Shown here piece after piece: positions 1 through 64,000 of a DNA stretch of 64,000 nucleotides. The stretch is from the NCBI GenBank assembly GCA_963727275.1, contig CAVSFK010000004.1:69076-133075 (forward strand). Direction: 5' to 3'. Positions within the stretch are counted from its first letter, which is position 1. Each line of letters begins with the position of its first letter. The position numbers were made by a program, and so were the translations under genes. Below the pieces are notes generated by a model, which did no database searches, was not told the DNA's origin, and saw only the letters and a list, made by a program, of their open reading frames with translations. The stretch is from an uncultured Acidobacteriota bacterium. Lineage in GTDB: Bacteria; Acidobacteriota; Thermoanaerobaculia; Thermoanaerobaculales; Thermoanaerobaculaceae.

Positions 1-126
<126 letters not shown>

Positions 127-196
127 CGGGCGGAATACCCGGCCCGCGGCCGGGAGTTTTTGACGGTAGGGGCAGGTGTGCCCCTGGAGGGAACCG

Positions 197-523
197 ATGC
201 TCACCATGACGGACAAGGCGGTTGAGAAGGTCCGCTTCTACGCCGGCGAGATGGCGGAGGCGAAGGGCAAGGAGCTGCGCATCTTCGTCCAGGGGGGCGG
301 CTGCTCCGGATTCCAGTACGGTTTCACGTTCGACGAGGCGCAGGACGGCGACACGGTGGTGGAGTCGGGCGGGGTGAAGGTCCTCGTCGACCCGATGTCG
401 GCGCAGTACCTGTCGGGCGCGACCGTGGACTTCGTCGAGGATCTGCGCGGCTCCGGCTTCGTGGTCGAAAACCCGAACGCGGTGCGCTCGTGCGGGTGCG
501 GGCACTCGTTCTCCGTCGACTGA
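197..523 (+). CDS. erpA: HesB/IscA/ErpA-family iron-sulfur cluster insertion protein
   Basis: [12 protein letters not shown]...[11 protein letters not shown]...[16 protein letters not shown] has the three conserved Cys of A-type carriers. GGAGGG lies upstream of the ATG at 197. The ORF-track start at 176 is probably too early. Confidence 0.85.
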
Positions 524-527
524 GGCG

Positions 528-1100
528 GTGTACGGCGTGAGCACTCGCCCGCTCGACGGCCGCCACCGCGCGATCGTGAGGCTCGGACATCCGGCGCTGC
601 GGCAGCGCGCGGACGAGGTGCCGGCGGAGCGTTTCGGCACCCGGTTCCTGCACGATCTCGGGCGCGACCTCCTGCGCACGATGTTCGAGGACAGCGGCGT
701 CGGGCTCGCGGCGCCCCAGATCGGGGTTTCGCTGCGGGTCTTCGCGTACTACGTACCCGGCGAGGGGGACAAGGACGAGGTCCCGCCCACCGTTCTGGTC
801 AATCCCGTCCTCACGCTGCTCGGCGAGGCGAACGAGGCGGGGTGGGAGGGGTGCCTCTCGATCCCCGGCTTGCGCGGCCTGGTCGCGCGGCACGCCGCGG
901 TGAAGGTCGCGGCGTTCGACACCGGCGGCTCGGCGCTCGCTTTCCAGGCCGAGGGGTTCCACGCCCGCGTCATCCAGCACGAGCACGATCACCTCGACGG
1001 GGTCGTCTTCCTCGATCGCATGTCGGGCATGGGGTCGCTCATGTTCGAGGAGGAGTGGGAGCACTATGCGCCCGACCGCGCAACCCCCGTCGAAGCCTGA
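528..1100 (+). CDS. def: peptide deformylase
   Basis: Motifs GVGLAAPQIG, EGCLSIPG and HEHDHLDG (metal ligands). GTG start. Confidence 0.9.
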   Translation: MYGVSTRPLDGRHRAIVRLGHPALRQRADEVPAERFGTRFLHDLGRDLLRTMFEDSGVGLAAPQIGVSLRVFAYYVPGEGDKDEVPPTVLVNPVLTLLGEANEAGWEGCLSIPGLRGLVARHAAVKVAAFDTGGSALAFQAEGFHARVIQHEHDHLDGVVFLDRMSGMGSLMFEEEWEHYAPDRATPVEA

Positions 1101-1113
1101 GTCCGGGCGCCGC

Positions 1114-1311
1114 CGATAGCGGACCATCTGCGTTGTCGGACTTCGGCGGCTCGGCTCCTCACGTACCCTCCGGGTACGCTCCGGGCCGGCCGCCTCGTCC
1201 TCCTAGCATCTGGCCCACTCTCGGCGGCGCGGCTACGCGCCGTGCTGCCGGGCCCTGCCTCTGATGCTGTGTCGTTTCGCTTTCGGACCCCGGACCCCGG
1301 ACCCCGGTCCT
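1114..1311 (+). repeat. ~200-nt intergenic repeat family, copy 1 (hairpin CGTACCC-TCC-GGGTACG at 1162-1178; 3' tail of CGGACCC heptamers at 1284-1311)
   Basis: Long stretches are identical to the reverse complement of 59574-59762 (cgatagcggaccatctgcgttgt, cctagcatctggcccactctcg, gcgcggctac.cgccgtgctgc) and to 43116-43324. It fills the convergent gap between def and the PDZ gene. Confidence 0.7.
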
Positions 1312-1315
1312 TCCA

Positions 1316-2419
1316 CTACAGCCCGGTCGGCGGGGGCGGCGGTGCCGGGGGCGCGGGCGGGGCCGCCGGATGCGCGGGCATCGCCGGTGCCGCACGGCGC
1401 GGCGCGTGCGGAGGCATGGCGCCGTGCCTGGCGGGCGCCTGCGCGGTGAGCGTCAGCTTCTCGTGCTTGCGCAGCACCAGCAACGCCACGGTTTCGCCCG
1501 GCTCGTACGACCGCAGGATGCGCATCGCCTGCGCGGGGGTCGCCGGCGAGCGGTCCCCGATCTTGAGGATCACGTCGCCGCCCCTGAGCTTGAACGCCTC
1601 GTCCTTGGGCGTTCGCACGACCAGCAGCCCCTCGCTGGTGCCGAAGTAGTCGCCGAGCTCCGGCGTGAGGCTCACCAGTTCCATGCTGCGCCACGAGCGG
1701 CCGCCCATCACGACGTCCATGTCGATGTCGGGCATGTCGGGCATCTCGATGTTGATGTCGGACATGTCGGGGATCTCAATGGTCTGATCGCCCCCCTCGC
1801 CGTCGGGGACCGTGAGCACCCGCACCCTCGGGCCCGTCGGCCGGCGCGCGGTGATCGCCACCGTGCTCGTGGCATCGCCGCGCCGGTACTCGAGGGTGAC
1901 CGGATCGCCGTCCTTCAACGAGCCCGCCAGCTCGATCAGGCGGGCCGTGGGGAGCGACTCGTCCTCGTCCGCTTCCACGTTGCCCGTGGTGAGCGGGTGG
2001 CCGTTGTACTTCGTGATGATGTCGCCGGCGCGCAGCCCCGCTTCCTCGGCCGGGCTTCCGGGGGTCAGCGCCTCGATGACGGCGCCGATCGCGTCCGTGC
2101 TCTGGTTCGTCTCGTGGCGCAGGACGAGGCCCAGCCGGGCGTGGTCGCGGTAGACGACGACCTTGCGGTCGAGCTTCATCCTCTTCACGTTCACCTCGGC
2201 GAGCTTGCGGGCCGCCTCCCGCATTGCCTGCTCGGCTTCGCGCATCTTCTGCTCGGCCTTGTGCATCTCCATCTCCGCGTCGTGCCGCTTCGCCTCGGCT
2301 TCGTGTCGTTGGCGGTCGGTCTCCTGCGGGTTGGGCGTCGGCGCCGCGGTTTGCGCGAACATCGGTGTGGCCGCCATCGCCAGCACGGCCAGCAGACTCA
2401 GGAACGATTGCCCTCTCAT
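1316..2419 (-). CDS. secreted PDZ-domain protein (signal peptide, His/Glu/Lys-rich coiled coil, two PDZ-like domains, Pro/Ala tail)
   Basis: Start MRGQSFLSLLAVLAMAATPMFAQ is preceded by GGAAGGGAGAA. PDZ-like segments are GSPAEEAGLRAGDIITKYNG and LRGGDVILKIGDRS. The part of the 545-aa ORF upstream of this start is rejected as read-through. Confidence 0.75.
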   Translation of the reverse strand: MRGQSFLSLLAVLAMAATPMFAQTAAPTPNPQETDRQRHEAEAKRHDAEMEMHKAEQKMREAEQAMREAARKLAEVNVKRMKLDRKVVVYRDHARLGLVLRHETNQSTDAIGAVIEALTPGSPAEEAGLRAGDIITKYNGHPLTTGNVEADEDESLPTARLIELAGSLKDGDPVTLEYRRGDATSTVAITARRPTGPRVRVLTVPDGEGGDQTIEIPDMSDINIEMPDMPDIDMDVVMGGRSWRSMELVSLTPELGDYFGTSEGLLVVRTPKDEAFKLRGGDVILKIGDRSPATPAQAMRILRSYEPGETVALLVLRKHEKLTLTAQAPARHGAMPPHAPRRAAPAMPAHPAAPPAPPAPPPPPTGL

Positions 2420-2442
2420 GGTGTTTCTCCCTTCCTCACCGG

Positions 2443-3030
2443 CTACAGCCCGACGTACGTGGTGCCGGAGGTCTCGACGCCGACCAGCGCGTCCAGCAGC
2501 TGCACCCGCCGCTGCCAGAGACCGACGATCTCCCGGGACGGGTAACGATCGGGGCGCGCGCGGCTCAGCTCCGCGTCGATCATCGCGATGCGGTCCTCGA
2601 GCTGCACGACCGTCCCGGCGGTGCGGCCGTTCATCACGCGCCCATCGCGCTCCGAGGCCCGCAGCGCCTGCTCGAGTCGCTGCGACTCCGCGACGAGCGT
2701 CTGGGCCTGGCGGGCCAGCCGCGCCTCGGCGAGCACCTCCAGCGCGCCGCGCACGCCGATCGCGAGGGTGAACGCCGCGGCGAGGCTCGCCGCCGCCCAC
2801 CCGAACCGGATCCACCCGCGGCGCTGGCGCCGGGCCGCGGCGCGGGCCCGCACGGTCGGCCACAGGTCTCGCGGCGGCGCCTGCGCGGGCAACGCCGAGA
2901 GCGACGCGCGCACTGCACGGAGGCGTTCCACCTCGGCGCTGCACGCCGGACATGCGGCGACGTGGGCTTCCGCCTCGGCGGCCGCCTCGCCGTCCCGCAC
3001 CGCGAGCAGCTCTTCAAGGCTCAGGTGCAT
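2443..3030 (-). CDS. anti-sigma factor (zf-HC2 type, single transmembrane segment)
   Basis: MHLSLEELLAVRDGE...HVAACPACSAEVERL has the H-x3-C-x2-C motif, followed by the TM helix WIRFGWAAASLAAAFTLAIGV. Its start overlaps the sigma-factor stop by 10 nt. Confidence 0.8.
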   Translation of the reverse strand: MHLSLEELLAVRDGEAAAEAEAHVAACPACSAEVERLRAVRASLSALPAQAPPRDLWPTVRARAAARRQRRGWIRFGWAAASLAAAFTLAIGVRGALEVLAEARLARQAQTLVAESQRLEQALRASERDGRVMNGRTAGTVVQLEDRIAMIDAELSRARPDRYPSREIVGLWQRRVQLLDALVGVETSGTTYVGL

Positions 3031-3617
3031 GGTCCCTCCCGAACCCCGGGCGCGAGCAGCTCCCGCAGACGAGCGTGCGCCCGCGCCAGTTGTGATTTGG
3101 AGAAGCTCGGGGTCTTGCCGGCCAGCCCGGCGATCTCCTCGTGGCTGTACCCCTCGACGTCGTGGAGCCAGATGACGGCGCGAGCGGCGTCGGAGAGCCG
3201 CGCGAGGGCGGTCTCGACGTCGACCCTCGCGGACGCCGCGGCGCCCGCCGCCGAGGCGTCCGCCGAATCGCTCGGCCGAGCGTTCAGCCGCTCCTCGGAA
3301 AGCTCCTCCTCGAGGCCCCGGGCGCCGGACTGTCGGAGCTTCATCAGGGCCTTGCTCGCCGCGACCTTGCGTATCCAGCCCGCCAACGAACCGTCCCCGC
3401 GGAAGCGGCCGATGCTGCGCACGACCTCGAGGAAGGTCTCTTGGAGGACGTCCTCCGCATCGTGCGCCGAGCGCGTCAGGCGGCGGGCAAGGGTGTAGAC
3501 GGGGGTCTCGAAACGGCGGAAGAGCTGTTCGAGCGCCGCCTCCTCGCCGGATCTGGCCCGCGCGACCAGCAGGTCGTCGATCGGCACGGCAAACGAGGTG
3601 CGCGTCGGCGTCTCCAT
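3021..3617 (-). CDS. ECF-family RNA polymerase sigma-70 factor
   Basis: Region 2 (DAEDVLQETFLEV, GWIRKVA) and region 4 (VIWLHDVEGYSHEEIAGLAGKTPSFSKSQLARAHARL). Start is placed at METPTR; the ORF is open up to 3698, so the start is uncertain. Confidence 0.8.
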   Translation of the reverse strand: METPTRTSFAVPIDDLLVARARSGEEAALEQLFRRFETPVYTLARRLTRSAHDAEDVLQETFLEVVRSIGRFRGDGSLAGWIRKVAASKALMKLRQSGARGLEEELSEERLNARPSDSADASAAGAAASARVDVETALARLSDAARAVIWLHDVEGYSHEEIAGLAGKTPSFSKSQLARAHARLRELLAPGVREGPCT

Positions 3618-3827
3618 GGTGTCCCCGCGATGCAGTACGGTAACGGGCTCGACGAAGTTTATCCGCGCCGCCCGGGCCATCGGCAACTCGCTGGTCACAC
3701 CCGTCTAGATGCGCCGGGCGGCCGGACCGTCGCACGAGGGCGTTTGACCGCACCGCGCGGGGCGTGCATCATCGCCGGCACGCCTCCCGCGGAGGAGCCT
3801 CCGAGCGCCGGGGAGCAAGGAGACGGA

Positions 3828-5207
3828 ATGGACGCCAGCGCCGTGCCGCAGCCCCTCGCCCGCTCGTACCGTTGGATCGTGCTCGCGATCATGAGCCTGA
3901 TCTGCTTCGCCCAGTACTACATCTACGACTCGATCACCCCGCTCGGCACGCTCATCAAGGAACAGCTCGGGTTCTCCGGCGCCGAGTACGGCCTGCTCTT
4001 CTCGTTCTACGCCGTGGCCAACGTCTTCCTTCTGATGTTGTTGTTCGCCGGCGTGCTGGTGGACTGGCTCGGCCTCAAGGTGTCGGGGATCCTCTACGGG
4101 TTCTTGTGCCTCCTGGGCGCCGCCCTGACGGCGCTGGGGGCGTGGAAGGGGTTGCCGGGGCTGCTCGGCGGCGGGTACGGGTGGCTGCACACGGCGTTCC
4201 TGCCGTCGTGGAGCCCGGAGCTAAAGATCATGTTGCTGGGACGCATGATCTACGGCGTCGGGGCCGAGGCGATCCTGGTCGTCAACAACAAGGTCCTGGC
4301 TCGCTGGTTCAAGGGCAAAGAGTTGGCATTTGCGTACGGGATGAACCTGACGATCATGCGGCTCGGAACGTTCCTCGCGCTCAACGTTCAGGCCCCGGCG
4401 GCGGGGTGGTTCGGACTCGGCGGGTCGCTCTGGTTCGCCGCGGCAATCATGGCCGGGGGTTTCGCCACGTACTTCATCTACCTCGGCATGGAGCGGGCCG
4501 CCCGGGGAAGGATGGGGGCGCCGGGGGTGACCGCCGGCGGCGGGGTGGCGCCGGAGGAGAAGTTCGCCCTCAAGGAAGCGTTCTCGTTCGACGCCTCGTT
4601 CTGGTTCATCACCCTGTTGTGCGTGACCTTCTACTCGGCGGTGTTTCCGTTCCAGTCGTACGCCCCGGACATCCTGGTGCAGAAGTTCGGCTACACGGTC
4701 AACGCGGCCGGGCATTACACCTCGGCGCTCATCTTCGGCACGATGATCTTCACGCCGTTGCTCGGGCTTTACGTGGACAAGCGCGGGAAGCGCGCGACGC
4801 TCATGATTCTAGGGGCGGCTCTGCTGGTGCCGTGTCACCTCTTGCTCGGGTACACGCACTTTCCGCCGGTGGTGCCGATCTTCTTCGTCGGCATCGCGCT
4901 CTCGCTCGTGCCGGCCGCGCTGTGGGCGGCGATCCCGATGATGGTGCCGGAGTCGCGCCTGGGCACCGCGTTCGGCGTCGTGGGCTACGTGCAGAACGTC
5001 GGACTGATGCTCTTTCCCTACCTCGCCGGGAAGATCGCCGACGCGCACACCACCATGGTCGGCGGCCAGCCGGTGGTCGATTACACCTCCACGATGGTGA
5101 TGTTCGCGGCGCTGGGCGTGGTCGGCTTTGTGTTCTCGCTTCTTCTCAAGGCGACCGACGCGCGCCGCAAGACCGGCATCAGCATCGAGAAGGTGCTGCT
5201 CAAGTAG
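3828..5207 (+). CDS. MFS transporter
   Basis: About 12 predicted hydrophobic helices. An MFS-like loop GRMIYGVGAEA follows TM2. ATG at 3828 is preceded by GGAGACGG. The upstream part of the 688-aa ORF is antisense read-through of the sigma gene. Confidence 0.75.
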   Translation: MDASAVPQPLARSYRWIVLAIMSLICFAQYYIYDSITPLGTLIKEQLGFSGAEYGLLFSFYAVANVFLLMLLFAGVLVDWLGLKVSGILYGFLCLLGAALTALGAWKGLPGLLGGGYGWLHTAFLPSWSPELKIMLLGRMIYGVGAEAILVVNNKVLARWFKGKELAFAYGMNLTIMRLGTFLALNVQAPAAGWFGLGGSLWFAAAIMAGGFATYFIYLGMERAARGRMGAPGVTAGGGVAPEEKFALKEAFSFDASFWFITLLCVTFYSAVFPFQSYAPDILVQKFGYTVNAAGHYTSALIFGTMIFTPLLGLYVDKRGKRATLMILGAALLVPCHLLLGYTHFPPVVPIFFVGIALSLVPAALWAAIPMMVPESRLGTAFGVVGYVQNVGLMLFPYLAGKIADAHTTMVGGQPVVDYTSTMVMFAALGVVGFVFSLLLKATDARRKTGISIEKVLLK

Positions 5208-5467
5208 GCGAGAACCGCTCGGGCGGCCGGCGCCGACCCGGCGCGCCGCTCGCTCCGCCCTCCCGATGCAACCCTCGACGTTCCGTGGGCATCTAAGGGG
5301 GTGGCGTGTCCGAACGCGGTGAGCCGCAACGACCGGGTGCGGCGGGCGTTGCCGTGCAAAAGAAGGCGCCTGGCCGGTCGTCAGAACCCGCTTCGTCGTC
5401 CGGACGTAGGTAGGGGTACGAGCCCGGCCTCTTCGTGGTGGCGGTGACGCCGGGCGTGGGGGCGCGC

Positions 5468-6565
5468 ATGAAGACGTGGTTGAAGGTCGTGGTCCCGGTG
5501 GTGGTCGTCGGAGCGGTCGGGTTCGGCGCCGTGCAGGCGACGACCGGCAAGGCCGCCAAGGGCGGTTTCACGCTCGTCAAGGTCGAGCGCGGGACGATCA
5601 CCGACAAGGCGCTCGCCACCGGCCAGATCGTCCCCGAGCAGGAGATCCAGGTGAAGTCGCAGATCTCCGGGATCGTCAAGGAGTGCTTCGCCGACGTCGG
5701 GGACCGGGTGAGCGCCGGGCAGCCGCTGTTCGCGATCATCCCGGACCCGACGCCACTCGAGCTCAACGAGGTCGAGCGCGGGGTCCAGCTCTCCGAGGTG
5801 GGCTACGCCAAGGCGGCCGCCGACTTCGAGCGCAACGGCGCGCTCTGGAAGGACGGGATCCTCTCGAAGGAGCTGTACGACGCCGCCAAGCAGGCGTTCG
5901 ACCAGGCCCGCATCCAGCTCGACCTGGCGCGCGAGCGCTTCGCCCTCACCAAGGAGGGGAAGATCCAGCGTGCCAAGGGCAACGTGGACTCCGTGATCCG
6001 CGCTCCGGCGTCGGGGACCGTGCTCATCCGCCAGGTCAACCCCGGCGACCCGGTGGTGCCGCTCACCTCGTACCAGGCCGGCACCCCGTTGATGACCATG
6101 GCCGACATGGGGACCCTGATGTTCAAGGGGACCGTGGACGAGATCGACGTCGGCAAGCTCCGCGAGGGCCTGCTCGTGCGCGTCAAGATCGGCGCCCTCC
6201 CGGACGCCAAGGTGACCGGCCGGCTGACGCGCATCGCGCCCAAGGCCACCGAGAAGGAAGGGACGACGCTGTTCGACGTCGAGGCGACCATCGAGAGCGC
6301 TGAAGGGGTCACGCTGCGCGCCGGATACTCGGCGAACGCCGACGTCGTCATCCAGGAAAAGCCCGGCGTGCTGCTGCTCCCCGAGCGCCTGGTGAGCTTC
6401 GACAAGGACAAGGCGTTCGTCGAGGTGCCGGGGGGCAAGCCGGATACGCCGCCGGCCAAGCGCGAGATCAAGACCGGCCTCTCCGACGGGCTCAAGCTCG
6501 AGGTCGTCGCAGGGCTCGCCGAGGGCGACGAGGTGGTGCAGCGTCCCCCGAAGGAAATCAAGTGA
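5468..6565 (+). CDS. efflux transporter periplasmic adaptor subunit (HlyD/MacA family)
   Basis: N-terminal TM anchor MKTWLKVVVPVVVVGAVGF, a lipoyl/coiled-coil/beta-barrel layout (QIVPEQEIQVKSQISGIV...AGQPLFAI), and context immediately upstream of FtsX permeases. Confidence 0.85.
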   Translation: MKTWLKVVVPVVVVGAVGFGAVQATTGKAAKGGFTLVKVERGTITDKALATGQIVPEQEIQVKSQISGIVKECFADVGDRVSAGQPLFAIIPDPTPLELNEVERGVQLSEVGYAKAAADFERNGALWKDGILSKELYDAAKQAFDQARIQLDLARERFALTKEGKIQRAKGNVDSVIRAPASGTVLIRQVNPGDPVVPLTSYQAGTPLMTMADMGTLMFKGTVDEIDVGKLREGLLVRVKIGALPDAKVTGRLTRIAPKATEKEGTTLFDVEATIESAEGVTLRAGYSANADVVIQEKPGVLLLPERLVSFDKDKAFVEVPGGKPDTPPAKREIKTGLSDGLKLEVVAGLAEGDEVVQRPPKEIK

Positions 6566-6576
6566 CTGATCGGCGC

Positions 6577-6894
6577 GGGAGCGCCGATCAGTCATCCCGA
6601 GCGCAGCGAGGGATCCCGTGGGAGCGCGAGGCCGCGGGTGCGCGCGGGAGCGCCGATCAGTCATCCCGAGCGCAGCGAGGGATCCCGTGGGAGCGCGAGG
6701 CCGCGGGTGCGCGCGGGAGCGCCGATCAGTCATCCCGAGCGCAGCGAGGGATCCCGTGGGAGCGCGAGGCCGCGGGTGCGCGCGGGAGCGCCGATCAGTC
6801 ATCCCGAGCGCAGCGAGGGATCCCGTGGGAGCGCGAGGCCGCGGGTGCGCGCGGGAGCGCCGATCAGTCATCCCGAGCGCAGCGAGGGATCCCC
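6577..6894. repeat. perfect 69-bp direct tandem repeat, about 4.6 copies, in the adaptor-permease intergenic space
   Basis: The unit gggagcgccgatcagtcatcccgagcgcagcgagggatcccgtgggagcgcgaggccgcgggtgcgcgc starts at 6577, 6646, 6715, 6784 and 6853, with the last copy truncated. All three forward frames give 23-aa periodic peptides. A hairpin tgactgatcggcgc-ggga-gcgccgatcagtca at 6563-6594 overlaps the macA-like stop codon. Confidence 0.95.
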
Positions 6895-6957
6895 CGGCGT
6901 TGCGAGAGCCACCGGGCGGCCAGCCGCGGCGAGCGAGTCACCGGGAAAGCCTGAGTC

Positions 6958-8187
6958 GTGGGCTGGAAGAACTACCTCCGCCAGTTCCTGCGCGACCTCA
7001 AGAGCCAGAAGCTGCGCGCCGCGCTGACGCTGTTCGGGCTCGTGTGGGGGACGACGGCCGTCACCCTGCTGCTCGCGTTCGGGGAGGGGCTCGAGGAGCG
7101 CCTGATCAAGAATATCCGCGGCCTCGGCGAGAACATCGTGATCTGCTGGCCCTCGCAGACCTCCAAGCCGTGGGAGGGCCTGCCGCGCAACCGCAAGATC
7201 GTGGTCAAGGACGACGACATCGCGGCGCTCAAGCGCGAGGTGCCCGGACTGACCGCGATCTCCGGCGAGTACAGCGCCGGCACCAAGAAGTTCAAGGTCG
7301 GGCGCAAGGTGCTCGTGCCGGGGATGACCGGCGCCAACCCGGTGTTCTCGGCGATGCGCAACCTCATCCCGCAGGCGGGCGGACGGTACGTCGACGACCT
7401 CGACATGGACGAGCGCCGCCGCGTCGTCTTCCTCGGCGACGGTCTCAAGCAGGACCTCTTCGGGGACGCCGAGGCGGTGGGGAAGTACGTCAACGTCAAC
7501 GGCGTGCCGTTCCTCGTCGTCGGGGTGATGACGCCGAAGTCGCAGGACTCGTCGTACCAGGGGCGCGACAAGGACCGAGCGTCGATCCCGGCCACCACGT
7601 TCCGGGCGATGTACGGCCAGCAGGAGTACGGCAACTTCGTCTTCCAGGTCGCGGATTCCTCCAAGGTCGAGACGGCCAAGGACAAGGTGATCGCCACCCT
7701 GGCCAAGATCCACCGCTTCGATCCGTCGGACGCCGAGGCGGTTCGGATGTGGGACGTCACCGAGAACGAGAAGTTCATGCGGACGTTCATGCTCGGGTTT
7801 CGCCTGTTCCTCGGCGTGATGGGCGTGCTCACGCTCGTGGTGGGCGGGATAGGCGTCTCGAACATCATGAACGTCGTGGTCGAGGAGCGCACCAAGGAGA
7901 TCGGCGTCAAGATGGCGCTCGGCGCCCGTCAGCGCGCGATCACCACCCAGTTCATCTTCGAGACGCTCCTGCTGACGGTGGCCGGCGGCGCCGTCGGGTT
8001 CGCGCTCTCGTGGGTGATCTGTGCCGTGTTCCCGGCGAGCCTCGACAACTACGTCGGCACCCCTGTGATCTCGCTGCAGGTCGGCGCCGTGACCACCCTC
8101 GTCCTCGGCGCCATCGGCTTCCTGGCCGGGTACTTCCCGGCGCGCGCCGCGGCGCGTCTCAACCCGGTCGAGGCGTTGAGGCTCTAG
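6958..8187 (+). CDS. ABC transporter permease, MacB/FtsX family (1 of 2)
   Basis: N-terminal TM helix (LRAALTLFGLVWGTTAVTLLLAFGEG), a large periplasmic domain, and three C-terminal FtsX TM helices with EIGVKMALGA and AGYFPARAAARL. Confidence 0.9.
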   Translation: MGWKNYLRQFLRDLKSQKLRAALTLFGLVWGTTAVTLLLAFGEGLEERLIKNIRGLGENIVICWPSQTSKPWEGLPRNRKIVVKDDDIAALKREVPGLTAISGEYSAGTKKFKVGRKVLVPGMTGANPVFSAMRNLIPQAGGRYVDDLDMDERRRVVFLGDGLKQDLFGDAEAVGKYVNVNGVPFLVVGVMTPKSQDSSYQGRDKDRASIPATTFRAMYGQQEYGNFVFQVADSSKVETAKDKVIATLAKIHRFDPSDAEAVRMWDVTENEKFMRTFMLGFRLFLGVMGVLTLVVGGIGVSNIMNVVVEERTKEIGVKMALGARQRAITTQFIFETLLLTVAGGAVGFALSWVICAVFPASLDNYVGTPVISLQVGAVTTLVLGAIGFLAGYFPARAAARLNPVEALRL

Positions 8188-8189
8188 CG

Positions 8190-9446
8190 ATGCGCGCGCT
8201 CGCCCTCATCGTCCGCCTGTTCCGCGGCGCCGCCAAGATCGCCAAGAAGAGGATGATCCTCACGGTCACCGCAATCGCCTGGGGGACCGTAGCGATCATC
8301 CTGCTGCTGTCGTTCGGCGAAGGGCTCCGGCGCAGCCTCGACAAGGGCCGCAAGGGGCTGGGCGAGAGCATCGTCATCATCTGGATGGGCGAGACGGAGA
8401 AGGCGTTCGCCGGGCTGCCCGCGGGGCGGCCGATCCGTCTGATCCCCGACGACGTGGACCTCGTGCTGCGCGGCGTGCCGGAGATCGCCTCCGCCTCCGG
8501 CGAGATGCACAACTGGAACGTGCAGCTCGTGGCCGGCCGCACCGCCCTCAACAAGCGCGTGGTCGGGGTCGAGCCCGCCTACGGCGAGCTGCGGACGAGC
8601 TACCCGCAGCCGGGCGGGCGCTACATCGACGAGCTGGACCAGCGGCTCAAGCGCCGTGTCGTGTTCCTCGGCGACCAGCTCGCCAAGGACCTGTTCGGCC
8701 CCGCGGACCCCGTCGGCCGGACGCTGCTCATCGCCGACACCCCGTTCACGGTCATCGGGGTCCTGCAGAAGAAGCGGCAGATGGGGATGTACGGCGGCCC
8801 CGACGCCGACCGCGCCTCGATCCCGCTCTCCACGTTCGAGGCGATGTTCGGGCGCCGGTTCCTGACCAACCTCGTGTACAAGCCGGCGACCGACGCCCTC
8901 GCTCCGGTCGCCAAGCGCCACCTCATGGAGGTGCTCGGCGCCAAGTACCGCTTCGACCCCGATGACACCCGCGCGCTCTACTTCTGGGACACGATCGCCG
9001 ACTCCAAGATGTTCACCACGATGATGGTCGGCATCGAGCTGTTCCTCGGGATGATCGGCGCCCTCACGCTCATCATCGGCGGCGTCGGGGTGGCCAACAT
9101 CATGTTCGCGGCGGTCACCCATCGGACCCGAGAGATCGGCGTGCAGATGGCCCTCGGGGCGCGCCGGATCTACATCACGGGCTCGATTGTCCTGGAGTCG
9201 CTCGCGCTCACGTTCGCCGGCGGCGTCGCCGGCATCGCGATCGGGGTCACGATCGTTCAGGTCCTGGCGGCGGTGCAGCAGCACGCCAAGAGCGAGGCGA
9301 TGGAGTTTCTCGGGGCGCCGACGATCTCGATCCCGATCGCCGTGACCACGGTCGCGCTGCTCGGGCTGATCGGGCTGCTGGCGGGGTACTTCCCGGCGCG
9401 CCGCGCGGTCTCGGTGCAGCCCGCCGAGGCGCTGCGGTTCGAGTGA
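8190..9446 (+). CDS. ABC transporter permease, MacB/FtsX family (2 of 2)
   Basis: Paralogous architecture (ILTVTAIAWGTVAIILLLSFGEG ... EIGVQMALGA ... AGYFPARRAVSV). The ATG lies 2 nt after the preceding stop. Confidence 0.9.
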   Translation: MRALALIVRLFRGAAKIAKKRMILTVTAIAWGTVAIILLLSFGEGLRRSLDKGRKGLGESIVIIWMGETEKAFAGLPAGRPIRLIPDDVDLVLRGVPEIASASGEMHNWNVQLVAGRTALNKRVVGVEPAYGELRTSYPQPGGRYIDELDQRLKRRVVFLGDQLAKDLFGPADPVGRTLLIADTPFTVIGVLQKKRQMGMYGGPDADRASIPLSTFEAMFGRRFLTNLVYKPATDALAPVAKRHLMEVLGAKYRFDPDDTRALYFWDTIADSKMFTTMMVGIELFLGMIGALTLIIGGVGVANIMFAAVTHRTREIGVQMALGARRIYITGSIVLESLALTFAGGVAGIAIGVTIVQVLAAVQQHAKSEAMEFLGAPTISIPIAVTTVALLGLIGLLAGYFPARRAVSVQPAEALRFE

Positions 9447-9457
9447 AGGAGGACGCG

Positions 9458-10186
9458 ATGTTCGGCAACGGGAACAACCGCAGGGAACGGGCCGACCCGG
9501 ACGGGCCGATCATCGCGCTCGCCGGGGTCCGCAAGGTCTACGACACGGGCGCGATCCAGGTCGAGGCGCTGCGCCGGGTCGACCTCGACGTGCGGCGGAA
9601 CGAGTTCCTCGCGATCGTGGGGCCTTCCGGCTCCGGCAAGTCCACGCTCATGAACATCATCGGCTGCCTGGACACGGCGACCGACGGCTCCTACCGCCTG
9701 CGCGGCGAGGAGGTGGCCGGGATGTCGATCGACCACCTGGCCGACATCCGCAACCGCCGCATCGGCTTCGTGTTCCAAAACTTCAACCTGCTGCCGCAGC
9801 TGTCGGCGTTCGAGAACGTCGAGATGCCGCTGCTGTTCAAGGGGACCCCGAGCCGCGAGCGCCGCGAGCGGGTCGAGGCGCTGTTCGCGCAGGTCGGGCT
9901 CACCGACCGCATGCAGCACCGGCCGGTCGAGCTCTCGGGCGGCCAGATGCAGCGCGTCGCGATCGCCCGCGCCCTCGCGTGCGAGCCCGACATCATCCTC
10001 GCCGACGAGCCGACCGGCAACCTCGACTCCGCGTCCGGGAAGGACATCATCGGGATGTTCGAGGAGCTGTGGGCGAAGGGGCACACGCTCGTGCTGATCA
10101 CGCACGACGCAGCCATCGCGCGGCGCACGCACAGGGTCGTGCGCGTCCAGGACGGCACGGTCGTCACCGACGAGCGCGCGGCGTGA
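9458..10186 (+). CDS. ABC transporter ATP-binding protein (MacB/LolD-like)
   Basis: Walker [11 protein letters not shown]-loop, signature [14 protein letters not shown], Walker [13 protein letters not shown]-loop ITHD. AAGGAGG lies upstream of the ATG at 9458. Confidence 0.92.
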
Positions 10187-10192
10187 GGGCGG

Positions 10193-10720
10193 CTATTGCG
10201 GGTTGACGCCGACGTACGAGCCGGCGGCGTTGACCGTGTACCAGATCTCATCGGGCTTGCTGGCGAAGCAGCGGCCGAAGTACTCCTCCGCCTTGGCGCG
10301 GTCGCCGTGGAGGTTGTACCAGGCGCCGACCTCGACGAGGTTCCCCTCGTCCTTGGGATCGAGCGCGATCGCCTTCTCGAAGGCGTCCTTGGCCCGATCC
10401 CACTCCTTGGCCTCGAGGTACACGCGGCCCAGGCGCAGCCAGTCGTCCTTCTTGACCTTGCCCGCGAAGACCCGGTCGAAGATCGCCTGGCCCTGGGTCT
10501 TGTCGCCCATGAGGTAATAGACCCGGCCGACCCCGATGTTCTCCCAGCTCCCCTTGCCCGCCTGCTTGAGCGCCACGGTCAGCAGGCCGAGCGCGGCGTC
10601 CTTCGGGCTCTGCCCCGCGTACATCATCTTCTCCACCTTGCTTCCGGCCGAGCCCGCGACGCCCACGACCACGCCGAGGACGAACGTCGCCAACGCCAGC
10701 ACCACGTGCTTCCGCTTCAT
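10193..10720 (-). CDS. secreted TPR-repeat protein
   Basis: Signal/anchor [26 protein letters not shown]-like repeats ([45 protein letters not shown]). Confidence 0.7.
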
Positions 10721-10824
10721 GTTGGCCTCCAGGTGGCCGAACAATAGACCGTGTCTCGCCGGCAGACAAGGGAGCGCCCCCGGGGTTCGGGGGCGCTCGA
10801 CCGATGCGGTCGCCTGCCCCCGCC

Positions 10825-11160
10825 TCAAGGCCGCTGCCGCGCTCCGTTGTGCTTCGCCCTGTAGATGTTGCGCGAGAGCCCGTTCTGCTGGCGGTTGACG
10901 AGGGCGCGATCCCGGCGGGTCAGGGCGCCGCCGTTGACCTGCCGCATTCCGCGGATCTCGCGGTTCAACCCCGCCTCGCGACGCTCCAGGCGCGTCGCCT
11001 CGCCGGCGGTGAGCCGGCCGCTCGCGATCCCCTGGGCGATGCGGTCCTGCTGGTTGTCCTTGCGTTGCCGGATCGTGGAATCGGCGCGAGCCGCGGCCGC
11101 CGTCAGGCTTGCCGCCAGCGCGACCGCCCCCCCTACGCATAGAACCCTGAGTCCGATCAC
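10825..11160 (-). CDS. small secreted hypothetical protein (basic, Gln/Arg-rich)
   Basis: A signal peptide ending AAARADS, followed by RQRKDNQQDRIAQGIASGRLTAGEATRLERRE...NRQQNGLSRNIYRAKHN. No function assignable. Confidence 0.55.
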   Translation of the reverse strand: MIGLRVLCVGGAVALAASLTAAAARADSTIRQRKDNQQDRIAQGIASGRLTAGEATRLERREAGLNREIRGMRQVNGGALTRRDRALVNRQQNGLSRNIYRAKHNGARQRP

Positions 11161-11359
11161 GGGTGCCTCCCTTCACGCCCACAGACGCGCGGCGCGGCCG
11201 GCCGTTGACGGCGCGGGGCGGCCAAGGGGTCGCCGTGTGACCTCGCCCACACGACGCCTGCCGGGAGATCGCGGCGTTCACCGACGATGACCGTGGCGGC
11301 TGCACACCGGGGGCGCCGAGCGCCGGCGTTCGGGGTTACCGTGCGCGCGGAGGTGGCGC

Positions 11360-11782
11360 GTGAGGTCCCTGACCCGGTACCTGACCATGGACGTCCCGGC
11401 GCGGATGGAGTTCGTCAACATCACGGGCGACGTGGAGGCGTCGGTCCGCGAGAGCGGCGTGCAGGAGGGTCTGTGTCTGGTCAACGCCATGCACATCACC
11501 GCCTCGGTGTTCATCAACGACGACGAGCCGGGCCTCCACGAGGACTACAAGCGGTGGCTGGAGCAGCTCGCGCCGTACGACCCGTCGCCGCAGCGCTACC
11601 GGCACAACCGCACCGGAGAGGACAACGGCGATGCCCACCACAAGCGGCAGGTGATGGGGCGCGAGGTGGTCGTCGCCGTCACCGGTGGCAAGCTCGACTT
11701 CGGCCCCTGGGAGCGCATCTTCTACGGGGAGTTCGACGGCCGGCGAGCCAAGCGCGTGTTGATCAAGATCATCGGCGAGTGA
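11360..11782 (+). CDS. yjbQ: YjbQ/UPF0047 family protein (secondary thiamine-phosphate synthase-like)
   Basis: Strong family motifs: [75 protein letters not shown]. Confidence 0.85.
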
Positions 11783-11900
11783 GGGCCGCCGGAGCCGGGC
11801 CGGCGGCGGGGGCGGGAAGCCGGACGACATCGCGACCGGGATCACCCTCGGGCACGGCCGGGGCGCCGTCACGATCGCCGCGCGCTCGAACGACTCGGCG

Positions 11901-12728
11901 TCACGCGGGGCGCGTTCCGTGGCCGGGTTCCCGGCGAGAGAAGCGCCCTCGATTCACGAGCCGCGCCAGCAGGCGGGGCGTATACCGGGCGAGGGCCACG
12001 GCCACCTTCCCGTGCGCGGTCACGATCAGCTCCCGCCGGCGCCCCGCGAGCGCGCCGGCGATCCGGCGGGCCGCCTTCTCGGCGGGCATGACGAGCCAGG
12101 CCGGCGCAGGGTCGCGGGCGCCGGGGTGGAGAACGCCTCGATTGTCGACCTGGCGGAACTCGCTCGCGACGAAACCCGGCGTGATCAGCACCACGCCGAT
12201 GCCTCGGGGCGCCAGCTCGCCGCGCAACGCCGCGGCCAGCGCGCGTATCGCGGCCTTGCTCATCGCGTACGCCGAGGCGCCGGGCGCCGCGACGTATCCC
12301 GCCACGCTGCCGATGATCGCCAGGACGCCGCGGGTGCGCGTCAGCTCGTCGAGCGCGGCGCGGGCGGTCAGCAGGACGCCGAAGACGTTGGTCTCGAACT
12401 GGCGCCGGTAGTCGGCGAGCGCCAGCTCGGCAAACCTGCCCGCGACCCCGAAACCGGCGTTGGCGACCACGACGTCGAGGCCGCCGAACTCGGCGGTCGA
12501 GGCGGCCACGGCGCGTTCGAGATCGCCGTCCCGGGTGACGTCGCAAACGAAGGGGAAGGCGCGGCCGCCGCCGCTGCGGATCTCGTCGGCCAGAGCGTCG
12601 AGTCGCTCGGCGCGCCTCGCGAGCAGCGCCACGGACGCGCCCCGGCTCGCGCACTCGCGGGCCAGCGCAGCCCCGATGCCCGAGGAGGCCCCGGTGATGA
12701 GCACGGTCTTGCCGGTGAGCCGTTTCAC
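11901..12728 (-). CDS. SDR-family oxidoreductase
   Basis: TGASSGIG cofactor motif, NAG, and catalytic S...YAMSK. GTG start at VKRLTGKTVLITG; the longer ORF extension is rejected. Confidence 0.85.
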   Translation of the reverse strand: MKRLTGKTVLITGASSGIGAALARECASRGASVALLARRAERLDALADEIRSGGGRAFPFVCDVTRDGDLERAVAASTAEFGGLDVVVANAGFGVAGRFAELALADYRRQFETNVFGVLLTARAALDELTRTRGVLAIIGSVAGYVAAPGASAYAMSKAAIRALAAALRGELAPRGIGVVLITPGFVASEFRQVDNRGVLHPGARDPAPAWLVMPAEKAARRIAGALAGRRRELIVTAHGKVAVALARYTPRLLARLVNRGRFSRREPGHGTRPA

Positions 12729-12750
12729 CCTGGCGGTCCGGACGCGGGCT

Positions 12751-14217
12751 CTACTCGCCGAAGTGCTCGATCGTTCGCAGGATCGCCTGCTGGCAGACCC
12801 GACAGAACGGTTTGACGCCCTTGGTGAACATGATGCAGTCGAGCATCGGGCGGTACAGCCCCTCGGCCGCGTACCCGGCGCCCGCGAACGCACCCACCTG
12901 GCCCACGAACGCCGATTTCGCGAGGTACGCGTCGACCCTCGCGGCGTGCTCGCGCGAGAGGACCTCCCCCTCGTCCTGCATGCGCTCGACCTCGGCCCGG
13001 GGCGCCCCGCCGCGTTTGGCGGCCGCGATCCGGCCGTTGAGCTGCTCCCGCACCTTCTGGTAGGCGAGATCCATGGTATCGAACTCGGACTTCTCCCAGG
13101 GGGTCGGGATCGGCGTACCGGGCGTCACGAGCGATTTCCACTTGAGGTTGGACGGCTCGAGGAGCGCGGTGACGTTGGGGGCGTCGGGCTCGACCCCTCT
13201 CGGGTAGAAGTCGGAGTAGGCCACCGACGACGTGTAGTATTCGTCGGCGAGGCCGGCGAAGGCGTGCCCGAACTCGTGCAGGAAGACGTAGGGCGACCAC
13301 TGGTTGTCGGCGGTGAAGGTGCAGTAGAGGTTGTAGATCCCGCCGCCGCCGTAGCGCGCGGAGTTGACCATGACGAGGATCGCGTCGTAGGGGACGTGGG
13401 CCGCGAGGTCGCGCAGCCGCCGGTTCTCCTCGGTCAGCAGGTAGCGTTCCGATCCCAGCGAGTCGAACGTCGCGCCCAGGGCGGTGTTGCGGTGCTGGCC
13501 CCAGCTCGGCTCCGAGGACCCGCTCTCCTGGGAGGGCGTGAACACGCCGTAGAAGTTGAAGCGGTCCTTGTGCCCGGCGTACGGCTCCTGGCGGAAGAAG
13601 ACCCCCACGAAGCGCTCGAGATCGGCGCGGAACTTCTTCTCCTCGGCGATCGTGTAGCCCTCGGCGAGGACCGCCACGTCGACCTTCGCGTGGGGGTCGC
13701 CGCTGTGCCAGGCGTTCACGATCGTGACGCCCGCGTCCGGCGGCGCCGTCACGACCGAGGTCGCGGATGGGTCGACCTCGTTCGTGAAGATCTCCTTTAG
13801 GCTGCCGTCGCGCTGCCGGACCGAGATGGCGAACCGCACGGGCCGCTTCGGGCACGGGAGGAGGACCGATTCGTGGAACGTCCGCCGGACGCCCTTCTCG
13901 GCCGCCGGGGTCGTCCGGTACTCCCCGAAGTAGCTGTCGTACCCCTTCGAGTACAGTAGGGTGCCGGTGGCGGGGTCGGCGACCGTGGCGAGGTATCGCC
14001 CGACGCCGAGCGGGTCGGTGAGGTGGCGGCGACTTCCGGCCCAGGGGCCCTGCCGGAGGACGCGGTCGAGGGTCACGACCTCCTCGGTCGCGTTGCCCGT
14101 GTGATAGGTGTCGACACGCAGCGTGACGTCGATGAACACGTCGTCGAAGGCTACGGGCTGCACGGCGGACAGGGGCGCGGCGAGCGCCAGGGCGGCGAGG
14201 ACGGCGGCGTGCATCAT
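12751..14217 (-). CDS. M64-family (IgA-peptidase-like) zinc metallopeptidase, secreted
   Basis: Signal peptide MMHAAVLAALALAAPLSA, zinc motif HEFGHAFAGLADEY, and family-typical GGGGIYN. The 861-aa ORF upstream extension is read-through antisense to ispG. Confidence 0.8.
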   Translation of the reverse strand: MMHAAVLAALALAAPLSAVQPVAFDDVFIDVTLRVDTYHTGNATEEVVTLDRVLRQGPWAGSRRHLTDPLGVGRYLATVADPATGTLLYSKGYDSYFGEYRTTPAAEKGVRRTFHESVLLPCPKRPVRFAISVRQRDGSLKEIFTNEVDPSATSVVTAPPDAGVTIVNAWHSGDPHAKVDVAVLAEGYTIAEEKKFRADLERFVGVFFRQEPYAGHKDRFNFYGVFTPSQESGSSEPSWGQHRNTALGATFDSLGSERYLLTEENRRLRDLAAHVPYDAILVMVNSARYGGGGIYNLYCTFTADNQWSPYVFLHEFGHAFAGLADEYYTSSVAYSDFYPRGVEPDAPNVTALLEPSNLKWKSLVTPGTPIPTPWEKSEFDTMDLAYQKVREQLNGRIAAAKRGGAPRAEVERMQDEGEVLSREHAARVDAYLAKSAFVGQVGAFAGAGYAAEGLYRPMLDCIMFTKGVKPFCRVCQQAILRTIEHFGE

Positions 14218-14288
14218 GGGGCCCTCCGCGCGCCATGGTAGCCCACGCGGGCTCGAGCGGGGCGCTCGGGCGCCGTTGTCGGGCCCGC

Positions 14289-15575
14289 TTACGGTATCGG
14301 CTGCGCAGCGTCGGCGCCACCGGCCGCGGACCCAAGGGCGGCGATCGCCCGCGTCCTCGGGTACTTCGTGGCGACGTACTCGTCGACCAGGGCGGCGAAC
14401 GCGACGGCGAGCTGCTCCTCGGTGCCCTTGAGCGTGGTGAACTTCTGCCCGTCGATGAACACGGGGCACGAGGGGGCCTCGCCGGTGCCCGGGAGGGAAA
14501 TGCCGATGTTGGCGGCCCTCGACTCGCCGGGGCCGTTGACGACGCACCCCATCACGGCCAGGCGCAGCGTCTCGACGCCGTCGTACGCCCGCTTCCACTC
14601 GGGCATCTTGTCGCGCACGTGTTTCTCGATGCGTTCGGCGAGCGCCTGGAACGTGCTGCTCGTGGTGCGTCCGCACCCCGGGCACGCGGTCACCGAAGGG
14701 TTGAACGCGCGCAGTCCGAGCGCCTGCAGCAGCTCGCACGCGGCGATGACCTCGTCGCGGCGGTCTCCGCCCGGCCGGGGGGTGAGCGACACCCGGATCG
14801 TGTCCCCGATCCCCTCGCCGAGCAGGACGCCGATGGCCGATGCGGACCACACGAGGCCCTTGATCCCCATCCCCGCCTCGGTGAGTCCGAGGTGGAGCGG
14901 CTGCTCGGTGCGGGCCGCGAGATCCCGGTAGACGGCGATCAGCTCGCGCGGCTGGGAGAGCTTGCAGGAGATCACGACCTGGTCGCGGCGCAGCCCGGAC
15001 GCCAGCGCGAGTTCGGTGGACTGCAGCGCCGAAGCCACCATGCACTCGTTGACGATGGCCTCCGACGTCTTGCCCAGCCCACGGTCGGTGTTCTCCGCCA
15101 TCCTCGCCGTCAGGAGCTCCTGGTTGAGCGAACCGGCGTTGACGCCGATGCGGACCGGTTTCCCGTTGTCGACCGCGATCCTGCAGATGGCGGCGAATTG
15201 CTCGTCGCGCTTGGCGCCGTGGCCGACGTTGCCGGGGTTGATGCGGTACTTGGCGAGGGCGTCGGCGCACGCGGGGAAGTCGCGGAGCAGCGTGTGGCCG
15301 TTGTAGTGGAAGTCCCCGACCAGCGGCACCTCGCACCCGGCGCCGTCGAGGCGAGCGCGGATCTCGGACACGGCGGCCGCGGCCTCGGGCAGGTTGACCG
15401 TGACGCGCACGAGCTCCGAGCCTGCCTCGGCCAGCTCGAGCGCCTGCTTCACGGTGCGGGCGACGTCCGCGGTGTCGGTCGAGGTCATCGACTGCACGAC
15501 GACGGGCGCGCCGCCCCCGATCTGGACGCGGCCGACCTTGACGCCGACCGTCGAACGACGGTTGATCGCCTGCAT
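14289..15575 (-). CDS. ispG: 4-hydroxy-3-methylbut-2-enyl diphosphate synthase (flavodoxin)
   Basis: [38 protein letters not shown] and GCVVNGPGE motifs, with the long insertion-domain form. Start is placed at MQAINRR; the ORF is open to 15641. Confidence 0.9.
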
Positions 15576-15660
15576 GGGTTCGAGGACCTCCGGGGCGCTG
15601 CCGGCCCCTGCCGACGGCAACGCTACAGGCGGGGCGTTCATGCCGTCAAGGCGTGCCGGC

Positions 15661-16035
15661 TCAGCCGTTCGCCGCCGCCCCGGGCTCCGCCGCCTGGGCG
15701 TGGACGGCGGCCATGTCGAGCGCCTTCACCTGGCCGATGAGGTCCTCGAGCGCCTCGGCGGGCAGCATCCCGGGCTGGGCGAACACGAGGACTTTCTCGC
15801 GGAAGATCGCGAGCGTGGGGATCGAGCGGATCCCGAACTCGGCGGCCAGCGCCTGCTGCGCCTCGGTGTCGCACGATGCGAACGCGATCTCGGGGTGGGC
15901 CTCGGCCGCCGCCTCGAAGATCGGCTTGAACGCCCGGCAGGGACCGCACCACGACGCCCAGAAGTCGATGAGGACGATCGAGTTGCCCTCGATCGTGTCG
16001 TTGAAGTTGTCCAGGGTGAGCTCTTTCGCTGCCAT
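15661..16035 (-). CDS. trxA: thioredoxin
   Basis: Active site [10 protein letters not shown], followed by IRSIPTL. Confidence 0.92.
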
Positions 16036-16101
16036 GAGTCCTCCTCGATGGCGATTGAGGCCGAGACGTAGGCTCCAATCACTTAATCGCCATTGAGTAA
16101 T

Positions 16102-16130
16102 AATATAGGCGCGACCGTTGCCCGCGTCAA
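16102..16130 (-). promoter_or_regulatory. sigma-70-type promoter for trxA (TTGACG-17 nt-TATATT)
   Basis: The reverse strand reads TTGACGcgggcaacggtcgcgccTATATT inside a conspicuous AT-rich island about 65 nt upstream of the trxA ATG. Confidence 0.5.
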
Positions 16131-16184
16131 GGCCCCAGGCGACCGGAGATGCCCCCCTCGTTTCCAGGAGGCGTTCCGCGTGCG

Positions 16185-16769
16185 TCAGGGACCGTCGTGG
16201 GCGGCCTGCCAGCGCGCGCCGTAGCTCGCCCAGACACGCTCCGGATCGAGCCCCAGCTCGTGGGCATACGCCATCACGAACCCGCGGACGAACACCCGCT
16301 CGGGCAGCGCCGCGAACGACTCCGACTCGAGGTGCTGCAGGAGCGCCTGCCGGATGCGGGTGCGGCCGGCAACCTCCGCGAGCGTGAGACCGCGCGCCTC
16401 CCGCAGCTGCCGCAGGAGGTCGCCGGTGAACTCGGTCGTGGGGCCGACCACGGGCGGTTGTTCCGATGACGACTCCGGGTTCCGGTCGCCGTCCTGGGAG
16501 GCGGCGACGCTCGCCGGCGGGAGGTCGTCCGTCGGCGGCAACACCGGCGCCTCGCTTCCTCCCAGCCCTGCCAGCAGCGTGAGATAGGCGGCGCGCAGGT
16601 GCTGTCGGAGCGCGTCCTGCTCCGAGGGATCCGCCACGGAGTAGAGCGCGAGCGCCCCGGGCGCGAGCTGGGACGAGAGGCGCTCGTACGCGCGCCGCAC
16701 CTCCTCGACCGTCGCCTCGGGCGCGATCCCGAGCAGCTCCCATGGCGTCTGGCGACCGAACGGCTTCAC
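16185..16769 (-). CDS. J-like domain / RodZ-type HTH (HTH_25-like) protein
   Basis: The N-terminus WELLGIAPEATVEEVRRAYERLSSQL resembles J-domain helices I-II but lacks HPD. The C-terminus LRQLREARGLTLAEVAGRTRIRQALLQHLESESFAALPERVFVRGFVMAYAHELGLDP is RodZ-like HTH. The GTG start overlaps the upstream stop (GTGA). Confidence 0.65.
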   Translation of the reverse strand: MKPFGRQTPWELLGIAPEATVEEVRRAYERLSSQLAPGALALYSVADPSEQDALRQHLRAAYLTLLAGLGGSEAPVLPPTDDLPPASVAASQDGDRNPESSSEQPPVVGPTTEFTGDLLRQLREARGLTLAEVAGRTRIRQALLQHLESESFAALPERVFVRGFVMAYAHELGLDPERVWASYGARWQAAHDGP

Positions 16770-17794
16770 GGCAGCGCCTCGCTGGCGACCGGCAGCTCGA
16801 CGAGGCGCCCGGCCACGGCCGCGAGGTCGAGGGCGAACGGCTTCCCAAGCTTCTCGAGCAACATCGGCTGGTGCGCGCGTACCGCGCGCCATACCTGCTC
16901 GTAGTGGCCCAGGTGTCCGAGGTACGCCAGCTCGACCCCGAACAGCCGGCGTGCGGCCTCGCACATCCCTTCGCCCAGGGTGAGGTCCTTGGGCTCGCGC
17001 ACCTGGTTGACGAGGAGGAGCGGCCGGAAGGTGGCCATCTCGCGCTCGAGCGCGGCACCGGCGGCGGCGTCGCGCTGGACCACGGCCTGCACCATTTCGG
17101 CGGGGACCAGCGGGCGTTGGCCGCGCGCTTGCGTCACCTCCTGGATGAGCTCCCGGATTCCGAACGCGGCGTCCATCGCCTTGACCCGGCGCAGGAAGGC
17201 CGCCTTCAAGAACCGGTAGGCGTTCTCGACCGAGGTGGGTTCCGGGACGATGACCAGGATGCCGTGGTGCGCGAGGAGGAAGAAGTCCACGACGTTGTAG
17301 TGGGTGCCCGCCCCGAGGTCGAGGACCGCCGCGTCGGCGTCGAGCCGCTGGAGCGCACGCAGCAGCCGGAGCTTCTGCTGGTGCAGGGGGTTGGCGACCT
17401 GGATCGCGTTGCGCGCGCCGGAGATCAAGCCGAGGCCCGGCACCGGGGTGGGGACCACCAGCTGGGCCAGGCTGTCGGCCCGCCGCAGGACGAAGTCCGA
17501 GAGGGTCTCGCGCGGGTACTCCATGCCGAGGAAACTGTGGAGATTGGGGCCGCCGAGGTCGCAGTCCACCAGGACGACGCGGAGCCCGCGCCGGACCAGC
17601 TCGATGGCGAGGGTGACGGCCACGAGGCTCTTGCCGATCCCGCCCTTGCCGCCGCCGATCGCGATGATGCGGTGCGGGGTCCGCGTCGGGCTCGGCTGGC
17701 GGTGCACGTGGCCCGGGACCGGCTCCGGCGCCTTGGGGAGGCGAGAGGTCGCCGGCGCGCCGGCGCCCCTGGCGGTCCGGTTCGGGGTGCTCAT
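16766..17794 (-). CDS. MinD/ParA-family P-loop ATPase
   Basis: Deviant Walker A IAIGGGKGGIGKS, VLVDCDLGGPN, Walker B-like AVLDLGAG. Start at MSTPNRT; the 404-aa ORF extension is rejected. Confidence 0.8.
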   Translation of the reverse strand: MSTPNRTARGAGAPATSRLPKAPEPVPGHVHRQPSPTRTPHRIIAIGGGKGGIGKSLVAVTLAIELVRRGLRVVLVDCDLGGPNLHSFLGMEYPRETLSDFVLRRADSLAQLVVPTPVPGLGLISGARNAIQVANPLHQQKLRLLRALQRLDADAAVLDLGAGTHYNVVDFFLLAHHGILVIVPEPTSVENAYRFLKAAFLRRVKAMDAAFGIRELIQEVTQARGQRPLVPAEMVQAVVQRDAAAGAALEREMATFRPLLLVNQVREPKDLTLGEGMCEAARRLFGVELAYLGHLGHYEQVWRAVRAHQPMLLEKLGKPFALDLAAVAGRLVELPVASEALP

Positions 17795-17973
17795 CGCCGT
17801 CCGGCGGTCGCGGGATGGGCGCAGGTGGGACGCTCGATCCGCTCGTCCCAGCGGCGGCGTCCGTGGGGCGCCGTGCACCGCGCCCGCGCACCCGGGCGGC
17901 TCGGAGCCGACTGCATGGTTAGATGCTAGCACGCACTCGCAACAGCACTTCGGCCTTGTCCCGGAGAATGCGC

Positions 17974-18020
17974 TTGACAATCCGATGATGGCGAATTACT
18001 GTACTACATCAGTGGTACAG
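17974..18020 (+). promoter_or_regulatory. sigma-70-type promoter (TTGACA-17 nt-TACTGT) with an overlapping imperfect palindrome TGTACTAC-ATCA-GTGGTACA (putative GntR/YtrA operator)
   Basis: -35 at 17974-17979 and -10 at 17997-18002. The palindrome at about 18000-18019 is a 7/8 match between arms. It sits in an AT-rich island about 40 nt upstream of the GntR start. Confidence 0.5.
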
Positions 18021-18055
18021 CATACGCGAGGCGCCGCGCAGAGAAGGGTGGCGGG

Positions 18056-18466
18056 ATGACACGGACGGTCGTGATCGATCCCTCCGACCCGACGCCGATC
18101 TGGCGCCAGATCGAAGAGGGCGTCCGCCGGCTGGTCGCCTCGGGGGCGCTGGGGCCCGGCCGCGTGGCGCCGTCCGTCCGCGAGCTCGCGAAGGCGCTAC
18201 GGGTCAACCCGGCGACGGTCGCCAAGGCCTATCAGCGCCTCACCGACGCCGGCGTCCTCACGGTCCGCCGCGGCGAGGGCACCTTCGTGGCCGAGGCGCC
18301 GCCGCGCTTGACCGAAGACGAGCGCCGGCGGGTTCTCCGCGAGGGCGCGACCCGTTTCGCGACACTCGCGACCTCGATCGGCGCGAGCAGGGAGCACGCG
18401 GCCGCGGAGCTCGAAGAGGTGTGGAGCGACTTCGAGGCGAGCGGCGGGAAAGGGGCGCAGCGATGA
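18056..18466 (+). CDS. GntR-family transcriptional regulator (short YtrA-like subfamily)
   Basis: Winged HTH PIWRQIEEGVRRLVASGALGPGRVAPSVRELAKALRVNPATVAKAYQRLTDAGVLTVRRGEGTFV, with a short C-terminal domain. Confidence 0.85.
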   Translation: MTRTVVIDPSDPTPIWRQIEEGVRRLVASGALGPGRVAPSVRELAKALRVNPATVAKAYQRLTDAGVLTVRRGEGTFVAEAPPRLTEDERRRVLREGATRFATLATSIGASREHAAAELEEVWSDFEASGGKGAQR

Positions 18467-19401
18467 GGGGCGAGGGTGACCAGCCTACGGCCGTGGCCGA
18501 GTTCGAGGGTGTCACCGTGCGCTACGGCCGCACCCTTGCGGCCGACGGGGTGACGCTCAGGGTCCCACCGGGGCGCGTCTACGCGCTGCTGGGCCGCAAC
18601 GGGGCCGGCAAGTCGTCGCTCGTCCGCTGCCTGCTCGGCCAGCAGAAACCGTCCGCGGGGCGGGCGATGCTGTTCGGCGAGGACGCCTGGAGCACGCGGG
18701 TGCGGGCGATGGCAAGGGTCGGCGCGGTGCCCGAGGAGCCCGACGTCCCGCCCGAGATGACCGCGACCGAGGCATCTTCGTTCTGCGCACGCCTGTACCC
18801 AAGGTGGGACGAGGCCGGCGTGCGGCGGCGCCTCGCGCGGTTCGATGTCCCCGAATCAGTGCCTGCCGGCAAGCTCTCGAAAGGCCAGAAGGGGCAGCTC
18901 GCCCTCGCCCTCGCGTTGGCGTCCCAACCCGAACTCCTCGTCCTCGACGACCCGACGCTCGGCCTCGACGTGGTGGCGCGGAAGGCGTTTTACGAGGAGC
19001 TCGTCGGCGAGCTCGCGGACCGCGGCACCACGGTGTTCCTGACGACGCACGACCTCGCCGGGATCGAGACGATCGCGGACCGCATCGGGATCCTGATCGA
19101 CGGCCGCCTCGCGCTCGACGAGGACCTCGAGGCGCTCAAGGGCCGCTTCCGAAAGGTGAGGTTCGGCGCGAGCACCCACCGCACGGCGGCCGTCGCAGGC
19201 CACGAACTGGCCGCGCTCGGCGCGCTCGGCGTGGTCGAAGGCGGCTGGGGCCTTGAGACCGTCGTTACCCGCTTCGAGGAGGAGCGCGTTCGAGCGCATG
19301 ACGGCGCGTGCTCCGACGACGGCCGCGCCCGTAGGCCGCAGGGATGTCGCTCGAGGAGATCTTCGTTGCGGTGGACGGATGACGCGCGGGAGGTGCGGTG
19401 A
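18463..19401 (+). CDS. ABC transporter ATP-binding protein (probable 1-nt indel near 19341 affecting the C-terminus)
   Basis: Walker A GRNGAGKSS, signature LSKGQKGQLALALA, Walker B LLVLDDPTLGLD. ATGA start/stop overlap with the GntR gene. The family-typical end MSLEEIFVAVDG* lies in the -1 frame (19344-19382), whereas the as-read frame runs on to 19401. Confidence 0.8.
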   Translation: MRGEGDQPTAVAEFEGVTVRYGRTLAADGVTLRVPPGRVYALLGRNGAGKSSLVRCLLGQQKPSAGRAMLFGEDAWSTRVRAMARVGAVPEEPDVPPEMTATEASSFCARLYPRWDEAGVRRRLARFDVPESVPAGKLSKGQKGQLALALALASQPELLVLDDPTLGLDVVARKAFYEELVGELADRGTTVFLTTHDLAGIETIADRIGILIDGRLALDEDLEALKGRFRKVRFGASTHRTAAVAGHELAALGALGVVEGGWGLETVVTRFEEERVRAHDGACSDDGRARRPQGCRSRRSSLRWTDDAREVR

Positions 19402-21480
19402 TGAGCGGCGTGCTGGTCGTCGCCACGCGGGAGCTGAAGGCGAGATGGATGGTCCTCGCCGCGGCGCTGGTCGCGGGCCTGATGGCCGTCCTCCTCCCGG
19501 TCTTCTCCTCGCTGGGCAGGCACAACGCCCGCGATGCCCGTGAGCTGTTGGCCGTCATCTTCGCGGAGCATTCGCGATGGGCGTGGCGACGGTGGTGGGC
19601 GCCGGCATGATCAACCGCGAGCTGGTGGAACGGCGCCACGGGTTCCTCTTCGCCCGGCCGCTCTCCGCCGCCGCGATCTGGGGCGGCAAGGTGCTCGGGT
19701 GCTGGATGCTGGCTATGGGCTCGGGTCTCGTGGCGCTCGGACCGGCGGTCGCGGCCTCCGGCGGGTTCCACCTCCTCGGTGCGACGGCCGGTTACGTGGA
19801 CAATGCCGCAGCGGCCGCAGGCGCTGCGGCCGCTGTCGTGTTGCTCATCCTCCTTGCTCACGCGGTCGCCCTCATGGTGCGTTCCCACACGCCGTGGCTG
19901 CTGGCGGTCGATGCGGTCTTCGGGATCGGCGTGATCGTGATGGCCGGCCTGGCCTTGCGGTCGCTCGTGGTCGCGGACGCTTCCGACGCAGCGATGCGCG
20001 GTGCCGTGGTGTTCACGGCGGTCGTTTTCGTCGCATTGTTCGCCGTCGGGCTGGGCCCAGGTGGCGTGGGCCGAACCGACATTCGTCGCGGCCACCGGGT
20101 GCTGTCGCTCGTCCTCTGGAGCGTCGCTCGGGCGCGCCGCTGCTCGCGGTGGCCGGATACTCCCGCTGGGTCGTCGCTGCGAGGCCGACGGACCTTGCAG
20201 GCATCAGCTGCACGGATTCTCGCGCCGCGAAAGGCGAGTGGATAGTGGTGTGCGGGACGGGCGCGCGGCCGGGGCGACTACTGCCCCGTCCTTCCTCTAC
20301 GACACGGGATCCGGTCGCAGCGTCACGCTTGGCCTCGCGCGCGGTTGGTGGCCCCCCTGCCGTTTCGCCGACGATGGGACGCGCGCGGCTGGATGTCTTC
20401 ACCCGCGAGCTTCAGCGATTCCGGCTGCGACTTGGTTACGCTCGACCTGACCGACCCCGCCTCCGCACCGGTCACGACCCGGATCAGCTTCGCGCGCCCC
20501 GACACGTCGGTGCTGGGGCTGTCGCCCGATGGGCGGCGGCTCGTGGTCAGAGATCAGAAGACGATCTCCGTCATGGAACTCCTCACGGGGCGGCTGCTGG
20601 CAAGCGTCCGGCTGCCGGAGGGTCTCGGATCCGGTTCCGTGAGGGTTCTTCGGTCAGCGCCGGGACACGCTCTCCCTCGCCGGCCGCGCTGGCCGCAGGG
20701 TCGCCAAGTCCGACGCGGGTGGACGTGCGGCTCTTCGAGATGGACCTCTCGACCGACGCAGTTTGAACGAGACCGGCCGCATCGCCGGGCTTGGGTCGAT
20801 CGTGGGTGTTGGGGGATCCTGCACGACCCCAAGACGGGCCACGATAGTTGGTGGTGCGGCGGGGCGCGTCCGGAGGCTCGATCGTGCGCTCTGCCGACGC
20901 GCGCACCGGCGATCACGGGTCTCGACCCTGGCGACATGCGCGGCGCTGTCGCGTGCAGAGCGGCGATCCTCGCCGACGGGCGCATCGTCGTCGCCGAACC
21001 GGGCGACGCAGGGTGCCGGCTTCGCGTGTTCTCGCGGCCGGGGCGCTGCTGCGAACGATCGAGATCGGGCCCGGGGTGAGCAGTGAGACTCGGCGGCGAG
21101 CCGACGCCGAGAACCCGGTCGTGATCACGACACGTTGAGCAAGCCGAGCACTACTCGAGTGGCGACTCCCGACCCATATCGTGGACCTCAACAGCGGGAC
21201 CGTCACCTCGCTCGGGCAGGGGTATCGCCCCCCTGACGTCGTTCTGGTTTTCCAGCGCTGCCACCGTTCCCACTCCCGGCAGCATCGGGACCACTGCGTT
21301 CCTCGACGGGGTCGGTCGTCTGGCGCTGCTCGACCCGGCAACCAGCACGTTCCGCACCGTTGCTGCCGGGGCGGTGGCGCACGAACTGAGCGCCGGCGGG
21401 CCGGCGCGGCTCGGTGCAGACGTTGACTCCCGCCGAGCGAGGGCTGCCGGGCAGTACTGCGTTTCTGGCGAGTCGGTCTC
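19398..21480 (+). pseudogene. ABC-2-type permease fused or adjacent to a beta-propeller-like domain, apparently broken by several frameshifts
   Basis: Protein-like text hops between frames. MSGVLVVATRELKARWMVLAAALVAG.. is in frame 3. ..MGVATVVGAGMINRELVERRHGFLFARPLSAAAIWGGKVLG.. is in frame 2 (ORF 19577-20245). LLAVAGYSRWVVAARPTDL is in frame 1. FLYDTGSGRSVTL is in frame 3. LVTLDLTDPASAPV..LGLSPDGRRLVVRDQKTISVMELLTGRLLASV is in frame 2 (ORF 20345-21079). VDLNSGTVTSLG and FLDGVGRLALLDPATSTFRTV follow downstream. The 3' end is ill-defined. Confidence 0.4.
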
Positions 21481-21557
21481 CGGCGGCACGGTCGTACAAT
21501 GCGGGTCCGTGCTTCCGACCTCAGCCCCCGCCCGTGCGTCGGCCCGAGGCCGCGCCG

Positions 21558-22208
21558 ATGAGGCTGGTGCGCGACCCGGTGTCCGGGTTCACGCACCTCG
21601 GCGGCGCCGTGGCGGCGGTGATCGGCGCGACGGTGCTGGTCACGCTCGCCGCCGTCCACCACAAGTGGTGGCACCTCGGGGCGTTCATCGTCTACGGCGC
21701 GTCGCTCGCCCTGCTCTACATCGCGAGCTCGCTCTACCACCTTCTGCCGGTCTCGGAGAGGGCGCGCGTGGTGCTCCGCCAACTCGACCACGTCGCGATC
21801 TTCCTGCTCATCGCCGGGACCTACACGCCCATCTGCCTCGTGCCGCTGCGCGGTCCGTGGGGGTGGTCGCTGTTCGCGGCGGTGTGGACGCTGGCGCTCG
21901 CCGGGATGTTCGTCGCTATCTTCGTGATCAACGCCCCGCGGTGGCTGTCGGTTGCGCTCTACCTCGGCCTCGGGTGGCTGGTGATCGTCGCGATCTGGCC
22001 GCTGCTGCACCGGATCTCCGGGGTGGGGCTGTTCTGGTTCGGACTCGGCGGGCTGTTCTACACCGCCGGCGCGGTGATCTACGGGATCAAGCGCCCCGAC
22101 CCGGCCCCCGGGATATTCGGGTTCCACGAGATCTTCCACCTGTTCGTAATGGCCGGCTCCGCGGCCCACTTCTGGGCGATCGCGCGCGCCGTCCTGCCGC
22201 TGCCGTAG
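21558..22208 (+). CDS. hemolysin III / PAQR-family channel protein
   Basis: FTHLGGA, SSLYH, LDHVAIFLLIAGTYTP and FHLFV motifs across 7 TM helices. Start at MRLVRDP. Confidence 0.88.
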   Translation: MRLVRDPVSGFTHLGGAVAAVIGATVLVTLAAVHHKWWHLGAFIVYGASLALLYIASSLYHLLPVSERARVVLRQLDHVAIFLLIAGTYTPICLVPLRGPWGWSLFAAVWTLALAGMFVAIFVINAPRWLSVALYLGLGWLVIVAIWPLLHRISGVGLFWFGLGGLFYTAGAVIYGIKRPDPAPGIFGFHEIFHLFVMAGSAAHFWAIARAVLPLP

Positions 22209-22268
22209 GAAACAGGCGCCGGGAAACTATCGAGTGAGCGGTCCGTAGCAGGGAACCTGGGAGGAAAC

Positions 22269-25200
22269 ATGCGCGTTGATCGGATGCGAGTCGGGCTCGT
22301 CGGCTGGGCGCTCGTCCTGGCGGCAACCGCCGCCGGCGTCTCGGCGCAGACCAAGTTGCTCCGCTTCCCGGACATCCGGGGGGAGGAGGTCGCGTTCTGC
22401 TACGCGGGCGACCTCTGGCTCGCGCCGGCGGCGGGCGGCGCGGCCGCCCGGCTCACGGCCCACCCCGGCCTCGAGCTCTACCCCAAGTTCTCGCCGGACG
22501 GCAAGTGGATCGCGTTCACCGGCCAGTACGACGGTGACGAGCAGGTCTACGTGATCCCGGTGACCGGAGGCGCGCCGAAGCAGCTCACCTGGTACCCGGC
22601 GCGCGGCCCGCTGACGCCGCGCTGGGGGACCGACAACCAGGTCTACGGCTGGACCCCGGACGGCAAGGCCGTGCTCTTCCGCTCGCTGCGCGACGGCTGG
22701 GACCTCGGCGACTCGCGGCTGTACACCGTGTCCGATCGAAGGCGGCCTCCCGGTGCCGCTGCCGATGCCGCAGGCCGGCGCCGGCACGTTCTCCCCCGAC
22801 GGCGCCAGGGTGGCCTACTCGCCGCTGTTCCGCGACTTCAGGACCTGGAAGCGCTACCAGGGCGGGTGGGCCGAGGACCTCTGGGTGTTCGACCTCGCGA
22901 CGCACGCGACGTTCAACTTCACCGACAACCCGCGCACCGACCGCGACCCGATGTGGATCGGGGGCGCGATCTACTTCGCCTCCGACCGCGACGGCACGCT
23001 CAACCTCTACCGGTACGATCTCGCGAGCAAGGCGACCACCCAGCTGACGCACTCGACGACGTCCGACGTGCGCTGGCCGTCGGCCGACCGCGCCGGCCGC
23101 ATCGTCTACGAGCTCGGCGGCGAGCTGCACGTGTTCGAAACTGCGAGCCTCGCCGACCGCGCGATCTCGATCGCGGTGCCCAACGACGGCGTCGCGATGC
23201 GGCCGTCGCGGGTCTCGGCGGAGAAGCTCGTCGAAGACTTCTCGCTCGCGCCCAAGGGGGAGCGAGCCCTGTTCGTCGCGCGCGGCGACGTCTTCACGGT
23301 GCCGATCGAGAAGGGCCCCACCCGCAACCTCACCGACTCCTCGCGCTGGCACGACAAGTGGGCGCGCTGGTCGCCCGACGGCCGCCAGATCGCGTTCATC
23401 TCCGACCGCTCGGGCGAGGAGGAGGTCTGGCTCGTCGACCAGGACGGCTCCGGTTCGCCGCGTCAGCTCACCAAAGGCGGCCGCGCGATGCGCTACGCGC
23501 CGGAATGGTCGCCGGACGGCACGCACATCGCCTTCTCCGACAAGGACGGCCGCCTCTGGGTCGCGAGCGTCGCGGACGGCGCCCTCGTCGAGGCCGCCAA
23601 GGACCGTCGCGGCTCGCTCCGCGACTACGCGTGGTCGCCGGACGGCGCGTTCCTCGCGTTCTCGCTCGCCAACCCCAGCGGGTACCGCTCGATCGCGATC
23701 TGGGCGTTGCAGGACAAGGCCCTCCACGGCGTCACCGACGCGATGTTCAACGCCGTCCATCCGAGCTGGTCGCCGGACGGCCGATACCTGTACTTCCTCT
23801 CCGACCGCGAGTTCGCGCCGCAGCTCTCGACCGTCGAGTGGAGCTTCGCGACCAACCGTACGACCGGGATCTTCGCGCTCGCGCTCGCGAGCGACGCACC
23901 CAACCCGTTCCCGCCCGAGAGCGATGAGGTCAAGATCGAGATGCCCGGAGCGCCGGCGCCCGACGCCGCCAAGGAGAAGGGGACCGAGAAGAGCTCCGCG
24001 GTCGAAAAGCCCAAACCGGTGAAGATCGACTTCGAGGGGCTCGCGGAGCGTGTGGCGCGCGTGCCGGTGGAGGCCGACAACTATGCCGGGCTCGTCGCGA
24101 CCGGCGAGTACCTCGTCGCCCTGCGGACCGGCGCGCCGTACTACGGGCGCGAGGCGGAACCGGCGTCCTCGCTCGTGGTGTTCTCCCTGCACGATCGCAA
24201 GCTCACCACGCTCGTCGACGAAGCCGACGACTTCGCGCTCTCGCGCGACGGCCGCAAGGCGCTGGTCAAGAAGGACGGTGCCTACACGCTGGTCGACGTG
24301 GACCCCAAGTCCAAGGACAGCAAGGAGGCGAGGAAGCCCGTCTCGACGAAGGAGCTCTACGTCGACCGCGTCCCGGCCGAGGAGTGGGCCGAGATCTTCG
24401 ACGAGGTGTGGCGCCGGTATCGGGACTTCTTCTACGTCACCAACATGCACGGCTACGACTGGAGCGCGCTCGGGGCGCGGTACAGGGCGCTGCTGCCGTA
24501 CGTCGCGCATCGCTCCGACTTGAACTACGTCCTCGGCGAGATGGTGGCCGAGCTCAACATCGGGCACGCCTACATCGAGGGCGGCGACTTCGAGGTTCCG
24601 CCCCGCCCCAAGGTCGCGCTGCCGGGCGCCCGCTTCGAGCTCGACCGGACGTCGGGCCGCTACCGGATCGCGGAGATCCTCGCGGGCCAGAACGAGGAGG
24701 AGCGCTACCGCGCGCCGCTGACCGAGATCGGGGTGCACGCCAAGGTCGGCGACTACGTGCTCGCGGTGGACGGCGAGGACCTCAGGGGCACGGACAATCC
24801 GTACCGGTTGCTGCGCAACAAGGCGGACCGGCCCGTGACGCTGACGGTCAACGACTCTCCCGAGGCGAAGGGCGCGCGGACCGTGACCTTCAAGCCGGTC
24901 AGCAGCGAGGTCGAGCTCCGCTACCTGCAGTGGGTGGCGGGCAACCGAACGCGCGTGGACGCGCTGTCGGGCGGCCGAGTGGGCTACATCCACCTGCCCG
25001 ACATGGGGGAGGACGGGATCCGCGAGTTCATCAAGTGGTACTACCCGCAGCTCCGCAAGGAGGGACTCGTCGTCGACGACCGCCGCAACGGCGGCGGCAA
25101 CGTCTCGGCGATGCTGATCGACCGCCTCCGCCGTGCCCTACTGGGCACCGGTTTCTCGCGCACCAGCGAGGACACCGAGACGTACCCGCCGGCGACGTTC

Positions 25201-25581
25201 GTGGGGCCCATGGCGTGCCTGCTCAACGAGACCTCGGCCTCCGACGGCGACATCTTTCCCTACATGTTCCGCCAGGCCGGCCTCGGCCCGCTGATCGGCA
25301 AGCGCTCTTGGGGCGGCGTCGTCGGGATCGACGACCACGGGCCGCTCGTCGACGGTGGCGCCGTCTTCGTGCCCGAGAGCGGCACGGCCTCCGCGGAGGG
25401 GGCGTGGATCATCGAGGGGCACGGCGTCGCCCCGGACATCGTCGTGGAGAACGATCCGGCCTCGGTGCTCGCCGGGCGCGACCCGCAGCTCGAGCGCGCG
25501 GTCGCCGAAGTGATGAAGGCCATCGCGGCGGGCGGGAAGAAGCTGCCGGCGCGGCCGCCCGATCCGGTCAAGACGAAGTGA
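22269..25581 (+). pseudogene. tricorn-type protease homolog (S41 family with beta-propellers and PDZ), interrupted by a +1 frameshift at about 22734
   Basis: The N-terminal ORF (22269..) gives signal peptide + [23 protein letters not shown]...SRLYTVS. It then continues in another frame as [23 protein letters not shown]... to 25581 (ORF 22753-25581). The junction reads gtg tcc G atc gaa. Total length is 3313 nt = 3n+1. This may be a sequencing error. Confidence 0.85.
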
Positions 25582-25657
25582 GGGGCGCCGGAACGTCGCC
25601 GGGCATGCGGCCGTCGGCCGGCCCAGGCGCGGCCGAGCTGCGCTAGGATCGTTCGAG

Positions 25658-27304
25658 ATGCCCGAGCGGGAGCGGCGCTGGAACGGGTGGGGCTTCACCG
25701 ACGAGCGCGTCCCCGTGCCCGAGCCGGCACGCGCCTGGCTCGGAGTCCGGCTCGGCGCCGGTGACCCGTTGCCGGCCGTGCGCGAGGACGAGGTTTCGAT
25801 CCCGCCGCCGCGACCGCTGCCGTCGTTCGCGGCAACGACCCTGACCGACGCGCCGGTGCGCCTGCGCCACGCCTGCGGCATGTCGTTCCCGGACCTCGTG
25901 GCGCTGCGCAGCGGAACGGTCGCGGCTTGCCCGGACGCCGTCTGCTTCCCGGCCGACGCCGAGGAGGTGGCCGGGCTCCTGCGGACCGCGGCCCGGTCGG
26001 GGCTCGCCGTGATCCCGTGGGGCGGCGGCACCAGCGTGGTCGGCGGCGTGACCGTGTCCGCGGGGGGCCCGCCGACCGTCGTGCTCGCGCTGGATCGTCT
26101 GCGGGGGCTCGCCGCGCTCGACGCGCCCTCACAGCTCGCGACGTTCCGCGCCGGCACGTTGGGGCCCGAGGTGGAGGCGGCGCTCGCACCGCACGGGCTG
26201 CGCCTCGGCCACGAGCCGCAGTCGTTCGAGCTGTCCACCGTGGGCGGCTGGGTGGCGACGCGCTCGGCGGGCCACCGTTCGACCGGGATCGGCAAGATCG
26301 ACGACCTTGCGGCGGGGTTCGAGCTCGCGACCCCCCGCGGGCCGTGGCGGCTCCCGGCCCGGCCGGCGTCGGCCGCCGGCCCGGAGCTGCGCCGGCTCGT
26401 GATCGGCAGCGAGGGGCGGCTTGGCGTGATCACCGAGGTGACGCTGCGGGTCCGTCCCCAGCCCGAGCACCGCGACGGCGTCGCCGTGCTGCTCCCGGGT
26501 TGGGCCGCCGGCGTCGACGTGTGCCGGCAGCTGGTGCAGAACGGTCCGGTGCCCGAGATGCTACGGCTGTCCGACGTCGAGGAGACCGCGTTCGGGTTCG
26601 CGCTCGTCGAGCTTCCCCGGCTGTCGGCGGGAGCCCGGGACGTGCTTCTCCGCCTGCGCCGGTTCCGCCACCCTTGTCTGCTCCTCGCTGAATGGGACGG
26701 AGGCGCCCAGGAGGTCACGCTCGCGCGCCAGGCGGCCGCGCGCGCGTGGCGGGAGGCCGGCGGGCTCGCGCTCGGCCGCTCGGGGTGGCGGCGCTGGCTC
26801 GCCGAGCGGTTTCGCCAGCCGTACCTGCGCGACTCGCTGCTCTCGGCCGGCTGGGGTGTCGACACGCTGGAGACCGCGACGACGTGGACGAACGTCGCCG
26901 AACTGCACGTCGCCGTTCGCGAGGCGATCCTTGCCGCAGGGACCGCCGGCGGCTTCGCGGCGGTCACGCTGTGCCACATCTCGCACGCCTATACGGACGG
27001 CGCCTCGCTCTACTTCACGTTCCTGTGGCCGCTCGCCAAGGGGCGGGAACTGACCCAGTGGCGCGCGCTCAAGAGCGCGGCGACGGAGGCGCTGCTGGAT
27101 CACGGCGGGACGCTCACCCATCACCACGGGGTCGGGACGATGCACGCGGCCTACCTGGAACGCGAGAACGGGCGGGAGGGCGTGGCGGCGTTGCGGGCCC
27201 TGGCCGCGGCCTTCGATCCTGAGGGCGTGCTCAACCCGGGCGTGTTGCTGCCGGCAACGGTTCGCGGCGAGTCGCCGCCGGCGGGCGGCGGGAGGGCGGC
27301 GTAG
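25658..27304 (+). CDS. FAD-linked oxidase, alkyl-dihydroxyacetonephosphate synthase (AGPS)-like
   Basis: N-terminal RRWNGWGF motif typical of AGPS, FAD-binding PCMH-type segment VIPWGGGTSVVGG, and C-terminal HHHGVG. Confidence 0.75.
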   Translation: MPERERRWNGWGFTDERVPVPEPARAWLGVRLGAGDPLPAVREDEVSIPPPRPLPSFAATTLTDAPVRLRHACGMSFPDLVALRSGTVAACPDAVCFPADAEEVAGLLRTAARSGLAVIPWGGGTSVVGGVTVSAGGPPTVVLALDRLRGLAALDAPSQLATFRAGTLGPEVEAALAPHGLRLGHEPQSFELSTVGGWVATRSAGHRSTGIGKIDDLAAGFELATPRGPWRLPARPASAAGPELRRLVIGSEGRLGVITEVTLRVRPQPEHRDGVAVLLPGWAAGVDVCRQLVQNGPVPEMLRLSDVEETAFGFALVELPRLSAGARDVLLRLRRFRHPCLLLAEWDGGAQEVTLARQAAARAWREAGGLALGRSGWRRWLAERFRQPYLRDSLLSAGWGVDTLETATTWTNVAELHVAVREAILAAGTAGGFAAVTLCHISHAYTDGASLYFTFLWPLAKGRELTQWRALKSAATEALLDHGGTLTHHHGVGTMHAAYLERENGREGVAALRALAAAFDPEGVLNPGVLLPATVRGESPPAGGGRAA

Positions 27305-28917
27305 TGTTCCCCCCGGGCTGGCGGGAGCGCGCCTGGGAGCGGCTCGGGGCGCCGCTCGACATCCTGGTGATCGGAGGCGGGATCACCGGCGCCGGGATCC
27401 TGCACGACGCGGCGCTGCGCGGCCTCTCGGTGGCGCTGGTGGAAAAGGGCGACTTCGGTTCCGCGACCTCGTCGCGGTCCTCCAAGCTGATCCACGGCGG
27501 GCTGCGCTACCTGCGCCGCATGCAACTGGGGATCACGCGCACGGCGTGCCGGGAGCGCGACCTGCTGGCCATGACCAACCCGCACCTGGTCTGGCCCGTG
27601 CGCTTCCTGTACCCGTCGTACGACGACGACATCACGCCGGGGTGGCAGGTGGACCTCGGCCTTTCGATGTACGACCACCTCACCCCTGTGCGCCACCACC
27701 ACGAGCGGGTGGATGCCGCGACGGCGACCGGTCTGGTGCCGCTGCTCGCCCGCGACGGACTCGGCTTCGGCCTGCTCTACGACGACGCGGTCGCCGACGA
27801 CGCGCGGCTCGTTCTCGCGGCCGTCGCGGCCGGGGTGCTCGCCGGCGGCGTGGCGGTCAGCTACGCCCGCGTCGATGAGCTGCTCGAAGGGGCGGGAGGC
27901 CGGATCGTCGGCGCGCGCGTGTCCGACCTGGAGACGGGCCGGGTTCACGAGGTGCGCGCCTCGGTGGTGGTCAACGCGACCGGGGTGTGGGCCGACGAGG
28001 TCCGATCGCTGGCCCGCGAGCTCAAGCCCCGGCTGCGCCCGTCGCGCGGGGCGCACGTGCTGTTCCCCCGCACCCGGCTGCCGCTCGACGTGGCGGTCAC
28101 CTCGCTCTCCCCGGACGACGGCCGGCCCGTCTTCGCGGTGCCGCACCCGGAAGGCACCCTCGTCGGAACGACCGACGTCTTTCACGACGGTCCGCTCGAC
28201 GATCCGCGCCCGACGGCGGAGGAGACCGCCTATCTCCTGCGCGCCGCCGCGCACGTGTTCCCGTCGGCCGGCTTGACGGCCGCGGACGTCTGCGGCGCGT
28301 TCGCCGGGGTGCGCCCGGTGCTCTCGAGCCGGGCGGCAACCCCCTCCGAGGCGTCCCGGGAAGAGGCGGTGTGGCGGGAGCGGGGGCTCGTGTCCACCGC
28401 GGGTGGCAAGTTGACGACGTTCCGCGCCACGGCCGAGAAAGTGGTCGACGTCGCGCTGGCGCTCCTGCCGGAGGAACGCCGGGACGGCGCCGGCCCGCCT
28501 CAAACCGAAGCCGTCGCCCTGCCCTGGCGGTGCGACCCGACCGCGACCGTGGCCGCATTGACCGGATCGGGCGTGACGGAGGCGGTCGCCGGCGGCCTGG
28601 TCCGCCGTCTGGGCGCGCTCGCCCTGCCGGCGGCGGTCTCCGCGCCCGATGCGTTGCGGCCGCTCGCCGACGGGCTCGACCTCTGCGGGGCCGAGCTCCT
28701 CTGGCAGCTCCGGGTCGGCGGGGTCGTCCACCTCGAGGACCTCGTGCTGCGCCGGGTGCGCCTGGGGATGTGGCAACCCCGGCGTTGCATGGAGCTGGCG
28801 CCGCGTTTGCGGCCGTTGCTCAGGCGTGCGGCCGGCTGGTCGGTCGCGCGCTGGAACGCGGAGCTCGCCCGCCTCGACCGCGCCGTCGGCAACTGGCTGC
28901 CCCCGGAGGGGCGATGA
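27304..28917 (+). CDS. glpD: FAD-dependent glycerol-3-phosphate dehydrogenase/oxidase
   Basis: DILVIGGGITGAGIL dinucleotide fold, followed by GDFGSATSSRSSKLIHGGLRYL (GlpD hallmark). The GTG start overlaps the preceding TAG. Confidence 0.85.
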   Translation: MFPPGWRERAWERLGAPLDILVIGGGITGAGILHDAALRGLSVALVEKGDFGSATSSRSSKLIHGGLRYLRRMQLGITRTACRERDLLAMTNPHLVWPVRFLYPSYDDDITPGWQVDLGLSMYDHLTPVRHHHERVDAATATGLVPLLARDGLGFGLLYDDAVADDARLVLAAVAAGVLAGGVAVSYARVDELLEGAGGRIVGARVSDLETGRVHEVRASVVVNATGVWADEVRSLARELKPRLRPSRGAHVLFPRTRLPLDVAVTSLSPDDGRPVFAVPHPEGTLVGTTDVFHDGPLDDPRPTAEETAYLLRAAAHVFPSAGLTAADVCGAFAGVRPVLSSRAATPSEASREEAVWRERGLVSTAGGKLTTFRATAEKVVDVALALLPEERRDGAGPPQTEAVALPWRCDPTATVAALTGSGVTEAVAGGLVRRLGALALPAAVSAPDALRPLADGLDLCGAELLWQLRVGGVVHLEDLVLRRVRLGMWQPRRCMELAPRLRPLLRRAAGWSVARWNAELARLDRAVGNWLPPEGR

Positions 28918-29822
28918 GCGGGACCGTGGTGCTCGTGAACCCGGCCGCGGGCGGCGGTCGCGCCGGCGGACTGTGGGCGCGCGTGCGGACCGCGGCGGAG
29001 AGGCTCGCCGCGGTGCGGGTCGTCACGCCGGGGAGCGCCGACGCCTCGCGCCTGGCCGTCCGCGAAGCGGTCGCGGCCGGGTGCGACCGCGTGGTGGCGG
29101 TCGGCGGCGACGGGACCACGCACCTGGTGGCCAACGCGCTCCTCGACGCGAACGCGACCGCGGTCACCCTCGGCATCGTGCCGGCGGGGACCGGCTCCGA
29201 CCTGGCGCGCTCGCTCTCGATCCCGCACGACCCGGATCGAGCGCTGCGCCGGGCGCTATTGGGTGCGCCGACGGCGGTCGACGCGGGGCGTTGCGTCGGC
29301 CCCGCCGGCAGCTTCGCCTTCGTCAACATCGCCTCGGCGGGGATATCGGGGATGGTCGACGAGGCCGTCAACGCGCGTCCGGAGCGCGGGCGCACCGCCT
29401 TCCTTCGCGCCACGCTGGCCGCGCTGCGCCGCTACGCCTGCGTCCCGGTCCGCGTTTCGGCGGACGGCGCGCCGTTCTTCGAAGGGCCGCTGTTCCTGCT
29501 CGCCGTCGCCAACGGGACCACGTTCGGGAAGGGGATGCGCATCGCGCCGACGGCGGTCGTCGACGACGGTCTCTTCGACGTGGTGGCCGTGGCCGAGATC
29601 GCCGGTCCGGAACTGCTCCTGCGGCTGCCGCAGGTCTACCTCGGCCGCCACATGCGCGCCCGGCCCGTTTCCTGGCGCCGGGCCAGGGAGCTTCGCATCG
29701 AGCCGGCCGCGCCGTTGCCCCCATTCGACGTCGACGGCGAGACGTACCCGTCCGGCGCGGCCACGTTCACCGTGCTGCCCGGGGCGCTCCGCGTCGCCGG
29801 GCCGGTCGCCGACGGCGACTGA
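28914..29822 (+). CDS. diacylglycerol/lipid kinase family protein (YegS/BmrU-like)
   Basis: VVLVNPAAGGGRA and VVAVGGDGTTHLVANAL motifs. ATGA overlap with glpD. Confidence 0.8.
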   Translation: MSGTVVLVNPAAGGGRAGGLWARVRTAAERLAAVRVVTPGSADASRLAVREAVAAGCDRVVAVGGDGTTHLVANALLDANATAVTLGIVPAGTGSDLARSLSIPHDPDRALRRALLGAPTAVDAGRCVGPAGSFAFVNIASAGISGMVDEAVNARPERGRTAFLRATLAALRRYACVPVRVSADGAPFFEGPLFLLAVANGTTFGKGMRIAPTAVVDDGLFDVVAVAEIAGPELLLRLPQVYLGRHMRARPVSWRRARELRIEPAAPLPPFDVDGETYPSGAATFTVLPGALRVAGPVADGD

Positions 29823-29940
29823 GCCCCGCGCGGTCCCGGCGGCGCTTCCGGGTCGCGATCCGCGGGCGGCGCGGGACGGGCGCCCTCGGTCGGTCCCGGC
29901 AGGCTTGACCGGGCGGGGGCAACACCGCACACTTCGGGCG

Positions 29941-31221
29941 ATGAAGCCGCTCGTGCTGATCGTCGACGACGAGCCGGGGATCCTGACCGAGCTGTCGCAC
30001 ATCCTCGAGGACGAGGGGTTTCGCACCTTGACCACCGGCCGCGGCGAGGAAGCGCTCCAGCTCTACCGCAGCCGCCGGCCCACCGTGGTCTTCCTCGACA
30101 TCTGGCTGCCGGACCGCGACGGCCTGGAGACGCTGCGGGCGCTCCGCGAGATCGACCCCGCGGCCGCCGTGATCATGATCTCGGGGCACGGGACCGCACC
30201 CACGGCGGTCACGGCGATCAAGATGGGCGCCTACGACTACCTGGAGAAACCGCTCGCCTACAGCCGGGTCCTGGAGGCGTTGACCGGTGCGCTGGCCAGC
30301 AAGGGCGCCGGCGCGGCCCAGCTCGATCTCGGCAAGGGGCCCGAGCCCGCCCGCCAGTTCCTGCCGCCGCCGGAGCTTCCCCTGCTGCGTGTAAGCTCGA
30401 CGCCGCAGCGGACGATCGGGTCGAGCACGGTGATCTACGGGCTCGGGCTGCACTCGGGCCGCCGCACCGGGATGGCGATGCTGCCCCTGCCGCCGAACAG
30501 CGGCGTCCACTTCCTGACGCTGCCCAAGGGTACCCAGATCCCGGCCCACCTCGGGTCGGTGGCCGAGACCGAATACGCGACGACGCTTTCGCGCGACGGC
30601 GAGAGCATACGCACGGTCGAGCACCTGCTCGCCGCCCTGCACGCCTGCGGGATCACCAACCTGCTCGTCAAGGTGCACGGCGAGATCCCGGTCCTCGACG
30701 GCTCCGCGCTCGCCTTCTGCGAGCGCCTGGAGGAGATCGGCATCGAGGATCAGGACGCGCCGCGCAAGGAGCTCGTCATCGACCGCCGGTACGAGCTCGA
30801 CGGGAGCGGCGGCAAGAGCCTCGTAGTGGAGCCGGCCGAGGTCCTCTCGGTCGCCTACCGGCTCCGCTACCCGCCGCCCGTGGGCGAGCAGTTCTACGAC
30901 TTCACGCTCTCGAGCTTCGCCGCGTTCAAGGCGGATATCGCCCCCGCGCGTACGTTCGGGTTCATGCGCGACCTGCCGATGATGGCGGAGCTCGGGCTCG
31001 GCTCGGGGGGCCGCCTCGACAACTGCATCCTGATCGGGGAGGACAACGTCATCAACACCGAGCTCCGTTTCCCCGACGAGTTCGTCCGCCACAAGATCCT
31101 GGACGTCATCGGCGACCTCTACCTGCTCGGCTACCCGATCCGCGGTCGGGTCACGGCGTGCCTCACCGGCCACCGCGACAACATCGCCGTCCAGCGGAAG
31201 ATCCTCGCCGCGGCGAGCTGA
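29941..31221 (+). CDS. lpxC: response-regulator receiver domain fused to UDP-3-O-acyl-N-acetylglucosamine deacetylase
   Basis: REC features at aa 1 to about 120: LIVDDEPGI, VVFLDIWLPDRDG, MISGHG, YLEKP. LpxC features from about aa 150 to 426: GLGLHSGR, TVEHLLAAL, LDGSA, ARTFGFMRD, FPDEFVRHKILDVIGDLYLLG, TGHRDN. Confidence 0.85.
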   Translation: MKPLVLIVDDEPGILTELSHILEDEGFRTLTTGRGEEALQLYRSRRPTVVFLDIWLPDRDGLETLRALREIDPAAAVIMISGHGTAPTAVTAIKMGAYDYLEKPLAYSRVLEALTGALASKGAGAAQLDLGKGPEPARQFLPPPELPLLRVSSTPQRTIGSSTVIYGLGLHSGRRTGMAMLPLPPNSGVHFLTLPKGTQIPAHLGSVAETEYATTLSRDGESIRTVEHLLAALHACGITNLLVKVHGEIPVLDGSALAFCERLEEIGIEDQDAPRKELVIDRRYELDGSGGKSLVVEPAEVLSVAYRLRYPPPVGEQFYDFTLSSFAAFKADIAPARTFGFMRDLPMMAELGLGSGGRLDNCILIGEDNVINTELRFPDEFVRHKILDVIGDLYLLGYPIRGRVTACLTGHRDNIAVQRKILAAAS

Positions 31222-31367
31222 CCGCGGCCGCCCCCGATCCGCCCTCCGGCTCGCCTCTTGTGTGCCGCGCCCGGGGAGGAATAGACTCGCTTGCCCCCGC
31301 ACGCGGGGCGACGCGAGGCGGATTTCCCAAAAATCTCGAAACCGACGACGAAAGGGGACGACACGCA

Positions 31368-32492
31368 ATGGCGGACAAGAAGGCGGACCTGGCGGGACCC
31401 GGCATCAGCACCTACGAGGAGGTCGACAAGGTCCTTCCTAGCGACTACAGCTCGATCCTGACCCCGAAAGAGACGCAGATCGCGATCACCTCGATCAAGC
31501 GGTACATCGAGGACGGCCTCTGCCGGGAACTCAACCTGTTCCGGGTCGAGGTCCCGCTCATCGTCAGCAAGGAGAGCGGCGTCAACGACTATCTCGACCG
31601 CGACGGATCTCGGACGCCGATCGAGTTCCCCTGCGGGCTCGGCCTCCCGAAGCGCATCGACACCCAGGTCGTGCAGGCGGCCACCAAGTGGAAGAGGATG
31701 GCCTTGAAGGAATTCGGCTGCAACGTCGGGGAAGGGATCGTCACCGACATGCGCGCCGTTCGCAAGGACTACTTCCTCGACCACGACCACTCCGCGTACG
31801 TCGATCAGTGGGACTGGGAAAGGGTGATGACGCCGGAGCAGCGCAACCTCGAGTTCCTCAAGGACGTCGTGAAGAGGATCTGGAAAGTGCTGCGCGGCGC
31901 GCAGGCGCACGCGTACGAGCTCTTCCCCAAGCTCAAGGGCCGCTACCCGGAGGTGCCCGACGAGCTCAAGTTCCTCCACGCGGAAGAGATCCTCGAGATG
32001 TACCCGGAGCTTCCCCGCAAGCAGAGGGAGACGCAGATCCTGCAGCGCTACCCCGCCGTCTTCATCATCGGGATCGGGTGGGTGCTCGCGGACGGCTACC
32101 CGCACGAGATGCGAGCCGCGGACTACGACGACTGGGTGACGGACACCTCGGGCGAGACGGGCAAATCGACGCACGGCCTCAACGGCGACATCCTGGTGTG
32201 GAACCCGGTCACCAAGCGCCGCCACGAGCTGTCCTCGATGGGCATCCGCGTCACCAAGGGCACGCTGAAGACCCAGCTGGAGCTCTCGAGCCAGCTCGAC
32301 TTCCTCAAGCTGCCGTACCACAAGGCGATCCTCAACGACGAGATCCCGCTCTCCGTCGGCGGCGGCATCGGGCAGTCGCGCACGCTCATGTACCTGCTCA
32401 AGAAGGCCCACCTGGGCGAGGTGAGCGTCACCGTGTGGCCGAGGCAGCTCAAGGAGATCTGCGCGCGGAAGAACATCCACGTGCTGGAGTGA
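31368..32492 (+). CDS. asnA: aspartate--ammonia ligase (asparagine synthetase A)
   Basis: YVDQWDWERVM, LNGDILVWNPV, ELSSMGIRV and GGGIGQSR motifs. Confidence 0.92.
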   Translation: MADKKADLAGPGISTYEEVDKVLPSDYSSILTPKETQIAITSIKRYIEDGLCRELNLFRVEVPLIVSKESGVNDYLDRDGSRTPIEFPCGLGLPKRIDTQVVQAATKWKRMALKEFGCNVGEGIVTDMRAVRKDYFLDHDHSAYVDQWDWERVMTPEQRNLEFLKDVVKRIWKVLRGAQAHAYELFPKLKGRYPEVPDELKFLHAEEILEMYPELPRKQRETQILQRYPAVFIIGIGWVLADGYPHEMRAADYDDWVTDTSGETGKSTHGLNGDILVWNPVTKRRHELSSMGIRVTKGTLKTQLELSSQLDFLKLPYHKAILNDEIPLSVGGGIGQSRTLMYLLKKAHLGEVSVTVWPRQLKEICARKNIHVLE

Positions 32493-32541
32493 GCCCGGGC
32501 TGAAGGCCGCCGCGGCGGCCCTCAGGTCTCGTGATCGGCGG

Positions 32542-32904
32542 TCATTGATCGCCGGCGTGCTGCTGCGGAGCGACGCTGGCCCGCTCGAATTGGGTGCGGA
32601 CGATGATGCCGCTATCGTCCACGAGGAAGACCCGCGAGGCCACGAAGTCCGCGAGCTGGGGTGCGCTGTCGGCGCTGTCGATGTCCGGCGCTTCGACGCC
32701 TGTCCCGTGGGCCTCCCAGATGTAGAGAGTGCCGCCGTAGGGGTACGCCATGATCCGGTCGGCCGGGCCGATGCTGGCGACCAGCTCGTTGATGCGGTGG
32801 CCCTCCCACCGCCTGTCGTTGACGGCCGTCGAGGCGCACCCCGCGATCAGGGCCGTCAAGGAAACCACGATTGCCGCAGGGACCCACGTTCGCGCCGTTC
32901 TCAT
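32542..32904 (-). CDS. lipoprotein, hypothetical
   Basis: Signal peptide with lipobox SLTALIAGC. No recognisable domain. Confidence 0.6.
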   Translation of the reverse strand: MRTARTWVPAAIVVSLTALIAGCASTAVNDRRWEGHRINELVASIGPADRIMAYPYGGTLYIWEAHGTGVEAPDIDSADSAPQLADFVASRVFLVDDSGIIVRTQFERASVAPQQHAGDQ

Positions 32905-33165
32905 GTCGCCCTCCCCGTCGCACCTCATCGGACCGTCCCGCCCGACCCCCTGACCCTGCTCCCTCGACCTCTGCGGCGGCTGCCGGTGGGAACGCAGTCG
33001 CGGTAGAGACTCATTTCCAGTATCATGAGATCGGGGGCGGAACCGGGCGCGGCCGTGATGCGGCGCACAGGCGCCGGGACGGAGGCCCTGGCCCTTAGCC
33101 CTGTCAACCATGCGGCACCCGTGGTCGTCGTAGCGTGTGGCGGGACGACGGAGGAGGGTATCGGT

Positions 33166-33570
33166 ATGACTGGCGTGCGGTGGCGTAGCGTGGCGTTGGC
33201 GATGCTCGGTCTCGGCGCGGTGGTGACGCTGGCCGCGTGCAGCACCGTTTCGATCTCCTCCATGCGGTACGTCGGCGCACCAACCGTCGCCCCGACCGAG
33301 CCCTCGGGGGTCGTCCTGTTGCGGCGCGCGCCGGTCCGTCCTCACGAGCGTCTCGGGGAGGTGCGTGTCGAGCCGTCCGGGAGCCCCCCTGTGGCCGAGA
33401 TTGAACAGGCGATCCGGGTCGAGGCCGCCAAGCTGGGCGCGGACGCCGCGGTGCTCGTCTACGACCGGACCCGGCGTGTCGGGACGATCGTCCAGGGCCC
33501 GTGGTGGGGGCGCACCGCCTCGCCGATCTTCGGCCGGGTCATCATCGCGGTCGCGATCCGCTATCGGTAG
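33166..33570 (+). CDS. lipoprotein, hypothetical
   Basis: Lipobox VVTLAAC. GGAGGAGGG lies upstream of the ATG at 33166. Confidence 0.6.
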   Translation: MTGVRWRSVALAMLGLGAVVTLAACSTVSISSMRYVGAPTVAPTEPSGVVLLRRAPVRPHERLGEVRVEPSGSPPVAEIEQAIRVEAAKLGADAAVLVYDRTRRVGTIVQGPWWGRTASPIFGRVIIAVAIRYR

Positions 33571-33725
33571 CGACCGAGGCGCCCGGGGGTCGGCCCGGCG
33601 GACGGGCGGCCTGCGGCACGAGCGGCAAGCCTGACCGCGTCGCGCGGCGTCTCCCCGAAACGCCGTTGCGGTTGCGGACGACCCTGGCCGCGGGGGGGCA
33701 CGCGCTATCCTGCCGCGGGCCCGGG

Positions 33726-35102
33726 GTGGCCTCGTATGTCGCAGAGCCGGCCATCCCGGTCGCGAGCGTGGAGCAGCCTCAGACCCTGACCGTGGGCCGG
33801 ATCTTCCGGTTCTGGGCGCCGCTGGCGGCGACCTGGCTGATGATGTCGATCGAGGGGCCGTTCCTGGCGGCCGTGATCGCGCGGCTCGGCCAGGCCAAGT
33901 TCAACCTGGCGGCGTTCGGGGTGGCGTTCTCGTTCGCGATGCTCAACGAGGCGCCGATCATCATGATGATGAGCGCCAGCGTCGCGCTCGTCAGCGACCG
34001 CCAGTCGTTCCTCGCCCTGCGCCGGTTCGCCTACACCCTCAACGCCGTCATCACGCTCGTGATGGGCCTCGTCCTCGTGCCGCCGGTCTTCGGGTTCCTC
34101 GCCGAACGCCTCATCGGCCTCCCGCACGAGGTCGCCGCCCTCACCCACGTCGCGACGGCGATCCTCGTCCCCTGGCCGGCCGCAATCGGCTACCGCCGCT
34201 TCTACCAGGGGATTCTCATCCGCGCCAACCTGACCCGGCGCGTGGCCTACGGGACGGTGGTCCGTGTGCTGGCGATGGCGATCACGGCCATCGCGCTGTA
34301 CGCCAGCACGTCGATCCCGGGCGCCTTCGTCGGGGCGGCCGCGCTCTCCGCCGGCGTGACTGCGGAGGCGGTGGCGAGCCGGTTCATGGCGCGGGCGTCC
34401 GTGCGGCGCCTCCTCGCCGACGCCGAACCGCGGCCGGCCGTCGGGCCGCTGACGACGCCGGCGATCCTCAGCCTTTACGCGCCGCTCGCCCTCACCTCGA
34501 TGCTCACGCTGGGCGTCAACCCCCTGGTCACGTTCTTCCTCGGGCGCGGCCGCGCCGCCCTCGACTCGCTCGCGATCTGGCCGGTCGTCGCGTCCATGGT
34601 GTTCGTGTTCCGCAGCGGCGGCGTCGCCTACCAGGAGGTGGGGATTGCCCTTCTCGGCGACGACCGCCGCGGCTTCGCCGCCTTACGCCGCTTCGCCGGG
34701 CTGCTCGCCCTCGGCACGGCCGGCGCGCTCGCGGTCGTGGCGTTCTCACCGCTCGCCTCGTGGTGGCTGTCCGTGGTCTCCGGGCTGTCGAGGGAGCTGA
34801 GCAGGTTCGCGCTCACCCCGCTGCGGGTCCTGGCCATCATGCCGGCCCTCGAGGTGCTGCTCTCGTTCCAACGCTCGCTCCTGGTGCACGCGCGCCAGAC
34901 GGCGCGGATCACCTGGGCGACCGCCGTGGAGGTGAGCGGCATCATCGCGGTCCTCGCGGTGGGGGTGGCGGCGTTCGACGCCGTCGGCGCCGTCGCCGCC
35001 GCCGTCGCGATCCTGGTCGGCCGCGTCGCCGCCAACGCCCTCCTGAGCCGGCACGCACCGGGGCCCGGTGCGGTCCGCGCGAGCGGGGTGGCTAGCGGGT
35101 GA
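33726..35102 (+). CDS. polytopic membrane protein, MOP/MATE-flippase-like
   Basis: About 12 hydrophobic helices with two-fold internal symmetry. The start is uncertain; GTG at 33726 or 33768 are candidates. Confidence 0.55.
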   Translation: MASYVAEPAIPVASVEQPQTLTVGRIFRFWAPLAATWLMMSIEGPFLAAVIARLGQAKFNLAAFGVAFSFAMLNEAPIIMMMSASVALVSDRQSFLALRRFAYTLNAVITLVMGLVLVPPVFGFLAERLIGLPHEVAALTHVATAILVPWPAAIGYRRFYQGILIRANLTRRVAYGTVVRVLAMAITAIALYASTSIPGAFVGAAALSAGVTAEAVASRFMARASVRRLLADAEPRPAVGPLTTPAILSLYAPLALTSMLTLGVNPLVTFFLGRGRAALDSLAIWPVVASMVFVFRSGGVAYQEVGIALLGDDRRGFAALRRFAGLLALGTAGALAVVAFSPLASWWLSVVSGLSRELSRFALTPLRVLAIMPALEVLLSFQRSLLVHARQTARITWATAVEVSGIIAVLAVGVAAFDAVGAVAAAVAILVGRVAANALLSRHAPGPGAVRASGVASG

Positions 35103-37192
35103 GGCGCGGGAGGTGTCGGCGGGGGGCGCGCGCCACGTCGAACCGGATCACCGCCGCGCCGCCGGGCCGGCCGTCCCCGCTCGGCAATGCGCCGGGGTCG
35201 TCGGCCGTGCGGACCTCGCCGTCGAGCGGTTGGACCGAGGCGGCGTCCACGACCGTGTCGGCGATCGTCAGCGTGTAGCGGTCGGGCGCCAACGGGTGGG
35301 CCGGCGTGAGCGTGGCCGTCGCGCCGCCGCGGTCGTACGCGAACGCACACGGCACGGGACCGACGGTCGCGCCCGCGAGCCAATAGTCGGCCGCGCGCGT
35401 GACAACGTCCTCCTGGAAGACGACTCGGACCGCCGCGACGAACGCCGACGGCACGCGGGCGCCGGGAGCAGGGTCGGTCGCCACGACGCGAGGCGGACCG
35501 AGGGCGAACGCCGCCGCCGTCACGTCGCTCGCCAGCACCCAGCCGCCGGGGTCGAGCGCGACCGCATCGACGCGCCCGGCGGCGGGGAGGAGGAAGTGCT
35601 GCGTGCGGGCGACGTTCCAGATCACGTGGGTGGCGTCGCGGTCGCCCGAGGTCACACGGACGTCGATCGGCATCGCGAACGTGGGCCAACCGGTGTCCTG
35701 GGTCTGGGCCACGGACAGCTCGACCCAGTCCCTTCCGCCGGCGGTCGTCTCGCGCCAGCCGAAACGGTAGGATGGCGCTCCGATCCCGTAGAGCCAGGGG
35801 TCGAAGAACCAGACCAGGCTGCTCCCGTAGGACGTCTCGGCCACGGTGCGGAAGTCCTCGGTGGTGGCGGCGGCGTAGGCGTAGAGGTTCCTGTAGGCCG
35901 CGAGCGTCGCGAAGAAGCGTTCGTCCCCCAGCACGTGCCGCAGCATGTGCAGCACCCATCCGGCCTTGAGGTAGCTGAAGTCCTTGGAGAAGATGCGGCT
36001 TTCGCTGCCGACGTCGTCCACGTACACGCTGCCGTCGACCCGCTGCGGCCGCCGGGCCGCCATCGCCCCGGCGAGGGCCTGCGCGCCGTCGCCGCCTGCC
36101 TGACGTTCGAGCCAGAGCGCCTCCGAGTAGGTCGCGAACCCCTCGTTGAGCCAGACGTCGTGCCAGGTGGCGCAGGTCACGAGGTCGCCCCACCACTGGT
36201 GCGAGAGCTCGTGGGCGGTGAGCGCCTCGTCGAAGCGTCCCTGGCCCGTCATCGTCTGGTGCTCCATCCCCCCGGGGAAACCGAACTCGTAGATGCCGTA
36301 CTTCTCCTCGGCAAACGGGTAGGCGCCGAAAAGCGTCGAGAATGCGTCGAGCATGGAGAGGCTCTCGAGCCAGCGGTCCCGGTTGGACGGGGTGTCGTGC
36401 TCCGGGAAGATGAAGAACTCGACGGGGGTCGGAATGCCCACCGTGCCACCACGTAGCGGAGAACGTCCGGTAGTCGGTCGCCGAGAAGCACAGCAGGTAC
36501 GGCGCCGTCGGGTAGCGGGTCGTCCAGCGGAAGCGCGTGCGGCCGCCGCCGGCCGCTTCGGGCGGCGCCGCGACCCCGTTGGCCGCGACGGACATTCCGG
36601 CGGGGACCGTGATCGCCAGCGCCGCGGTCGCCTTGTCGCCGTTGTCGTCCTTGGCGGGCCACCAGGTGTACGCGTACCACGGCTCGGAGAGCGTCCACAC
36701 CAGCGGGGCGCCGCCGCGGCTCGCGAACGTGATCCCCCCGAACCCGCCCGCCGACGGGTAGCCGTCGTACGCGACCTCGAGGACGAACTCGGCGCCGGAG
36801 GCGACCGGCCTGGGCAACCCGACCTCGACCGTCGTGTCGTCCAGCCGGCGCCAGCTCGCGGGGGCGCCGTCCGCGAGCAGCTCGCTGATCCGGAAGCGAC
36901 CCGAGAGGCGCAGCCGGAACGCCGTCACCCCGTCCTTCACCGCGCGCACGCGAATCGTGTTGCGCCCGCCGAGCCATCCCGACGACGGTCGAATCTCGAT
37001 CTCGAGGTCGTAGTGCTGGACGTCGGCGTCGCCGGCGGTCGGGTCCGGCGCGAGGTCGCGAGCGGCGGCCCGACTGCGGCAGGAAGCGAGCGCCGCGCGC
37101 CCGCGGGCGCACGCGCCGACCGAGTCGTCGTCCGTGGGCGGCGCCGCCGCCAACGGTGGCACGACCGCCGCGAGGAGGAGCGCCGCGATCAC
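35092..37192 (-). pseudogene. M1-family zinc aminopeptidase, secreted, interrupted by a frameshift at about 36438
   Basis: The N-terminal part (37192 down to about 36440) reads MIAALLLAAV..WYAYTWWPAKDDNGDKAT..FSATWWHGG. It continues in another frame as (V)GIPTPVEFFIFPEHD...GGMEHQTM...HELSHQWWGDLVT...WLNEGFATY (ORF 35092-36441). Length is 2101 nt = 3n+1. Confidence 0.85.
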
Positions 37193-37235
37193 GGCCGGGA
37201 TCGCCGGAGGGCGACGCGGGAAGGCTCGGACCGGA

Positions 37236-37403
37236 TCACGCTGGAGGGCTCCCGGTGAGACGCTGTTTGATCTCCTTCAGGTCGTGCGAGATCTGGAAGA
37301 CCTTGACGATCGCGACCACGACGAGGGCGTAGAACGCAAGGAGGACCAAGGGGAACAAGATCAAGCCGATGCCGCCGAAGGGATGCATGAGCGTACCGGA
37401 CAT
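37236..37403 (-). CDS. small single-TM membrane protein, hypothetical (55 aa)
   Basis: MSGTLMHPFGGIGLILFPLVLLAFYALVVVAIVKVF... is preceded by GGAGGCCCCCC. Confidence 0.5.
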   Translation of the reverse strand: MSGTLMHPFGGIGLILFPLVLLAFYALVVVAIVKVFQISHDLKEIKQRLTGSPPA

Positions 37404-37452
37404 GGGGGGCCTCCGCGGCAAGTCTAGCGCCGGAAAGCGGCACCGCGCGGCC

Positions 37453-38322
37453 TCAGGGCGGTGTCGGGACCTTGCCGAGGCCCAGCCTGATCGTCATCCG
37501 CGCGCCCGAGCGATCGATCAGGCCGAACCGGCCGTCCCGGTCGCGGAAGACGAGCCGCGCCTCCGTTCGCGCCACCGGCGCGAGCTCGCGGTCGAGGTGC
37601 CCGGCCACGTGGGAGAACGCGGCCTCGGCGGCTGCGGCGTCCGGGTAGTCGGCAATGATCAGGGTGGTCCGGCCTCCATCGCCCTCGTACGACCCCGCGA
37701 CCGCGGAGACCTTGCCCCCGAGCCGAAGGATGTCGCCGTCGCCGAGCGTGACGAGCGCCGACAGCGCCACCGGCCCCCGGATGATGCGCTGCGAGCCCGG
37801 GATCAGTCGCGCCGTCGGCAGAACGCCGAGCGCGTCGGCCGGGCGCGCCGCCGGGAGGCGCGCCGCGATCGCACGGGCGAACTCCACGAGCGCGGCCGCC
37901 GCGGAGGCGCTGCCCGTGCCGTCGCCGACGATCACGACGTAACGGTCGTGGACCATCAGCAGTTGGTATCGGCCCGCGGTGTGACGTTCGGCGAGGCCCG
38001 GCGCCGGCGTCTCCGACCCGCACTTGCCGAGGTAGATCCCGAGCGCCGCGTCGGGGTCGTCCATGCGGTAGCACTCGACCACGACCTCCTCGCCGCCGCG
38101 CGTGTAGCGCTGGACCGTCGCCGCCGCGAACCCGAACTCGAGGAAGATCTCGGCGCCGCCGTCGATGTGGTTGTACAGGTCGGATCCGGTAAAGACCCGA
38201 GCCTCGCCGGCCCTGGTCCAGCCGGAGAGCGACCCGGACGGCGGCAGCAGGTCGGCATCGCCGGCCGCCGCTGCGGCCGCGGCGACGGACAGCGCAGCAA
38301 CGGCGAGCGCCGCGACCCTCAC
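37453..38322 (-). CDS. secreted hypothetical protein
   Basis: Signal-like VRVAALAVAALSVAAAAAAAG. Conserved-looking core LYNHIDGGAEIFLEFGF. The GTG start overlaps the upstream stop (GTGA), implying translational coupling to the DUF362 gene. Confidence 0.6.
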   Translation of the reverse strand: MRVAALAVAALSVAAAAAAAGDADLLPPSGSLSGWTRAGEARVFTGSDLYNHIDGGAEIFLEFGFAAATVQRYTRGGEEVVVECYRMDDPDAALGIYLGKCGSETPAPGLAERHTAGRYQLLMVHDRYVVIVGDGTGSASAAAALVEFARAIAARLPAARPADALGVLPTARLIPGSQRIIRGPVALSALVTLGDGDILRLGGKVSAVAGSYEGDGGRTTLIIADYPDAAAAEAAFSHVAGHLDRELAPVARTEARLVFRDRDGRFGLIDRSGARMTIRLGLGKVPTPP

Positions 38323-39524
38323 GCGCGCACCAGCGTGGTCCGCGCCGGATCGGCCACGCCGAGGCCGAGCTTCTCCGCGTACGCCAGGTACTCGGTGAAA
38401 CGGGGGTGTTCGTTGACCGCGATCCCCATCGCCCGGCGCTTGGCGACGATCTCGCGCTGGCAGATCGCGTCGAGGGCGAACGGGTCGGTCGCGAAGTACA
38501 GCGAGGCGTTGGGGTAGACGAACTTCTCGTTCTTGTCGGGTCCGTCCTCGTACTGGCCGCGCAACCCGTCGGTGACGTTGAGGACGAGCTTCTCCCGGAT
38601 CGGCGGCGCCGCCAGGACCTCGGTGTTGACCCGGAAGCCGAGCGGAGCGTGCAGGCGGCCGGTGTTGCACAGCGAGCCGTAGCCGAGGTTCTTGGTCGCC
38701 ATCGAGATCCCGTTGCCCGTGTTCTTGTACGCGGCGAGGTTCACGATCTTGGTGAGCCGCCGGGTGACGAGCTTGCCGAAGTACGAGCGCTCCCCGGCGA
38801 AGACGTGCTGGTTGAGGTAGAACTCATCGTCCTTGTAGCCGCGCACGCTCTTGCCGACGATCCCCTTCGCGAGGTAGTACGCGTCGAGGTCGAAGTTGGC
38901 GGCGGAGACGTGGTTGCCGTGCTCGTCGCGCCACCGGCTGCCCGACTCGTCCATCGTCTGCAGCGATTCGATCCCGACGCCGGGGAAGCGCTCGGCGGTG
39001 AACCCGGCATCCTTGAGCATCGGGCCGAAGCGGTCCCAAATCACAATATTGGCCTTGGGCAGACCGCAGTCGACGAGCCACCGGATCACCGCGTCGACGA
39101 GCTCCGGTTTGGTGTGGATGAGCGGCGCCCCGACCGGGTTGACCTTGAGCCCGACCACGTCGTCGAGCGCGAAGAACATCGCGAAGCTCGCCTTCATGCG
39201 CGCGCCGGTCAACTCGCGAACGCCGCGCTCGAACATCCCGTGCACGACCTTGGCGTCGACCTTGTCGCCGGCCAGCGAACGCGGGTCGGTGACCTTCACC
39301 ACCCTGCCCGGGAACGGCCCGGGCAACCCGTGCGGCCCCTTCGGCACCTTGAGGAAGTCGGCGATGTTCGTCTCCACCTCGGACGGCTTCGTGGCGTCTT
39401 CGCCCAGCGCCGCCCCGCCCAGGACCAGGCCGGCGGCGACCACGCTCGCGCTCCCGGCGGCCTTCACGAACTCGCGGCGGTCCATGGCGAGGGCACGGTC
39501 CATCGAGACGTAACGACGTTTCAT
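38319..39524 (-). CDS. DUF362-domain protein with a twin-arginine (Tat) signal
   Basis: Tat motif DRREFVKAAGSASVVAAG. The body resembles DUF362 (VGLKVNPVG..., IVIWDR...). The family call is from memory only. Confidence 0.65.
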   Translation of the reverse strand: MKRRYVSMDRALAMDRREFVKAAGSASVVAAGLVLGGAALGEDATKPSEVETNIADFLKVPKGPHGLPGPFPGRVVKVTDPRSLAGDKVDAKVVHGMFERGVRELTGARMKASFAMFFALDDVVGLKVNPVGAPLIHTKPELVDAVIRWLVDCGLPKANIVIWDRFGPMLKDAGFTAERFPGVGIESLQTMDESGSRWRDEHGNHVSAANFDLDAYYLAKGIVGKSVRGYKDDEFYLNQHVFAGERSYFGKLVTRRLTKIVNLAAYKNTGNGISMATKNLGYGSLCNTGRLHAPLGFRVNTEVLAAPPIREKLVLNVTDGLRGQYEDGPDKNEKFVYPNASLYFATDPFALDAICQREIVAKRRAMGIAVNEHPRFTEYLAYAEKLGLGVADPARTTLVRA

Positions 39525-39624
39525 GGCGACCTCCAGGGGCGAACCTGCGGGGGGGGCCCGCGTCGAGCATGATACGCGCCGGCGCGGGCGCAGTTGCGAA
39601 CGTGCGTGGCCGGTCGCGGGCGCC

Positions 39625-40137
39625 TCAGGGGGCGCCGGGCCGCCGCTGGCGCAAGACCTCGTAGAGCACGACGGCCACCGCCGTGGACAGGTTGAGGGAG
39701 CGCATTGTGGTGTCCGCCATCGGGATCGAGACGAAGCGCTCGAGGTGGCGCCGGCGCAGCTCCTCGGGCAGGCCGCCGCTCTCGCGCCCGAAGATCAACA
39801 CGGCGTCGGCAGGGAACGCGACATCCCAGACGTCGCGCGGCGCCTCGGCGGAGAAGAAGAACGGCGCGCCGAGCCCCGGGATGGCGGCCTCGAACGCCGC
39901 CCAGTCCTGCCAGACCACGGGGTCGACCCGCGGCCAGTAGTCGACGCCGGCGCGCCGCACCTCGCGCTCGTCGAGGGAGAACCCCAGCGGCCGCACGAGG
40001 TGGAGCTGAGCACCGGCGGCCAGGCACGTGCGGCCCGCGTTGCCCGTGTTCCACGCGATCTCGGGATGGACGAGCGCGACGTGGATCGACGGCCTTCGCG
40101 CGGCCGCAGCGGGTTCGGTCCGTACCGGACGGGGCAC
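39625..40137 (-). CDS. trmL: tRNA (cytidine/uridine-2'-O-)-methyltransferase TrmL (SpoU family)
   Basis: HVALVHPEIAWNTGNAGRTC, LIFGRESGGLP and IPMADTTMRSLNLSTAVAVVLYE motifs. Confidence 0.88.
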   Translation of the reverse strand: MPRPVRTEPAAAARRPSIHVALVHPEIAWNTGNAGRTCLAAGAQLHLVRPLGFSLDEREVRRAGVDYWPRVDPVVWQDWAAFEAAIPGLGAPFFFSAEAPRDVWDVAFPADAVLIFGRESGGLPEELRRRHLERFVSIPMADTTMRSLNLSTAVAVVLYEVLRQRRPGAP

Positions 40138-40243
40138 GGCGCGAGCTTAGCAGCGGTGGGCGGCGCCGTGCCGCCGTCGCCGAACGCTCGCCGCCGACAG
40201 CGCGGTGCTACGCTGACGCAAATCGTTCCGGAGGAGGTGGGTG

Positions 40244-40669
40244 ATGGCGATTGTGAACACCCGCAGGGTCTGGCTCGGGGCGCTGGTCGGATGGGTCGTG
40301 TGGGCGGTGTGGAGCTCGGTCATCAACATGGTGGTCCTGATGCCGAGGTACGCGGCCGCCGGGAAGGCGGGGACGATACTCACGCAGCCGCGCTACCCGT
40401 TCTTCGTGGTCGGCTGGTTCGTCGTCCTCGCCGTGCTGGCGCTGATCGCCGCCTGGCTCTACGCGGGGGTGCGGGCGACGCGCGGCGCCGGGCCGGGCAC
40501 CGCCCTCGCCGTGGGGGCGCTCCTCGGATTCGCGAGCGGCTTCCCGCTCGCGTTCTCGCTGGCCTCCTGGGCCCCGTTCTCTCGCGCCATCTCGCTCGGC
40601 TGGATGCTCGACCTGTGGATCGGCTCGATCCTCGCCACGCTCGTCGCGGGCTGGCTCTACAAGGACTGA
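40244..40669 (+). CDS. membrane protein, hypothetical (4 TM)
   Basis: Hydrophobic helices. GGAGGAGG lies upstream. A GTG at 40241 is an alternative start. Confidence 0.55.
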   Translation: MAIVNTRRVWLGALVGWVVWAVWSSVINMVVLMPRYAAAGKAGTILTQPRYPFFVVGWFVVLAVLALIAAWLYAGVRATRGAGPGTALAVGALLGFASGFPLAFSLASWAPFSRAISLGWMLDLWIGSILATLVAGWLYKD

Positions 40670-40675
40670 CCGCGC

Positions 40676-41833
40676 CTACAGGTGCGTCTGGATGCGGGCG
40701 AGGACCCGGCTCACCGCTTCCGCGAAGCGCTCGGGCTCCGGCAGGAGGCTGAGTACCAGGACGCCGGGACGCGGGAAGTCGAAGAAGTAGCCGGGGTGCA
40801 CGGCGACCGAGTCGCGCTCGAGCAGTTCGAGGACGAGCGCCTCCTCCCCGACCACCGCGGGAAAATCGAGCACGGCATTCCACCCCCCGCCCGGATGCCG
40901 CACCCCGAGCGCGGGCGCCGCGTGGACGGCCCGCTGCAGCGTCTCGAGGTTCAAGCGGCAACGGGCGAGGATCGCGTCGCGCACGGCGCGCGCTTCCCGG
41001 CACAGGCTCGGGAGCGCGAGCTGCACCGGCGTGGCCACGGAGAGGTACGTGTCCGCGATGAATTCGAGGCGCTCGACCGCGGCGGCGGCGTCGCGTTCCG
41101 GCCCGCCGACCACGATCCAGGCCAGCTTGAGCTGCGGCAGTCCCAGGCTCTTCGACAGGCCGCCGAGCGTGAACGTCAGCGCGGCCCCGGTCGCGGCGAA
41201 GCTCGAGCCGGCGCCGGGCCCGCCCGCCAGCGGGTAGTCGAGGAACACCTCGTCCGCGATGATCGCCCACCCGCGCTCGGCGGCGAGCGCCGAGAGCGCC
41301 GCCCGGTCGTCGGGGTGGACAAACGAGCCCGTGGGGTTGTTGGGGTGCACGACGACGACGGCGCGCACGTTCGCCGGGGCGGCCGCGAGCGCATGCAGGT
41401 CGGGCCGCCACCCGAGATCGGGCTCGAGGTGATAGGGGACCGGCTCGATCCCCTCGGCGAGCGCGAGGTGCTCGAAGAGCGGGTACGACGGCGACGGCAC
41501 GAGCACCGCGTCCGCGGGGTCGGCGAGGAGCTTGAACAGGAACGCGTACGCCTCGCTCGTCGATGCCGTCAGCGTCACGCGCTCCGGGTCGACCGTCGCT
41601 CCGTGGCGGCGGTACTCCTCCGCCACCGCCTGCCGGGCGGAAAGGCGCCCCCGCGGGTGCGGGCGATACACGAGGCCCGCGGGGTCGCACAGGGGGTCGA
41701 GGAGGCCGTCCGGGTAGGGGATGCCGCACGAGGTCGGGTTGGCGAGCGTGAGGTCGAACCGCGGCTCGACCGCGGCCCGCTGGGCGGCGATCCGGTTGGG
41801 GGCGAGATCGGACGGGACGCGACGCGAGAACAC
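40676..41833 (-). CDS. pyridoxal-phosphate-dependent aminotransferase (class I/II)
   Basis: SPSYPLFEH, VVVHPNNPTG, and the PLP lysine context GLSKSLGLPQLKLAW. Confidence 0.85.
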   Translation of the reverse strand: MFSRRVPSDLAPNRIAAQRAAVEPRFDLTLANPTSCGIPYPDGLLDPLCDPAGLVYRPHPRGRLSARQAVAEEYRRHGATVDPERVTLTASTSEAYAFLFKLLADPADAVLVPSPSYPLFEHLALAEGIEPVPYHLEPDLGWRPDLHALAAAPANVRAVVVVHPNNPTGSFVHPDDRAALSALAAERGWAIIADEVFLDYPLAGGPGAGSSFAATGAALTFTLGGLSKSLGLPQLKLAWIVVGGPERDAAAAVERLEFIADTYLSVATPVQLALPSLCREARAVRDAILARCRLNLETLQRAVHAAPALGVRHPGGGWNAVLDFPAVVGEEALVLELLERDSVAVHPGYFFDFPRPGVLVLSLLPEPERFAEAVSRVLARIQTHL

Positions 41834-41913
41834 TGGTTTCCCCGCGGGATTGTCGCACGGACGCGCCGTCCCCCACCGCCGCGGTGTAGAATCCGCCGAC
41901 CTCAGGGGGGAGC

Positions 41914-43113
41914 ATGAAAGAGCTACTGCCGGCCCGAACCCAGGAGTACCAGGCGCGTGCGCACGAGGTCGCGGAGAAGTTCGTCCGCCCGGTGGCCGCC
42001 GAGCTCGACCGGACCGGCGAGTACCCGTGGACCGTGATCGACGCGCTGCGGGAGTACGACCTCATGGGGATCTGGATCCCGACCGAGTACGGCGGCCACG
42101 GCGCCGGGGTGCTCGACATGTGCATCGTGGTGGAGGAGCTGTCGCGCGCCTGCGGCGGCGTGGGCGTGGCGTACGCGGTCAACGCGCTCGGTTCCTTCCC
42201 GATCGTCCTGGGCGGGACGGACGACCAGAAGCGCAAGTACCTCCCATCGGTCGCCAAGGGCGAGCGTCTGATCGCATTCGGCCTGTCGGAGAAAGCCTCC
42301 GGGTCGGACGCGGGCTCCCTGCGGGCGCGGGCGCTGCGCAACGGCGACGGGTACGTCGTCACCGGCGACAAGAAGTGGACGACCAACGCGAACGCCGCGA
42401 CGATCTACACCGTGTACGCCTCGACGAACCCGGAGCGCGGCACGCGCGGGGCCTCCGCCTTCATCCTCGAAAAGGGCACGCCGGGTTTCGAGATCGGGCG
42501 CCGCGAGCAGCTCATGGGGATCCGGTGCGTCCCCGTCCACGAGCTGCACTTCCACGACTGCAAGGTGCCGGCCTCCGCGCTGCTCGGCGAGAAGGAAGGC
42601 GCGGGGTTCGCCAACGCGATGATGACGCTCGACCGCGCCCGCCCCGGCGTGGCGGCGCAGGCCGTCGGGCTGGCCCAGGGCGCGCTCGAATGGGCGATCC
42701 GCTACACCTCCGAGCGGCAACAGTTCGGGCAGAGCGTGATGTCGTTCCAGGCCGTCCAGTTCATGCTCGCCGACATGGCGATCCAGGTCGAGGCGTCACG
42801 CCAGCTCGTCTACACCGCGGCGCGGGCCATCGACGCCGGGCTGCGCAACGTCTCCAAGCTCGCGGCGATGTGCAAGGTGCTCGCCACCGACACCGCGATG
42901 CGCGTCACGACCGACGCCGTGCAGCTGTTCGGCGGGTACGGCTACTGCCAGGACTACCCGATCGAGAAGTACATGCGCGACGCCAAGATCACCCAGATCT
43001 ACGAGGGCACCAACCAGATCCAGCGGGTCGTGATCGGCAGGGCGCTGACTCGGGAGGCGGATCAGATCGCGGGGCATCTCACGGTCAAGGTCGAGCACCC
43101 CCCCAAGCCTTAA
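41914..43113 (+). CDS. acyl-CoA dehydrogenase
   Basis: GLSEKASGSDAGSL, KKWTTNA, QLFGGYGYCQDYPIEKYMRDAKITQIYEGTNQIQ. Confidence 0.92.
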   Translation: MKELLPARTQEYQARAHEVAEKFVRPVAAELDRTGEYPWTVIDALREYDLMGIWIPTEYGGHGAGVLDMCIVVEELSRACGGVGVAYAVNALGSFPIVLGGTDDQKRKYLPSVAKGERLIAFGLSEKASGSDAGSLRARALRNGDGYVVTGDKKWTTNANAATIYTVYASTNPERGTRGASAFILEKGTPGFEIGRREQLMGIRCVPVHELHFHDCKVPASALLGEKEGAGFANAMMTLDRARPGVAAQAVGLAQGALEWAIRYTSERQQFGQSVMSFQAVQFMLADMAIQVEASRQLVYTAARAIDAGLRNVSKLAAMCKVLATDTAMRVTTDAVQLFGGYGYCQDYPIEKYMRDAKITQIYEGTNQIQRVVIGRALTREADQIAGHLTVKVEHPPKP

Positions 43114-43115
43114 CG

Positions 43116-43324
43116 GGCGCCGCCGGCGTCGGACCTCTCGCGGCGTTGCGCATCGCGGCCTCGCATCCTCACGTACCCTCCGGGTACGCTCCGGTGCGGG
43201 CCGCTCGCGCGCCTTGCGATAGGCCCAACGGCGGCGGCGCGGCTACCCGCCCCAAGCTGCGAGGCCCTGCCTTTGGTGTTGTGGTGCTGTCGTTCTCGGA
43301 CCACCGGCCACTGGCCACCGGCCA
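43116..43324 (+). repeat. ~200-nt intergenic repeat family, copy 2 (hairpin at 43172-43188; CCGGCCA-type heptamer tail at 43297-43324)
   Basis: Shares gggcgccgcc..., catcctcacgtaccctccgggtacgctccgg, ggcggcgcggctac and ggccctgcct with copy 1. It lies between the acyl-CoA dehydrogenase stop and the tmRNA 3' end. Confidence 0.65.
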
Positions 43325-43370
43325 CGCCTCTTCCTCGACGGAGGCCGTCCGGGCATGACAGGGTCCGAGA

Positions 43371-43723
43371 TGGTGGAGGCGGGGGGAATCGAACCCCCGT
43401 CCGGAGGACTTGGGCCGCAGGTGTCTCCGTGCGCAGCCTACGGTTGGTTCTCGTCACGGCGGCTGGGCGTAGGCTCCCGACCGCCGCGACCAGCCCGATT
43501 TCTCTCGACCGCCGCTGCCGGGCGAAGCGGCGGTCCAGCCTGCTTTGGCGTCGCCGTGATCAGGTTCGCAGGCGGGAGCCGGCGATCACGACGTGACTGC
43601 GGTTAGGCAGCCAGTGCTAGCTCAGTGTTGGCAGCTATGAGTGTCCGCCTGTTTAACGTGGCGGCGGGCCACGACACGCTGCCGGCGACCCAACATGTCC
43701 CCCGTCGAACCCGGTACGCCCCC
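43371..43723 (-). ncRNA. ssrA: transfer-messenger RNA (tmRNA)
   Basis: The reverse strand starts GGGGGCGTACCGGGTTCGACGGGGG and ends GGACGGGGGTTCGATTCCCCCCGCCTCCACCA. The acceptor stem has a G3:U pair. The tag ORF GCT GCC AAC ACT GAG CTA GCA CTG GCT GCC TAA (43635-43603) encodes (A)ANTELALAA*. Confidence 0.93.
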
Positions 43724-43799
43724 AGGTCGCGGATCGTCAACAGTGTACGACCTTTTCGACGGCTTGACGAGGGCCGCTCCGGGGGTTACCGTGAGGGCC

Positions 43800-44174
43800 A
43801 TGGGGGAGCTCGAACCGATCTGCGTCGTTCTCACGTCCGTAGGAACCGAGCAGCAGGCCGTCGAGATCTCCCAGGAACTGGTCGCCCGCCGCCTCGCCAC
43901 CTGCGTCAACATCGTCCCCTGCCTACGTTCCATCTACCGGTGGAAGGGCAAGGTCTGCGAGGACAGCGAGTTCCTGCTCCTCGTCAAGACGCGCCGCGCG
44001 CTCTTCCCGGCGGTGAGCGAGGCGATCCGCGAGCTCCACTCCTACGAACTGCCGGAGGTCCTCGAATTCCCGGTCGGCGAAAGCGAGCCGAACTTCCAGC
44101 GCTGGGTGGCCGAAATGGCGACCGGCGTGCCGGAGGCCGAGGTCGAGCCGGAGGCCGAACCCTCGTTCGACTGA
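43800..44174 (+). CDS. cutA: divalent-cation tolerance protein CutA
   Basis: LVARRLATCVNIVP.LRSIYRWKGKVCEDSEFLLLVKT and LHSYELPEV motifs. The ORF-track start at 43641 overlaps the tmRNA and is rejected. Confidence 0.88.
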   Translation: MGELEPICVVLTSVGTEQQAVEISQELVARRLATCVNIVPCLRSIYRWKGKVCEDSEFLLLVKTRRALFPAVSEAIRELHSYELPEVLEFPVGESEPNFQRWVAEMATGVPEAEVEPEAEPSFD

Positions 44175-44298
44175 CCGGCCCTGGGCGGTAACGGCTCTTT
44201 CTGCACAAGCGGAGTCTCATGTTCCGGTTGCCTCTTTCCCGCACACGTCGTACACTTCAACCGGTCGGGGCTCGTCGCCTCGACCCGGAGGGCCAACC

Positions 44299-45225
44299 AT
44301 GAAAATCGCGCGCGTCGTGGCCGGTGCGATGCTGCTCGTGCCGTCGCTGCTGTTCGCCCAGGCGCAGGGAAGGATCAAGGGCGTCGTGACCGACCTGAAG
44401 GGAACACCCATCGCGGGCGCGAAGGTCATCCTCAGCTGCCCCGAGATCGCCAACTTCCACAAGACGCTCACTACCGACAAGGACGGCGGGTTCGCGACGC
44501 TCATCGTCGACGCGACGCGGCAGTACCTCTTTCACGTCGAGGCCACCGGATACCAGCCCATGGAGCAGATGAACAAGCCCAAGATCGGCGGCGAGACCCT
44601 CGAGCTCGCGTTCGCGCTCAAGAGCGTCCAACAGCTCCAGGCCGAGGCCCAGCAGAAGGCGCTCGACCAGCCTGGCATCAAGGAGGCCCGCGAGGGTCAG
44701 GAATTGCTCGAGGCGGGCAAGACCGCGGAGGCGAGGGCGAAGTTCGCCGCGGCGGTTGCGGCGAAGCCCGACCTCTACCTGGCCTGGTTGCAGCTGGGCG
44801 ATATCGACCAGAGGGCCGGTAAGAACGACGACGCGCTCGTCGCCGCCGACAAGTGCCTGGCGGCCAAGCCGGAGTTCCCCCAGTGCCTGGCGCTCGGGAT
44901 GAACGCGAGCCAGGCCAAGGGTGACAAGGCTACCTACCAGAAGTACGCCGAGCGCTACAAGCTGGCGAACCCGTCCGACCCGTCGCTCTACTACAACGAG
45001 GCGGTGGTGTTCCTCAACAAGGCCGACGACGCCAAGGCGCGCCCGCTGCTCGAGAAGGCGCTCGAGGCCGACCCGAAGTACGCCGACGCGATGTTCCAGC
45101 TCGGCATGGTCTGCTTCCGCGGCGGCGACACCGCGAAGGCCAAGGAGCTCCTGCAGAAGTTCCTCGAGATCGCGCCCACCCACAAGGAAGCGCCGACCGC
45201 CAAGGAGATGCTGAAGTACCTGTAG
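44299..45225 (+). CDS. secreted protein with a carboxypeptidase-regulatory-like domain and TPR repeats
   Basis: Signal peptide. GRIKGVVTDLKGTPIAGAKVIL..TDKDGGF (CarboxypepD_reg-like). C-terminal TPRs (LEKALEADPKYADAMFQLGMV...). Confidence 0.7.
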   Translation: MKIARVVAGAMLLVPSLLFAQAQGRIKGVVTDLKGTPIAGAKVILSCPEIANFHKTLTTDKDGGFATLIVDATRQYLFHVEATGYQPMEQMNKPKIGGETLELAFALKSVQQLQAEAQQKALDQPGIKEAREGQELLEAGKTAEARAKFAAAVAAKPDLYLAWLQLGDIDQRAGKNDDALVAADKCLAAKPEFPQCLALGMNASQAKGDKATYQKYAERYKLANPSDPSLYYNEAVVFLNKADDAKARPLLEKALEADPKYADAMFQLGMVCFRGGDTAKAKELLQKFLEIAPTHKEAPTAKEMLKYL

Positions 45226-45234
45226 AGACAGCGG

Positions 45235-45430
45235 TCAGGGCGTAGGGCTCAGGGGTCAGGGAGAACCACATAACGAGGGGTGCAGCGCGCGGCTCGTGCT
45301 CGAACCCACCGCGGCGTCCGTTCTGGAATAGTCGTTTCCACCGTCAACTAAGCGTCTTAGCTGCGCCCTGCGCCCTGCGCCCTGCGCCCTGCGCCCTGCG
45401 CCCTGCGCCCTGCGCCCTGTGCCCTGTCAC
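45235..45430. repeat. inverted heptamer arrays: 4 degenerate CAGGGNN units (45235-45262) and 8 perfect plus 2 degenerate CTGCGCC units (45361-45430), flanking a 98-bp lower-GC core
   Basis: Read directly. The left arm is TCAGGGC GTAGGGC TCAGGGG TCAGGGA. The right arm (CTGCGCC)8 CTGTGCC CTGTCAC is the reverse complement of the (GCAGGGC)-type unit. The right array runs into the panD stop codon. Confidence 0.9.
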
Positions 45431-45810
45431 TCCGGCACGTCGAACGGGGTCGGCTCGCGTATCTCGGTGATGCGGTTCCCCTCGCCGAGAAGCACGACGC
45501 GCGCCCGGTGGCGGGCGACGTCTTCGCGATCCAACATGGCGTAAGCGGCGATGATCACCAGGTCTCCGGTGGCGACGAGATGCGCGGCGGCGCCGTTGAC
45601 GCCGACCTCGCCGCTCCCGGGGCCGGCGGCCAGGCAGTACGTCGTGAAGCGCGCCCCGCTCGTGATGTCGTAGACGTCGACCTGCTCGAGCGGGAGTATG
45701 TCGGCCGCCTCGAGCAGCGCGCGGTCGATGGTGATCGAGCCGACGTAGTCGGGATCGCGGCGCGTGACCCGAGCGCGGTGGATCTTGGCGCGAAGGAACG
45801 GACGCAGCAT
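45427..45810 (-). CDS. panD: aspartate 1-decarboxylase
   Basis: MLRPFLRAKIHRARVT...YVGSITID (self-processing G-S site). ATGA overlap with panC. Confidence 0.92.
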   Translation of the reverse strand: MLRPFLRAKIHRARVTRRDPDYVGSITIDRALLEAADILPLEQVDVYDITSGARFTTYCLAAGPGSGEVGVNGAAAHLVATGDLVIIAAYAMLDREDVARHRARVVLLGEGNRITEIREPTPFDVPE

Positions 45811-46658
45811 CAGGCGACCTCCGTCAGCACGCTGTCGATGAGCCTCGTGGCGCCGGCATACGCCGCGACGGCGAACAGGACGCGGCGGCCGACCTCGGCG
45901 AGCGGCGCCAGGGTGTCCGGGTCGACGGCCGCCGCATACTGCAGCCGGAGGAGCGGCTCGCTCCCGATCTCGGCGGCGAGCAGCGCCTCGAGGGCCGGGC
46001 CGCGGCGTTCGCCGTCGCGGAGCGCCCGCACCGCGCGCTCGAGCGCCCGGTGCAGGGTCGTCGCGGCGCGGCGTTCGGCCGGCGTCAGATACGCGTTGCG
46101 CGACGAGCGCGCGAGCCCGTCGGCTTCCCGGACCGTGGGGACGACCTCGATTCGAACCGGGATGTCGAGGTCCTCGACCAGTCGACGGACGACGACCGAC
46201 TGTTGCCAGTCCTTGGCCCCGAACAGCGCCGTCGCGGGCTGAACGATGTTGAGGAGCTTGGCGACCACGAGCGCGACGCCGGCGAAGTGGCCCGGACGGT
46301 GCGCCCCGCAAAGCCCCGCGGCGAGCTCCGGTACGTCCACCACGGTGGCCGACGGCCGGGGGTAGATCTCCTTGACCGACGGTGCGAACAGCAGACTGAC
46401 GCCGGCCCCGGCGAGCACGCTCCTGTCGGTCTCGAAATCGCGCGGGTAGCGCTCGAAGTCCTCGCCGGGTCCGAATTGGATCGGGTTCACGAAGACGCTC
46501 GCCCAGACCTCGTCGGCGAGCTCCCGGCCGCGGCGAACGAGCGCGAGGTGCCCCTCGTGCAGCGCGCCCATCGTGGGCACGAACGCGACGCGCGTCCCGG
46601 TACGGACGAGCTCCTCCCGGCGAGCGCGGACGCCGGCAACGGTCGAGATCACCAGCAT
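45810..46658 (-). CDS. panC: pantoate--beta-alanine ligase
   Basis: FVPTMGALHEGHLALV, SVFVNPIQFGPGEDF. Confidence 0.92.
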   Translation of the reverse strand: MLVISTVAGVRARREELVRTGTRVAFVPTMGALHEGHLALVRRGRELADEVWASVFVNPIQFGPGEDFERYPRDFETDRSVLAGAGVSLLFAPSVKEIYPRPSATVVDVPELAAGLCGAHRPGHFAGVALVVAKLLNIVQPATALFGAKDWQQSVVVRRLVEDLDIPVRIEVVPTVREADGLARSSRNAYLTPAERRAATTLHRALERAVRALRDGERRGPALEALLAAEIGSEPLLRLQYAAAVDPDTLAPLAEVGRRVLFAVAAYAGATRLIDSVLTEVA

Positions 46659-46659
46659 T

Positions 46660-47586
46660 TCAGTGGCCCCCCAGGCGGTCGGCGAGCGCCGCCGCGAACC
46701 CGGGCGGTGTCGGGTAGCTCTCGGCCTCGGCCGGGTATCGGCCGCGGCGGACGTCGGCGGCGAACGCGGCGACGGCGCCCTGAATCACCTCGCCTACCTC
46801 GGCGTAGCGGCGGACGAAGCGGGGCAGCGGCGGCCGGGAGAGCCCCACGAGATCGGCAAACACGAGGACCTGGCCGTCGCAATCCGGACCGGCGCCGATG
46901 CCGATCGTCGGGATACCCACCTGTCGGGTGATCGCGGCGCCGAGCGGGGCCGGGATCGCCTCGAGGACGAGCATGAACGCCCCCGCGCGTTCGAGGACAC
47001 GGGCCGCCTCGACGAGTTGGAGCGCGGCCTCGAGCCGGCGCCCCTGGACGTGGTACCCGCCGAGGAGGTGCACCGACTGCGGAGTGAGCCCGAGGTGGCC
47101 GATGACCGGGATGCCGGCCGCGGTGATCGCGGCGGTCTCGTCGGCCCGGGCGCCCTCGAGCTTGACCGCCTGCGCCCCGCCCTCGGCCACCATACGGCAC
47201 GCGCTGCGCACGGCGTCCGCCACGCTCGCCTGGTACGACCCGAACGGCATGTCCGCCGCGAGAAGGGCGCGCGTGACGCCGGTCGCGGCGGCCCGGGTGT
47301 GGTGGATCATCTCGTCGAGCGTGACGGAGAGCGTGTCGCGGCGGCCGAGGGCGGCCATCGCGAGCGAGTCGCCCACGAGGACCACGTCGACGCCGGCGGC
47401 GTCGGCGAGGCGCGCCGACGGTTCGTCGCTGGCCGTGACCATCACGAGCCGCCGCTTGCCCTTCGTCTCCATGAGCTCCGGGACCGTGACCGCGTGCGTC
47501 ACGGCGGTGGATGACGGCGCCCCCGGGCGGGTTGTCGTGCTGACCCCTGACCCCCGACCCCTGGTCCCTGTCGTCTTCTTCTCCAT
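46660..47586 (-). CDS. panB: 3-methyl-2-oxobutanoate hydroxymethyltransferase
   Basis: VTVPELMETKGKRRLVMVTASD, LVGDSLAM, GAQAVKLEG, GHLGLTPQS. The start is uncertain: ATG at 47586 would translate a heptamer array, and GTG at 47502 is an alternative. Confidence 0.88.
   Translation of the reverse strand: MEKKTTGTRGRGSGVSTTTRPGAPSSTAVTHAVTVPELMETKGKRRLVMVTASDEPSARLADAAGVDVVLVGDSLAMAALGRRDTLSVTLDEMIHHTRAAATGVTRALLAADMPFGSYQASVADAVRSACRMVAEGGAQAVKLEGARADETAAITAAGIPVIGHLGLTPQSVHLLGGYHVQGRRLEAALQLVEAARVLERAGAFMLVLEAIPAPLGAAITRQVGIPTIGIGAGPDCDGQVLVFADLVGLSRPPLPRFVRRYAEVGEVIQGAVAAFAADVRRGRYPAEAESYPTPPGFAAALADRLGGH
47541..47568. repeat. heptamer tandem array TGACCCC TGACCCC CGACCCC TGGTCCC
   Basis: Read directly. 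It lies in the 5' leader or putative N-terminal extension of panB. Confidence 0.85.
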
Positions 47587-47712
47587 CGGTCCCTCCGGGC
47601 CGACGGATCCGGTTGGAGCGCGGTCGCCGTGCCGCCAGGTGCGGCATCGGCGCCCGCTCGCGGTACGCGGCGGGCGGAAAGCGTCAGCACAACCCGTCTC
47701 GGTCCCTTGGCC

Positions 47713-48363
47713 CTAGCCGGATCCGAGCGGCACGTACACCTGCGTCCCCTGTCGGGCGCGGGCGATCTGCTCAATCAGGTTCTCGAAGTCCTCCGCCTTG
47801 TTCACGAAGTCGATCTCATCGGTGTTCACCACCAGCAACGGCGTCTCCGCGTAGCGGAAGAAGAACGCGTTGTAGGCCTCCTTCAGCCGCACCAGGTAGT
47901 CCGGGTCCAGGTTGCGCTCGAACTCCCGCCCCCGCATCCGGATCCGCCGCATGCAGGTCTCGACGCTGGCCTCGAGGTAGATCACCAGGTCGGGCTTCGG
48001 CAACCGACCGGTGAGCAGGTGGTAGAGGCGGTCGTAGAGCCGGAACTCCTCGTCGTCGAGGTTCATCCTCGCGAAGATGCGGTCCTTGGCCATCGTGTAG
48101 TCCGACACGACGAAGCGCGTGAAGAGGTCCATCTGGACGAGGTCGACGTGCTGTTGGTGGCGGGAGAGGAGAAAGAACAGCTGGACCTGGAACGCAGCCC
48201 CTTCCTTGCCCCGGTAGAACGGCTCGAGGAACGGGTTGGCGACGTCCTCGAGGATCTTGACCCCCTCGAAGCGGGAGGCGAGCAGCTCGACCAGGGAGGT
48301 CTTGCCGACGCCGATGGGGCCTTCGACCGCGATGTGGCGGGCAGCAAGGGTGGCTGGGCTCAT
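47713..48363 (-). CDS. deoxynucleoside kinase
   Basis: P-loop EGPIGVGKTS, SDYTMAKDRIFA, YLEASVETCMRRIRMRGRE.E. Confidence 0.85.
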   Translation of the reverse strand: MSPATLAARHIAVEGPIGVGKTSLVELLASRFEGVKILEDVANPFLEPFYRGKEGAAFQVQLFFLLSRHQQHVDLVQMDLFTRFVVSDYTMAKDRIFARMNLDDEEFRLYDRLYHLLTGRLPKPDLVIYLEASVETCMRRIRMRGREFERNLDPDYLVRLKEAYNAFFFRYAETPLLVVNTDEIDFVNKAEDFENLIEQIARARQGTQVYVPLGSG

Positions 48364-49221
48364 GGGCGGCCCATCATATCAAGGAGGTAGAGCACCGCCA
48401 TCAGGATCGAAAGCGCGCCGTTGGCGGTGAAGAACGCGGTCCCGAGACGGTCGAGCCGTCCGGGACCGACGAGGGTGTGCTGCCAGACGAGCAGCACGAC
48501 CGCGGCGCCCGCGCCCGCCCACAGCCCCCACCCGCCGACGAGCCACGCGAAGCCGGCGAACGCCGCGGCGGCCGCGCCGTGCAGGGCACGGGCGACGACG
48601 ATCGCACGTCCGGCCCCCAGGCGCACCACCAGCGAATGCAGTCCGGCGGCGCGGTCGAACGGCTCGTCGGGGAGCGAGTAGAGCACGTCGAACCCCCCCA
48701 CCCACGCCACCACGGCGGCGGCGAGCACGACCGGCGGCCAGGCGAACGCCCCCCGCACCGCGAGCCACGCCCCGACCGGGGCGATGCCGAGTCCGAGCCC
48801 GAGCCAGAGGTGGGCCAGCGCCGTGAACCGCTTGCTGTAGGAGTAGCCGAGCACCCAGGCAAGCGCCACGGGGCTGAGCGCGAGGCAGAGCGGGTTCAGC
48901 CGCCAGGCCGCGACCGCGAGCGCGGCGGCGCCTCGCGACGACGAGCGTCCAGGCGAACGGGCGCCCGACGCGGCCGGCCGGGAGCGCCCGGCCGGCGGTG
49001 CGCGGGTTGGCGGCGTCGATCGTCTGATCAGCGAGGCGGTTGAACGCCATCGCCGCGGTGCGCGCGCCGGCCATCGCGAGCAGGATCCAGCCGAGCAACG
49101 GCCACGGCGGGCGCCCGTTCGCCGCCGCGACGGCGGCGATCAGCGCGAACGGCAGCGCGAAGGCGGTGTGGGCGAACTTGACGAGCTCCGCGGCCTCGCG
49201 CGCGGCCTCGACGGGCCTCAC
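48360..49221 (-). pseudogene. UbiA-family aromatic prenyltransferase (4-hydroxybenzoate polyprenyltransferase / MqnP-like), frameshift at about 48933
   Basis: The N-terminal half LVKFAHTAFALPFALIAAV..AMAFNRLADQTIDAANPRTAGRALPAGRV..FAWTLVV is in one frame. The C-terminal half ..AAALAVAAWRLNPLCLALSPVALAWVLGYSYSKRFTALAHLWLGLGLG.. is in another (ORF 48360-48869). Length is 862 nt = 3n+1. GTGA overlap with ubiX. Confidence 0.8.
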
Positions 49222-49829
49222 GCCTCTCCCTTCCAGCGCAGGTCCGGCCGGTCCACCGCGAGTCCGAGCAGGTCGAGGAGGCGCACGCAGTAGTGTTCGA
49301 CGAAACGCGCCATCTCGTCGCCGCCGAGGTAGAACGCGGGGACGGGCGGGACCACGATCGCGCCGGCCCGGGTGAGCGTGAGCAGCGCCCGCAGGTGGAT
49401 CGCGGAAAGGGGGCTCTCGCGGAAGCCGAGAAGCAACGGCCACCGCTGCTTGAGCGCGATGTCGCCGAGGCGCTGGCCGAGGCCGCGCGAAACGCCGGAG
49501 GCGAGCGAGCAGGCGGTGGCCGCGGAACAGGGCAGCACCACGACGCCCGCGAGAAGGTGCGAGCCGGAGGCGACCGGCGCCGCGAGGTCGCCCTCGGCCC
49601 ACGCCTTGATCTTCTCCCGCGCCGGGCCGCTCACCGCGAGCCCGGCCAGGAAGCCGTGCGGGGTCGCACGCTCCTTGCCGAGCTCGTCGGCGAGCACGAG
49701 CCGTGCGCCGTCGGAGAGGACGACGTGCAGGGCGCTCACGCCGGGGTGCTCGGCGGCGAGTTCGGCGAAGCGGACGGCGAGGCGGGTTCCGCTCGCCCCG
49801 GTGACCACGAGCCCCAGCTCAGACGGCAT
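49218..49829 (-). CDS. ubiX: UbiX-family flavin prenyltransferase
   Basis: LVVTGASGTRLA..., VVLPCSAATACSLASGVS, and the PAFY motif region. Confidence 0.85.
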   Translation of the reverse strand: MPSELGLVVTGASGTRLAVRFAELAAEHPGVSALHVVLSDGARLVLADELGKERATPHGFLAGLAVSGPAREKIKAWAEGDLAAPVASGSHLLAGVVVLPCSAATACSLASGVSRGLGQRLGDIALKQRWPLLLGFRESPLSAIHLRALLTLTRAGAIVVPPVPAFYLGGDEMARFVEHYCVRLLDLLGLAVDRPDLRWKGEA

Positions 49830-50340
49830 GCGAGCCTCCCAGTCGGCGAAGCATCTCGCATCGCGGGCGCCCGTCCTCGCGGAACCGGCGCACGGCGGCG
49901 AACCCCTCGCGGCGGTACAGTGCGACGGCGCCCCGGTTGCTGCGGTCCACCTCGAGCGCAAGCCAGCGGGCCGAGCAGCACCGCGCTCGCGCGATCGCGT
50001 CGCGCAAGAGCCCACACCCAAGGCCGCGCCGCCTGTGATCCGGGTGCACGGCGAGCGAGGCGAGCGAGGCGACCGGCGGCACGAGGATCAACGCACTCGC
50101 GGCGATGATCGCACGGTCCTCGATCACGACCGTGACGGCGCACTCGGGGTCCACGAGCGCCTCCCACCAGGACCGCGCCGACCACGCGCGCCGGCCGAAA
50201 CAGAGGCGGTCGAACTCGACGAGGGCGCCGAGGTCCTCCGGGTGCGCCCGTCGGCGGGGCTGCGACGTCGAGGTGACGGGATCGTCGCCGGGTGTACGAA
50301 CTCTCTGACAGGCCACGAGGCCGTTCACGCCCACACGCAC
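49819..50340 (-). CDS. GNAT-family N-acetyltransferase (RimI-like)
   Basis: LAVHPDHRRRGLGCGLL (acetyl-CoA binding Q/R-x-x-G-x-G/A) and NRGAVALYRREGF. The start is uncertain; GTG at 50277 is plausible. Confidence 0.75.
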   Translation of the reverse strand: MRVGVNGLVACQRVRTPGDDPVTSTSQPRRRAHPEDLGALVEFDRLCFGRRAWSARSWWEALVDPECAVTVVIEDRAIIAASALILVPPVASLASLAVHPDHRRRGLGCGLLRDAIARARCCSARWLALEVDRSNRGAVALYRREGFAAVRRFREDGRPRCEMLRRLGGSHAV

Positions 50341-50443
50341 CTTCCCAACTGTCAGGAAAGCTTACCACCCCGGCTCGCGGGGTCGTCGAGCCATTGTGGA
50401 GGAAAGCCAGTGTTTTCATATGCTTAGAACAACGATGCCGGCC

Positions 50444-50458
50444 TGGCACGGGGCTCGC
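50444..50458 (+). promoter_or_regulatory. possible sigma-54 promoter element TGGCAC-N5-TCGC
   Basis: TGGCACggggcTCGC has GG-N10-GC spacing. It lies about 135 nt upstream of comEA. GC-rich background makes chance matches likely. Confidence 0.25.
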
Positions 50459-50591
50459 TGAGACGGAAGGCGGAGGTGAGCGATGAGCGACGGACCCTAA
50501 GCAACGACGTTCGGTGTGTGAGTGAGGCGGCGCGTGGTGCGCGCCTCGAAGACGGCCAGCTTCGAACCCGCAACCAGAAAGGAGATTCACC

Positions 50592-50936
50592 ATGACGTCC
50601 AGAACGCTTCTGTGCATGACCATCGCCGCCGCACTGGCGAGCGGCGTCCTCGCGGCGACGCCGACGGCCGGGCCGCAGGTCAACATCAACACCGCCACGG
50701 CGCAGGAGCTCCAGCTCCTCCCCCGTGTCGGGCCGTCCCTGGCGCAGCGGATCGTGGATTTCCGCACCGCCAACGGGCCGTTCAAGGCGCCCGAGGAGCT
50801 TTCTCGGGTCAAGGGGATCGGCGAGAAGAGCTTCGCGCGCTTGCAGCCGTACGTGAGCATCGCGGGGGCGACCACGCTCAAGGAGAAGGTCCGCACCCCG
50901 AGGGCTCCGAAACCGGCCGCCAAGCCGCAGAGCTGA
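50592..50936 (+). CDS. comEA: ComEA-family helix-hairpin-helix DNA-binding protein
   Basis: Signal peptide, followed by VNINTATAQELQLLPRVGPSLAQRIVDFRTANGPFKAPEELSRVKGIGEKSF. Confidence 0.88.
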   Translation: MTSRTLLCMTIAAALASGVLAATPTAGPQVNINTATAQELQLLPRVGPSLAQRIVDFRTANGPFKAPEELSRVKGIGEKSFARLQPYVSIAGATTLKEKVRTPRAPKPAAKPQS

Positions 50937-51039
50937 CGCGGAGGCTGTCGAGTGAGACGTTCCTGAAGCCAACCGACAACGAGGTGGCGTGGACGGTGGG
51001 GGCGGCCGCAAGCCGCCCCCGGGTTTACGGGAGGGTGCG

Positions 51040-51633
51040 ATGCGAACGACGCGCGGCTATACGTTGGTCGAGGCGTTGGTCGTGCTGGCGCTGGTCGGGA
51101 TCACGGCCGCGCTCGTGATGCCCGACTTCTTCCAGGTCCGGCGGACGACCGACTTCATCCGCCTCTCGCGACAGATCGCGGCCGATGCCCTGCGCTGCAA
51201 GATGGAGGCGCTCGTGAGCTGCCGCCACGTGGGGCTCGTATTCTGCGAAGTCGAGGATCGGCCCTACTACGTGATGGTGGCGGACGGCGATGCCGACGGC
51301 GTCTCGCGCAGCGACTTCAACCGCGGCGTCGACAGGCCGCTCGGTCCGAAGGTCTGGGTGCACTTCATGAGCGGCGGTACGCGGCTCGGCGTGCCGTCGG
51401 CCTGGCACGTGCCGGATCCGTCGGGCGGTGGGACGCTGGACGAGCGCGGCCTCCGGCTCGGCTCGAGCGGGATCATGAGCTTCGCGAACACCGGCGGTGC
51501 GACGCCGTCGAGCGTCTACTTCAACGACGGCCGCGAACGCGTGCTCGCGATTCGCGTGCACGGGGAACTCGGCCGCGTGCGGGCGCTGATGTGGAAGCGC
51601 GGTTGGACGCAGTGGAGGGAGATCCGCCTCTGA
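51040..51633 (+). CDS. prepilin-type N-terminal cleavage/methylation domain protein (GspH/FimT-like pseudopilin)
   Basis: MRTTRGYTLVEALVVLALVGITAALVMP is a class III signal. GGGAGGG lies upstream of the ATG at 51040. Confidence 0.8.
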   Translation: MRTTRGYTLVEALVVLALVGITAALVMPDFFQVRRTTDFIRLSRQIAADALRCKMEALVSCRHVGLVFCEVEDRPYYVMVADGDADGVSRSDFNRGVDRPLGPKVWVHFMSGGTRLGVPSAWHVPDPSGGGTLDERGLRLGSSGIMSFANTGGATPSSVYFNDGRERVLAIRVHGELGRVRALMWKRGWTQWREIRL

Positions 51634-52586
51634 GGCGGCCGCTCGGCCCTCGTCAGGCGAGAGGCGCCACGGCGCGCTGGGACGACGAGTTGGTCGCGCA
51701 GGGTCTTCGCCGCGACGCGGACCGGGCCGGCGAGCACGCACCCCGCGAGGGTGCTGCCCGCGCCGGCCGCCGCACCCGCGGTGAGGACGCAGCCGACGAT
51801 CTCGGCGCCCCGCTCCACCCGGCAGCCGGCGCCGACCGCGCTGCGCTCCACGCGAGCACCCTCGTCGACGGTCGCCTGGGGGTGCACCCAGGTACGGTCG
51901 CCGAGCCGGCCGAGCACGAGATCACGGTAGGCCAGCGGCGATCCGGCCTCGCGCCAGGCGCCCGGGACGACCACCCCGCGCAGGCGCCGACGCAACCGCA
52001 GCGCATCCCACACCTCGGCCATGCCTCCCGGCGGCGCCGGGAGGCCCCTCACGACCTCCGCGCCCAGCAGCTGGAAACCCGTGAACAGGTAGCGCGCGTC
52101 GGTCGCGGGCGCGCCGGCGGGAAGGAACGCGCGGACGGTGCCGTCGTCGGCGAGCACCACCGAGCTCCAGCGGGTGGGGTCCGGGTGGGGGACCAACGCG
52201 AGCGTCGCGAGCGCGTCGTCACCGGCCTGGAGCAGCCGCGCGAGGTCGAGGTCGCTCCAGGTGTCGGCGTTGGCGACCAGCATCGGACCGTCGCCGAGCA
52301 GCGGCCGCGCCGCCGCGACGCCCCCGGCCGAGCCCAGGAGGTCCGGCTCCCAGGAGAAGAGCACGCCGCCGCCGGCCTCGCGCGCGGCGGCGGCGACCGC
52401 ACCGGGGTCGCGATGGAGGTTGACGGCGATCCGCTCGCACCCGGCGCGGCGCAGCGCCCCGAGGGCGCTCGCGAGCAGCGGCTCGCCCAGCACGTCGAGC
52501 GCCGGCTTCGGCACCACTGTGCTCAGCGGCTCCATCCGGTCGCCGCGCCCGGCGGCGAGCAGCATGCCGTTCACGGGCGTCATCAT
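51516..52586 (-). CDS. sugar-phosphate nucleotidyltransferase with a C-terminal left-handed beta-helix region
   Basis: MLLAAGRGDRMEPLSTVVPKPAL. Hexapeptide-like VDEGARVERSAVGAGCRVERGAEIVGCVL. The last ~40 aa look non-protein-like and overlap the pilin gene by 118 nt, so the 3' end is doubtful. An alternative-frame stop at 51657 would remove the overlap. Confidence 0.7.
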   Translation of the reverse strand: MMTPVNGMLLAAGRGDRMEPLSTVVPKPALDVLGEPLLASALGALRRAGCERIAVNLHRDPGAVAAAAREAGGGVLFSWEPDLLGSAGGVAAARPLLGDGPMLVANADTWSDLDLARLLQAGDDALATLALVPHPDPTRWSSVVLADDGTVRAFLPAGAPATDARYLFTGFQLLGAEVVRGLPAPPGGMAEVWDALRLRRRLRGVVVPGAWREAGSPLAYRDLVLGRLGDRTWVHPQATVDEGARVERSAVGAGCRVERGAEIVGCVLTAGAAAGAGSTLAGCVLAGPVRVAAKTLRDQLVVPARRGASRLTRAERPPQRRISLHCVQPRFHISARTRPSSPCTRIASTRSRPSLK

Positions 52587-52604
52587 AGTCGTCGCCGGCG
52601 TCGC

Positions 52605-53153
52605 CTATCCGGCGAAGACCATGTCCTCGGGGAGCGCCGGGTGCGCGTCCCGGTACGCCGCCCAGAGGTCGAGGTAGGTGCCGTGCGCCGCGTCCCGCGG
52701 ATCGAGCCCGAGATCGGCGGCTGCGGCCGCGAGGCTCGCGCCGGCCCCCTCGAGCTCGACGAAGTCGCCCATCGGGGTCTCGTCGAGCGCCACCACGATC
52801 GCCCCGAGCGCCCAGGTCTCACGCCGCTTCTGGTAGCGCCGAACCGTGCGGAACCCGAGCGCGCCGAGGATGGCGAGGGTGCGCTCGGCGTCGCCGACGA
52901 CGGTCTCGAGCTCGACGCGGCTCTTGATGCCGTCGGCGAACGAGCCCGGCTCCTTGAGCGTGAGCGAGCCCTCGTGCCCGGCCCGTCGCACCCGCAACAG
53001 GCGGCCGGCGGCGCGCAGGCCGTTGCGGCCGTCGTCCAGCACCCAGTTCTCCTCGAGGGTGAGCGCGCTGAGCAAACGGCCGCCGGCCGCCGCCAGCCGT
53101 TGCCGGACGGCCGGGAGGGACGACACCGGGACCTTCATCTCCTGCTCGAGCAC
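52605..53153 (-). CDS. CYTH-domain protein (class IV adenylate cyclase / triphosphatase-like)
   Basis: LEQEMKVPV (ExExK-type motif), LRVRR, LTLK, VALDE..GDFVELE. Start candidates are GTG 53159, GTG 53153 and ATG 53138. Confidence 0.7.
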   Translation of the reverse strand: MLEQEMKVPVSSLPAVRQRLAAAGGRLLSALTLEENWVLDDGRNGLRAAGRLLRVRRAGHEGSLTLKEPGSFADGIKSRVELETVVGDAERTLAILGALGFRTVRRYQKRRETWALGAIVVALDETPMGDFVELEGAGASLAAAAADLGLDPRDAAHGTYLDLWAAYRDAHPALPEDMVFAG

Positions 53154-53180
53154 GCGCACTCCGGCGGTTAGTATAGGCGG

Positions 53181-55082
<1,902 letters not shown>

Positions 55083-55896
55083 CGCGGAGCGCATCGGAGG
55101 CGAGGCTGCCCATCTCGACTTCGACCTCGCCGTCGAGCTGCACCCAGGCGGTGACAGGTCCGTCCTTGCCGGTCGACGGACGAAACGTCCACGAGGCCAT
55201 CGACGTGAGGAGCCATGACCGGAGCCCCTCGGGGCAGGCGAGGAAGACGACGTGCTGGCAGCGCCCCTCGGCGGTGACCTCGACGAGAACGCTCACGGCC
55301 TGGCGCCAGACGCGTGAGTCCACGCGGGCGCGGAACCGCTTGGGCGAGGGAAGCTGATCGACACGGTCGAGCGGCGTGGCGGGAAGCTCAAGGTCGCGGG
55401 CCTCCGGCGTCGGGACGGCGGTCGCCTCCGGCGCCGGGGGTTGATCGGGATCCGGAGCGCTCGCCTGCAGGCGTGTCACCCGCCCCTCGTCGACCCGGCC
55501 GCGCAGGTCGATCGTGAGCGGGAGCCAGACCCCGACCGCGGCGCCCGAAGCGCGCGCCGGCGTGAACCGGGTCTCCGCGAGCGTGGGGCGGAGGTCGTCG
55601 CCGAGGGTCGGCCAGGGCAGGCGCGTGAACACCACCCGGCGGCACGTCCCGTCGGCGTCGACGTAGGCCGACGCGAGCGCGGTGAACGTCTGGGGGAACT
55701 TCGCGCGCAGGGGCGTCACCGCCGGCGCGGCCGTCGCCACCAGGGGCGTCGCGAACGGGTTGGTGGGGGGCACGGCGGGGAGCTCGAGCGGCACCGGCAC
55801 GGGGAGGTCGACCCGCGCCTCCCACGGTCGCTGCGCGGCGGCCGGCACGCTCGCCAACACGGTCAGGGCGATCCACACTCGGCGCATGACGCCATT

Positions 55897-58422
55897 TTAC
55901 GCTTTCGCGGCCGCCCAGGACCGACCGCTTCCGATGTCGACCTTGAGCGGGACCGCGAGCGTCGCAACGCCCTCCATCACCCGGCGCGCGAGCGAACCCG
56001 CTGCGTCCAGGGATTGCTCGTCGACCTCCATGATCAGCTCGTCGTGCACCTGGAGCAGCAGCCGGGCGGGCAGCGCCCCGCGCCGCAGCTCGGCGTGGAG
56101 CCGGATCATCGCGAGCTTCATGAGATCGGCGGCGGTGCCCTGCACCGGCGCATTGATCGCCTGGCGCTCGGCGTTGCCCCGCACCTGAGCGTTGCGCGAG
56201 TCCAGCCCCGTGATCCAGCGCACCCGTCCGAACAGCGTCTTCACCTTGCCGGTCGCACGCGCCTGCGCACGGGTGGCGTCGAGGTACTCGCGCACGCGCG
56301 GCAGCCGGGCGAAGTAGGCGTCGATGAAGCTCTGCGCCTCGGCGTTGCCGACGCCGAGCTCGCGGGCGAGCGCGTACGCCCCCATGCCGTAGATCAGACC
56401 GAAGTTGATCGTCTTCGCCGCGCGTCGCTGCTCGGAGCTCACGAGCTCCGGCGCGACCGAGAAGACCAGGGCGGCGGTCGCGCGATGGATGTCCTCGCCG
56501 CGGTCGAAGGCGTCCTTGAGCGCGGGGTCGCCGGCGAGGTGGGCGAGGACGCGCAGCTCGATCTGCGAGTAGTCGGCCGCCATGAATACTTGACCGGGAT
56601 CGGCCACGAACGCGCGCCGTACCTCGCGGCCCAATTCGGAGCGGACGGGGATGTTCTGCAGGTTGGGGTCCGAGGACGACAGGCGGCCGGTCGCGGCGAC
56701 CGCCTGGTTGAACCGGGTGTGGATGCGGCCGTCGGGTCCCACCTCCCTCGGGAGGGCGTCGACGTAGGTCGACTTCAGCTTGGTCTGCTCGCGGTACTCG
56801 AGCAGGAGCGCGGGCAGCCGGTGGCCGCGGGTCGCGAGCTCCGCGAGGACGTCGGCGTCGGTCGACGGCGCCTTCGTCTTGGCGGTGCGGCGCAGGACCG
56901 GCAGGCCCCGGCGCTCGAACAGCACCTCTGCGAGCTGTAGCGGCGAGTTGATGTTGAACGGTCCGCCCGCCTCCGCGTGGATCTCCCGCTCGAGCTCCGC
57001 GAGCGAGCGGGCCAGCCGACCGGCGAGCTCCTCGAGCGCCGCGGTGTCGAGCCGAATCCCGTGCCGCTCCATCGCCTCGAGGACCGGCACGAGCGGCAGC
57101 TCGAGCGTCTCGAACACGGTCTCGAGCTCCTCCTCACGGAGGCGTCGCCCGAGCGCCGGCGCCAGCGACGCGATCGCGCGGGCAGCCTCGGCCGGTCCGT
57201 CGCCGCCCGGGGCCTCGGCGCCGAACCTCCGGCACAGCGCGGGGAGGTCGGCGGCCTCCCCCGGCGCCAGGAGATACCCCGCCAGCATGGCGTCGCGGCT
57301 CACCGGCGGATCGGCCAGGCCGGCATCGCGCAGGGCCGCGAGCAGCGCCTTCGCGTCGTAACACCAGAGCGTCGCCAGGTGAGGTGCGAGCTCGGCGGCC
57401 AGCCGTTGCGGGTCCGCCTCGACAACCACGGTCGCCTCGCCGGCGGCCACCGCGAGCCGGTCGCCGGCAAACACGACCGCGGCGCCCGGGATGACGAGCA
57501 ACGCGGCGAGCTCGTCGGGCCCGGCCTCGCGGGCCGCGACGCCGGCCGGCGGCGGCGCAGTCCGGCCGCCGGCTCCCATCTCGGCGAGGAGCGAGGTGAA
57601 GCCGAGACGGCGGTAGAGCGCGGCCAGGCGCTCGTCGTCCGCGGGCCGGCGCACGAGGGCGCCGAGATCCTCGGCGAGCGCGAGGTCGGTGCGGATGCGC
57701 ACGAGCTCCTGCGAGAGCTCCACGTCGTCCCTGTGCTCGGCCAGCGCCTTCCTGGCGCGCGGCGGCGTCACCTCCTCGAGGTGGGCGTAGACGTTCGCCA
57801 CGGTGCCCCAGGCGGCGATCAGCTCCTTCGCGGTCTTCTCGCCGATCCCCTTGCACCCGGGCACGTTGTCGGCGGCGTCGCCCATCAGCGCGAGCACCTC
57901 GCCGACCTTCGCCGGCGGGACGCCGAACACCTCCTCCACGCCGCGCTCGTCGAGGAGGCGCTCGAGCCGGGTGTGCCACATCTTCACGAGCGGGTCGCGC
58001 ACCAACTGCATGAGGTCCTTGTCGGTCGAGGCGATCACGACCTCGGCGCCGGCGGCAGCCGCGCGAGCGGCGAGCGTGCCGATCACGTCGTCCGCCTCGA
58101 CGTCCGGTTCGGTCAGCACCGCCAGGCCGAGGAGCGCGACGGCCTCCTGTGCGATCGGCACCTGCGCCTGCAGCGCCTCGGGCATGGGCTCCCGCTGCGC
58201 CTTGTAGCGCTGGTCCAGACGGTTGCGGAAGGTCTCCTTGCCGACGTCGAACGCGACGCCGACGTGGGTCGGGTCGAGATCGCGCAACAGCTTGTGCTGC
58301 ATCCGCAGGAAGCCGTAGGCCGCGTTGGTGGGCGTGCCGTCGGGGGCCGAGAGCTCCGCCCGGATCCCGTAAAACGCGCGGTACAGGTTGGAGTGGCCGT
58401 CGACGAGGAGCAACCGGGACAT
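55897..58422 (-). CDS. polA: DNA polymerase I
   Basis: 5'-nuclease N-terminus LLLVDGHSNLYRAFY. Polymerase motifs DYSQIELRVLAH, RRAAKTINFGLIYG, QVHDELI. Confidence 0.95.
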   Translation of the reverse strand: MSRLLLVDGHSNLYRAFYGIRAELSAPDGTPTNAAYGFLRMQHKLLRDLDPTHVGVAFDVGKETFRNRLDQRYKAQREPMPEALQAQVPIAQEAVALLGLAVLTEPDVEADDVIGTLAARAAAAGAEVVIASTDKDLMQLVRDPLVKMWHTRLERLLDERGVEEVFGVPPAKVGEVLALMGDAADNVPGCKGIGEKTAKELIAAWGTVANVYAHLEEVTPPRARKALAEHRDDVELSQELVRIRTDLALAEDLGALVRRPADDERLAALYRRLGFTSLLAEMGAGGRTAPPPAGVAAREAGPDELAALLVIPGAAVVFAGDRLAVAAGEATVVVEADPQRLAAELAPHLATLWCYDAKALLAALRDAGLADPPVSRDAMLAGYLLAPGEAADLPALCRRFGAEAPGGDGPAEAARAIASLAPALGRRLREEELETVFETLELPLVPVLEAMERHGIRLDTAALEELAGRLARSLAELEREIHAEAGGPFNINSPLQLAEVLFERRGLPVLRRTAKTKAPSTDADVLAELATRGHRLPALLLEYREQTKLKSTYVDALPREVGPDGRIHTRFNQAVAATGRLSSSDPNLQNIPVRSELGREVRRAFVADPGQVFMAADYSQIELRVLAHLAGDPALKDAFDRGEDIHRATAALVFSVAPELVSSEQRRAAKTINFGLIYGMGAYALARELGVGNAEAQSFIDAYFARLPRVREYLDATRAQARATGKVKTLFGRVRWITGLDSRNAQVRGNAERQAINAPVQGTAADLMKLAMIRLHAELRRGALPARLLLQVHDELIMEVDEQSLDAAGSLARRVMEGVATLAVPLKVDIGSGRSWAAAKA

Positions 58423-58499
58423 GGCGAAACGGTACCACGAGGCCGAGGCGCGGCGAGCCGGAGCGCTCTCGGGAGGAGCCGCTGCGGTACCCTCTCGGC

Positions 58500-59555
58500 G
58501 TGGTGAGCAATGGGGCGCTCGCCGAGGCGCTCTTCCAGCTCGCAGAGAGCCATCCCCCGGGCGAGCTGCGACTCGCGCTCCTGCGCGCCGCCTATGCGAT
58601 CTTCGACCATCCCCGCGAGCTCGAGGGCACGCGCCGCCTGCCGGAGACGGTCCCGCTCGAGGTCCTGCCGACGCTCGCGATGCTGTGCGGCTGCCTTTCG
58701 GTGGATGCGCTCGGCGCCGCGGCGCATCGGCTGGCCGGACCCCATAGGCTGCACGGCAGTGCGACGCGCGAGGGGTTCCTCACGGCGGCCGCGGCCGAAC
58801 GCGCGGTCGCGTCCGCCGGCGCCCTCGACGTCCGGCGGCTGCGCGGGGCCGTGCACTGGCACACCCGCGCCTCGGACGGCGCGGCCGTGCTCGACGCGAT
58901 GGCGCGCGGGTGTCAGCGCCGGGGTGCCGCGTGGGCGGTCGTGACCGATCACACGCGCGGCCTGGCCTGTGTGAACGGGCTCGACGGCGAGGGTGTCGAG
59001 CTGCAGCGCCGCGCGGTCGCCGCCTGGAACCGCCGACGCGGTGACGATCTCCGGCTCCTGCAGGGGCTCGAGGTCGAGGTCCTCGAGGACGGGCGTCTCG
59101 ACCTGCCGCGCTCGGCGCGAGCGGGCCTGCTGCTGGTGGCCGCCATTCACACCGGCCTCGCCGAGCGCCGCGACCAGACCGGGCGCCTCCTGCGGGCGAT
59201 CGAGGAGCCGGGCGTGTGGGCGCTCGCGCACCCGCGGGGGCGGCTGTTCGCCCGGCGGTCGGGTATCCGCGCCAACTGGGAGGTGGTGTTCGCGGCCGCC
59301 GCAGCCGCGGGCGTGCTGGTCGAGATCAACGGCTTCCCCCGCCGCCAGGACCTCGACCCCACGCTGGTGGTGCTCGCCCGCGAGGCCGGCTGCCGCTTCC
59401 TCCTCGCCTCGGACGCCCACCACCCGCGCCATCTGGCGTTCGACGCGACGGCGGTGGCGCTGGCCGCCAGCGCCGGGGTCGAGGAGGCCGAGATCGTCAA
59501 CTTCGAGCCGCTCGACCACCTCCTGACCGCGCGCCCCGACCTCGCCCGCCCCTGA
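58500..59555 (+). CDS. PHP-domain phosphoesterase (PolX C-terminal-like)
   Basis: HWHTRASDG, VVTDHT, AAIHTG, LAHP, EING and ASDAHH motifs typical of PHP. GTG start at 58500 is uncertain. Confidence 0.7.
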   Translation: MVSNGALAEALFQLAESHPPGELRLALLRAAYAIFDHPRELEGTRRLPETVPLEVLPTLAMLCGCLSVDALGAAAHRLAGPHRLHGSATREGFLTAAAAERAVASAGALDVRRLRGAVHWHTRASDGAAVLDAMARGCQRRGAAWAVVTDHTRGLACVNGLDGEGVELQRRAVAAWNRRRGDDLRLLQGLEVEVLEDGRLDLPRSARAGLLLVAAIHTGLAERRDQTGRLLRAIEEPGVWALAHPRGRLFARRSGIRANWEVVFAAAAAAGVLVEINGFPRRQDLDPTLVVLAREAGCRFLLASDAHHPRHLAFDATAVALAASAGVEEAEIVNFEPLDHLLTARPDLARP

Positions 59556-59573
59556 ACCCATCCCGGAGGAACC

Positions 59574-59762
59574 GGGTCCTGGGTCCTGGCCGATACCAGG
59601 ACGACCAGAGCAGGAAGAAGCAGGCCGCCGCAGCACGGCGTGTAGCCGCGCGGTCGAGAGTGGGCCAGATGCTAGGCGCGCGAGGCTGCCGCACCGGAGC
59701 ATAGCCGGAGGCTATGTGAGGATGCGACGGCCGAGCGCAACAACGCAGATGGTCCGCTATCG
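59574..59762 (-). repeat. ~200-nt intergenic repeat family, copy 3 (inverted; hairpin CATAGCC-GGA-GGCTATG at 59700-59716; GGGTCCT heptamers at 59574-59587)
   Basis: The reverse complement aligns with 1114-1311 over nearly its whole length. It lies in the convergent gap between the PHP gene and cysK. Confidence 0.7.
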
Positions 59763-59800
59763 ACCGCGCAGATGCCTCGACGCCGGCGGCGCCAGCGGGC

Positions 59801-60733
59801 TCAGTCGAGGCCGGCGAACAGGTCCGTCGAGATGTACCGCTCCGACGTCGACGGGACCACGAACACCACGAGCTTGCCCGCGTTCTCCGGCCGGCTCGCC
59901 ACCGCGACGGCGGCGTGGGCGGCGGCGCCCGAGGAGATGCCGGCGAGGATCCCCTCCTCCTTGGCGAGCCGTCGGGCCATCACGAACGACTCGTCGTTGC
60001 TCACCTGAACGACCTCGTCGACGAAGTGGGTGTCGAGGTTCGCCGGGATGAAACCGGCGCCGATCCCCTGGATCTTGTGCGGGCCCGGCGCGCCCCCGGA
60101 GATCACCGGCGAGTGGACGGGCTCCACCGCGACGATGCGCAGCTCCGGGCGGCGCGCCTTCCATACGCGCCCGACGCCGGTCAGGGTGCCCCCGGTCCCC
60201 ACCCCGGCCACGAACACGTCCATGCGCCCGTCGGTGTCGCGCCACAGCTCCTCGGCCGTGGTGGCGGCGTGGATCGCGGGGTTGGCCGGGTTCTCGAACT
60301 GCTGCGGCATCACCGCGCCCGGGATCTGCTCGAGCAACTCGAGCGCCTTTCGGATGGCGCCCTTCATCCCGTCGGAAGCCGGGGTGAGGACGAGCTCCGC
60401 CCCGAGCAGCTTGAGCACCTTCCGGCGCTCGATCGAAACGCTCTCCGGCATCGCGATGACGCAGCGGTACCCCTTGGCGGCCGCGACCATCGCGAGCGCG
60501 ATCCCGGTGTTTCCGGAGGTCGGTTCGACGATGACCGAACGGCCCGGCGCCAGCTTGCCGTCGCGCTCCATCGCCTCCACCATGGCGACCCCTATGCGGT
60601 CCTTGACCGAGTGAGCCGGGTTGAAGAACTCGAGCTTGGCGGCCACCGTGGCCGCGCACCCCGAGGTGATCCTATTGAGCCGGACGAGCGGCGTGTTGCC
60701 GATGAGTTTCGTGATGTCTGCAGCGATCCTCAT
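59801..60733 (-). CDS. cysK: cysteine synthase A (O-acetylserine sulfhydrylase)
   Basis: [18 protein letters not shown] (PLP lysine), [22 protein letters not shown]. Confidence 0.93.
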
Positions 60734-60749
60734 GGTCTCCCCCCTTGGG

Positions 60750-61136
60750 TCAGATGCTGAAGTCGGCGGCCGCGATCGCCTCGCGCTCGGCGGCGACGAG
60801 CGTGGCCAGGCTCAGGTTATCGAGGGTGCGCGCTTGCGCCTCGGCGAGTCGGGTCGCCAGCCACCGGACGCCGGCGCCTCCGGCCGTCGGCGGCGCCGTC
60901 TCGCGCACGAGGCGGCCGAGGCCGATCTCGCCGGGCGGCGCCGCCAGGCGGACCCCTCCGTGAGGCCCGCGTGTCGTGAGGACGAGATCCTCCCGTGCGA
61001 GCTCACCCACCAACCGGGACAGGAACCGGGCGGGAACGTGACGGCGGCGTGCGACCTCACGCGCCGTCAGGGCGTCCGGAAAGGCCTTTGCGAGCTCGAT
61101 GAGCGCCTCGAGGCGATACGCTTCGGTCTCATTCAC
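60750..61136 (-). CDS. Rrf2-family transcriptional regulator (CymR/IscR-like, no obvious Cys cluster)
   Basis: [46 protein letters not shown] start. Immediately upstream of cysK. Confidence 0.8.
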
Positions 61137-61190
61137 GACTAATAAGATGGTCTATATCGTTTAATCTGTCAAGAGCCCCGGACACAGCGA

Positions 61191-61212
61191 GGGCTCCCGG
61201 TGAGGGGAGCCC
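61191..61212 (-). terminator. GC-rich hairpin GGGCTCCC-N6-GGGAGCCC downstream of the barrel gene (no U-tract)
   Basis: A perfect 8-bp stem read directly, 35 nt after the stop of the 61247-63187 gene. Confidence 0.35.
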
Positions 61213-61246
61213 TGAGTGGTCGAGGACGGCGTGGTTCGATCGCTGC

Positions 61247-63187
61247 TCAGTTGTGCCAGCGCAGGAAGAAGCCGTAGATCTTCGCGTCGTAGTTTGCGAT
61301 CGGGAGCATGCTCTCCTCGTACTTGCGTTTGTCGAACCGCAACGAGGCGCCCACCGTCGAGGTGAGGTCGAAGTCGAGCCCGGCCGTGGTCCGGTCGAGC
61401 GTGAGGGGGAGGTCGCCGGTGTTGGAGAAGCGCGAGTAGGCCGCGTCGAGGCCGAAACGGCCGACCTTGTAGGTGATCCCGGCCTCCTTGGACGTTCCGT
61501 CCTCACCGTAGATCGACGGCACGAGCAAAAAGTCCTGGGGCGTACGGATGGTGACCCGGCTGTCCACCCGGTAGACCCCGTAGCCGACCCGGATGGCCAA
61601 CGGCTCGATCGGTGTGAACACCGCGTCGCCGGCCCAGTGCTTGGTCGTGCTGGTCTGGTCGATCCCGGTCGTCGGGTTGTCGGCGGTGATGCGCTCGGCG
61701 GTGCCGACGAGTTGCAGGAACTTGCCGGCCGTCCAGTTGACCCGGCCGCGCCAGCGCTCGAGGTTCAGGTAATCCGTGCGGACGACCGCCTTGTCGGCAT
61801 CGTCCTTCTTCCAGTCGACGCCGAACCGCAGGCCGCCGAACAGCAGCGTCGCGCCGGCGGAGGTCCGTTTGACCTCCCGCTCGAAGCGGCCGCTCTGGCC
61901 GCCCAGCACCACGATCTCGGCGGCGGCGGGGGTGACCTCGACGTCCTGGCTCGAGCGGGCCCAGCCCGCCCAGAGGCGCAGCGGCCCGAGATCGGTCGCC
62001 GAGACCTTGGCCTCGAACGTGTTCTCGTCCCGTTTCATCGCGGTGGCCGCGTCGATCAACGTGCTCACGTCCTTGGGGTCGGCGCCGGAGAAGTTGGCGG
62101 TGTTGGAGTACAGGTCGGCGATCGTCGCGAGGCCGTCGAGGTCCCGGTGCTTCTTCGTGTAGCCGGCGGCCACCTCGAACCCGTCGATCGGATCGGCCTC
62201 GACGCGGACCTCGCCCTGCCAGTCCGTGCTCTCGGCCCGAGCCGCGGACGACTCGTAGAGGCCGGCGTAGAACCTCGAGAGCTTGAACGACGCGAGGGAG
62301 CCCGCAGCGGCTTCGGTGTCCACGCTGCCGGAGTTGAAGTCGGCGCGAGTGAAGGAGCCGACGACGCGGACGCGATCGGAGAACCGTCCGGTCACCAGGC
62401 CGGTTGTCATCGGCGTCGTGCCGTGGGTGTCGGTCCGGTCGGTGAGACCCGAGAGCGTGATGGGCTGGCCGAGCACCGGGCGGGTGTTGTTGCCGGCGCC
62501 GGCGCCGGCGGCGAGCCACTCCCGCTGCGTCGAGTCGACCATCCGCCATCCCTGCACGACGCTGCCTTCGAAAGCGCCGACGGTGAAGGCGATGCCGCCG
62601 CGCAGCTCCTGCGTCGTCTCGCCGAGCCTGGAGTCGAGCCGGAACTCGTTCTGGCCCACCTGGGCCGTCGTGCGTCCGGAGCCGGCGTAGCGCACCCAGC
62701 TGTACCCGAACAACGGCCTCACGGCGCTGCCCGGAAGCAGTTCGACATCGAGGTTGGCGCTGTCGAGGTTACGGTTGAGCGTGTACTCCCCCGGGAAGAC
62801 CCCGGAGCCGAGCAGCGGGTTGGCGAAGTCGGGGAGTGAGTTGAAGAACTCCGAGTGCCTGTAAGTGAAGCGGAGGTTGTAGGTCCGCGCGAGGCCGGCT
62901 TCCAGTCGGAACGAGGACTGCGGCTCGCCGCCGATCCCCGCCGCATCGATCCGAACGCGGTCGAAGAGCTTGCCTCCCTGGGCGTTGTCGAAGCTCACGA
63001 TGGAGAGCGAGTGAAGGGCGAGCCCCTTGCCCTCGTTGACCTGGCTCCGGAAGACGTCGTTGTTCCCGGAGATGCTGGTCCACTGGTAGCCGAGGTCGAG
63101 GGAGAACTGGGTCGGCTGAGCGCCGGCCGTGGCGGCCCAGCAGGCGACCACGAACAGACCCACGACGTGTGTGATGCGCTTGGCCAT
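61247..63187 (-). CDS. outer-membrane beta-barrel protein, MtrB/PioB-like (decaheme-associated porin)
   Basis: Signal peptide ...ATAGAQ, then 646 aa of alternating amphipathic beta-strand pattern rich in Y/F/W/G and ending ...YGFFLRWHN. It starts only 10 nt after the decaheme cytochrome gene ends. Confidence 0.7.
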   Translation of the reverse strand: MAKRITHVVGLFVVACWAATAGAQPTQFSLDLGYQWTSISGNNDVFRSQVNEGKGLALHSLSIVSFDNAQGGKLFDRVRIDAAGIGGEPQSSFRLEAGLARTYNLRFTYRHSEFFNSLPDFANPLLGSGVFPGEYTLNRNLDSANLDVELLPGSAVRPLFGYSWVRYAGSGRTTAQVGQNEFRLDSRLGETTQELRGGIAFTVGAFEGSVVQGWRMVDSTQREWLAAGAGAGNNTRPVLGQPITLSGLTDRTDTHGTTPMTTGLVTGRFSDRVRVVGSFTRADFNSGSVDTEAAAGSLASFKLSRFYAGLYESSAARAESTDWQGEVRVEADPIDGFEVAAGYTKKHRDLDGLATIADLYSNTANFSGADPKDVSTLIDAATAMKRDENTFEAKVSATDLGPLRLWAGWARSSQDVEVTPAAAEIVVLGGQSGRFEREVKRTSAGATLLFGGLRFGVDWKKDDADKAVVRTDYLNLERWRGRVNWTAGKFLQLVGTAERITADNPTTGIDQTSTTKHWAGDAVFTPIEPLAIRVGYGVYRVDSRVTIRTPQDFLLVPSIYGEDGTSKEAGITYKVGRFGLDAAYSRFSNTGDLPLTLDRTTAGLDFDLTSTVGASLRFDKRKYEESMLPIANYDAKIYGFFLRWHN

Positions 63188-63197
63188 CGCTCGTCTC

Positions 63198-64000
63198 CTA
63201 TTTCAAGAGCGTCGGGGAGCTGTTCGATCCGTGGATCGCGACGTGGCAGACCGTGCAGTTCGTGTAGCGCGGGCTCCGCAGATCGTGGAACGCCGGCGGT
63301 TGCGGTCCGAGGTTGCCCGCCGGGAACAGGGTGTGACACTCGAGACAGACCTGGTCCACGCGCGCCCGGGTGAGCATCTTGGGGTTGTTGGACCCGTGCG
63401 GCTCGTGGCAGGTCAGGCAGTTGCCCGCGAAGCCGCTGACGTGCGTGAACACGAACGGCCCGCGGGTGTCGGGGTGGCACGAGAGGCAGGGGAGCTGGCC
63501 TGCGGTGGTCAGCTTCAGGCTGCGCTCGCCGTGGCCGCCGTGGGGGTTGTGGCAATCGACGCACTCGACGCCCCCGCGGGCGAGGTGGTGGGCGTACGGC
63601 TTGCCGAACTGCGCCTTCTGCGAGGGGTGGCAGCCGACGCAGAGCGACGTCGATTCGGCCGTCCGCAGCAGCGTCGGAGCGGCGGTAGCGGCGCCGTGAA
63701 TTGAGTGGCAGTCGGTGCAGTTGACGGCCGCCGAGGCGTGGAACCCGCTCCCGGCTCGCTCGAACCCGGTCTTGCCTCCGTGGCAGGCGAGGCAGGCTTT
63801 GGCGCCCGCGCCGCCGCTGGGAACCGTGATCGTCGTCTTGTCGGCCTGGGCGAGGTGCTTGGCGCTGTCGCCGTGGCAGCTCTCACACAGGGCCTTGCCC
63901 TTCACCTTGCCGCTCATCGCGTGCGGGTTGTTGGCGAAACGCGCCGCGACCTCATCGTGGCAATCCGAGCAAGGTGCGAACGCCGCGGTCGCCGCGGCGG
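63198..64000 (-). CDS. periplasmic decaheme c-type cytochrome, MtrA/DmsE/PioA family (5' end outside window)
   Basis: Ten CXXCH motifs in about 267 aa: CSDCH, CESCH, CLACH, CTDCH, CVGCH, CVDCH, CLSCH, CLTCH, CLECH, CTVCH. The reading frame stays open from 63917 to the window edge (..FAPCSDCHDEVAARFANNPHAMSGK..). Confidence 0.85.
   Translation of the reverse strand, partial: AAATAAFAPCSDCHDEVAARFANNPHAMSGKVKGKALCESCHGDSAKHLAQADKTTITVPSGGAGAKACLACHGGKTGFERAGSGFHASAAVNCTDCHSIHGAATAAPTLLRTAESTSLCVGCHPSQKAQFGKPYAHHLARGGVECVDCHNPHGGHGERSLKLTTAGQLPCLSCHPDTRGPFVFTHVSGFAGNCLTCHEPHGSNNPKMLTRARVDQVCLECHTLFPAGNLGPQPPAFHDLRSPRYTNCTVCHVAIHGSNSSPTLLK

What the first reader, a model, noticed from the sequence alone, without database searches (positions are those of the whole stretch)
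1114..1311. Conserved ~200-nt intergenic element family (3 copies) at convergent gene ends, each ending in a heptamer array
The gaps after def (1114-1311), after the acyl-CoA dehydrogenase (43116-43324) and, inverted, after the PHP gene (59574-59762) share long identical blocks. These include cgatagcggaccatctgcgttgt, ctcac-hairpin-gctccgg, cctagcatctggcccactctcg and gcgcggctacgcgccgtgctgc.

Each copy starts within a few nt of a stop codon and fills a 3'-3' intergenic region. Each ends with 2-4 tandem heptamers (CGGACCC, CCGGCCA, AGGACCC).

The element has no coding capacity. Its translations appear only as tails of spurious ORFs (..PHVPSGYAP.., ..PSIWPTL..). It could be a REP/MITE-like element, a 3'-UTR-derived sRNA family or a terminator/insulator module.
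Basis: seen in the sequence. Interest (0 to 1): 0.65.

Follow-up and report, generated by a model that had tools for sequence, protein, structure and literature searches.

The report
Repeated giant hairpin at gene ends
The three look-alike gaps are copies of a previously undescribed, hundreds-per-genome repeat of Thermoanaerobaculaceae (Acidobacteriota): a strongly conserved ~155-base hairpin that sits directly after the end of a gene, most likely serving as a spreadable end-of-transcript hairpin, much like the REP/BIME repeats of E. coli.

Summary
The window has exactly three copies, at 1106-1258 (+), 43116-43270 (+) and 59620-59770 (-). They score 146-154 bits with a covariance model; the next best match scores 21 bits.

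The conserved unit is about 155 nt:
- a ~125-nt imperfect hairpin with an invariant apical motif, CCUCAC-stem-UCC-stem-GCUCCGG
- a GGCTAC box
- GCCCTGCC

More than 100 further copies were found in at least 13 Thermoanaerobaculaceae/Acidobacteriota MAG assemblies, about one per 20 kb. Full-length relatives also occur in three other lineages.

Pairing is under selection: 98.7% of cells are paired and 20 of 41 pairs show compensatory changes. Orthologous copies are more conserved than the neighbouring coding sequence.

The element is polar. In 64 of 77 copies its 5' end lies 0-36 nt (median about 2) after a co-directional stop codon; one distant copy starts 1 nt after a tRNA. An orthologous def-PDZ gap without the element carries an ordinary terminator-like hairpin instead.

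The tail, including the heptamer arrays, is a variable mosaic rather than part of the conserved core.

Nothing matched in Rfam, plasmids, phages, E. coli genomes or the literature, and no transposase was found.

Best reading: a new REP/BIME-like mosaic repeat acting as a 3'-end hairpin or insulator. How it spreads is unknown.

The parts
1106..1258 (+). Copy A, conserved core. Outer stem GCGCCGCCG 1107-1115 pairs with CGGCGGCGC 1222-1230. Apical motif 1157-1184. GGCTAC box 1231-1236. GCCCTGCC 1252-1259.
   Evidence: CM R1 151.6 bits, E 1e-23. nhmmer 1107-1257. Fold z-score -5.1. Starts 5 nt after the def stop at 1098-1100.
1259..1311 (+). Copy A tail: U/G-rich leader TGTCGTTTCGCTTT, then (CGGACCC)x3.4 at 1284-1307. 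It ends 4 nt before the stop of the convergent PDZ gene (1316).
   Evidence: TRF; sequence. The tail is poorly conserved between orthologous copies in other genomes. No such array is seen in the element-free orthologous def-PDZ gaps.
43116..43270 (+). Copy B, conserved core (alternative block 'haplotype' GGCGTC.../...AACGGC). Apical motif 43167-43194.
   Evidence: CM 154.2 bits. Fold with a 125-nt hairpin. Starts 2 nt after the acyl-CoA dehydrogenase TAA at 43111-43113.
43271..43325 (+). Copy B tail: TGTCGTTCTC leader, then heptamers CGGACCA/CCGGCCA/CTGGCCA at 43301-43325. The tmRNA gene (43371-43723, minus strand) follows.
   Evidence: TRF; tmRNA by Rfam and ARAGORN. The same leader-plus-array module occurs in other MAGs.
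59620..59770 (-). Copy C, conserved core. Apical motif 59694-59721 has two compensatory pairs relative to A and B (GTACCC/GGGTAC becomes ATAGCC/GGCTAT). The outer stem is also compensated (GCGCGGTCG/CGACCGCGC).
   Evidence: CM 146.5 bits; alignment A1/A2; fold.
59771..59797 (-). Copy C 5' extension: a partial duplicate of the 5' arm (GCGCCGCCGGCGTCG...). It lies between the stop of the PALP/cysteine-synthase-like gene (59801-59803) and the core.
   Evidence: Sequence. Similar 12-13-nt duplications of the 5' terminus occur in L053, L059, L061 and L074.
59567..59619 (-). Copy C tail: pyrimidine-rich stretch, then (AGGACCC)x2.3 at 59574-59589. It ends about 12 nt from the stop of the plus-strand ORF 58500-59555.
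   Evidence: TRF; sequence; ORFs.

Best explanation
**What it is (shown).** The three gaps hold copies of a high-copy, mosaic extragenic repeat family of Thermoanaerobaculaceae.
- Its conserved unit is a ~155-nt element: a ~55-bp imperfect hairpin with fixed internal loops and a fixed apical motif, followed by GGCTAC...GCCCTGCC.
- The structure is under purifying selection.
- The element is placed with its 5' foot directly after the end of a co-directional gene (stop codon, or a tRNA 3' end in one distant relative).
- It is usually followed by optional tail modules: small hairpins and C-rich heptamer arrays.

**How it most likely works (inferred).**
- The element is transcribed as the last part of the upstream transcription unit. 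In convergent gaps it is also reached by the opposing transcript.
- The very stable hairpin acts as a 3'-end structure. It would pause or stop RNA polymerase, block 3' exonucleases, and insulate neighbouring and convergent units.
- In this way it would take the place of an ordinary terminator hairpin in a genome where U-tract terminators are not enriched.

**How it spread (unknown).** It spread as a non-autonomous repeat, in the manner of REP/BIME/ERIC elements. The mobilising activity is not identified. One lead is a single-strand DNA (HUH/RAYT-like) route: the complementary strand carries GTAG next to the hairpin foot and conserved G.T wobbles.
For: **Family size and spread.** More than 106 loci carry the apical pattern, nearly all from Acidobacteriota/Thermoanaerobaculaceae MAGs. 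nhmmer finds 128 hits in 0.85 Mb.

**Structure under selection.**
- 98.7% of cells are paired against 87.3% in shuffles. 20 of 41 pairs carry double changes. 0 of 500 shuffles reach the observed values, and slid controls give 28-45%.
- Base-pair states reassort between helices while staying complementary: 46 haplotypes among 72 sequences.

**Constraint.** In most orthologous pairs the core is 0.93-0.99 identical. The upstream coding sequence is mostly 0.82-0.95 identical, and the downstream 150 nt 0.47-0.84.

**Polarity.**
- In 64 of 77 copies the 5' end is 0-36 nt (median about 2) after a co-directional stop.
- In tandem gene pairs, sense orientation outnumbers antisense 27 to 9.
- The distance on the 3' side is variable, 58-400 nt.
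- The CM scores the given strand at about 150 bits and the reverse strand at about 35 bits.

**Distant relatives keep the placement.** L029 starts 1 nt after a co-directional tRNA. L044 overlaps the stop of a HIT-family gene.

**Functional replacement.** The syntenic def-PDZ gap in relatives with 78% identical def (L189-L192) has no element. It has an 11-bp GC hairpin followed by TCTTCTTT. Other genomes have other GC hairpins or REP-like clusters at the same place.

**Background.**
- Canonical hairpin-plus-U-tract sites are not enriched in window 1-20000: 5 found against 6.1 expected.
- Promoter-like -10 boxes often lie between the element and the next co-directional gene.
Against: - There are no transcript data, so transcription, 3' ends and termination are all inferred.
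- No U-tract follows the hairpin on either strand.
- The strand antisense to the upstream gene folds better as RNA: mean -88.3 against -78.7 kcal/mol, better in 69 of 72 copies and in 4 of 4 distant relatives. The reason is that conserved C.A/A.C mismatches on the sense strand are G.U on the other strand. This fits a single-strand DNA substrate or an antisense RNA at least as well as a sense 3'-UTR hairpin.
- A plain terminator role does not explain the invariant internal loops and apical motif kept across phyla.
- 13 of 77 copies do not follow a co-directional gene end.
- No transposase was found, so 'mobile' rests on copy number and empty orthologous sites only.
Confidence: 0.5

Rival explanations
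1. A selfish REP/REPIN-like element that lives as single-stranded DNA. The minus strand (GTAG, 2 nt, then a hairpin with conserved G.T wobbles) would be the substrate of a single-copy HUH/Y1 (RAYT-like) enzyme that copies it around the genome. Its position at gene ends would simply be where insertions are tolerated.
For: - GTAG (59 of 72 copies; GCAG in 13) lies 2 nt 5' of the hairpin foot on the minus strand.
- Three near-invariant G.U/G.T pairs on that strand make it the better folder in 69 of 72 copies and in 4 of 4 distant copies.
- There are hundreds of copies per genome. A few 'master' sequence types are shared within and between genomes, including 98-100% identical non-orthologous copies.
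- Different subtypes occupy the same orthologous site, and empty orthologous sites exist.
- REP families tagged by GTAG and tyrosine transposases in Acidobacteria are documented (PMC3733652; PMC6006769).
Against: - No HUH/Y1 ORF was found in about 1.25 Mb of loci, either by motif or by tblastn with recalled RayT/IS200 sequences. This is a small sample for a single-copy gene.
- The hairpin is 3-5 times longer than known REPs. It carries the tag on one side only, so it is not a symmetric REPIN.
- The tight abutment of one end to gene ends is not a described REP property.
- The distant relatives lack GTAG at that place.
Confidence: 0.25
2. A dedicated structured RNA (cis-acting 3'-UTR domain, or an antisense/independent RNA) whose fixed loops bind a specific protein or RNA partner. 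Multiplication would be secondary to that function.
For: - The apex (CUCA/CUCC 4x4 loop, U.G, 7-bp covarying stem) and the internal loops (AUCU..GUUG / CCUAG..AUCU) are conserved in Pseudomonadota, Bdellovibrionota and an unclassified MAG. The outer stems there are unrelated in sequence but still complementary; CM scores are 33-54 bits over the full length.
- Optional extra hairpins sit at fixed positions, like expansion segments.
- The core is more conserved than the neighbouring coding sequence.
- The orientation bias is strong.
Against: - There is no Rfam match, even at E up to 10.
- There is no partner and no expression evidence.
- Hundreds of copies behind unrelated housekeeping genes is unusual for a specific regulator.
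- The two strands give conflicting wobble signals.
Confidence: 0.17
3. Integron attC-type recombination sites (as with the 123-126-bp VCR repeats), or remnants of an insertion sequence's ends.
For: Imperfect palindromes of about 125 nt, directly after stop codons, in the same orientation as the preceding gene, with conserved mismatches.
Against: - The flanking genes are housekeeping genes (def, acyl-CoA dehydrogenase, PALP enzyme, glmS, UvrD-like and others) in convergent or ordinary operon contexts, not cassette arrays.
- There is no RYYYAAC/GTTRRRY core at the ends.
- No integrase or transposase lies next to the copies inspected.
- There is no similarity to plasmids, phages or E. coli genomes.
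Confidence: 0.02

Closest known systems
REP / BIME elements of enterobacteria and pseudomonads (with REPIN-RAYT systems)
   Same: - Hundreds of extragenic copies, GC-rich imperfect palindromes and mosaic combinations of modules.
- Preference for gene 3' ends and convergent gaps.
- Compensatory evolution of the stem and long vertical persistence of 'master' sequences.
- A GTAG tetranucleotide beside the hairpin on one strand.
   Different: - The hairpin is about 125 nt, against 20-40 nt for REPs.
- The tag is on one side only, so the element is not a symmetric REP doublet.
- It is strictly polar, with one foot abutting the upstream gene end.
- The apical and internal loops are conserved across phyla.
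- There is no sequence similarity to E. coli genomes, and no RAYT was found.
ERIC/IRU (127-bp) and Correia/NEMIS-type palindromic repeats
   Same: - Imperfect palindromes of about 125-160 nt that are co-transcribed with genes.
- Variants with extra segments inserted at fixed internal positions.
- Proposed effects on mRNA stability and termination (my own knowledge of the ERIC and Correia literature).
   Different: - Those elements occur in both orientations, and their most conserved parts are the termini.
- Correia elements duplicate TA.
- Here the apex is the most conserved part, I saw no target duplication, and the orientation is biased.
Conserved non-canonical terminator repeats such as TRIT of Mycobacterium tuberculosis (own knowledge)
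   Same: A repeated, conserved hairpin without a proper U-tract, lying between convergent genes in a high-GC genome and thought to mark transcript ends.
   Different: TRIT is much shorter and species-restricted. No covarying multi-helix architecture or cross-phylum relatives have been described for it.
Heptamer tandem repeats near gene ends (GGGNATC of Xanthomonas/Nostoc, PMC4692102; cyanobacterial STRR, own knowledge)
   Same: The tail arrays are tandem heptamers in non-coding DNA close to stop codons or gene starts. They are variable in number (2-13 units), and some are GGGG-containing on one strand: (CGGACCM)n, (CCCGARC)n, and (GGGGTCC)n on the other strand.
   Different: - The unit sequences differ.
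- Here the arrays are usually chained behind a specific hairpin element with a conserved leader (TGTCGTTCTC).
- Several units (GTGGCCG, TGGTCCG) cannot form G-quadruplexes.

Membership tests
REP / REPIN-RAYT | High-copy extragenic GC-rich palindrome | tested here: met
   More than 100 copies at about 1 per 20 kb, all intergenic.
REP / REPIN-RAYT | Short (20-40 nt) hairpin with an unpaired GTAG at its 5' foot; in REPINs, two inverted REPs | tested here: not met
   GTAG is present on the minus strand in 59 of 72 copies, 2 nt from the foot. But the hairpin is about 125 nt, tagged on one side only, and the arms are not REP units.
REP / REPIN-RAYT | Cognate Y1/HUH transposase (RAYT) gene flanked by the repeats | tested here: inconclusive
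   None was found in about 1.25 Mb of loci. Whole genomes could not be scanned.
MITE (IS-derived) | Conserved terminal inverted repeats matching an IS, plus a target-site duplication | tested here: inconclusive
   The termini (GCGCCGCCG/CGGCGGCGC) are inverted repeats. However, conservation peaks at the apex and loops, I saw no direct repeat at the boundaries I read (not searched for systematically), and there was no IS match in plasmids, phages or E. coli.
Integron attC / VCR | R''/R' core sites (RYYYAAC...GTTRRRY), cassette arrays, intI nearby | tested here: not met
   No core sites. The neighbours are housekeeping genes in convergent or tandem contexts. The window's genes were not all annotated, so an intI was not strictly excluded.
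Intrinsic (Rho-independent) terminator | GC-rich hairpin directly followed by a U-tract | tested here: not met
   After the hairpin comes GGCTACRCGCC on the plus strand and coding sequence on the minus strand. The scan reports none at the elements.
Any Rfam 15 family | Covariance-model score at or above the gathering threshold | tested here: not met
   Only tmRNA and tRNA were found. At E up to 10 only chance-level hits appeared, at most 15 bits.
Heptamer SSR / STRR-type arrays (tail only) | Tandem 7-nt units in non-coding DNA close to gene ends, variable in number | tested here: met
   Window arrays at 1284-1307, 43301-43325 and 59574-59589. Arrays also occur without the hairpin at 45235-45261, 45361-45426 and 47540-47563. 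Period-7 stretches follow the core in 53 of 70 copies elsewhere; this count includes the recurrent hairpin motif GCGGCCTGCGGCCGGCG.

The most novel reading that the evidence does not exclude
The ~155-nt element would be a new class of structured nucleic-acid module conserved across at least four bacterial lineages. Its fixed apex and internal loops would be read by a dedicated, still unknown protein: either a nuclease/recombinase that places copies precisely at the 3' boundary of genes and tRNAs, or an RNA-binding factor that defines transcript ends. It would have expanded to hundreds of copies in Thermoanaerobaculaceae. This would be more than another REP family: it would be a distinct gene-end-targeting system.
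Probability: 0.2. Interest if true: 0.8.

Novelty: new variant of a known kind. Interest (0 to 1): 0.58.

Why it matters
**For transcription biology.** If the hairpin marks transcript ends, it gives a handle on how a poorly studied, uncultured-dominated, high-GC lineage terminates and insulates transcription without classical U-tract terminators. It would also show a terminator-like function spreading as a repeat.

**For mobile-element and RNA biology.** Three features are unusual for bacterial repeats:
- the strict abutment to gene and tRNA ends
- loops conserved across phyla
- conserved wobble pairs on one strand

Together they point to a specific partner protein, which could be a new single-strand DNA or RNA recognition system.

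**Practical uses.**
- The family is a ready-made marker for Thermoanaerobaculaceae in metagenomes.
- It is a frequent cause of contig breaks. Several MAG contigs end inside it, for example L017, L021, L022, L037 and L090.
- It is a source of spurious ORF calls.

Tried and rejected
**Searches that found nothing.**
- Rfam at gathering threshold and at E up to 10: nothing but tmRNA and tRNA.
- Viral contigs, plasmids, phages and E. coli genomes: no match.
- Literature search for exact sequence strings and for Acidobacteria/Thermoanaerobaculia repeats: no description found.

**Transposase hunt.**
- An HUH-Y1 motif regex and tblastn with RayT/IS200 sequences recalled from memory were run over all loci. 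The only hit was weak (E 0.3, L093) and lies in an ECF-sigma region.

**Ideas tested and dropped.**
- Heptamers belonging to the opposing gene's 3' end: rejected. Period-7 stretches follow the core in 23 of 29 tandem contexts as well as in 30 of 41 convergent ones. They are absent from the element-free orthologous def-PDZ gaps.
- Tail as a C-rich rut site for Rho: not supported. C and G are balanced over the whole downstream region.
- Stop codon as part of the element: rejected. The spacing varies from -2 to +36 nt.

**Lookups that gave no usable comparison.**
- An exact-protein lookup of the window's PALP gene is not on record.
- The empty/filled comparison at the acyl-CoA dehydrogenase site gave absence in 84-89% identical orthologues, but without synteny, so the boundaries could not be read.
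Full report

Yes.
- BLASTN within the window gives A vs C 79% identity over 207 nt (E 8e-43) and A vs B 74% over 210 nt (E 4e-27). There is no fourth copy.
- The apical pattern CCTCAC-N4-CCTCCGG-N4-GCTCCGG occurs three times in the window and never in 100 dinucleotide shuffles.
- A covariance model built later (R1) finds exactly three matches: 43116-43270 (+) at 154 bits, 1106-1258 (+) at 152 bits and 59620-59770 (-) at 147 bits. The reverse strands of the same sites score 32-42 bits. The best unrelated site scores 20.6 bits.
- The window is 71.5% G+C.

The flanking genes were checked with Pfam, Rfam and ARAGORN:
- Copy A lies between peptide deformylase (+) and a PDZ protein (-).
- Copy B lies between an acyl-CoA dehydrogenase (+) and a tmRNA gene (-, 43371-43723).
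- Copy C lies behind a PALP/cysteine-synthase-like gene on the minus strand.

TRF confirms heptamer arrays at 1284-1307, 43301-43325 and 59574-59589.

**2. Anatomy**

Each copy folds into one long imperfect hairpin of about 125 nt (z-scores -3.3 to -5.1). Reading 5' to 3' in the element's own orientation, the parts are:
- G plus the outer stem GCGCCGCCG.
- Helices separated by fixed internal loops (AUCU..GUUG on the 5' side, CCUAG..AUCU on the 3' side).
- A C-G pair and an invariant U.G pair.
- A 4x4 internal loop, CUCA/CUCC.
- A 7-bp stem with a UCC loop.
- The return arm, ending in CGGCGGCGC.
- After the hairpin: GGCTAC(A/G)CGCC, about 12 variable nt, then GCCCTGCC.

That is about 155 nt in all.

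**3. The family**

- Nearly all hits come from MAGs labelled Acidobacteriota, Thermoanaerobaculaceae or Thermoanaerobaculales. The 80 loci listed come from at least 13 assemblies, with many hits per assembly.
- One 133-kb contig carries at least six copies, and the window carries three in 64 kb. That is roughly one per 20 kb.
- The window's own deformylase has its named homologues in Thermoanaerobaculaceae.
- nhmmer with a 72-sequence alignment (A2) finds 128 hits in 0.85 Mb, 84 of them full length.
- Four of the 106 loci are chance hits whose N4 positions do not pair. Three others are real relatives from other lineages: L029 (Pseudomonadota MAG, 60% GC, two tandem copies), L030 (unclassified, 50% GC) and L044 (Bdellovibrionota MAG, 45% GC).
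- The CM matches these three over its full length at 53.7, 49.9 and 32.7 bits. Their outer stems are AT-rich and unrelated in sequence but still complementary. The apex and the CGUYGUUG / CCUAG..CUGG loops are conserved.

The element was absent from every other collection searched:
- viral contigs, plasmids, phages and E. coli genomes
- 80 metagenome loci encoding acyl-CoA dehydrogenase relatives

Rfam 15 has no matching family, even at E up to 10. A full-text search for the sequence strings and for repeats in this lineage found no description.

**4. The structure is selected**

On A2, RNAalifold predicts 41 pairs, 20 of which show compensatory double changes. Many are near 50:50, for example GC 35 / AU 33. 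The formal count gives:

| Measure | Observed | Control |
|---|---|---|
| Cells paired | 98.7% | 87.3% in shuffles (0 of 500 reach the observed value) |
| Cells with changes on both sides | 340 | 120 in shuffles |
| Cells paired, partner slid by 1-3 columns | n/a | 28-45% |

The pair states are not just two hitch-hiking subfamilies. Most pairs of base-pair positions show all four combinations, with 46 haplotypes among 72 sequences, while each pair stays complementary.

Copy C in the window itself carries two compensatory pairs in the apical stem, and a compensated outer stem.

**5. Constraint and history**

Many copies sit at orthologous positions in different species; flanks are 80-93% identical.
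- For most such pairs the core is 0.93-0.99 identical. That is higher than the 300 nt of upstream coding sequence (mostly 0.82-0.95) and far higher than the 150 nt downstream (0.47-0.84).
- In a few orthologous sites the two species carry different subtypes of the element (0.68-0.80). This indicates replacement, conversion or re-insertion.
- Within one genome, non-orthologous copies range from 61% to 99% identical. Identical cores occur at non-orthologous sites in different species.

Empty sites exist.
- The acyl-CoA dehydrogenase orthologues at 84-89% identity lack the element.
- More tellingly, the syntenic Fe-S/def/PDZ/anti-sigma/sigma locus was recovered from relatives, with these gap contents:

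| Locus | def identity to window | Content of the def-PDZ gap |
|---|---|---|
| L189-L192 | 78% | 81 nt: an 11-bp GC hairpin followed by TCTTCTTT, a terminator-like site |
| L193 (from an element-rich genome) | 78% | a small GC hairpin |
| L194 | 76% | a cluster of a different REP-like hairpin |
| L188 | 98% | the element, but with an extra internal module that the window's copy A lacks |

So the element is an insertion that occupies the place where relatives have other 3'-end hairpins. Its internal modules come and go on short time scales.

**6. Polarity**

I called genes with a codon-usage model trained on the loci and classed the 77 full copies that have genes on both sides:

| Context | Copies |
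|---|---|
| Convergent | 37 |
| Tandem, element in sense | 27 |
| Tandem, element antisense | 9 |
| Divergent | 4 |

The median is about 2.
- Several of the longer spacings are partial duplications of the element's own first 12-13 nt. Copy C is one of these.
- The next gene on the 3' side is 58-400 nt away in nearly all cases.
- The distant relatives behave the same way. The first L029 copy begins 1 nt after a co-directional tRNA. The L044 copy overlaps the stop codon of a HIT-family gene.
- The stop codon is not part of the element, because the spacing varies.

**7. The tail and the heptamers**

Downstream of GCCCTGCC the sequence is lineage-specific and modular. In many MAGs the order is:
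- a small hairpin (CCTGCCTTCG...CGAGGGAGG)
- a strong GC hairpin (GGCTGCGCGGCC-TGC-GGCCGGCGCAGCC)
- an array with a conserved leader, TGTCGTTCTC-(GGACCAC)n
- a second array, (CCCGARC)n

Other points:
- One locus repeats the 3' modules three times (L089).
- Period-7 stretches (heptamer arrays, but also the recurrent hairpin motif GCGGCCTGCGGCCGGCG) follow the core in 30 of 41 convergent and 23 of 29 tandem contexts. This rules out my interim idea that they belong to the opposing gene.
- They are missing from the element-free def-PDZ gaps.
- The arrays are nonetheless separable from the hairpin. The window has arrays without it: inverted NCAGGGC arrays at 45235-45261 and 45361-45426, and a CTGACCC array at 47540-47563. 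Unrelated metagenome loci have inverted (CGGAATT)n arrays.
- Tandem heptamers close to stop codons are a described phenomenon in Xanthomonas and Nostoc (PMC4692102).

The whole is therefore best described as a BIME-like mosaic, whose one conserved and selected component is the 155-nt hairpin unit.

**8. Which strand?**

The evidence conflicts.
- Position and the CM define a clear orientation, sense to the upstream gene.
- On that strand there is one invariant U.G pair, and G.U cells outnumber A.C cells 29 to 14.
- But two conserved mismatches on that strand (C.A in 71 of 72; A.C in 66 of 72, with G-C in the other 6) become G.U pairs on the complementary strand. A further G.U there extends the apical stem.
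- As a result the complementary strand folds better as RNA: mean -88.3 against -78.7 kcal/mol, better in 69 of 72 copies. The same holds in all four distant copies.
- On that same strand GTAG (59 of 72; GCAG in 13) lies 2 nt 5' of the hairpin foot, as in GTAG-tagged REPs (PMC3733652).

This is the main support for a single-strand DNA (RAYT-like) life cycle. It is also why I do not put the 3'-UTR hairpin model above 0.5. No Y1/HUH gene was found in the 1.25 Mb at hand. That is a weak negative for a single-copy gene.

**9. Mechanism, and what is shown versus inferred**

Shown:
- a large family
- a selected structure
- constraint on the core
- polarity, and abutment to gene and tRNA ends
- occupation of sites that hold other 3'-end hairpins in relatives
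- no enrichment of canonical U-tract terminators in the part of the window scanned (1-20000; 5 found against 6.1 expected)
- promoter-like -10 hexamers between the element and the next co-directional gene in a fair share of cases (weak evidence)

Inferred:
- The element is transcribed at the end of the upstream unit.
- Its hairpin pauses or terminates polymerase, or protects the 3' end. In convergent gaps it would do so in both directions.

Unknown:
- how copies are made
- what reads the fixed loops

A C-rich 'rut' role for the tail is not supported by composition.

**10. Comparison, novelty and verdict**

It works like REP/BIME, ERIC or TRIT-type repeats, but it fails the defining tests of each.
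- It is not a short GTAG-REP or a symmetric REPIN.
- It is not a terminus-conserved MITE with a target duplication.
- It is not an attC site, not a U-tract terminator and not an Rfam family.

I class it as a new variant of a known kind: an undescribed mosaic palindromic repeat family with an unusually long, multi-helix, cross-phylum conserved core and strict gene-end polarity.

Interest is moderate to high for people working on bacterial repeats, transcription termination in high-GC uncultured lineages, or structured-RNA discovery. Transcript data, or a partner protein, would decide how far it goes beyond 'another REP-like family'.

Noticed in passing
window 6573-6893: A 69-bp unit repeated 4.7 times with 100% identity. 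Each unit contains a 14-bp hairpin (TGACTGATCGGCGC...GCGCCGATCAGTCA). The array lies between a HlyD-family gene (5435-6565) and a MacB/FtsX-type permease gene (6958-8187).
   Followed up: partly
window 45226-45426: The convergent gap between a TPR protein gene and aspartate decarboxylase (panD) has no hairpin element. It has two inverted heptamer arrays, (TCAGGGC)x3.9 and (CTGCGCC)x9.4, flanking about 100 nt of AT-richer sequence. On each strand the G-rich array is the one next to that strand's gene stop.
   Followed up: partly
window 47527-47590: Another heptamer module, TTGTCGTG-(CTGACCC)x3.4-CTGTCGTCTTCTTC, sits in a tandem minus-strand gene gap without the hairpin element.
   Followed up: no
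window 43371-43723 (-): tmRNA gene with tag peptide ANTELALAA. Its 3' end faces copy B across about 45 nt plus the heptamer array.
   Followed up: yes
L015, L024, L026, L047, L071 (right arm); L064 (variant): Some copies carry a nested hairpin of about 130 nt, bounded by CCGGGTAGTCACACTTTG...CAAAGTGTGATACCCGG. It is always at the position of ATCTGGCCCA in the right arm. It could be a second nested repeat or an optional domain.
   Followed up: partly
L026, L087, L024, L004, L007, L067, L058; L188:1179-1302: An optional ~100-nt module in the left arm (..CCTGGCGGGGGGTCCCGCG...GACCCCCCG.GCCCCCC..GAGCCGCGTCTCGCC). L188, whose def protein is 98% identical to the window's, has an extra internal module with the same 3' junction (..GCCCGCGTCTCGCC) where the window's copy A has none. 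This implies recent gain or loss of an internal module.
   Followed up: partly
L111 ~3700-4000; L113 ~3700-4050: Metagenome relatives at 65-68% GC have inverted arrays of a different heptamer, (CGGAATT)n ... (AATTCCG)n, flanking about 170 nt after the acyl-CoA dehydrogenase gene.
   Followed up: no
L194:2565-2849: The orthologous def-PDZ gap in another Thermoanaerobaculaceae-type genome holds a cluster of a different small REP-like hairpin (GCCCCGCC-N4-GGCGGGGC, several copies).
   Followed up: no
L089:~2100-2470: Tandem triplication of the 3' modules of the element: CGGCGGCGCGGCTRCACGCC, small hairpin, GC hairpin, then (CGGACCA)n. This shows the tail modules multiply on their own.
   Followed up: no
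L003, L005, L019, L053, L068, L084, L088 (5' flank of the element): In about 13 of 77 copies the 5' end lies 8-44 nt (one case 191 nt) from the start of a divergently transcribed gene. In several of these a -10-like hexamer for that gene lies 8-20 nt from the element boundary. The -35 region would then fall in or at the element edge.
   Followed up: no

Follow-up and report, generated by a model that had tools for sequence, protein, structure and literature searches.

An AGPS-family flavoenzyme gene coupled to a glpD and a lipid kinase gene in Thermoanaerobaculales: a plausible, non-classical sn-1 ether-bond module

Organization of the operon

The operon is located within a stretch of 64,000 nucleotides (the window) from an uncultured acidobacterium of the Thermoanaerobaculaceae and comprises three genes preceded by a short leader (positions are those of the window):

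25582-25657, forward strand: leader of 76 nt between a tricorn-protease gene and gene 1, presumably containing the operon promoter
25658-27304, forward strand: gene 1, AGPS-family flavoenzyme of 548 aa, GlpD-linked 'Rv2251-type' subfamily
27302-27306, forward strand: TAGTG, one-base overlap of the gene 1 stop with the GTG start of gene 2
27304-28917, forward strand: gene 2, GlpD-type FAD-dependent glycerol-3-phosphate dehydrogenase of 537 aa
28914-28917, forward strand: ATGA, overlap of the gene 3 start with the gene 2 stop
28914-29822, forward strand: gene 3, YegS/Rv2252/BmrU-family lipid kinase of 302 aa

Both overlaps can be read directly from the sequence: the TAG stop codon of gene 1 (27302-27304) shares one base with the GTG start codon of gene 2 (27304-27306), and the TGA stop codon of gene 2 (28915-28917) lies within the ATGA whose ATG, at 28914, starts gene 3. 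Shine-Dalgarno-like sequences occur upstream of the starts of gene 2 (GGGAGGG, 27290-27296) and gene 3 (GGAGG, 28905-28909), and the ATG of gene 1 is preceded by AGGA some 11-14 nt upstream. A scan of 25300-30200 for sigma-70 and terminator consensus sequences gave no match. The G+C content at the third codon position is at least 0.9 in exactly the three gene frames, with frame changes at ~27300 and ~28900, indicating that the three open reading frames are coding and do not represent chance frames of DNA with 72% G+C. The overlapping start of gene 2 is supported by the GlpD proteins of relatives, which align from residue 1 of the GTG-started product. When genus- and family-level relatives were fetched with long flanks, the trio was found intact and equally compact in all ten. 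The three genes are intact and form a translationally coupled operon, which represents a conserved orphan module in Thermoanaerobaculales. Both overlaps claimed in a preliminary description of the locus are confirmed by the sequence.

Gene 1 encodes a member of the AGPS family

The gene 1 protein starts with MPERERRWNGWGF and carries, at residues 6-13, the RRWNGWGF motif from which it had earlier been proposed to be AGPS-like. It consists of the Pfam domains FAD_binding_4 (PF01565) and FAD-oxidase_C (PF02913). Sequence searches against the PDB yielded AGPS structures (2uuu, E 6.6e-82; 4bby, E 4e-62), while GlcD/Dld proteins were matched at ~1e-24, and the best 37 Foldseek matches of the AF2 model (pLDDT 88.9) were all AGPS (TM 0.80-0.87). 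In the tree, the AGPS superfamily including gene 1 is split from GlcD-like proteins at 100/100. Identification of gene 1 as a GlcD/D-lactate dehydrogenase is thus ruled out, and its membership of the AGPS family, for which phylogeny had been named as a test, stands.

With AGPS/ADPS (EC 2.5.1.26; Dictyostelium 2uuu, guinea pig 4bby, M. xanthus MXAN_1676) the protein shares the same two Pfam domains and 28-32% full-length identity, the WNGWG-bearing N-terminal extension and, of the catalytic residues, Arg (R419), Tyr (Y578) and the HHH loop. The corresponding residues of gene 1 are R303 (26564-26566), Y452 (27011-27013) and H488-H490 (27119-27127), the former two aligning with the sites mutated in PDB 4bc7 (Arg419His) and 4bca (Tyr578Phe). 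In the same comparison, Q188 occupies the column of the canonical Asp303.

Gene 1 is positioned outside the clade of proven AGPS, in a separate GlpD-linked subfamily that it shares with Rv2251-type proteins of mycobacteria (97/98). AGPS of eukaryotes, in contrast, clusters with bacterial genes that have an SDR and a PF01553 acyltransferase as neighbors (100/98). Such canonical-type clusters (SDR, PF01553 acyltransferase, AGPS) are present in Brachybacterium, Microlunatus, Propionibacteriaceae, Solirubrobacteraceae and an Acidobacteriaceae MAG; their AGPS has an N-terminal extension and shares its catalytic residues with gene 1, but the loci provide the acyltransferase and reductase of the classical pathway and lack GlpD or a kinase. 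Similarly, the myxobacterial AGPS operon encodes FAR-GNPAT and an NAD-epimerase-type protein, whereas the neighbors of gene 1 are GlpD and a lipid kinase.

Gene 2 belongs to an AGPS-linked group of GlpD proteins

Gene 2 (Pfam DAO and DAO_C; best PDB match 3da1, E 5e-80, also 2rgh and 2qcu) is a glycerol-3-phosphate dehydrogenase of the GlpD type, as previously assigned. It retains all residues conserved in stand-alone GlpDs, and a comparison of these positions revealed no active-site change hinting at a lipid substrate. As the only GlpD homologue of the genome (sole tblastn match), in which no glycerol kinase is recognizable, its role is not ordinary glycerol catabolism.

Among 201 sampled Acidobacteriota, the 11 best GlpD matches are all preceded, at a distance of 8-30 nt, by an AGPS-like gene, and two genomes of this sample have a second, stand-alone GlpD. 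GlpD adjoins the AGPS-like gene in every genus-level relative and at six of eight order-level loci, and the GlpD tree is congruent with that of the AGPS-like proteins, down to a group that spans phyla (Acidimicrobiaceae, Anaerolineae and Thermoanaerobaculales). Gene 2 belongs to an AGPS-linked orthologous GlpD group, and there is a functional link between it and gene 1.

Gene 3 and the same module in other bacteria

The assignment of gene 3 to the YegS/DAG-kinase family was confirmed by its Pfam domains (DAGK_cat and YegS_C) and PDB matches (YegS 2p1r, E 7e-21; also DgkB 2qv7). The GGDGT motif is formed by residues 64-68, and all scores against NCBIfam lipid-kinase models were slightly under the cut-offs. 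A kinase gene follows GlpD in 10/10 close relatives and also at loci L016 and L018; in most sister-family genomes it is not beside the AGPS-like/GlpD pair, which was counted against the reading favored below. The invariant core of the module is an AGPS-family flavoenzyme with its own GlpD, often joined by a lipid kinase.

AGPS-like, GlpD and kinase families are also clustered in Mycobacterium, Nocardia, Rhodococcus, Kitasatospora and Saprospiraceae. The kinases that occur with the pair are of two unrelated types (DAGK-type and FGGY), the FGGY kinases accompanying a related short AGPS-like clade. The gene set is widespread and the operon is not new, as the module is known from Mycobacterium and Pseudomonas. 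In M. tuberculosis and M. bovis BCG, the three enzyme families lie together in the cluster Rv2249c (glpD1), Rv2250c (regulator), Rv2251 (flavoprotein) and Rv2252 (diacylglycerol kinase), and the four genes of this cluster are co-regulated in M. bovis BCG. Rv2252 is reportedly a proven DAG kinase. In the tree, the sister clade of the gene 1 protein is made up of the AGPS-like proteins from Mycobacterium, Nocardia and Rhodococcus loci (97/98), and identity between the two systems is ~41-44%. In Mycobacteriales, however, GlpD and the regulator are divergently transcribed, whereas here three co-directional genes overlap and no regulator is included. Ether glycerolipids are not known to be prominent in either mycobacteria or Pseudomonas, both of which carry the module; this was also counted against the favored reading.

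The GliR regulon of P. aeruginosa includes an operon of PA3026 (FAD oxidoreductase), PA3025 (GlpD homologue), PA3024 (FGGY kinase) and PA3023 (YegS lipid kinase), for which a 'glycerol to alkylglycerone phosphate' role has already been proposed (Kotecka et al., 2021; PMC8151288). The AGPS-like tree was built without PA3026, and the likeness to the present operon is one of gene families and order (oxidase, GlpD, kinase). Unlike the operon here, that of P. aeruginosa also encodes an FGGY kinase, is controlled by an AraC activator and shows more than 40-fold induction alongside a phospholipase C; its deletion caused no phenotype under the conditions tested (PMC8151288), a further point against the favored reading.

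Partners of the classical ether-lipid pathway

The preliminary description had noted the lack of an acyltransferase or reductase at the locus, which is correct, and a survey of the genome also did not identify a dedicated DHAP acyltransferase or acyl/alkyl-DHAP reductase. The acyltransferases of the genome are generic PlsC-like proteins, ~30% identical to AGPS-linked ones. No strong PF07993 (fatty acyl reductase) domain is present in this genome, while 4 of 41 relatives have one, and ElbD and Ger/PlsA are not recognizable. An AGPS-like gene occurs in 34 of these 41 relatives, 30 of which have no convincing fatty acyl reductase. In this lineage the module belongs to the core genes, and its loci contain no regulator or transporter.

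Possible function of the module

The module most likely performs AGPS-type chemistry on a DHAP-level glycerolipid. In favor of this are the AGPS-family membership of gene 1, its link to GlpD, the recurrence of the three families in other bacteria, a GlpD outside ordinary glycerol catabolism and the core status of the module in the lineage. We favor a module acting on sn-1 ether bonds (probability about 0.55); that its physiological role concerns sn-1 exchange on such a lipid at all appears somewhat better than an even chance. As its homology and complete set of motifs suggest, GlpD would bring a glycerol-3-phosphate head to the keto (DHAP) level by oxidation at the sn-2 hydroxyl. From its Arg/Tyr/HHH set and AGPS fold, the AGPS-like enzyme may bind a 1-O-substituted DHAP (acyl- or alkyl-DHAP); Tyr-assisted enolization would then lead to a covalent flavin-N5 adduct, from which the sn-1 substituent leaves and is replaced. 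The YegS-type kinase, by its family, would phosphorylate mono- or di-radylglycerol into or back to the phosphorylated pool. Also counted against the favored reading were the lack of a long-chain alcohol source and of the classical partners, the ordinary appearance of GlpD, the position of gene 1 outside the proven AGPS clade and its Asp303 to Gln change. DHAP is also supplied by glycolysis, which weakens the rationale for a dedicated GlpD.

[quoted passage not shown] In that scheme, DHAP would come from GlpD and be acylated by a housekeeping acyltransferase encoded elsewhere; the AGPS-like enzyme would then exchange the acyl group of acyl-DHAP for a fatty alcohol, a reductase, likewise unlinked, would provide the membrane lipids with 1-alkyl-G3P, and alkyl-acyl-glycerol would be recycled by the kinase. 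Gene 1 with its complete AGPS catalytic residues and fold, the complete catalytic set of GlpD and the place of the module among the core genes of the taxonomic order, without regulator or transporter, are in line with this scheme, as are the contribution of M. xanthus AGPS to ether lipids and the agps homologues noted in ether-lipid-producing Acidobacteria. However, the genome lacks FAR and ElbD, as do most AGPS-positive relatives with respect to FAR, only generic acyltransferases are available, and the subfamily differs from the proven AGPS clade with its acyltransferase and SDR neighbors.

Somewhat less probable still is a salvage or breakdown of glycerol ethers or lyso-lipids, in which the kinase phosphorylates 1-O-alkyl (acyl) glycerol, the GlpD paralogue converts it to alkyl/acyl-DHAP and the AGPS-like half-reaction runs backwards to free the alcohol (or acid) and DHAP, an oxygen-independent ether cleavage. 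This would account for the recurrence of kinase, dehydrogenase and AGPS-like enzyme without GNPAT, FAR or reductase, for the recruitment of two unrelated kinase types to the pair and for an orthologous AGPS-linked GlpD group at times found beside a second GlpD; the AraC activator and phospholipase C co-induction in P. aeruginosa (PMC8151288) and the divergent regulator adjoining the mycobacterial module also fit. Yet the conserved GlpD residues are unchanged, the module here belongs to the core genes and has no regulator or transporter, the kinase is not always adjacent, and the reverse AGPS reaction is not an established one. The least probable explanation, a small non-lipid 1-substituted DHAP or related ketol phosphate as substrate, with GlpD merely supplying or consuming DHAP/G3P and the family resemblance misleading, would agree with the distinct subfamily and its Asp-to-Gln change, the soluble FGGY sugar-type kinases of the related short clade and the lipid-pathway partners missing from the genome, but gene 3 encodes a kinase of the lipid rather than the sugar type, and gene 1 has kept the AGPS fold over its full length, N-terminal domain included.

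Of the earlier proposal of an ether-lipid module, the AGPS-like, GlpD and kinase identities stand, whereas gene 1 does not fall among proven AGPS, a convincing FAR is lacking and the module is not new. Since the subfamily lies outside proven AGPS, the partners are missing and the module has already been described, ether-lipid production by the module is plausible but unproven, and the module is not the classical ether-lipid pathway. Within the favored sn-1 exchange, synthesis or remodeling towards ether lipid is slightly more likely here than cleavage or salvage, because in this taxonomic order the module belongs to the core genes and lacks a regulator. The module would allow the sn-1 ether bond of glycerolipids to be made or broken without GNPAT, FAR or an acyl/alkyl-DHAP reductase.

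Organization of the operon and its surroundings

The preliminary description had proposed a tightly coupled operon as a candidate ether-lipid module, and its three genes and their overlaps all matched our reading of the sequence:

Open reading frames of the operon
25658-27304, + strand: gene 1, AGPS-like flavoenzyme, 548 aa, N-terminus MPERERRWNGWGF...
27304-28917, + strand: gene 2, GlpD, 537 aa, GTG start
28914-29822, + strand: gene 3, YegS-type lipid kinase, 302 aa

Genes 1 and 2 meet at ...GCG TAG TG..., preceded by GGGAGGG, and genes 2 and 3 at ...GGCG ATG A..., preceded by GGAGG. In a frame plot, a third-position G+C of at least 0.9 tracks the three genes and moves to the next frame near 27300 and near 28900, so the ORFs are coding and not spurious ones as are common in DNA of 72% G+C. 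Pfam assigned FAD_binding_4 and FAD-oxidase_C to gene 1, DAO and DAO_C to gene 2, and DAGK_cat and YegS_C to gene 3, while all three genes score below the NCBIfam equivalog cut-offs.

The window lies on contig C4 (positions 69076-133075) of a genome of 4.47 Mb in 12 contigs (70% G+C, 94.8% complete). An actinobacterial origin, suggested by the 72% G+C, was rejected, because an LpxC gene close by and the names of the closest homologues (Thermoanaerobaculaceae/Acidobacteriota) assign the DNA to Thermoanaerobaculaceae-like Acidobacteriota. The trio is flanked upstream by genes for an HlyIII-family protein and a tricorn-type protease, and downstream by a receiver-domain-LpxC fusion, with an AsnA-like gene after it. 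In 10/10 genus- and family-level relatives, all three genes are complete and just as tightly packed; there, the upstream gene is either tricorn or HlyIII, the LpxC fusion occurs 1.1-3.1 kb beyond the trio and the other downstream content varies. The operon therefore consists of three genes only. The receiver-LpxC gene was considered as a further member and rejected, given the variable gap in the relatives and a promoter-like stretch of its own. A consensus scan of 25300-30200 found no promoter or terminator.

Several features of the surrounding DNA were recorded in addition. By Pfam, the gene at 29941-31221 joins a response-regulator receiver domain to a complete LpxC domain, and the promoter-like stretch TTGACC...CACACT is located at about 29905-29935. 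The tricorn-type protease (22269-25581) is spread over two frames: the ORF from 22269 has a PD40 repeat and coding-type third-position G+C until about 22650, after which the signal is found in the frame of the 22753-25581 ORF with its PD40, Tricorn_C1, PDZ and S41 domains. An indel of one base or a misassembly is the probable cause of this split. An M1 aminopeptidase region (35092-37192), in which the coding-frame signal shifts at about 36440 in the frame plot, is the second frame-disturbed protease in the window; the trio genes are intact. The AsnA-type aspartate-ammonia ligase gene (31158-32492) lies in a stretch with a G+C of 0.65 versus about 0.72 and a very low second-position G+C and could be a foreign acquisition; its ORF start as listed overlaps the end of LpxC, and the real start is probably further on.

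Gene 1 is a member of the AGPS family

Gene 1 contains a PCMH-type FAD-binding domain (PF01565, E 5e-29) and an FAD-oxidase C-terminal domain (PF02913, E 9e-40). In a phmmer search of PDB sequences, its best match was Dictyostelium AGPS (2uuu, E 6.6e-82, aligned over 36-530), followed by the guinea pig enzyme (4bby, 4e-62), whereas glycolate oxidase (GlcD) and D-lactate dehydrogenase (Dld) reached only about 1e-24. Both structures have KWNGWG where gene 1 has RRWNGWGF (residues 6-13); an N-terminal [KR]xW(N/W)(G/A)WG motif occurs in all N-extended clades of the tree described below and is missing from GlcD-like proteins. In alignments with the two solved AGPS and the relatives, R303, R391, Y452 and H488-H490 are invariant. 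R303, Y452 and H488-490 correspond to the catalytic Arg419, Tyr578 and His615-617 of the guinea pig enzyme, and the PDB mutants 4bc7 (Arg419His) and 4bca (Tyr578Phe) depart from the wild type at the R303 and Y452 columns. At the R303, Y452 and H488-490 columns, the GlcD-like paralogues encoded in this genome carry Glu, His and Gly-Glu-His, respectively.

The AlphaFold2 model of gene 1 (pLDDT 88.9, pTM 0.88) led to the same family. In a Foldseek search, ranks 1-37 were all AGPS chains, matched over the full length (E 2e-48 to 5e-41, TM 0.74-0.87), and D-lactate dehydrogenases came after them (4e-27, TM about 0.68). Sequence, catalytic residues and predicted fold are thus all closest to AGPS, as had been proposed from the N-terminal motif, and show a true AGPS-family protein with an intact catalytic apparatus.

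Bacterial AGPS proteins form two subfamilies with different gene neighbourhoods

Relatives were collected from one genome per species, their neighbour genes were called, and a quick and a careful tree were calculated (support given as ultrafast bootstrap/SH-aLRT). Four GlcD-like FAD oxidase paralogues, which lie within 14 kb on contig C3 of the same genome (C3:23060-37310), served as outgroup. Gene 1 did not cluster with glycolate or D-lactate oxidases, as the AGPS superfamily is split from GlcD-like proteins at 100/100. The N-extended proteins (98/100) fall into three groups, canonical, stand-alone and GlpD-linked. Shorter proteins that lack the N-terminal extension make up a fourth clade, which is accompanied by GlpD, FGGY kinases and GlcF-like proteins.

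The canonical clade (100/98) holds Dictyostelium and guinea pig AGPS together with bacterial genes, which in Brachybacterium, Microlunatus, Propionibacteriaceae and Solirubrobacteraceae immediately follow an SDR gene and a PF01553 acyltransferase gene. These are the partners that the classical pathway requires. Five actinomycetotal loci (L041, L044, L045, L047 and L055) have such compact SDR/PF01553 acyltransferase/AGPS clusters with an AGPS that groups with the eukaryotic enzymes. Actinomycetota such as Brachybacterium and Microlunatus hold, in this cluster, a full set of ether-lipid genes of the classical type. At a canonical-clade locus in an Acidobacteriaceae MAG (L038), the acyltransferase alone stands beside AGPS, with no SDR. 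The AGPS on a 3.1-kb contig of a Gemmatimonadales MAG (L063, 133-1638) is sister to guinea pig AGPS at 100/100 on a long shared branch; either a bacterium has gained an animal-like AGPS, or the contig is eukaryotic and was wrongly binned with the MAG.

The stand-alone clade (100/100) includes proteins of Streptomyces, Micromonospora and Burkholderiales. The window's protein belongs to the GlpD-linked clade (97/98) with all those of Thermoanaerobaculales and of one Acidimicrobiaceae and one Anaerolineae locus, in which AGPS and GlpD are co-directional; at these two loci (L023 and L027, respectively), the catalytic loop has HQH in place of HHH, and YT replaces the YF that follows the catalytic Tyr. 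The clade also takes in proteins of Mycobacterium, Nocardia, Rhodococcus, Kitasatospora and Frankiaceae. The majority of the latter loci have a divergent GlpD and regulator upstream of the AGPS-like gene and a lipid kinase downstream. One column follows the grouping: at the position of guinea pig Asp303, an active-site residue that contacts ligand or inhibitor, Gln occurs throughout the GlpD-linked and stand-alone clades (Q188 in gene 1) and Asp throughout the canonical and eukaryotic proteins. Assignment of gene 1 to AGPS thus holds at the level of the family, but the protein is placed outside the clade of biochemically proven enzymes (97/98 versus 100/98).

Bacteria hold two AGPS subfamilies with mutually exclusive neighbourhoods, a eukaryotic-like one with acyltransferase and SDR and an Rv2251-like one with GlpD and kinase. 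This division is new and the main contribution of the analysis. Since the two subfamilies are distinct, genome surveys that equate every 'agps' match with ether-lipid capacity need caution.

The AGPS-like gene and GlpD are inherited as a unit

Gene 2 was confirmed as a glycerol-3-phosphate dehydrogenase by its DAO and C-terminal domains (PF01266, E 6e-55; PF16901, E 2e-8) and about 45% identity to Bacillus halodurans GlpD (3da1, E 5e-80). Within HGGxRYL, GxH, TTD, GxRP and GGKxT, it also keeps every position with a conservation of at least 85% among 18 stand-alone GlpDs. Its score against NF008899 (271.6 bits) is under the cut-off of 360. By homology, gene 2 would oxidise a glycerol-3-phosphate head group. 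No other GlpD homologue occurs in the genome, and no match to glycerol kinase (TIGR01311) was found in it, the control being positive in 11/14 genomes; therefore, gene 2 stands outside a GlpK-GlpD glycerol route.

In an even sample of 201 Acidobacteriota, an AGPS-family gene occurs in 16 genomes and a GlpD in 73. The 11 GlpDs closest to gene 2 (43-52% identity) each start 8-30 nt after an AGPS-like gene, and the stand-alone GlpDs are 29-41% identical to it; two genomes (G026 and G050) have both kinds. The GlpD tree mirrors the AGPS-like tree, down to the cross-phylum group (99) in which the Acidimicrobiaceae and Anaerolineae loci join Thermoanaerobaculales. Because the trees agree, the pair is taken to be inherited and transferred as a unit, which is strong evidence for a shared function. 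In a comparison for specificity-determining positions, no conserved motif residue differed in AGPS-linked GlpDs; only the peripheral positions 78, 92 and 155 did, so that a lipid-bound substrate of GlpD is neither supported nor excluded.

The lipid kinase is a frequent addition

Gene 3 belongs to the YegS/Rv2252/BmrU family of lipid kinases, in line with the preliminary description. It has both domains (PF00781, E 1e-26; the YegS_C beta-sandwich PF19279, E 1e-34), the GGDGT motif at residues 64-68, and YegS (2p1r, 7e-21) and DgkB as best PDB matches; with 115.2 bits it lies just below the TIGR00147 cut-off of 118.65. A paralogue of 37% identity is encoded on contig C7 of the same genome. Every close relative, loci L016 and L018 and a Saprospiraceae locus have the kinase gene right after GlpD, but it is not next to the pair in most sister-family genomes. 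As the kinase is not always adjacent, the invariant core of the module is AGPS-like gene plus GlpD. Co-inheritance of the kinase is not addressed by the lipid-kinase tree, as its deep nodes lack support.

Partners of the classical ether-lipid pathway are not recognised

A survey of the genome agreed with the absence of an acyltransferase or reductase from the operon, as no dedicated partner was recognised. Fatty acyl reductase/ElbD (PF07993) gave weak partial matches only (best E 6e-11); among the relatives, PF07993 reached E 1e-15 or better in 9/41 and was strong in 4/41, versus an AGPS-like gene in 34/41. The three PF01553 acyltransferases of the genome are at best about 30% identical to AGPS-linked ones and are generic PlsC-like enzymes. 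No SDR is linked to the trio. Ger/PlsA (PF09989) is absent from the genome, with a working Thermotoga control, and PEDS1/CarF (PF10520) had no match, but here no positive control responded anywhere. From the PF07993, PF01553 and PF09989 results, enzymes for acyl-DHAP, long-chain alcohol and alkyl-DHAP reduction are not recognisable. A fully classical pathway would have to rely on partners that are both unlinked and unrecognised, and we consider it rather unlikely.

Known counterparts and possible function of the module

The trio is a further copy of a known conserved module. In M. tuberculosis/BCG, expression of Rv2249c (glpD1), Rv2250c (regulator), Rv2251 (flavoprotein) and Rv2252 (diacylglycerol kinase) shifts together. 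In P. aeruginosa, GliR induces PA3026 (FAD oxidoreductase), PA3025 (GlpD), PA3024 (FGGY kinase) and PA3023 (YegS kinase) more than 40-fold, and phospholipase C alongside them (Kotecka et al., 2021; PMC8151288). A glycerol-to-alkylglycerone-phosphate reading was already proposed for that operon, the deletion of which had no phenotype (PMC8151288). As in both species, the window's AGPS-like gene adjoins its own GlpD, with a kinase nearby; unlike Rv2249c-Rv2252, no dedicated divergent regulator flanks the window's operon. The module is widely conserved, in Thermoanaerobaculales, Mycobacteriales, Saprospiraceae, Anaerolineae and Pseudomonas. The M. xanthus AGPS, MXAN_1676, shares its operon with a FAR-GNPAT fusion and a protein of the NAD-epimerase type and accounts for a minor share of the ether lipids. 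Homologues of agps are also known in Acidobacteria, but without a tie to their ether lipids, and no data on the lipid composition of Thermoanaerobaculum were found in the papers and supplements consulted.

The proposed ether-lipid module therefore stands as to its operon, AGPS family, GlpD and kinase, but not as to the proven AGPS clade and the classical partners. We slightly favour, with a probability of about 0.55, that the module acts in sn-1 exchange on DHAP-level glycerolipids. Gene 1 would swap the sn-1 substituent by AGPS-type covalent-flavin chemistry, GlpD would supply the keto level of its substrate, and the kinase may feed or recycle radylglycerols. Given such a role, we lean slightly towards synthesis or remodelling of ether bonds in the Thermoanaerobaculales lineage, because the module is part of the core gene set there and has no regulator. 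That it salvages or cleaves existing glycerol ethers or lyso-lipids is unlikely, and a non-lipid substrate of the AGPS-like enzyme is quite improbable.

Bacterial ether-lipid routes described so far are ElbD, Ger/PlsA and the myxobacterial AGPS operon. To our knowledge, bacterial synthesis is only partly understood and an anaerobic route of breakdown is essentially unknown. As the lineage has no other recognisable ether-lipid gene or glycerol kinase, the window's copy is a clean case, free of redundancy that would mask its function. More tentatively, and with considerable doubt, the AGPS-like/GlpD pair, together with the kinase, might form a self-contained, O2-independent route without GNPAT or FAR that adds or removes the sn-1 ether bond on pre-formed glycerolipids. 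The kinase would act first, the dedicated GlpD paralogue would then oxidise 1-radyl-glycerol-3-phosphate, and the AGPS-like flavoenzyme would finally exchange or cleave the sn-1 substituent. If true, such a route would comprise two new enzyme activities and would provide the missing ether-lipid gene marker for Thermoanaerobaculia, many Actinomycetota, including mycobacteria, and other phyla.

What the first reader, a model, noticed from the sequence alone, without database searches (positions are those of the whole stretch)
29941..31221. Receiver (REC) domain fused in-frame to an apparently active LpxC
A single 426-aa ORF starts with a complete response-regulator receiver. It has the acidic pocket DDEPGI, a phospho-acceptor Asp in VVFLDIWLPDRDG, MISGHG, and the conserved Lys in YLEKP.

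After a ~30-aa Ala/Gly/Pro linker, the rest aligns end to end with UDP-3-O-acyl-GlcNAc deacetylase. All zinc and catalytic positions are kept (TVEHL, FVRHKILDVIGDL, TGHRDN).

LpxC is the committed step of lipid A synthesis. In E. coli it is controlled by FtsH/LapB proteolysis. A phosphorylation-gated LpxC would be a different control logic. No histidine kinase is present in the window. The gene sits directly after a lipid-metabolism operon.
Basis: partly seen in the sequence, partly recalled or inferred. Interest (0 to 1): 0.75.

Follow-up and report, generated by a model that had tools for sequence, protein, structure and literature searches.

The report
Signal-receiver domain fused to LpxC enzyme
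This gene joins a phosphorylation-sensing receiver domain to LpxC, the enzyme that commits a cell to making the lipid A anchor of its outer membrane; the fusion is real, conserved across a whole class of Acidobacteriota, descends from an NtrX regulator fused to LpxC, and has not been studied, so it points to a direct signal-to-enzyme control of outer-membrane synthesis.

Summary
Window 29941-31221 (+) encodes one 426-aa protein with three parts: a complete receiver (REC) domain (aa 1-118), a 36-aa variable Ala/Gly/Pro linker, and a full-length LpxC (aa 155-426). All phospho-chemistry residues and all zinc and catalytic residues are present, and they are invariant or nearly so in 120 homologues.

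It is not an assembly artefact. About 71 species-level genomes from two orders of Thermoanaerobaculia carry the same fusion.

The LpxC domains of all fused proteins form one clade, apart from stand-alone LpxCs. That clade also holds long forms, REC-AAA+-HTH-LpxC and REC-HTH-LpxC, in other phyla. Those long forms sit in DUF4390-ntrY-ntrX operons. The target is therefore a stripped-down, orphan NtrX::LpxC fusion.

NtrYX is already known to lower lpxC transcript levels in two alphaproteobacteria. Here the link is physical.

The fused clade has no C-terminal tail of the kind that carries the FtsH degron in E. coli LpxC. No histidine kinase lies in the window, and the upstream lipid operon is not a conserved neighbour.

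Phosphorylation control of LpxC is the best-supported mechanism, but it is inferred. I found no paper on this architecture. I rate it a new variant of a known kind, interest about 0.68.

The parts
29941..31221 (+). Whole REC-linker-LpxC gene (426 codons plus stop)
   Evidence: The ATG at 29941 matches the N-termini of homologues, consensus MxELVLIVDDE.
29941..30294 (+). Receiver (REC) domain, aa 1-118, NtrX/NtrC type
   Evidence: Pfam PF00072 covers aa 5-114. The best NCBIfam receiver match is NtrX at 105 bits; the next best is 83. AF2 predicts five alternating strand/helix units, consistent with a (beta-alpha)5 fold.
29965..29970 (+). Acidic pocket D9-D10
   Evidence: D in 120 of 121 sequences; the other has a gap.
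30097..30099 (+). Phospho-acceptor Asp53
   Evidence: D in 120 of 121 close homologues and in 48 of 50 distant fused representatives.
30181..30252 (+). Switch residues: S81 at 30181-30183, Y100 at 30238-30240, K103 at 30247-30249, followed by P104
   Evidence: S81 and K103 are invariant in 121 sequences; Y100 is Y or F.
30295..30402 (+). Variable Ala/Gly/Pro-rich linker, aa 119-154. Its last part (PPPxLPLLR) is conserved and predicted to be ordered.
   Evidence: Mean column conservation is 51%, against 81% for REC and 84% for LpxC. pLDDT is below 50 only at aa 123-136. P143 and P144 are nearly invariant.
30403..31218 (+). LpxC deacetylase domain, aa 155-426, with no C-terminal tail
   Evidence: PF03331 matches end to end. 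TIGR00325 scores above its cut-off. The best solved relative is P. aeruginosa LpxC, E 2.4e-47. The AF2 model superposes on A. aeolicus LpxC with a target-normalised TM-score of 0.92 and rmsd 1.9 Å.
30619..30624 (+). E227-H228, which align with P. aeruginosa LpxC Glu-His (E. coli E78 general base and H79 zinc ligand; assignment from my own knowledge)
   Evidence: Alignment. Invariant in 121 close homologues and 45 distant fused representatives.
31090..31116 (+). H384, K385, D388, D392 (E. coli H238 and D242 zinc ligands, plus K239 and D246; assignment from my own knowledge)
   Evidence: All invariant.
31171..31173 (+). H411 (E. coli H265, catalytic His; assignment from my own knowledge)
   Evidence: Invariant.
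25658..29822 (+). Upstream operon of FAD-linked oxidase, GlpD-like dehydrogenase and YegS-type lipid kinase. It is a neighbour, not a conserved partner.
   Evidence: It is found within a few kb of the fusion in only 4 of about 68 related loci.
31368..32492 (+). Downstream asnA (aspartate-ammonia ligase). It is a neighbour, not a conserved partner.

Best explanation

Origin: it descends from one old fusion of an NtrX-type regulator (REC-AAA+-HTH) to LpxC. That fusion still exists in full form next to the kinase gene ntrY in other phyla. In Thermoanaerobaculia the AAA+ and DNA-binding parts were lost. What remains is an NtrX-type receiver tethered by a flexible linker to a catalytically competent LpxC, encoded away from its kinase.

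Proposed mechanism: a membrane histidine kinase encoded elsewhere phosphorylates Asp53. It would be of the NtrY type, or HAMP-PAS like the kinase next to the gene in three relatives. The usual S81/Y100/K103 switch then changes how the receiver packs against the LpxC domain, or whether it dimerises. That raises or lowers deacetylase activity, so lipid A flux is set directly by an envelope or redox signal. In E. coli the same job is done by FtsH/LapB proteolysis.

What is shown and what is inferred:
- Shown: the domain make-up, residue conservation, phylogenetic origin, the ntrY linkage of the longer relatives, and the absence of a C-terminal tail.
- Inferred: that phosphorylation happens, that it changes activity, in which direction, and that this is the cell's only LpxC.
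For: Domains and residues:
- Both domains are complete.
- Receiver residues D9, D10, S81 and K103, and LpxC residues E227, H228, T338, H384, K385, D388, D392 and H411, are invariant in 121 sequences. D53 is present in 120 of 121.
- The same holds in distant fused representatives: D53 in 48 of 50, catalytic residues in 45 of 45.
- Both domains are under similar constraint (81% and 84% mean column conservation), while the linker is free to vary (51%).

Spread:
- About 71 species genomes in Thermoanaerobaculales and Ca. Multivoradales carry the fusion.
- Short forms also occur in a complete Spirochaetota genome.

Origin:
- The long forms are REC + Sigma54_activat + AAA_lid + LpxC, and the mid forms are REC + HTH_8 + LpxC.
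- P0122 matches the NtrX model end to end, positions 3-450 of 452.
- P0122 and P0128 lack GAFTGA, which I recall (not checked here) is also true of NtrX (read).
- Three loci have the operon DUF4390 - NtrY - fused gene: L082, L083 and L091. A fourth has NtrY followed by REC-LpxC on a frameshifted contig.
- In an NJ tree of LpxC domains, all fused proteins form one clade apart from 64 stand-alone LpxCs. Bootstrap support is 52 of 60.

Structure and tail:
- AF2 gives pLDDT 88.7 and pTM 0.86, with only aa 123-136 disordered. That is higher than two independently placed domains should give, so a fixed REC-LpxC arrangement is predicted.
- Fused-clade LpxCs end a median of 7 aa after the domain; stand-alone ones end 31 aa after it.
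- The target ends 3 aa after the last residue aligned to E. coli LpxC, which runs 28 aa further. That extension carries the FtsH degron (PMC12444477).

Precedent for the wiring:
- NtrYX lowers lpxC transcript and LPS in R. sphaeroides and C. crescentus (PMC7240162; PMC12444477).
- An NtrC-family regulator has lpxC as its only target in D. vulgaris (PMC3333781).
Against: - No activity or phosphorylation data exist.
- No kinase is in the window, and none is conserved next to the gene in Thermoanaerobaculia.
- I could not scan whole genomes, so a second, stand-alone lpxC or the absence of any NtrY cannot be excluded.
- The coordinates and PAE of the AF2 model were not available. The interdomain contact rests on pTM alone, and the alignment was shallow (76 sequences at 69-85% identity).
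- One well-populated variant, P0028 (45 member sequences), has Val at position 53. The protein can therefore exist without the acceptor.
- In the R. sphaeroides paper, NtrX was not found bound upstream of lpxC, so the effect there may be indirect.
Confidence: 0.6

Rival explanations
1. The receiver does not change catalysis. Instead it controls how much LpxC there is, or where it is. In one phosphorylation state it would act as a handle for a protease or adaptor (Lon, ClpXP or FtsH), or for membrane or partner binding. In effect it would replace the missing C-terminal degron.
For: - The fused clade lacks the C-terminal tail.
- Regulated proteolysis is the known logic for LpxC control (PMC12444477).
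- Receiver domains do act as phosphorylation-dependent protease adaptors. RssB appears among the receiver matches; CpdR is from my own knowledge.
- A Lon gene lies about 3.8 kb away in 7 of about 68 loci.
- A LON_substr_bdg protein lies directly upstream in the Spirochaetota genome, and ClpX lies nearby in L088.
Against: - The protease neighbours are sporadic, so they are not conserved synteny.
- The high pTM points to an intramolecular arrangement rather than a free handle.
- There is no direct test.
Confidence: 0.2
2. The fused protein is an accessory, condition-specific paralogue. A canonical stand-alone LpxC elsewhere in the genome does the housekeeping, and the fusion only adds extra or altered deacetylase activity under a particular signal.
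For: - Whole genomes could not be searched.
- One locus carries a second partial LpxC-like fragment (L050).
- A true stand-alone LpxC (P0267) is nested in the fused clade, so the architecture can change.
Against: - The fusion is kept with invariant catalytic residues across two orders.
- No second lpxC appears in about 1.3 Mb of flanking sequence from about 70 genomes.
- The nearest stand-alone LpxCs that carry a name come from NC10 and Nitrospirota, not Acidobacteriota.
- The domain scores above the lpxC equivalog cut-off.
Confidence: 0.15
3. The receiver is a relic. It no longer receives phosphate and serves only as a structural or dimerisation module, so LpxC activity is constitutive.
For: - The gene is orphan, with no kinase in the window.
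- The P0028 variant has Val53.
- The AAA+ and HTH domains have already been lost in this lineage.
Against: - All five phospho-chemistry positions, plus the aromatic switch residue, are invariant or nearly so in 121 close and 50 distant sequences. I would not expect that of a pseudo-receiver (my own knowledge).
- Receiver conservation equals that of the enzyme domain.
Confidence: 0.05
4. The fusion is an assembly or frameshift artefact that joins two adjacent genes.
For: None found.
Against: - The same in-frame architecture appears in 120 of 120 best clusters from NCBI, JGI, ENA and Logan assemblies.
- It also appears in about 71 species genomes, including closed or megabase-scale long-read contigs.
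Confidence: 0.01

Closest known systems
Stand-alone LpxC (UDP-3-O-acyl-GlcNAc deacetylase) of E. coli, P. aeruginosa and A. aeolicus
   Same: It has the full LpxC domain with the same zinc ligands and catalytic residues. Identity to the P. aeruginosa enzyme is 36% in the structure-based alignment. The predicted fold superposes with a TM-score of 0.92.
   Different: It carries an N-terminal receiver plus linker. It has no C-terminal tail or FtsH degron. Its LpxC domain belongs to a separate clade made up of fused proteins.
NtrX of the NtrY-NtrX two-component system
   Same: The receiver is most similar to NtrX. Longer relatives match NtrX end to end, lack GAFTGA, and occupy the ntrX slot of DUF4390-ntrY-ntrX operons. 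NtrYX is known to influence lpxC expression and LPS level.
   Different: The target has neither the AAA+ domain nor the HTH_8 domain, and it is not next to ntrY. Control would act on the enzyme itself rather than on transcription.
DVU2934 of Desulfovibrio vulgaris, an NtrC-family regulator whose only mapped target is lpxC
   Same: An NtrC-family receiver is dedicated to LpxC control. In one relative, lpxC lies next to the regulator operon (PMC3333781). That arrangement could give rise to a fusion.
   Different: It is a separate DNA-binding protein that acts on the lpxC promoter. I did not compare its sequence here.
Bifunctional LpxC-FabZ fusions (NF009667)
   Same: This is another natural fusion of LpxC that couples it to a related control point.
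   Different: The partner there is a C-terminal dehydratase, not an N-terminal signalling domain. The target matches only the LpxC part of that model: 196 bits against a cut-off of 465.
Response regulators with enzymatic outputs (CheB, PleD, RpfG; from my own knowledge)
   Same: The layout is the same: a receiver, a flexible linker and an enzyme. Phosphorylation relieves inhibition or drives dimerisation.
   Different: The output here is a biosynthetic enzyme of central envelope metabolism, not a signalling enzyme. I found no description of an LpxC output.
FtsH/LapB control of E. coli LpxC
   Same: Both are post-translational controls of the same committed step.
   Different: Control there is by degradation through a C-terminal degron and an adaptor. 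The target has no tail. Whether LapB is present could not be tested.

Membership tests
LpxC (PF03331 / TIGR00325) | End-to-end match to the family profile above the curated cut-off | tested here: met
   PF03331 matches profile positions 1-267 of 268 at 272.6 bits (cut-off 27). TIGR00325 scores 239 bits (cut-off 187.25).
LpxC (PF03331 / TIGR00325) | Zinc ligands His79, His238 and Asp242 (E. coli numbering) | tested here: met
   H228, H384 and D388 align to these residues. They are invariant in 121 close and 45 distant sequences.
LpxC (PF03331 / TIGR00325) | Catalytic Glu78 and His265, plus Thr191, Lys239 and Asp246 | tested here: met
   E227, H411, T338, K385 and D392 are present and invariant.
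LpxC (PF03331 / TIGR00325) | Two-layer LpxC fold with its inserts | tested here: met
   The AF2 model against A. aeolicus LpxC gives a target-normalised TM-score of 0.92 and rmsd 1.9 Å over 271 columns.
LpxC (PF03331 / TIGR00325) | Deacetylase activity on UDP-3-O-acyl-GlcNAc, and the rest of the lipid A pathway in the genome | not testable with these tools
   No assay was possible.
Response-regulator receiver (PF00072) | Profile match above the cut-off and a (beta-alpha)5 fold | tested here: met
   99.9 bits against a cut-off of 30.2. AF2 predicts five alternating strands and helices, aa 4-120.
Response-regulator receiver (PF00072) | Acidic pocket, acceptor Asp, Ser/Thr, aromatic switch residue and Lys | tested here: met
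   D9, D10, D53, S81, Y100 and K103 are all present and conserved.
Response-regulator receiver (PF00072) | Phosphorylation by a cognate histidine kinase | not testable with these tools
   No kinase is in the window. Relatives lie next to NtrY.
NtrX / NtrC-family regulator | Central AAA+ (Sigma54_activat) domain | tested here: not met
   It is absent from the target. It is present in the relatives P0122 and P0128.
NtrX / NtrC-family regulator | C-terminal Fis-type HTH_8 DNA-binding domain | tested here: not met
   It is absent from the target. It is present in P0133, and readable in P0122.
NtrX / NtrC-family regulator | Gene adjacent to ntrY | tested here: not met
   There is no NtrY in the window or in the Thermoanaerobaculia loci. 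The feature is met in L082, L083 and L091. The target is a descendant of this family, not a member.
LpxC-FabZ bifunctional enzyme (NF009667) | C-terminal FabZ dehydratase domain | tested here: not met
   Only the LpxC part matches, at 196 bits against a cut-off of 465. The protein ends at the LpxC domain.
FtsH/LapB-regulated LpxC (enterobacterial type) | C-terminal degron tail (LAXXXXXAVLA) beyond the catalytic domain | tested here: not met
   The target ends 3 aa after the residue aligned to E. coli position 277 of 305. The median tail in the fused clade is 7 aa, against 31 aa in stand-alone LpxCs. The degron definition is from PMC12444477.

The most novel reading that the evidence does not exclude
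In Thermoanaerobaculia, and in several other phyla, the only LpxC of the cell is itself a response regulator. [quoted passage not shown] That is a third, direct mode of LpxC control, beside proteolysis and transcription.

The long forms (REC-AAA+-HTH-LpxC) would be proteins that both bind DNA and carry out the enzymatic step. The known but unexplained NtrYX-lpxC link in alphaproteobacteria would be the unfused version of the same ancient circuit.
Probability: 0.45. Interest if true: 0.8.

Novelty: new variant of a known kind. Interest (0 to 1): 0.68.

Why it matters
LpxC is the flux-controlling and usually essential step of lipid A synthesis, and it is an antibiotic target. How bacteria outside the Enterobacteriaceae regulate it is an open question, as a 2025 review states (PMC12444477).

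This gene family gives that question a concrete, testable answer for a whole bacterial class and for members of at least four other phyla: the enzyme is wired directly to two-component signalling.

The fusion series also works as a 'Rosetta stone'. It independently supports a functional NtrYX-LpxC connection that so far has been seen only as a possibly indirect transcript effect in two alphaproteobacteria.

The system should be tractable in vitro. The protein is small and probably soluble, there are small-molecule phospho-donors, and an LpxC assay already exists.

There is a practical point too. Annotation pipelines name these proteins plain 'LpxC', which hides the regulatory domain.

Tried and rejected
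- **Assembly artefact:** rejected.
- **Functional coupling to the upstream lipid operon or to asnA:** rejected as a conserved feature. tblastn of window neighbours against 71 loci finds them in only 3-5 close relatives, and extra genes lie between the operon and the fusion there.
- **Any conserved neighbour in Thermoanaerobaculia:** all-against-all clustering of 898 flanking ORFs found none shared by more than 12 of about 68 loci. None of the inspected clusters resembles an lpx gene.
- **A kinase in the window:** not found by Pfam, motif screen or tblastn.
- **A second lpxC near the fused gene:** only one partial fragment, in L050.
- **A second lpxC elsewhere in the genome:** Naming the nearest stand-alone LpxC clusters gave NC10 and Nitrospirota, which is uninformative.
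- **P0171, an apparent 'stand-alone' close relative:** it turned out to be a REC-LpxC broken by frameshifts on an error-rich contig.
- **Interface residues from the AF2 model:** coordinates and PAE are not exposed, so only pTM could be used.
- **Literature:** eight of the nine searches targeted the architecture (LpxC with receiver domain, output domain, Response_reg, REC-LpxC, Acidobacteria, NtrX, CheY-like, Thermoanaerobaculia). None found a description of it.
- **Promoter and terminator scan around the gene:** nothing useful.
Full report
**1. The observation**

Window 29941-31221 (+) is an uninterrupted 426-codon ORF.
- Pfam finds a receiver at aa 5-114 (E 1.2e-28) and an end-to-end LpxC domain at aa 156-422, covering profile positions 1-267 of 268 (E 4.9e-81).
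- The NCBIfam lpxC equivalog TIGR00325 scores 239 bits against a cut-off of 187.
- The nearest solved structures are P. aeruginosa, E. coli and A. aeolicus LpxC, with E from 2e-47 to 4e-41. NtrC-family and NtrX receivers follow at about E 1e-22.
- All quoted motifs are at the stated places. The residues are D9/D10, D53, S81, Y100 and K103 in the receiver, and E227/H228, T338, H384/K385/D388/D392 and H411 in LpxC.
- The linker (aa 119-154) is 36 aa long and rich in Ala, Gly and Pro.

The window has about 71% G+C. Its closest relatives are Thermoanaerobaculaceae MAGs.

**2. It is a real, conserved gene**

- The 120 best 90%-identity clusters, at 69-98% identity and from four independent sources, all carry both Pfam domains. 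Nearly all are 424-453 aa long.
- A scan of one genome per GTDB species returned about 71 genomes with the full-length fusion at 61-84% identity. Several are megabase contigs, and one is a closed 5.1-Mb chromosome.
- These genomes cover Thermoanaerobaculales and Ca. Multivoradales, two orders of the class Thermoanaerobaculia.
- In an alignment of 121 sequences, the receiver and the enzyme are equally constrained (81% and 84% mean column conservation). The linker is not (51%).
- D9, D10, S81, K103 and every LpxC catalytic residue are invariant. D53 is Asp in 120 of 121; the exception, P0028, has Val.

**3. Surroundings**

No histidine kinase and no other lpx gene is in the window. I checked with Pfam on about 57 ORFs, a six-frame HATPase motif screen that did pick up known NtrY genes in control loci, and tblastn with NtrY.

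The three upstream genes are an FAD-linked oxidase, a GlpD-like dehydrogenase and a YegS-type lipid kinase. They form a tight operon with overlapping stop and start codons, and a 118-nt gap separates them from the target. asnA follows downstream.

This context is not conserved. Only four close genomes keep the operon nearby, and in them it lies 1-3 kb further away. Clustering 898 flanking ORFs from about 68 loci found no neighbour shared by more than 12 loci. So the 'lipid operon' adjacency carries little functional weight.

**4. Where the fusion comes from**

A search of 1.84 billion 50%-identity representatives showed that the best relatives are not only short REC-LpxC proteins of 412-461 aa, down to 34% identity. 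They also include proteins of 650-736 aa and about 490-505 aa.

Pfam shows the following:
- The long ones are REC + Sigma54_activat AAA+ + AAA_lid + LpxC. In some, the AAA+ domain is visibly eroded.
- The middle ones are REC + HTH_8 + LpxC.

Reading the sequences, the long forms also keep a Fis-type helix-turn-helix just before LpxC. They lack the GAFTGA loop and have a degenerate Walker B motif, features I recall (not checked here) as typical of NtrX. P0122 matches the NtrX model over positions 3-450 of 452. The receiver of the window protein also hits NtrX best.

Named members of these clusters come from 'Deltaproteobacteria' MAGs, Nitrospinota, Ca. Entotheonellia and a Spirochaetota genome.

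Gene context settles their identity. In L082, L083 and L091 the fused gene is the third gene of a DUF4390 - NtrY - NtrX-type operon. In L081 a short REC-LpxC, broken by sequencing frameshifts, directly follows an NtrY-like kinase. Short forms elsewhere are orphans in housekeeping contexts.

An NJ tree of LpxC domains alone puts all fused proteins in one clade, apart from 64 stand-alone LpxCs. The Thermoanaerobaculia group is nested inside it. The split has 52 of 60 bootstrap support.

The simplest reading is one old ntrX::lpxC fusion, followed by repeated loss of the AAA+ and HTH modules and, in some lineages, separation from ntrY. One true stand-alone LpxC inside the clade (P0267) shows that the receiver can also be lost.

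**5. Mechanism**

*Shown:*
- The receiver has all the chemistry needed for phosphorylation.
- The enzyme has all the chemistry needed for deacetylation.
- A flexible tether joins them.
- There is no C-terminal tail. The target stops 3 aa after the position aligned to E. coli residue 277 of 305. The median tail is 7 aa in the fused clade and 31 aa in stand-alone LpxCs.

In E. coli that tail carries the FtsH degron, and LapB contacts it (PMC12444477).

AlphaFold2 gives mean pLDDT 88.7 and pTM 0.86, with only aa 123-136 disordered. The LpxC part superposes on A. aeolicus LpxC with a TM-score of 0.92. A pTM this high for a 120 + 275-residue protein suggests that the two domains are predicted in a fixed mutual arrangement.

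*Inferred:*
- A kinase encoded elsewhere phosphorylates D53. It would be NtrY-like by descent. In three relatives, a HAMP-PAS kinase and a sigma-54 NtrC-type regulator sit directly upstream.
- The switch changes receiver-enzyme packing or dimerisation, and with it LpxC activity.
- The direction is unknown. By analogy with NtrYX lowering lpxC transcript and LPS in R. sphaeroides, where loss of ntrYX raises the transcript 8.8-fold (PMC7240162), signalling through the system may restrain LpxC.

*Rivals:*
- The receiver controls stability or localisation instead of catalysis.
- The fusion is an accessory paralogue.
- The receiver is a relic.

The last fits poorly with the invariance of the phospho-residues across close and distant members. 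The first two could not be tested here.

**6. Comparison with what is known**

The protein meets every sequence and fold criterion for LpxC and for a receiver domain. It fails the criteria for NtrX (no AAA+, no HTH, not next to ntrY), for LpxC-FabZ, and for the degron-bearing enterobacterial type of LpxC.

Known links between two-component systems and LpxC are transcriptional: NtrYX and ChvGI in alphaproteobacteria and DVU2934 in D. vulgaris. The 2025 review of lipid A regulation does not contain the words fusion, fused or receiver. Eight of my nine literature searches targeted the architecture, and none found a description of it. Source annotations call these proteins simply LpxC or NtrX.

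**7. Verdict**

The architecture is widespread rather than rare, which lowers the surprise of this single gene. [quoted passage not shown]

I rate it a new variant of a known kind (a response regulator with an enzymatic output; regulation of LpxC), with interest 0.68.

The main gaps are the lack of any functional data, the unknown kinase, and the untested question of whether this is the only LpxC of the cell.

Noticed in passing
window 43371-43723 (-): A tmRNA gene (Rfam RF00023, 155.6 bits; ARAGORN tag peptide ANTELALAA). It overlaps the 5' part of a stop-to-stop ORF whose real product is a CutA1 protein starting further downstream.
   Followed up: partly
window 25658-29822 (+): An FAD-linked oxidase (GlcD-like, below every equivalog cut-off), a GlpD-like glycerol-3-phosphate dehydrogenase and a YegS-type lipid kinase have overlapping stop and start codons and look like one operon.
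   Followed up: partly
protein P0028 (homologue at 79% identity, cluster of 45 member sequences, 110-kb contig): This natural variant has Val in place of the phospho-acceptor Asp53, while everything else is conserved. It could be a lineage with constitutive behaviour or a ready-made control for experiments.
   Followed up: no
L047 about 4900-8300; L067 5706-9173; L068 about 5800-9100: In three Thermoanaerobaculia species, a HAMP-PAS-HisKA-HATPase kinase (opposite strand) and a full sigma-54 NtrC-type regulator (REC-AAA+-HTH_8) lie directly upstream of REC-LpxC. This could be a branched pathway with one kinase and two receivers.
   Followed up: partly
L050 4416-4682: A second, partial LpxC-like stretch (61% identity over 89 aa) lies about 1 kb downstream of the intact REC-LpxC. 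It is probably a remnant of a duplication.
   Followed up: no
L089 999-1850 (protein P0267): A genuine 283-aa stand-alone LpxC is nested inside the fused clade, after STAS and YggT genes. It looks like a secondary loss of the receiver.
   Followed up: partly
L091 3176-13069: In the DUF4390-NtrY-[REC-mid-LpxC] operon of a marine metagenome contig, LolA and MlaC genes lie within a few kb. These are further envelope-lipid functions near the fused gene.
   Followed up: no
L081 5000-8900: This long-read contig is full of frameshifts. Its NtrY-like kinase, receiver and LpxC are each split into several ORFs, so the database protein P0171 looks like a stand-alone LpxC but is not.
   Followed up: yes
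window 33501-35102 (+) and 32542-33345 (-): A 533-aa hydrophobic, probably multi-pass membrane protein and a 267-aa ORF have no Pfam or NCBIfam hit. The membrane protein is kept downstream of the fused gene in the five closest genomes.
   Followed up: no
window 61247-63998 (-), 52605-54875 (-), 22753-25581 (+): Other notable genes: a multihaem cytochrome (Paired_CXXCH_1, running off the window end) next to a 646-aa ORF with no family hit; a 756-aa protein with only a C-terminal CYTH domain; and a 942-aa Tricorn-like protease.
   Followed up: no
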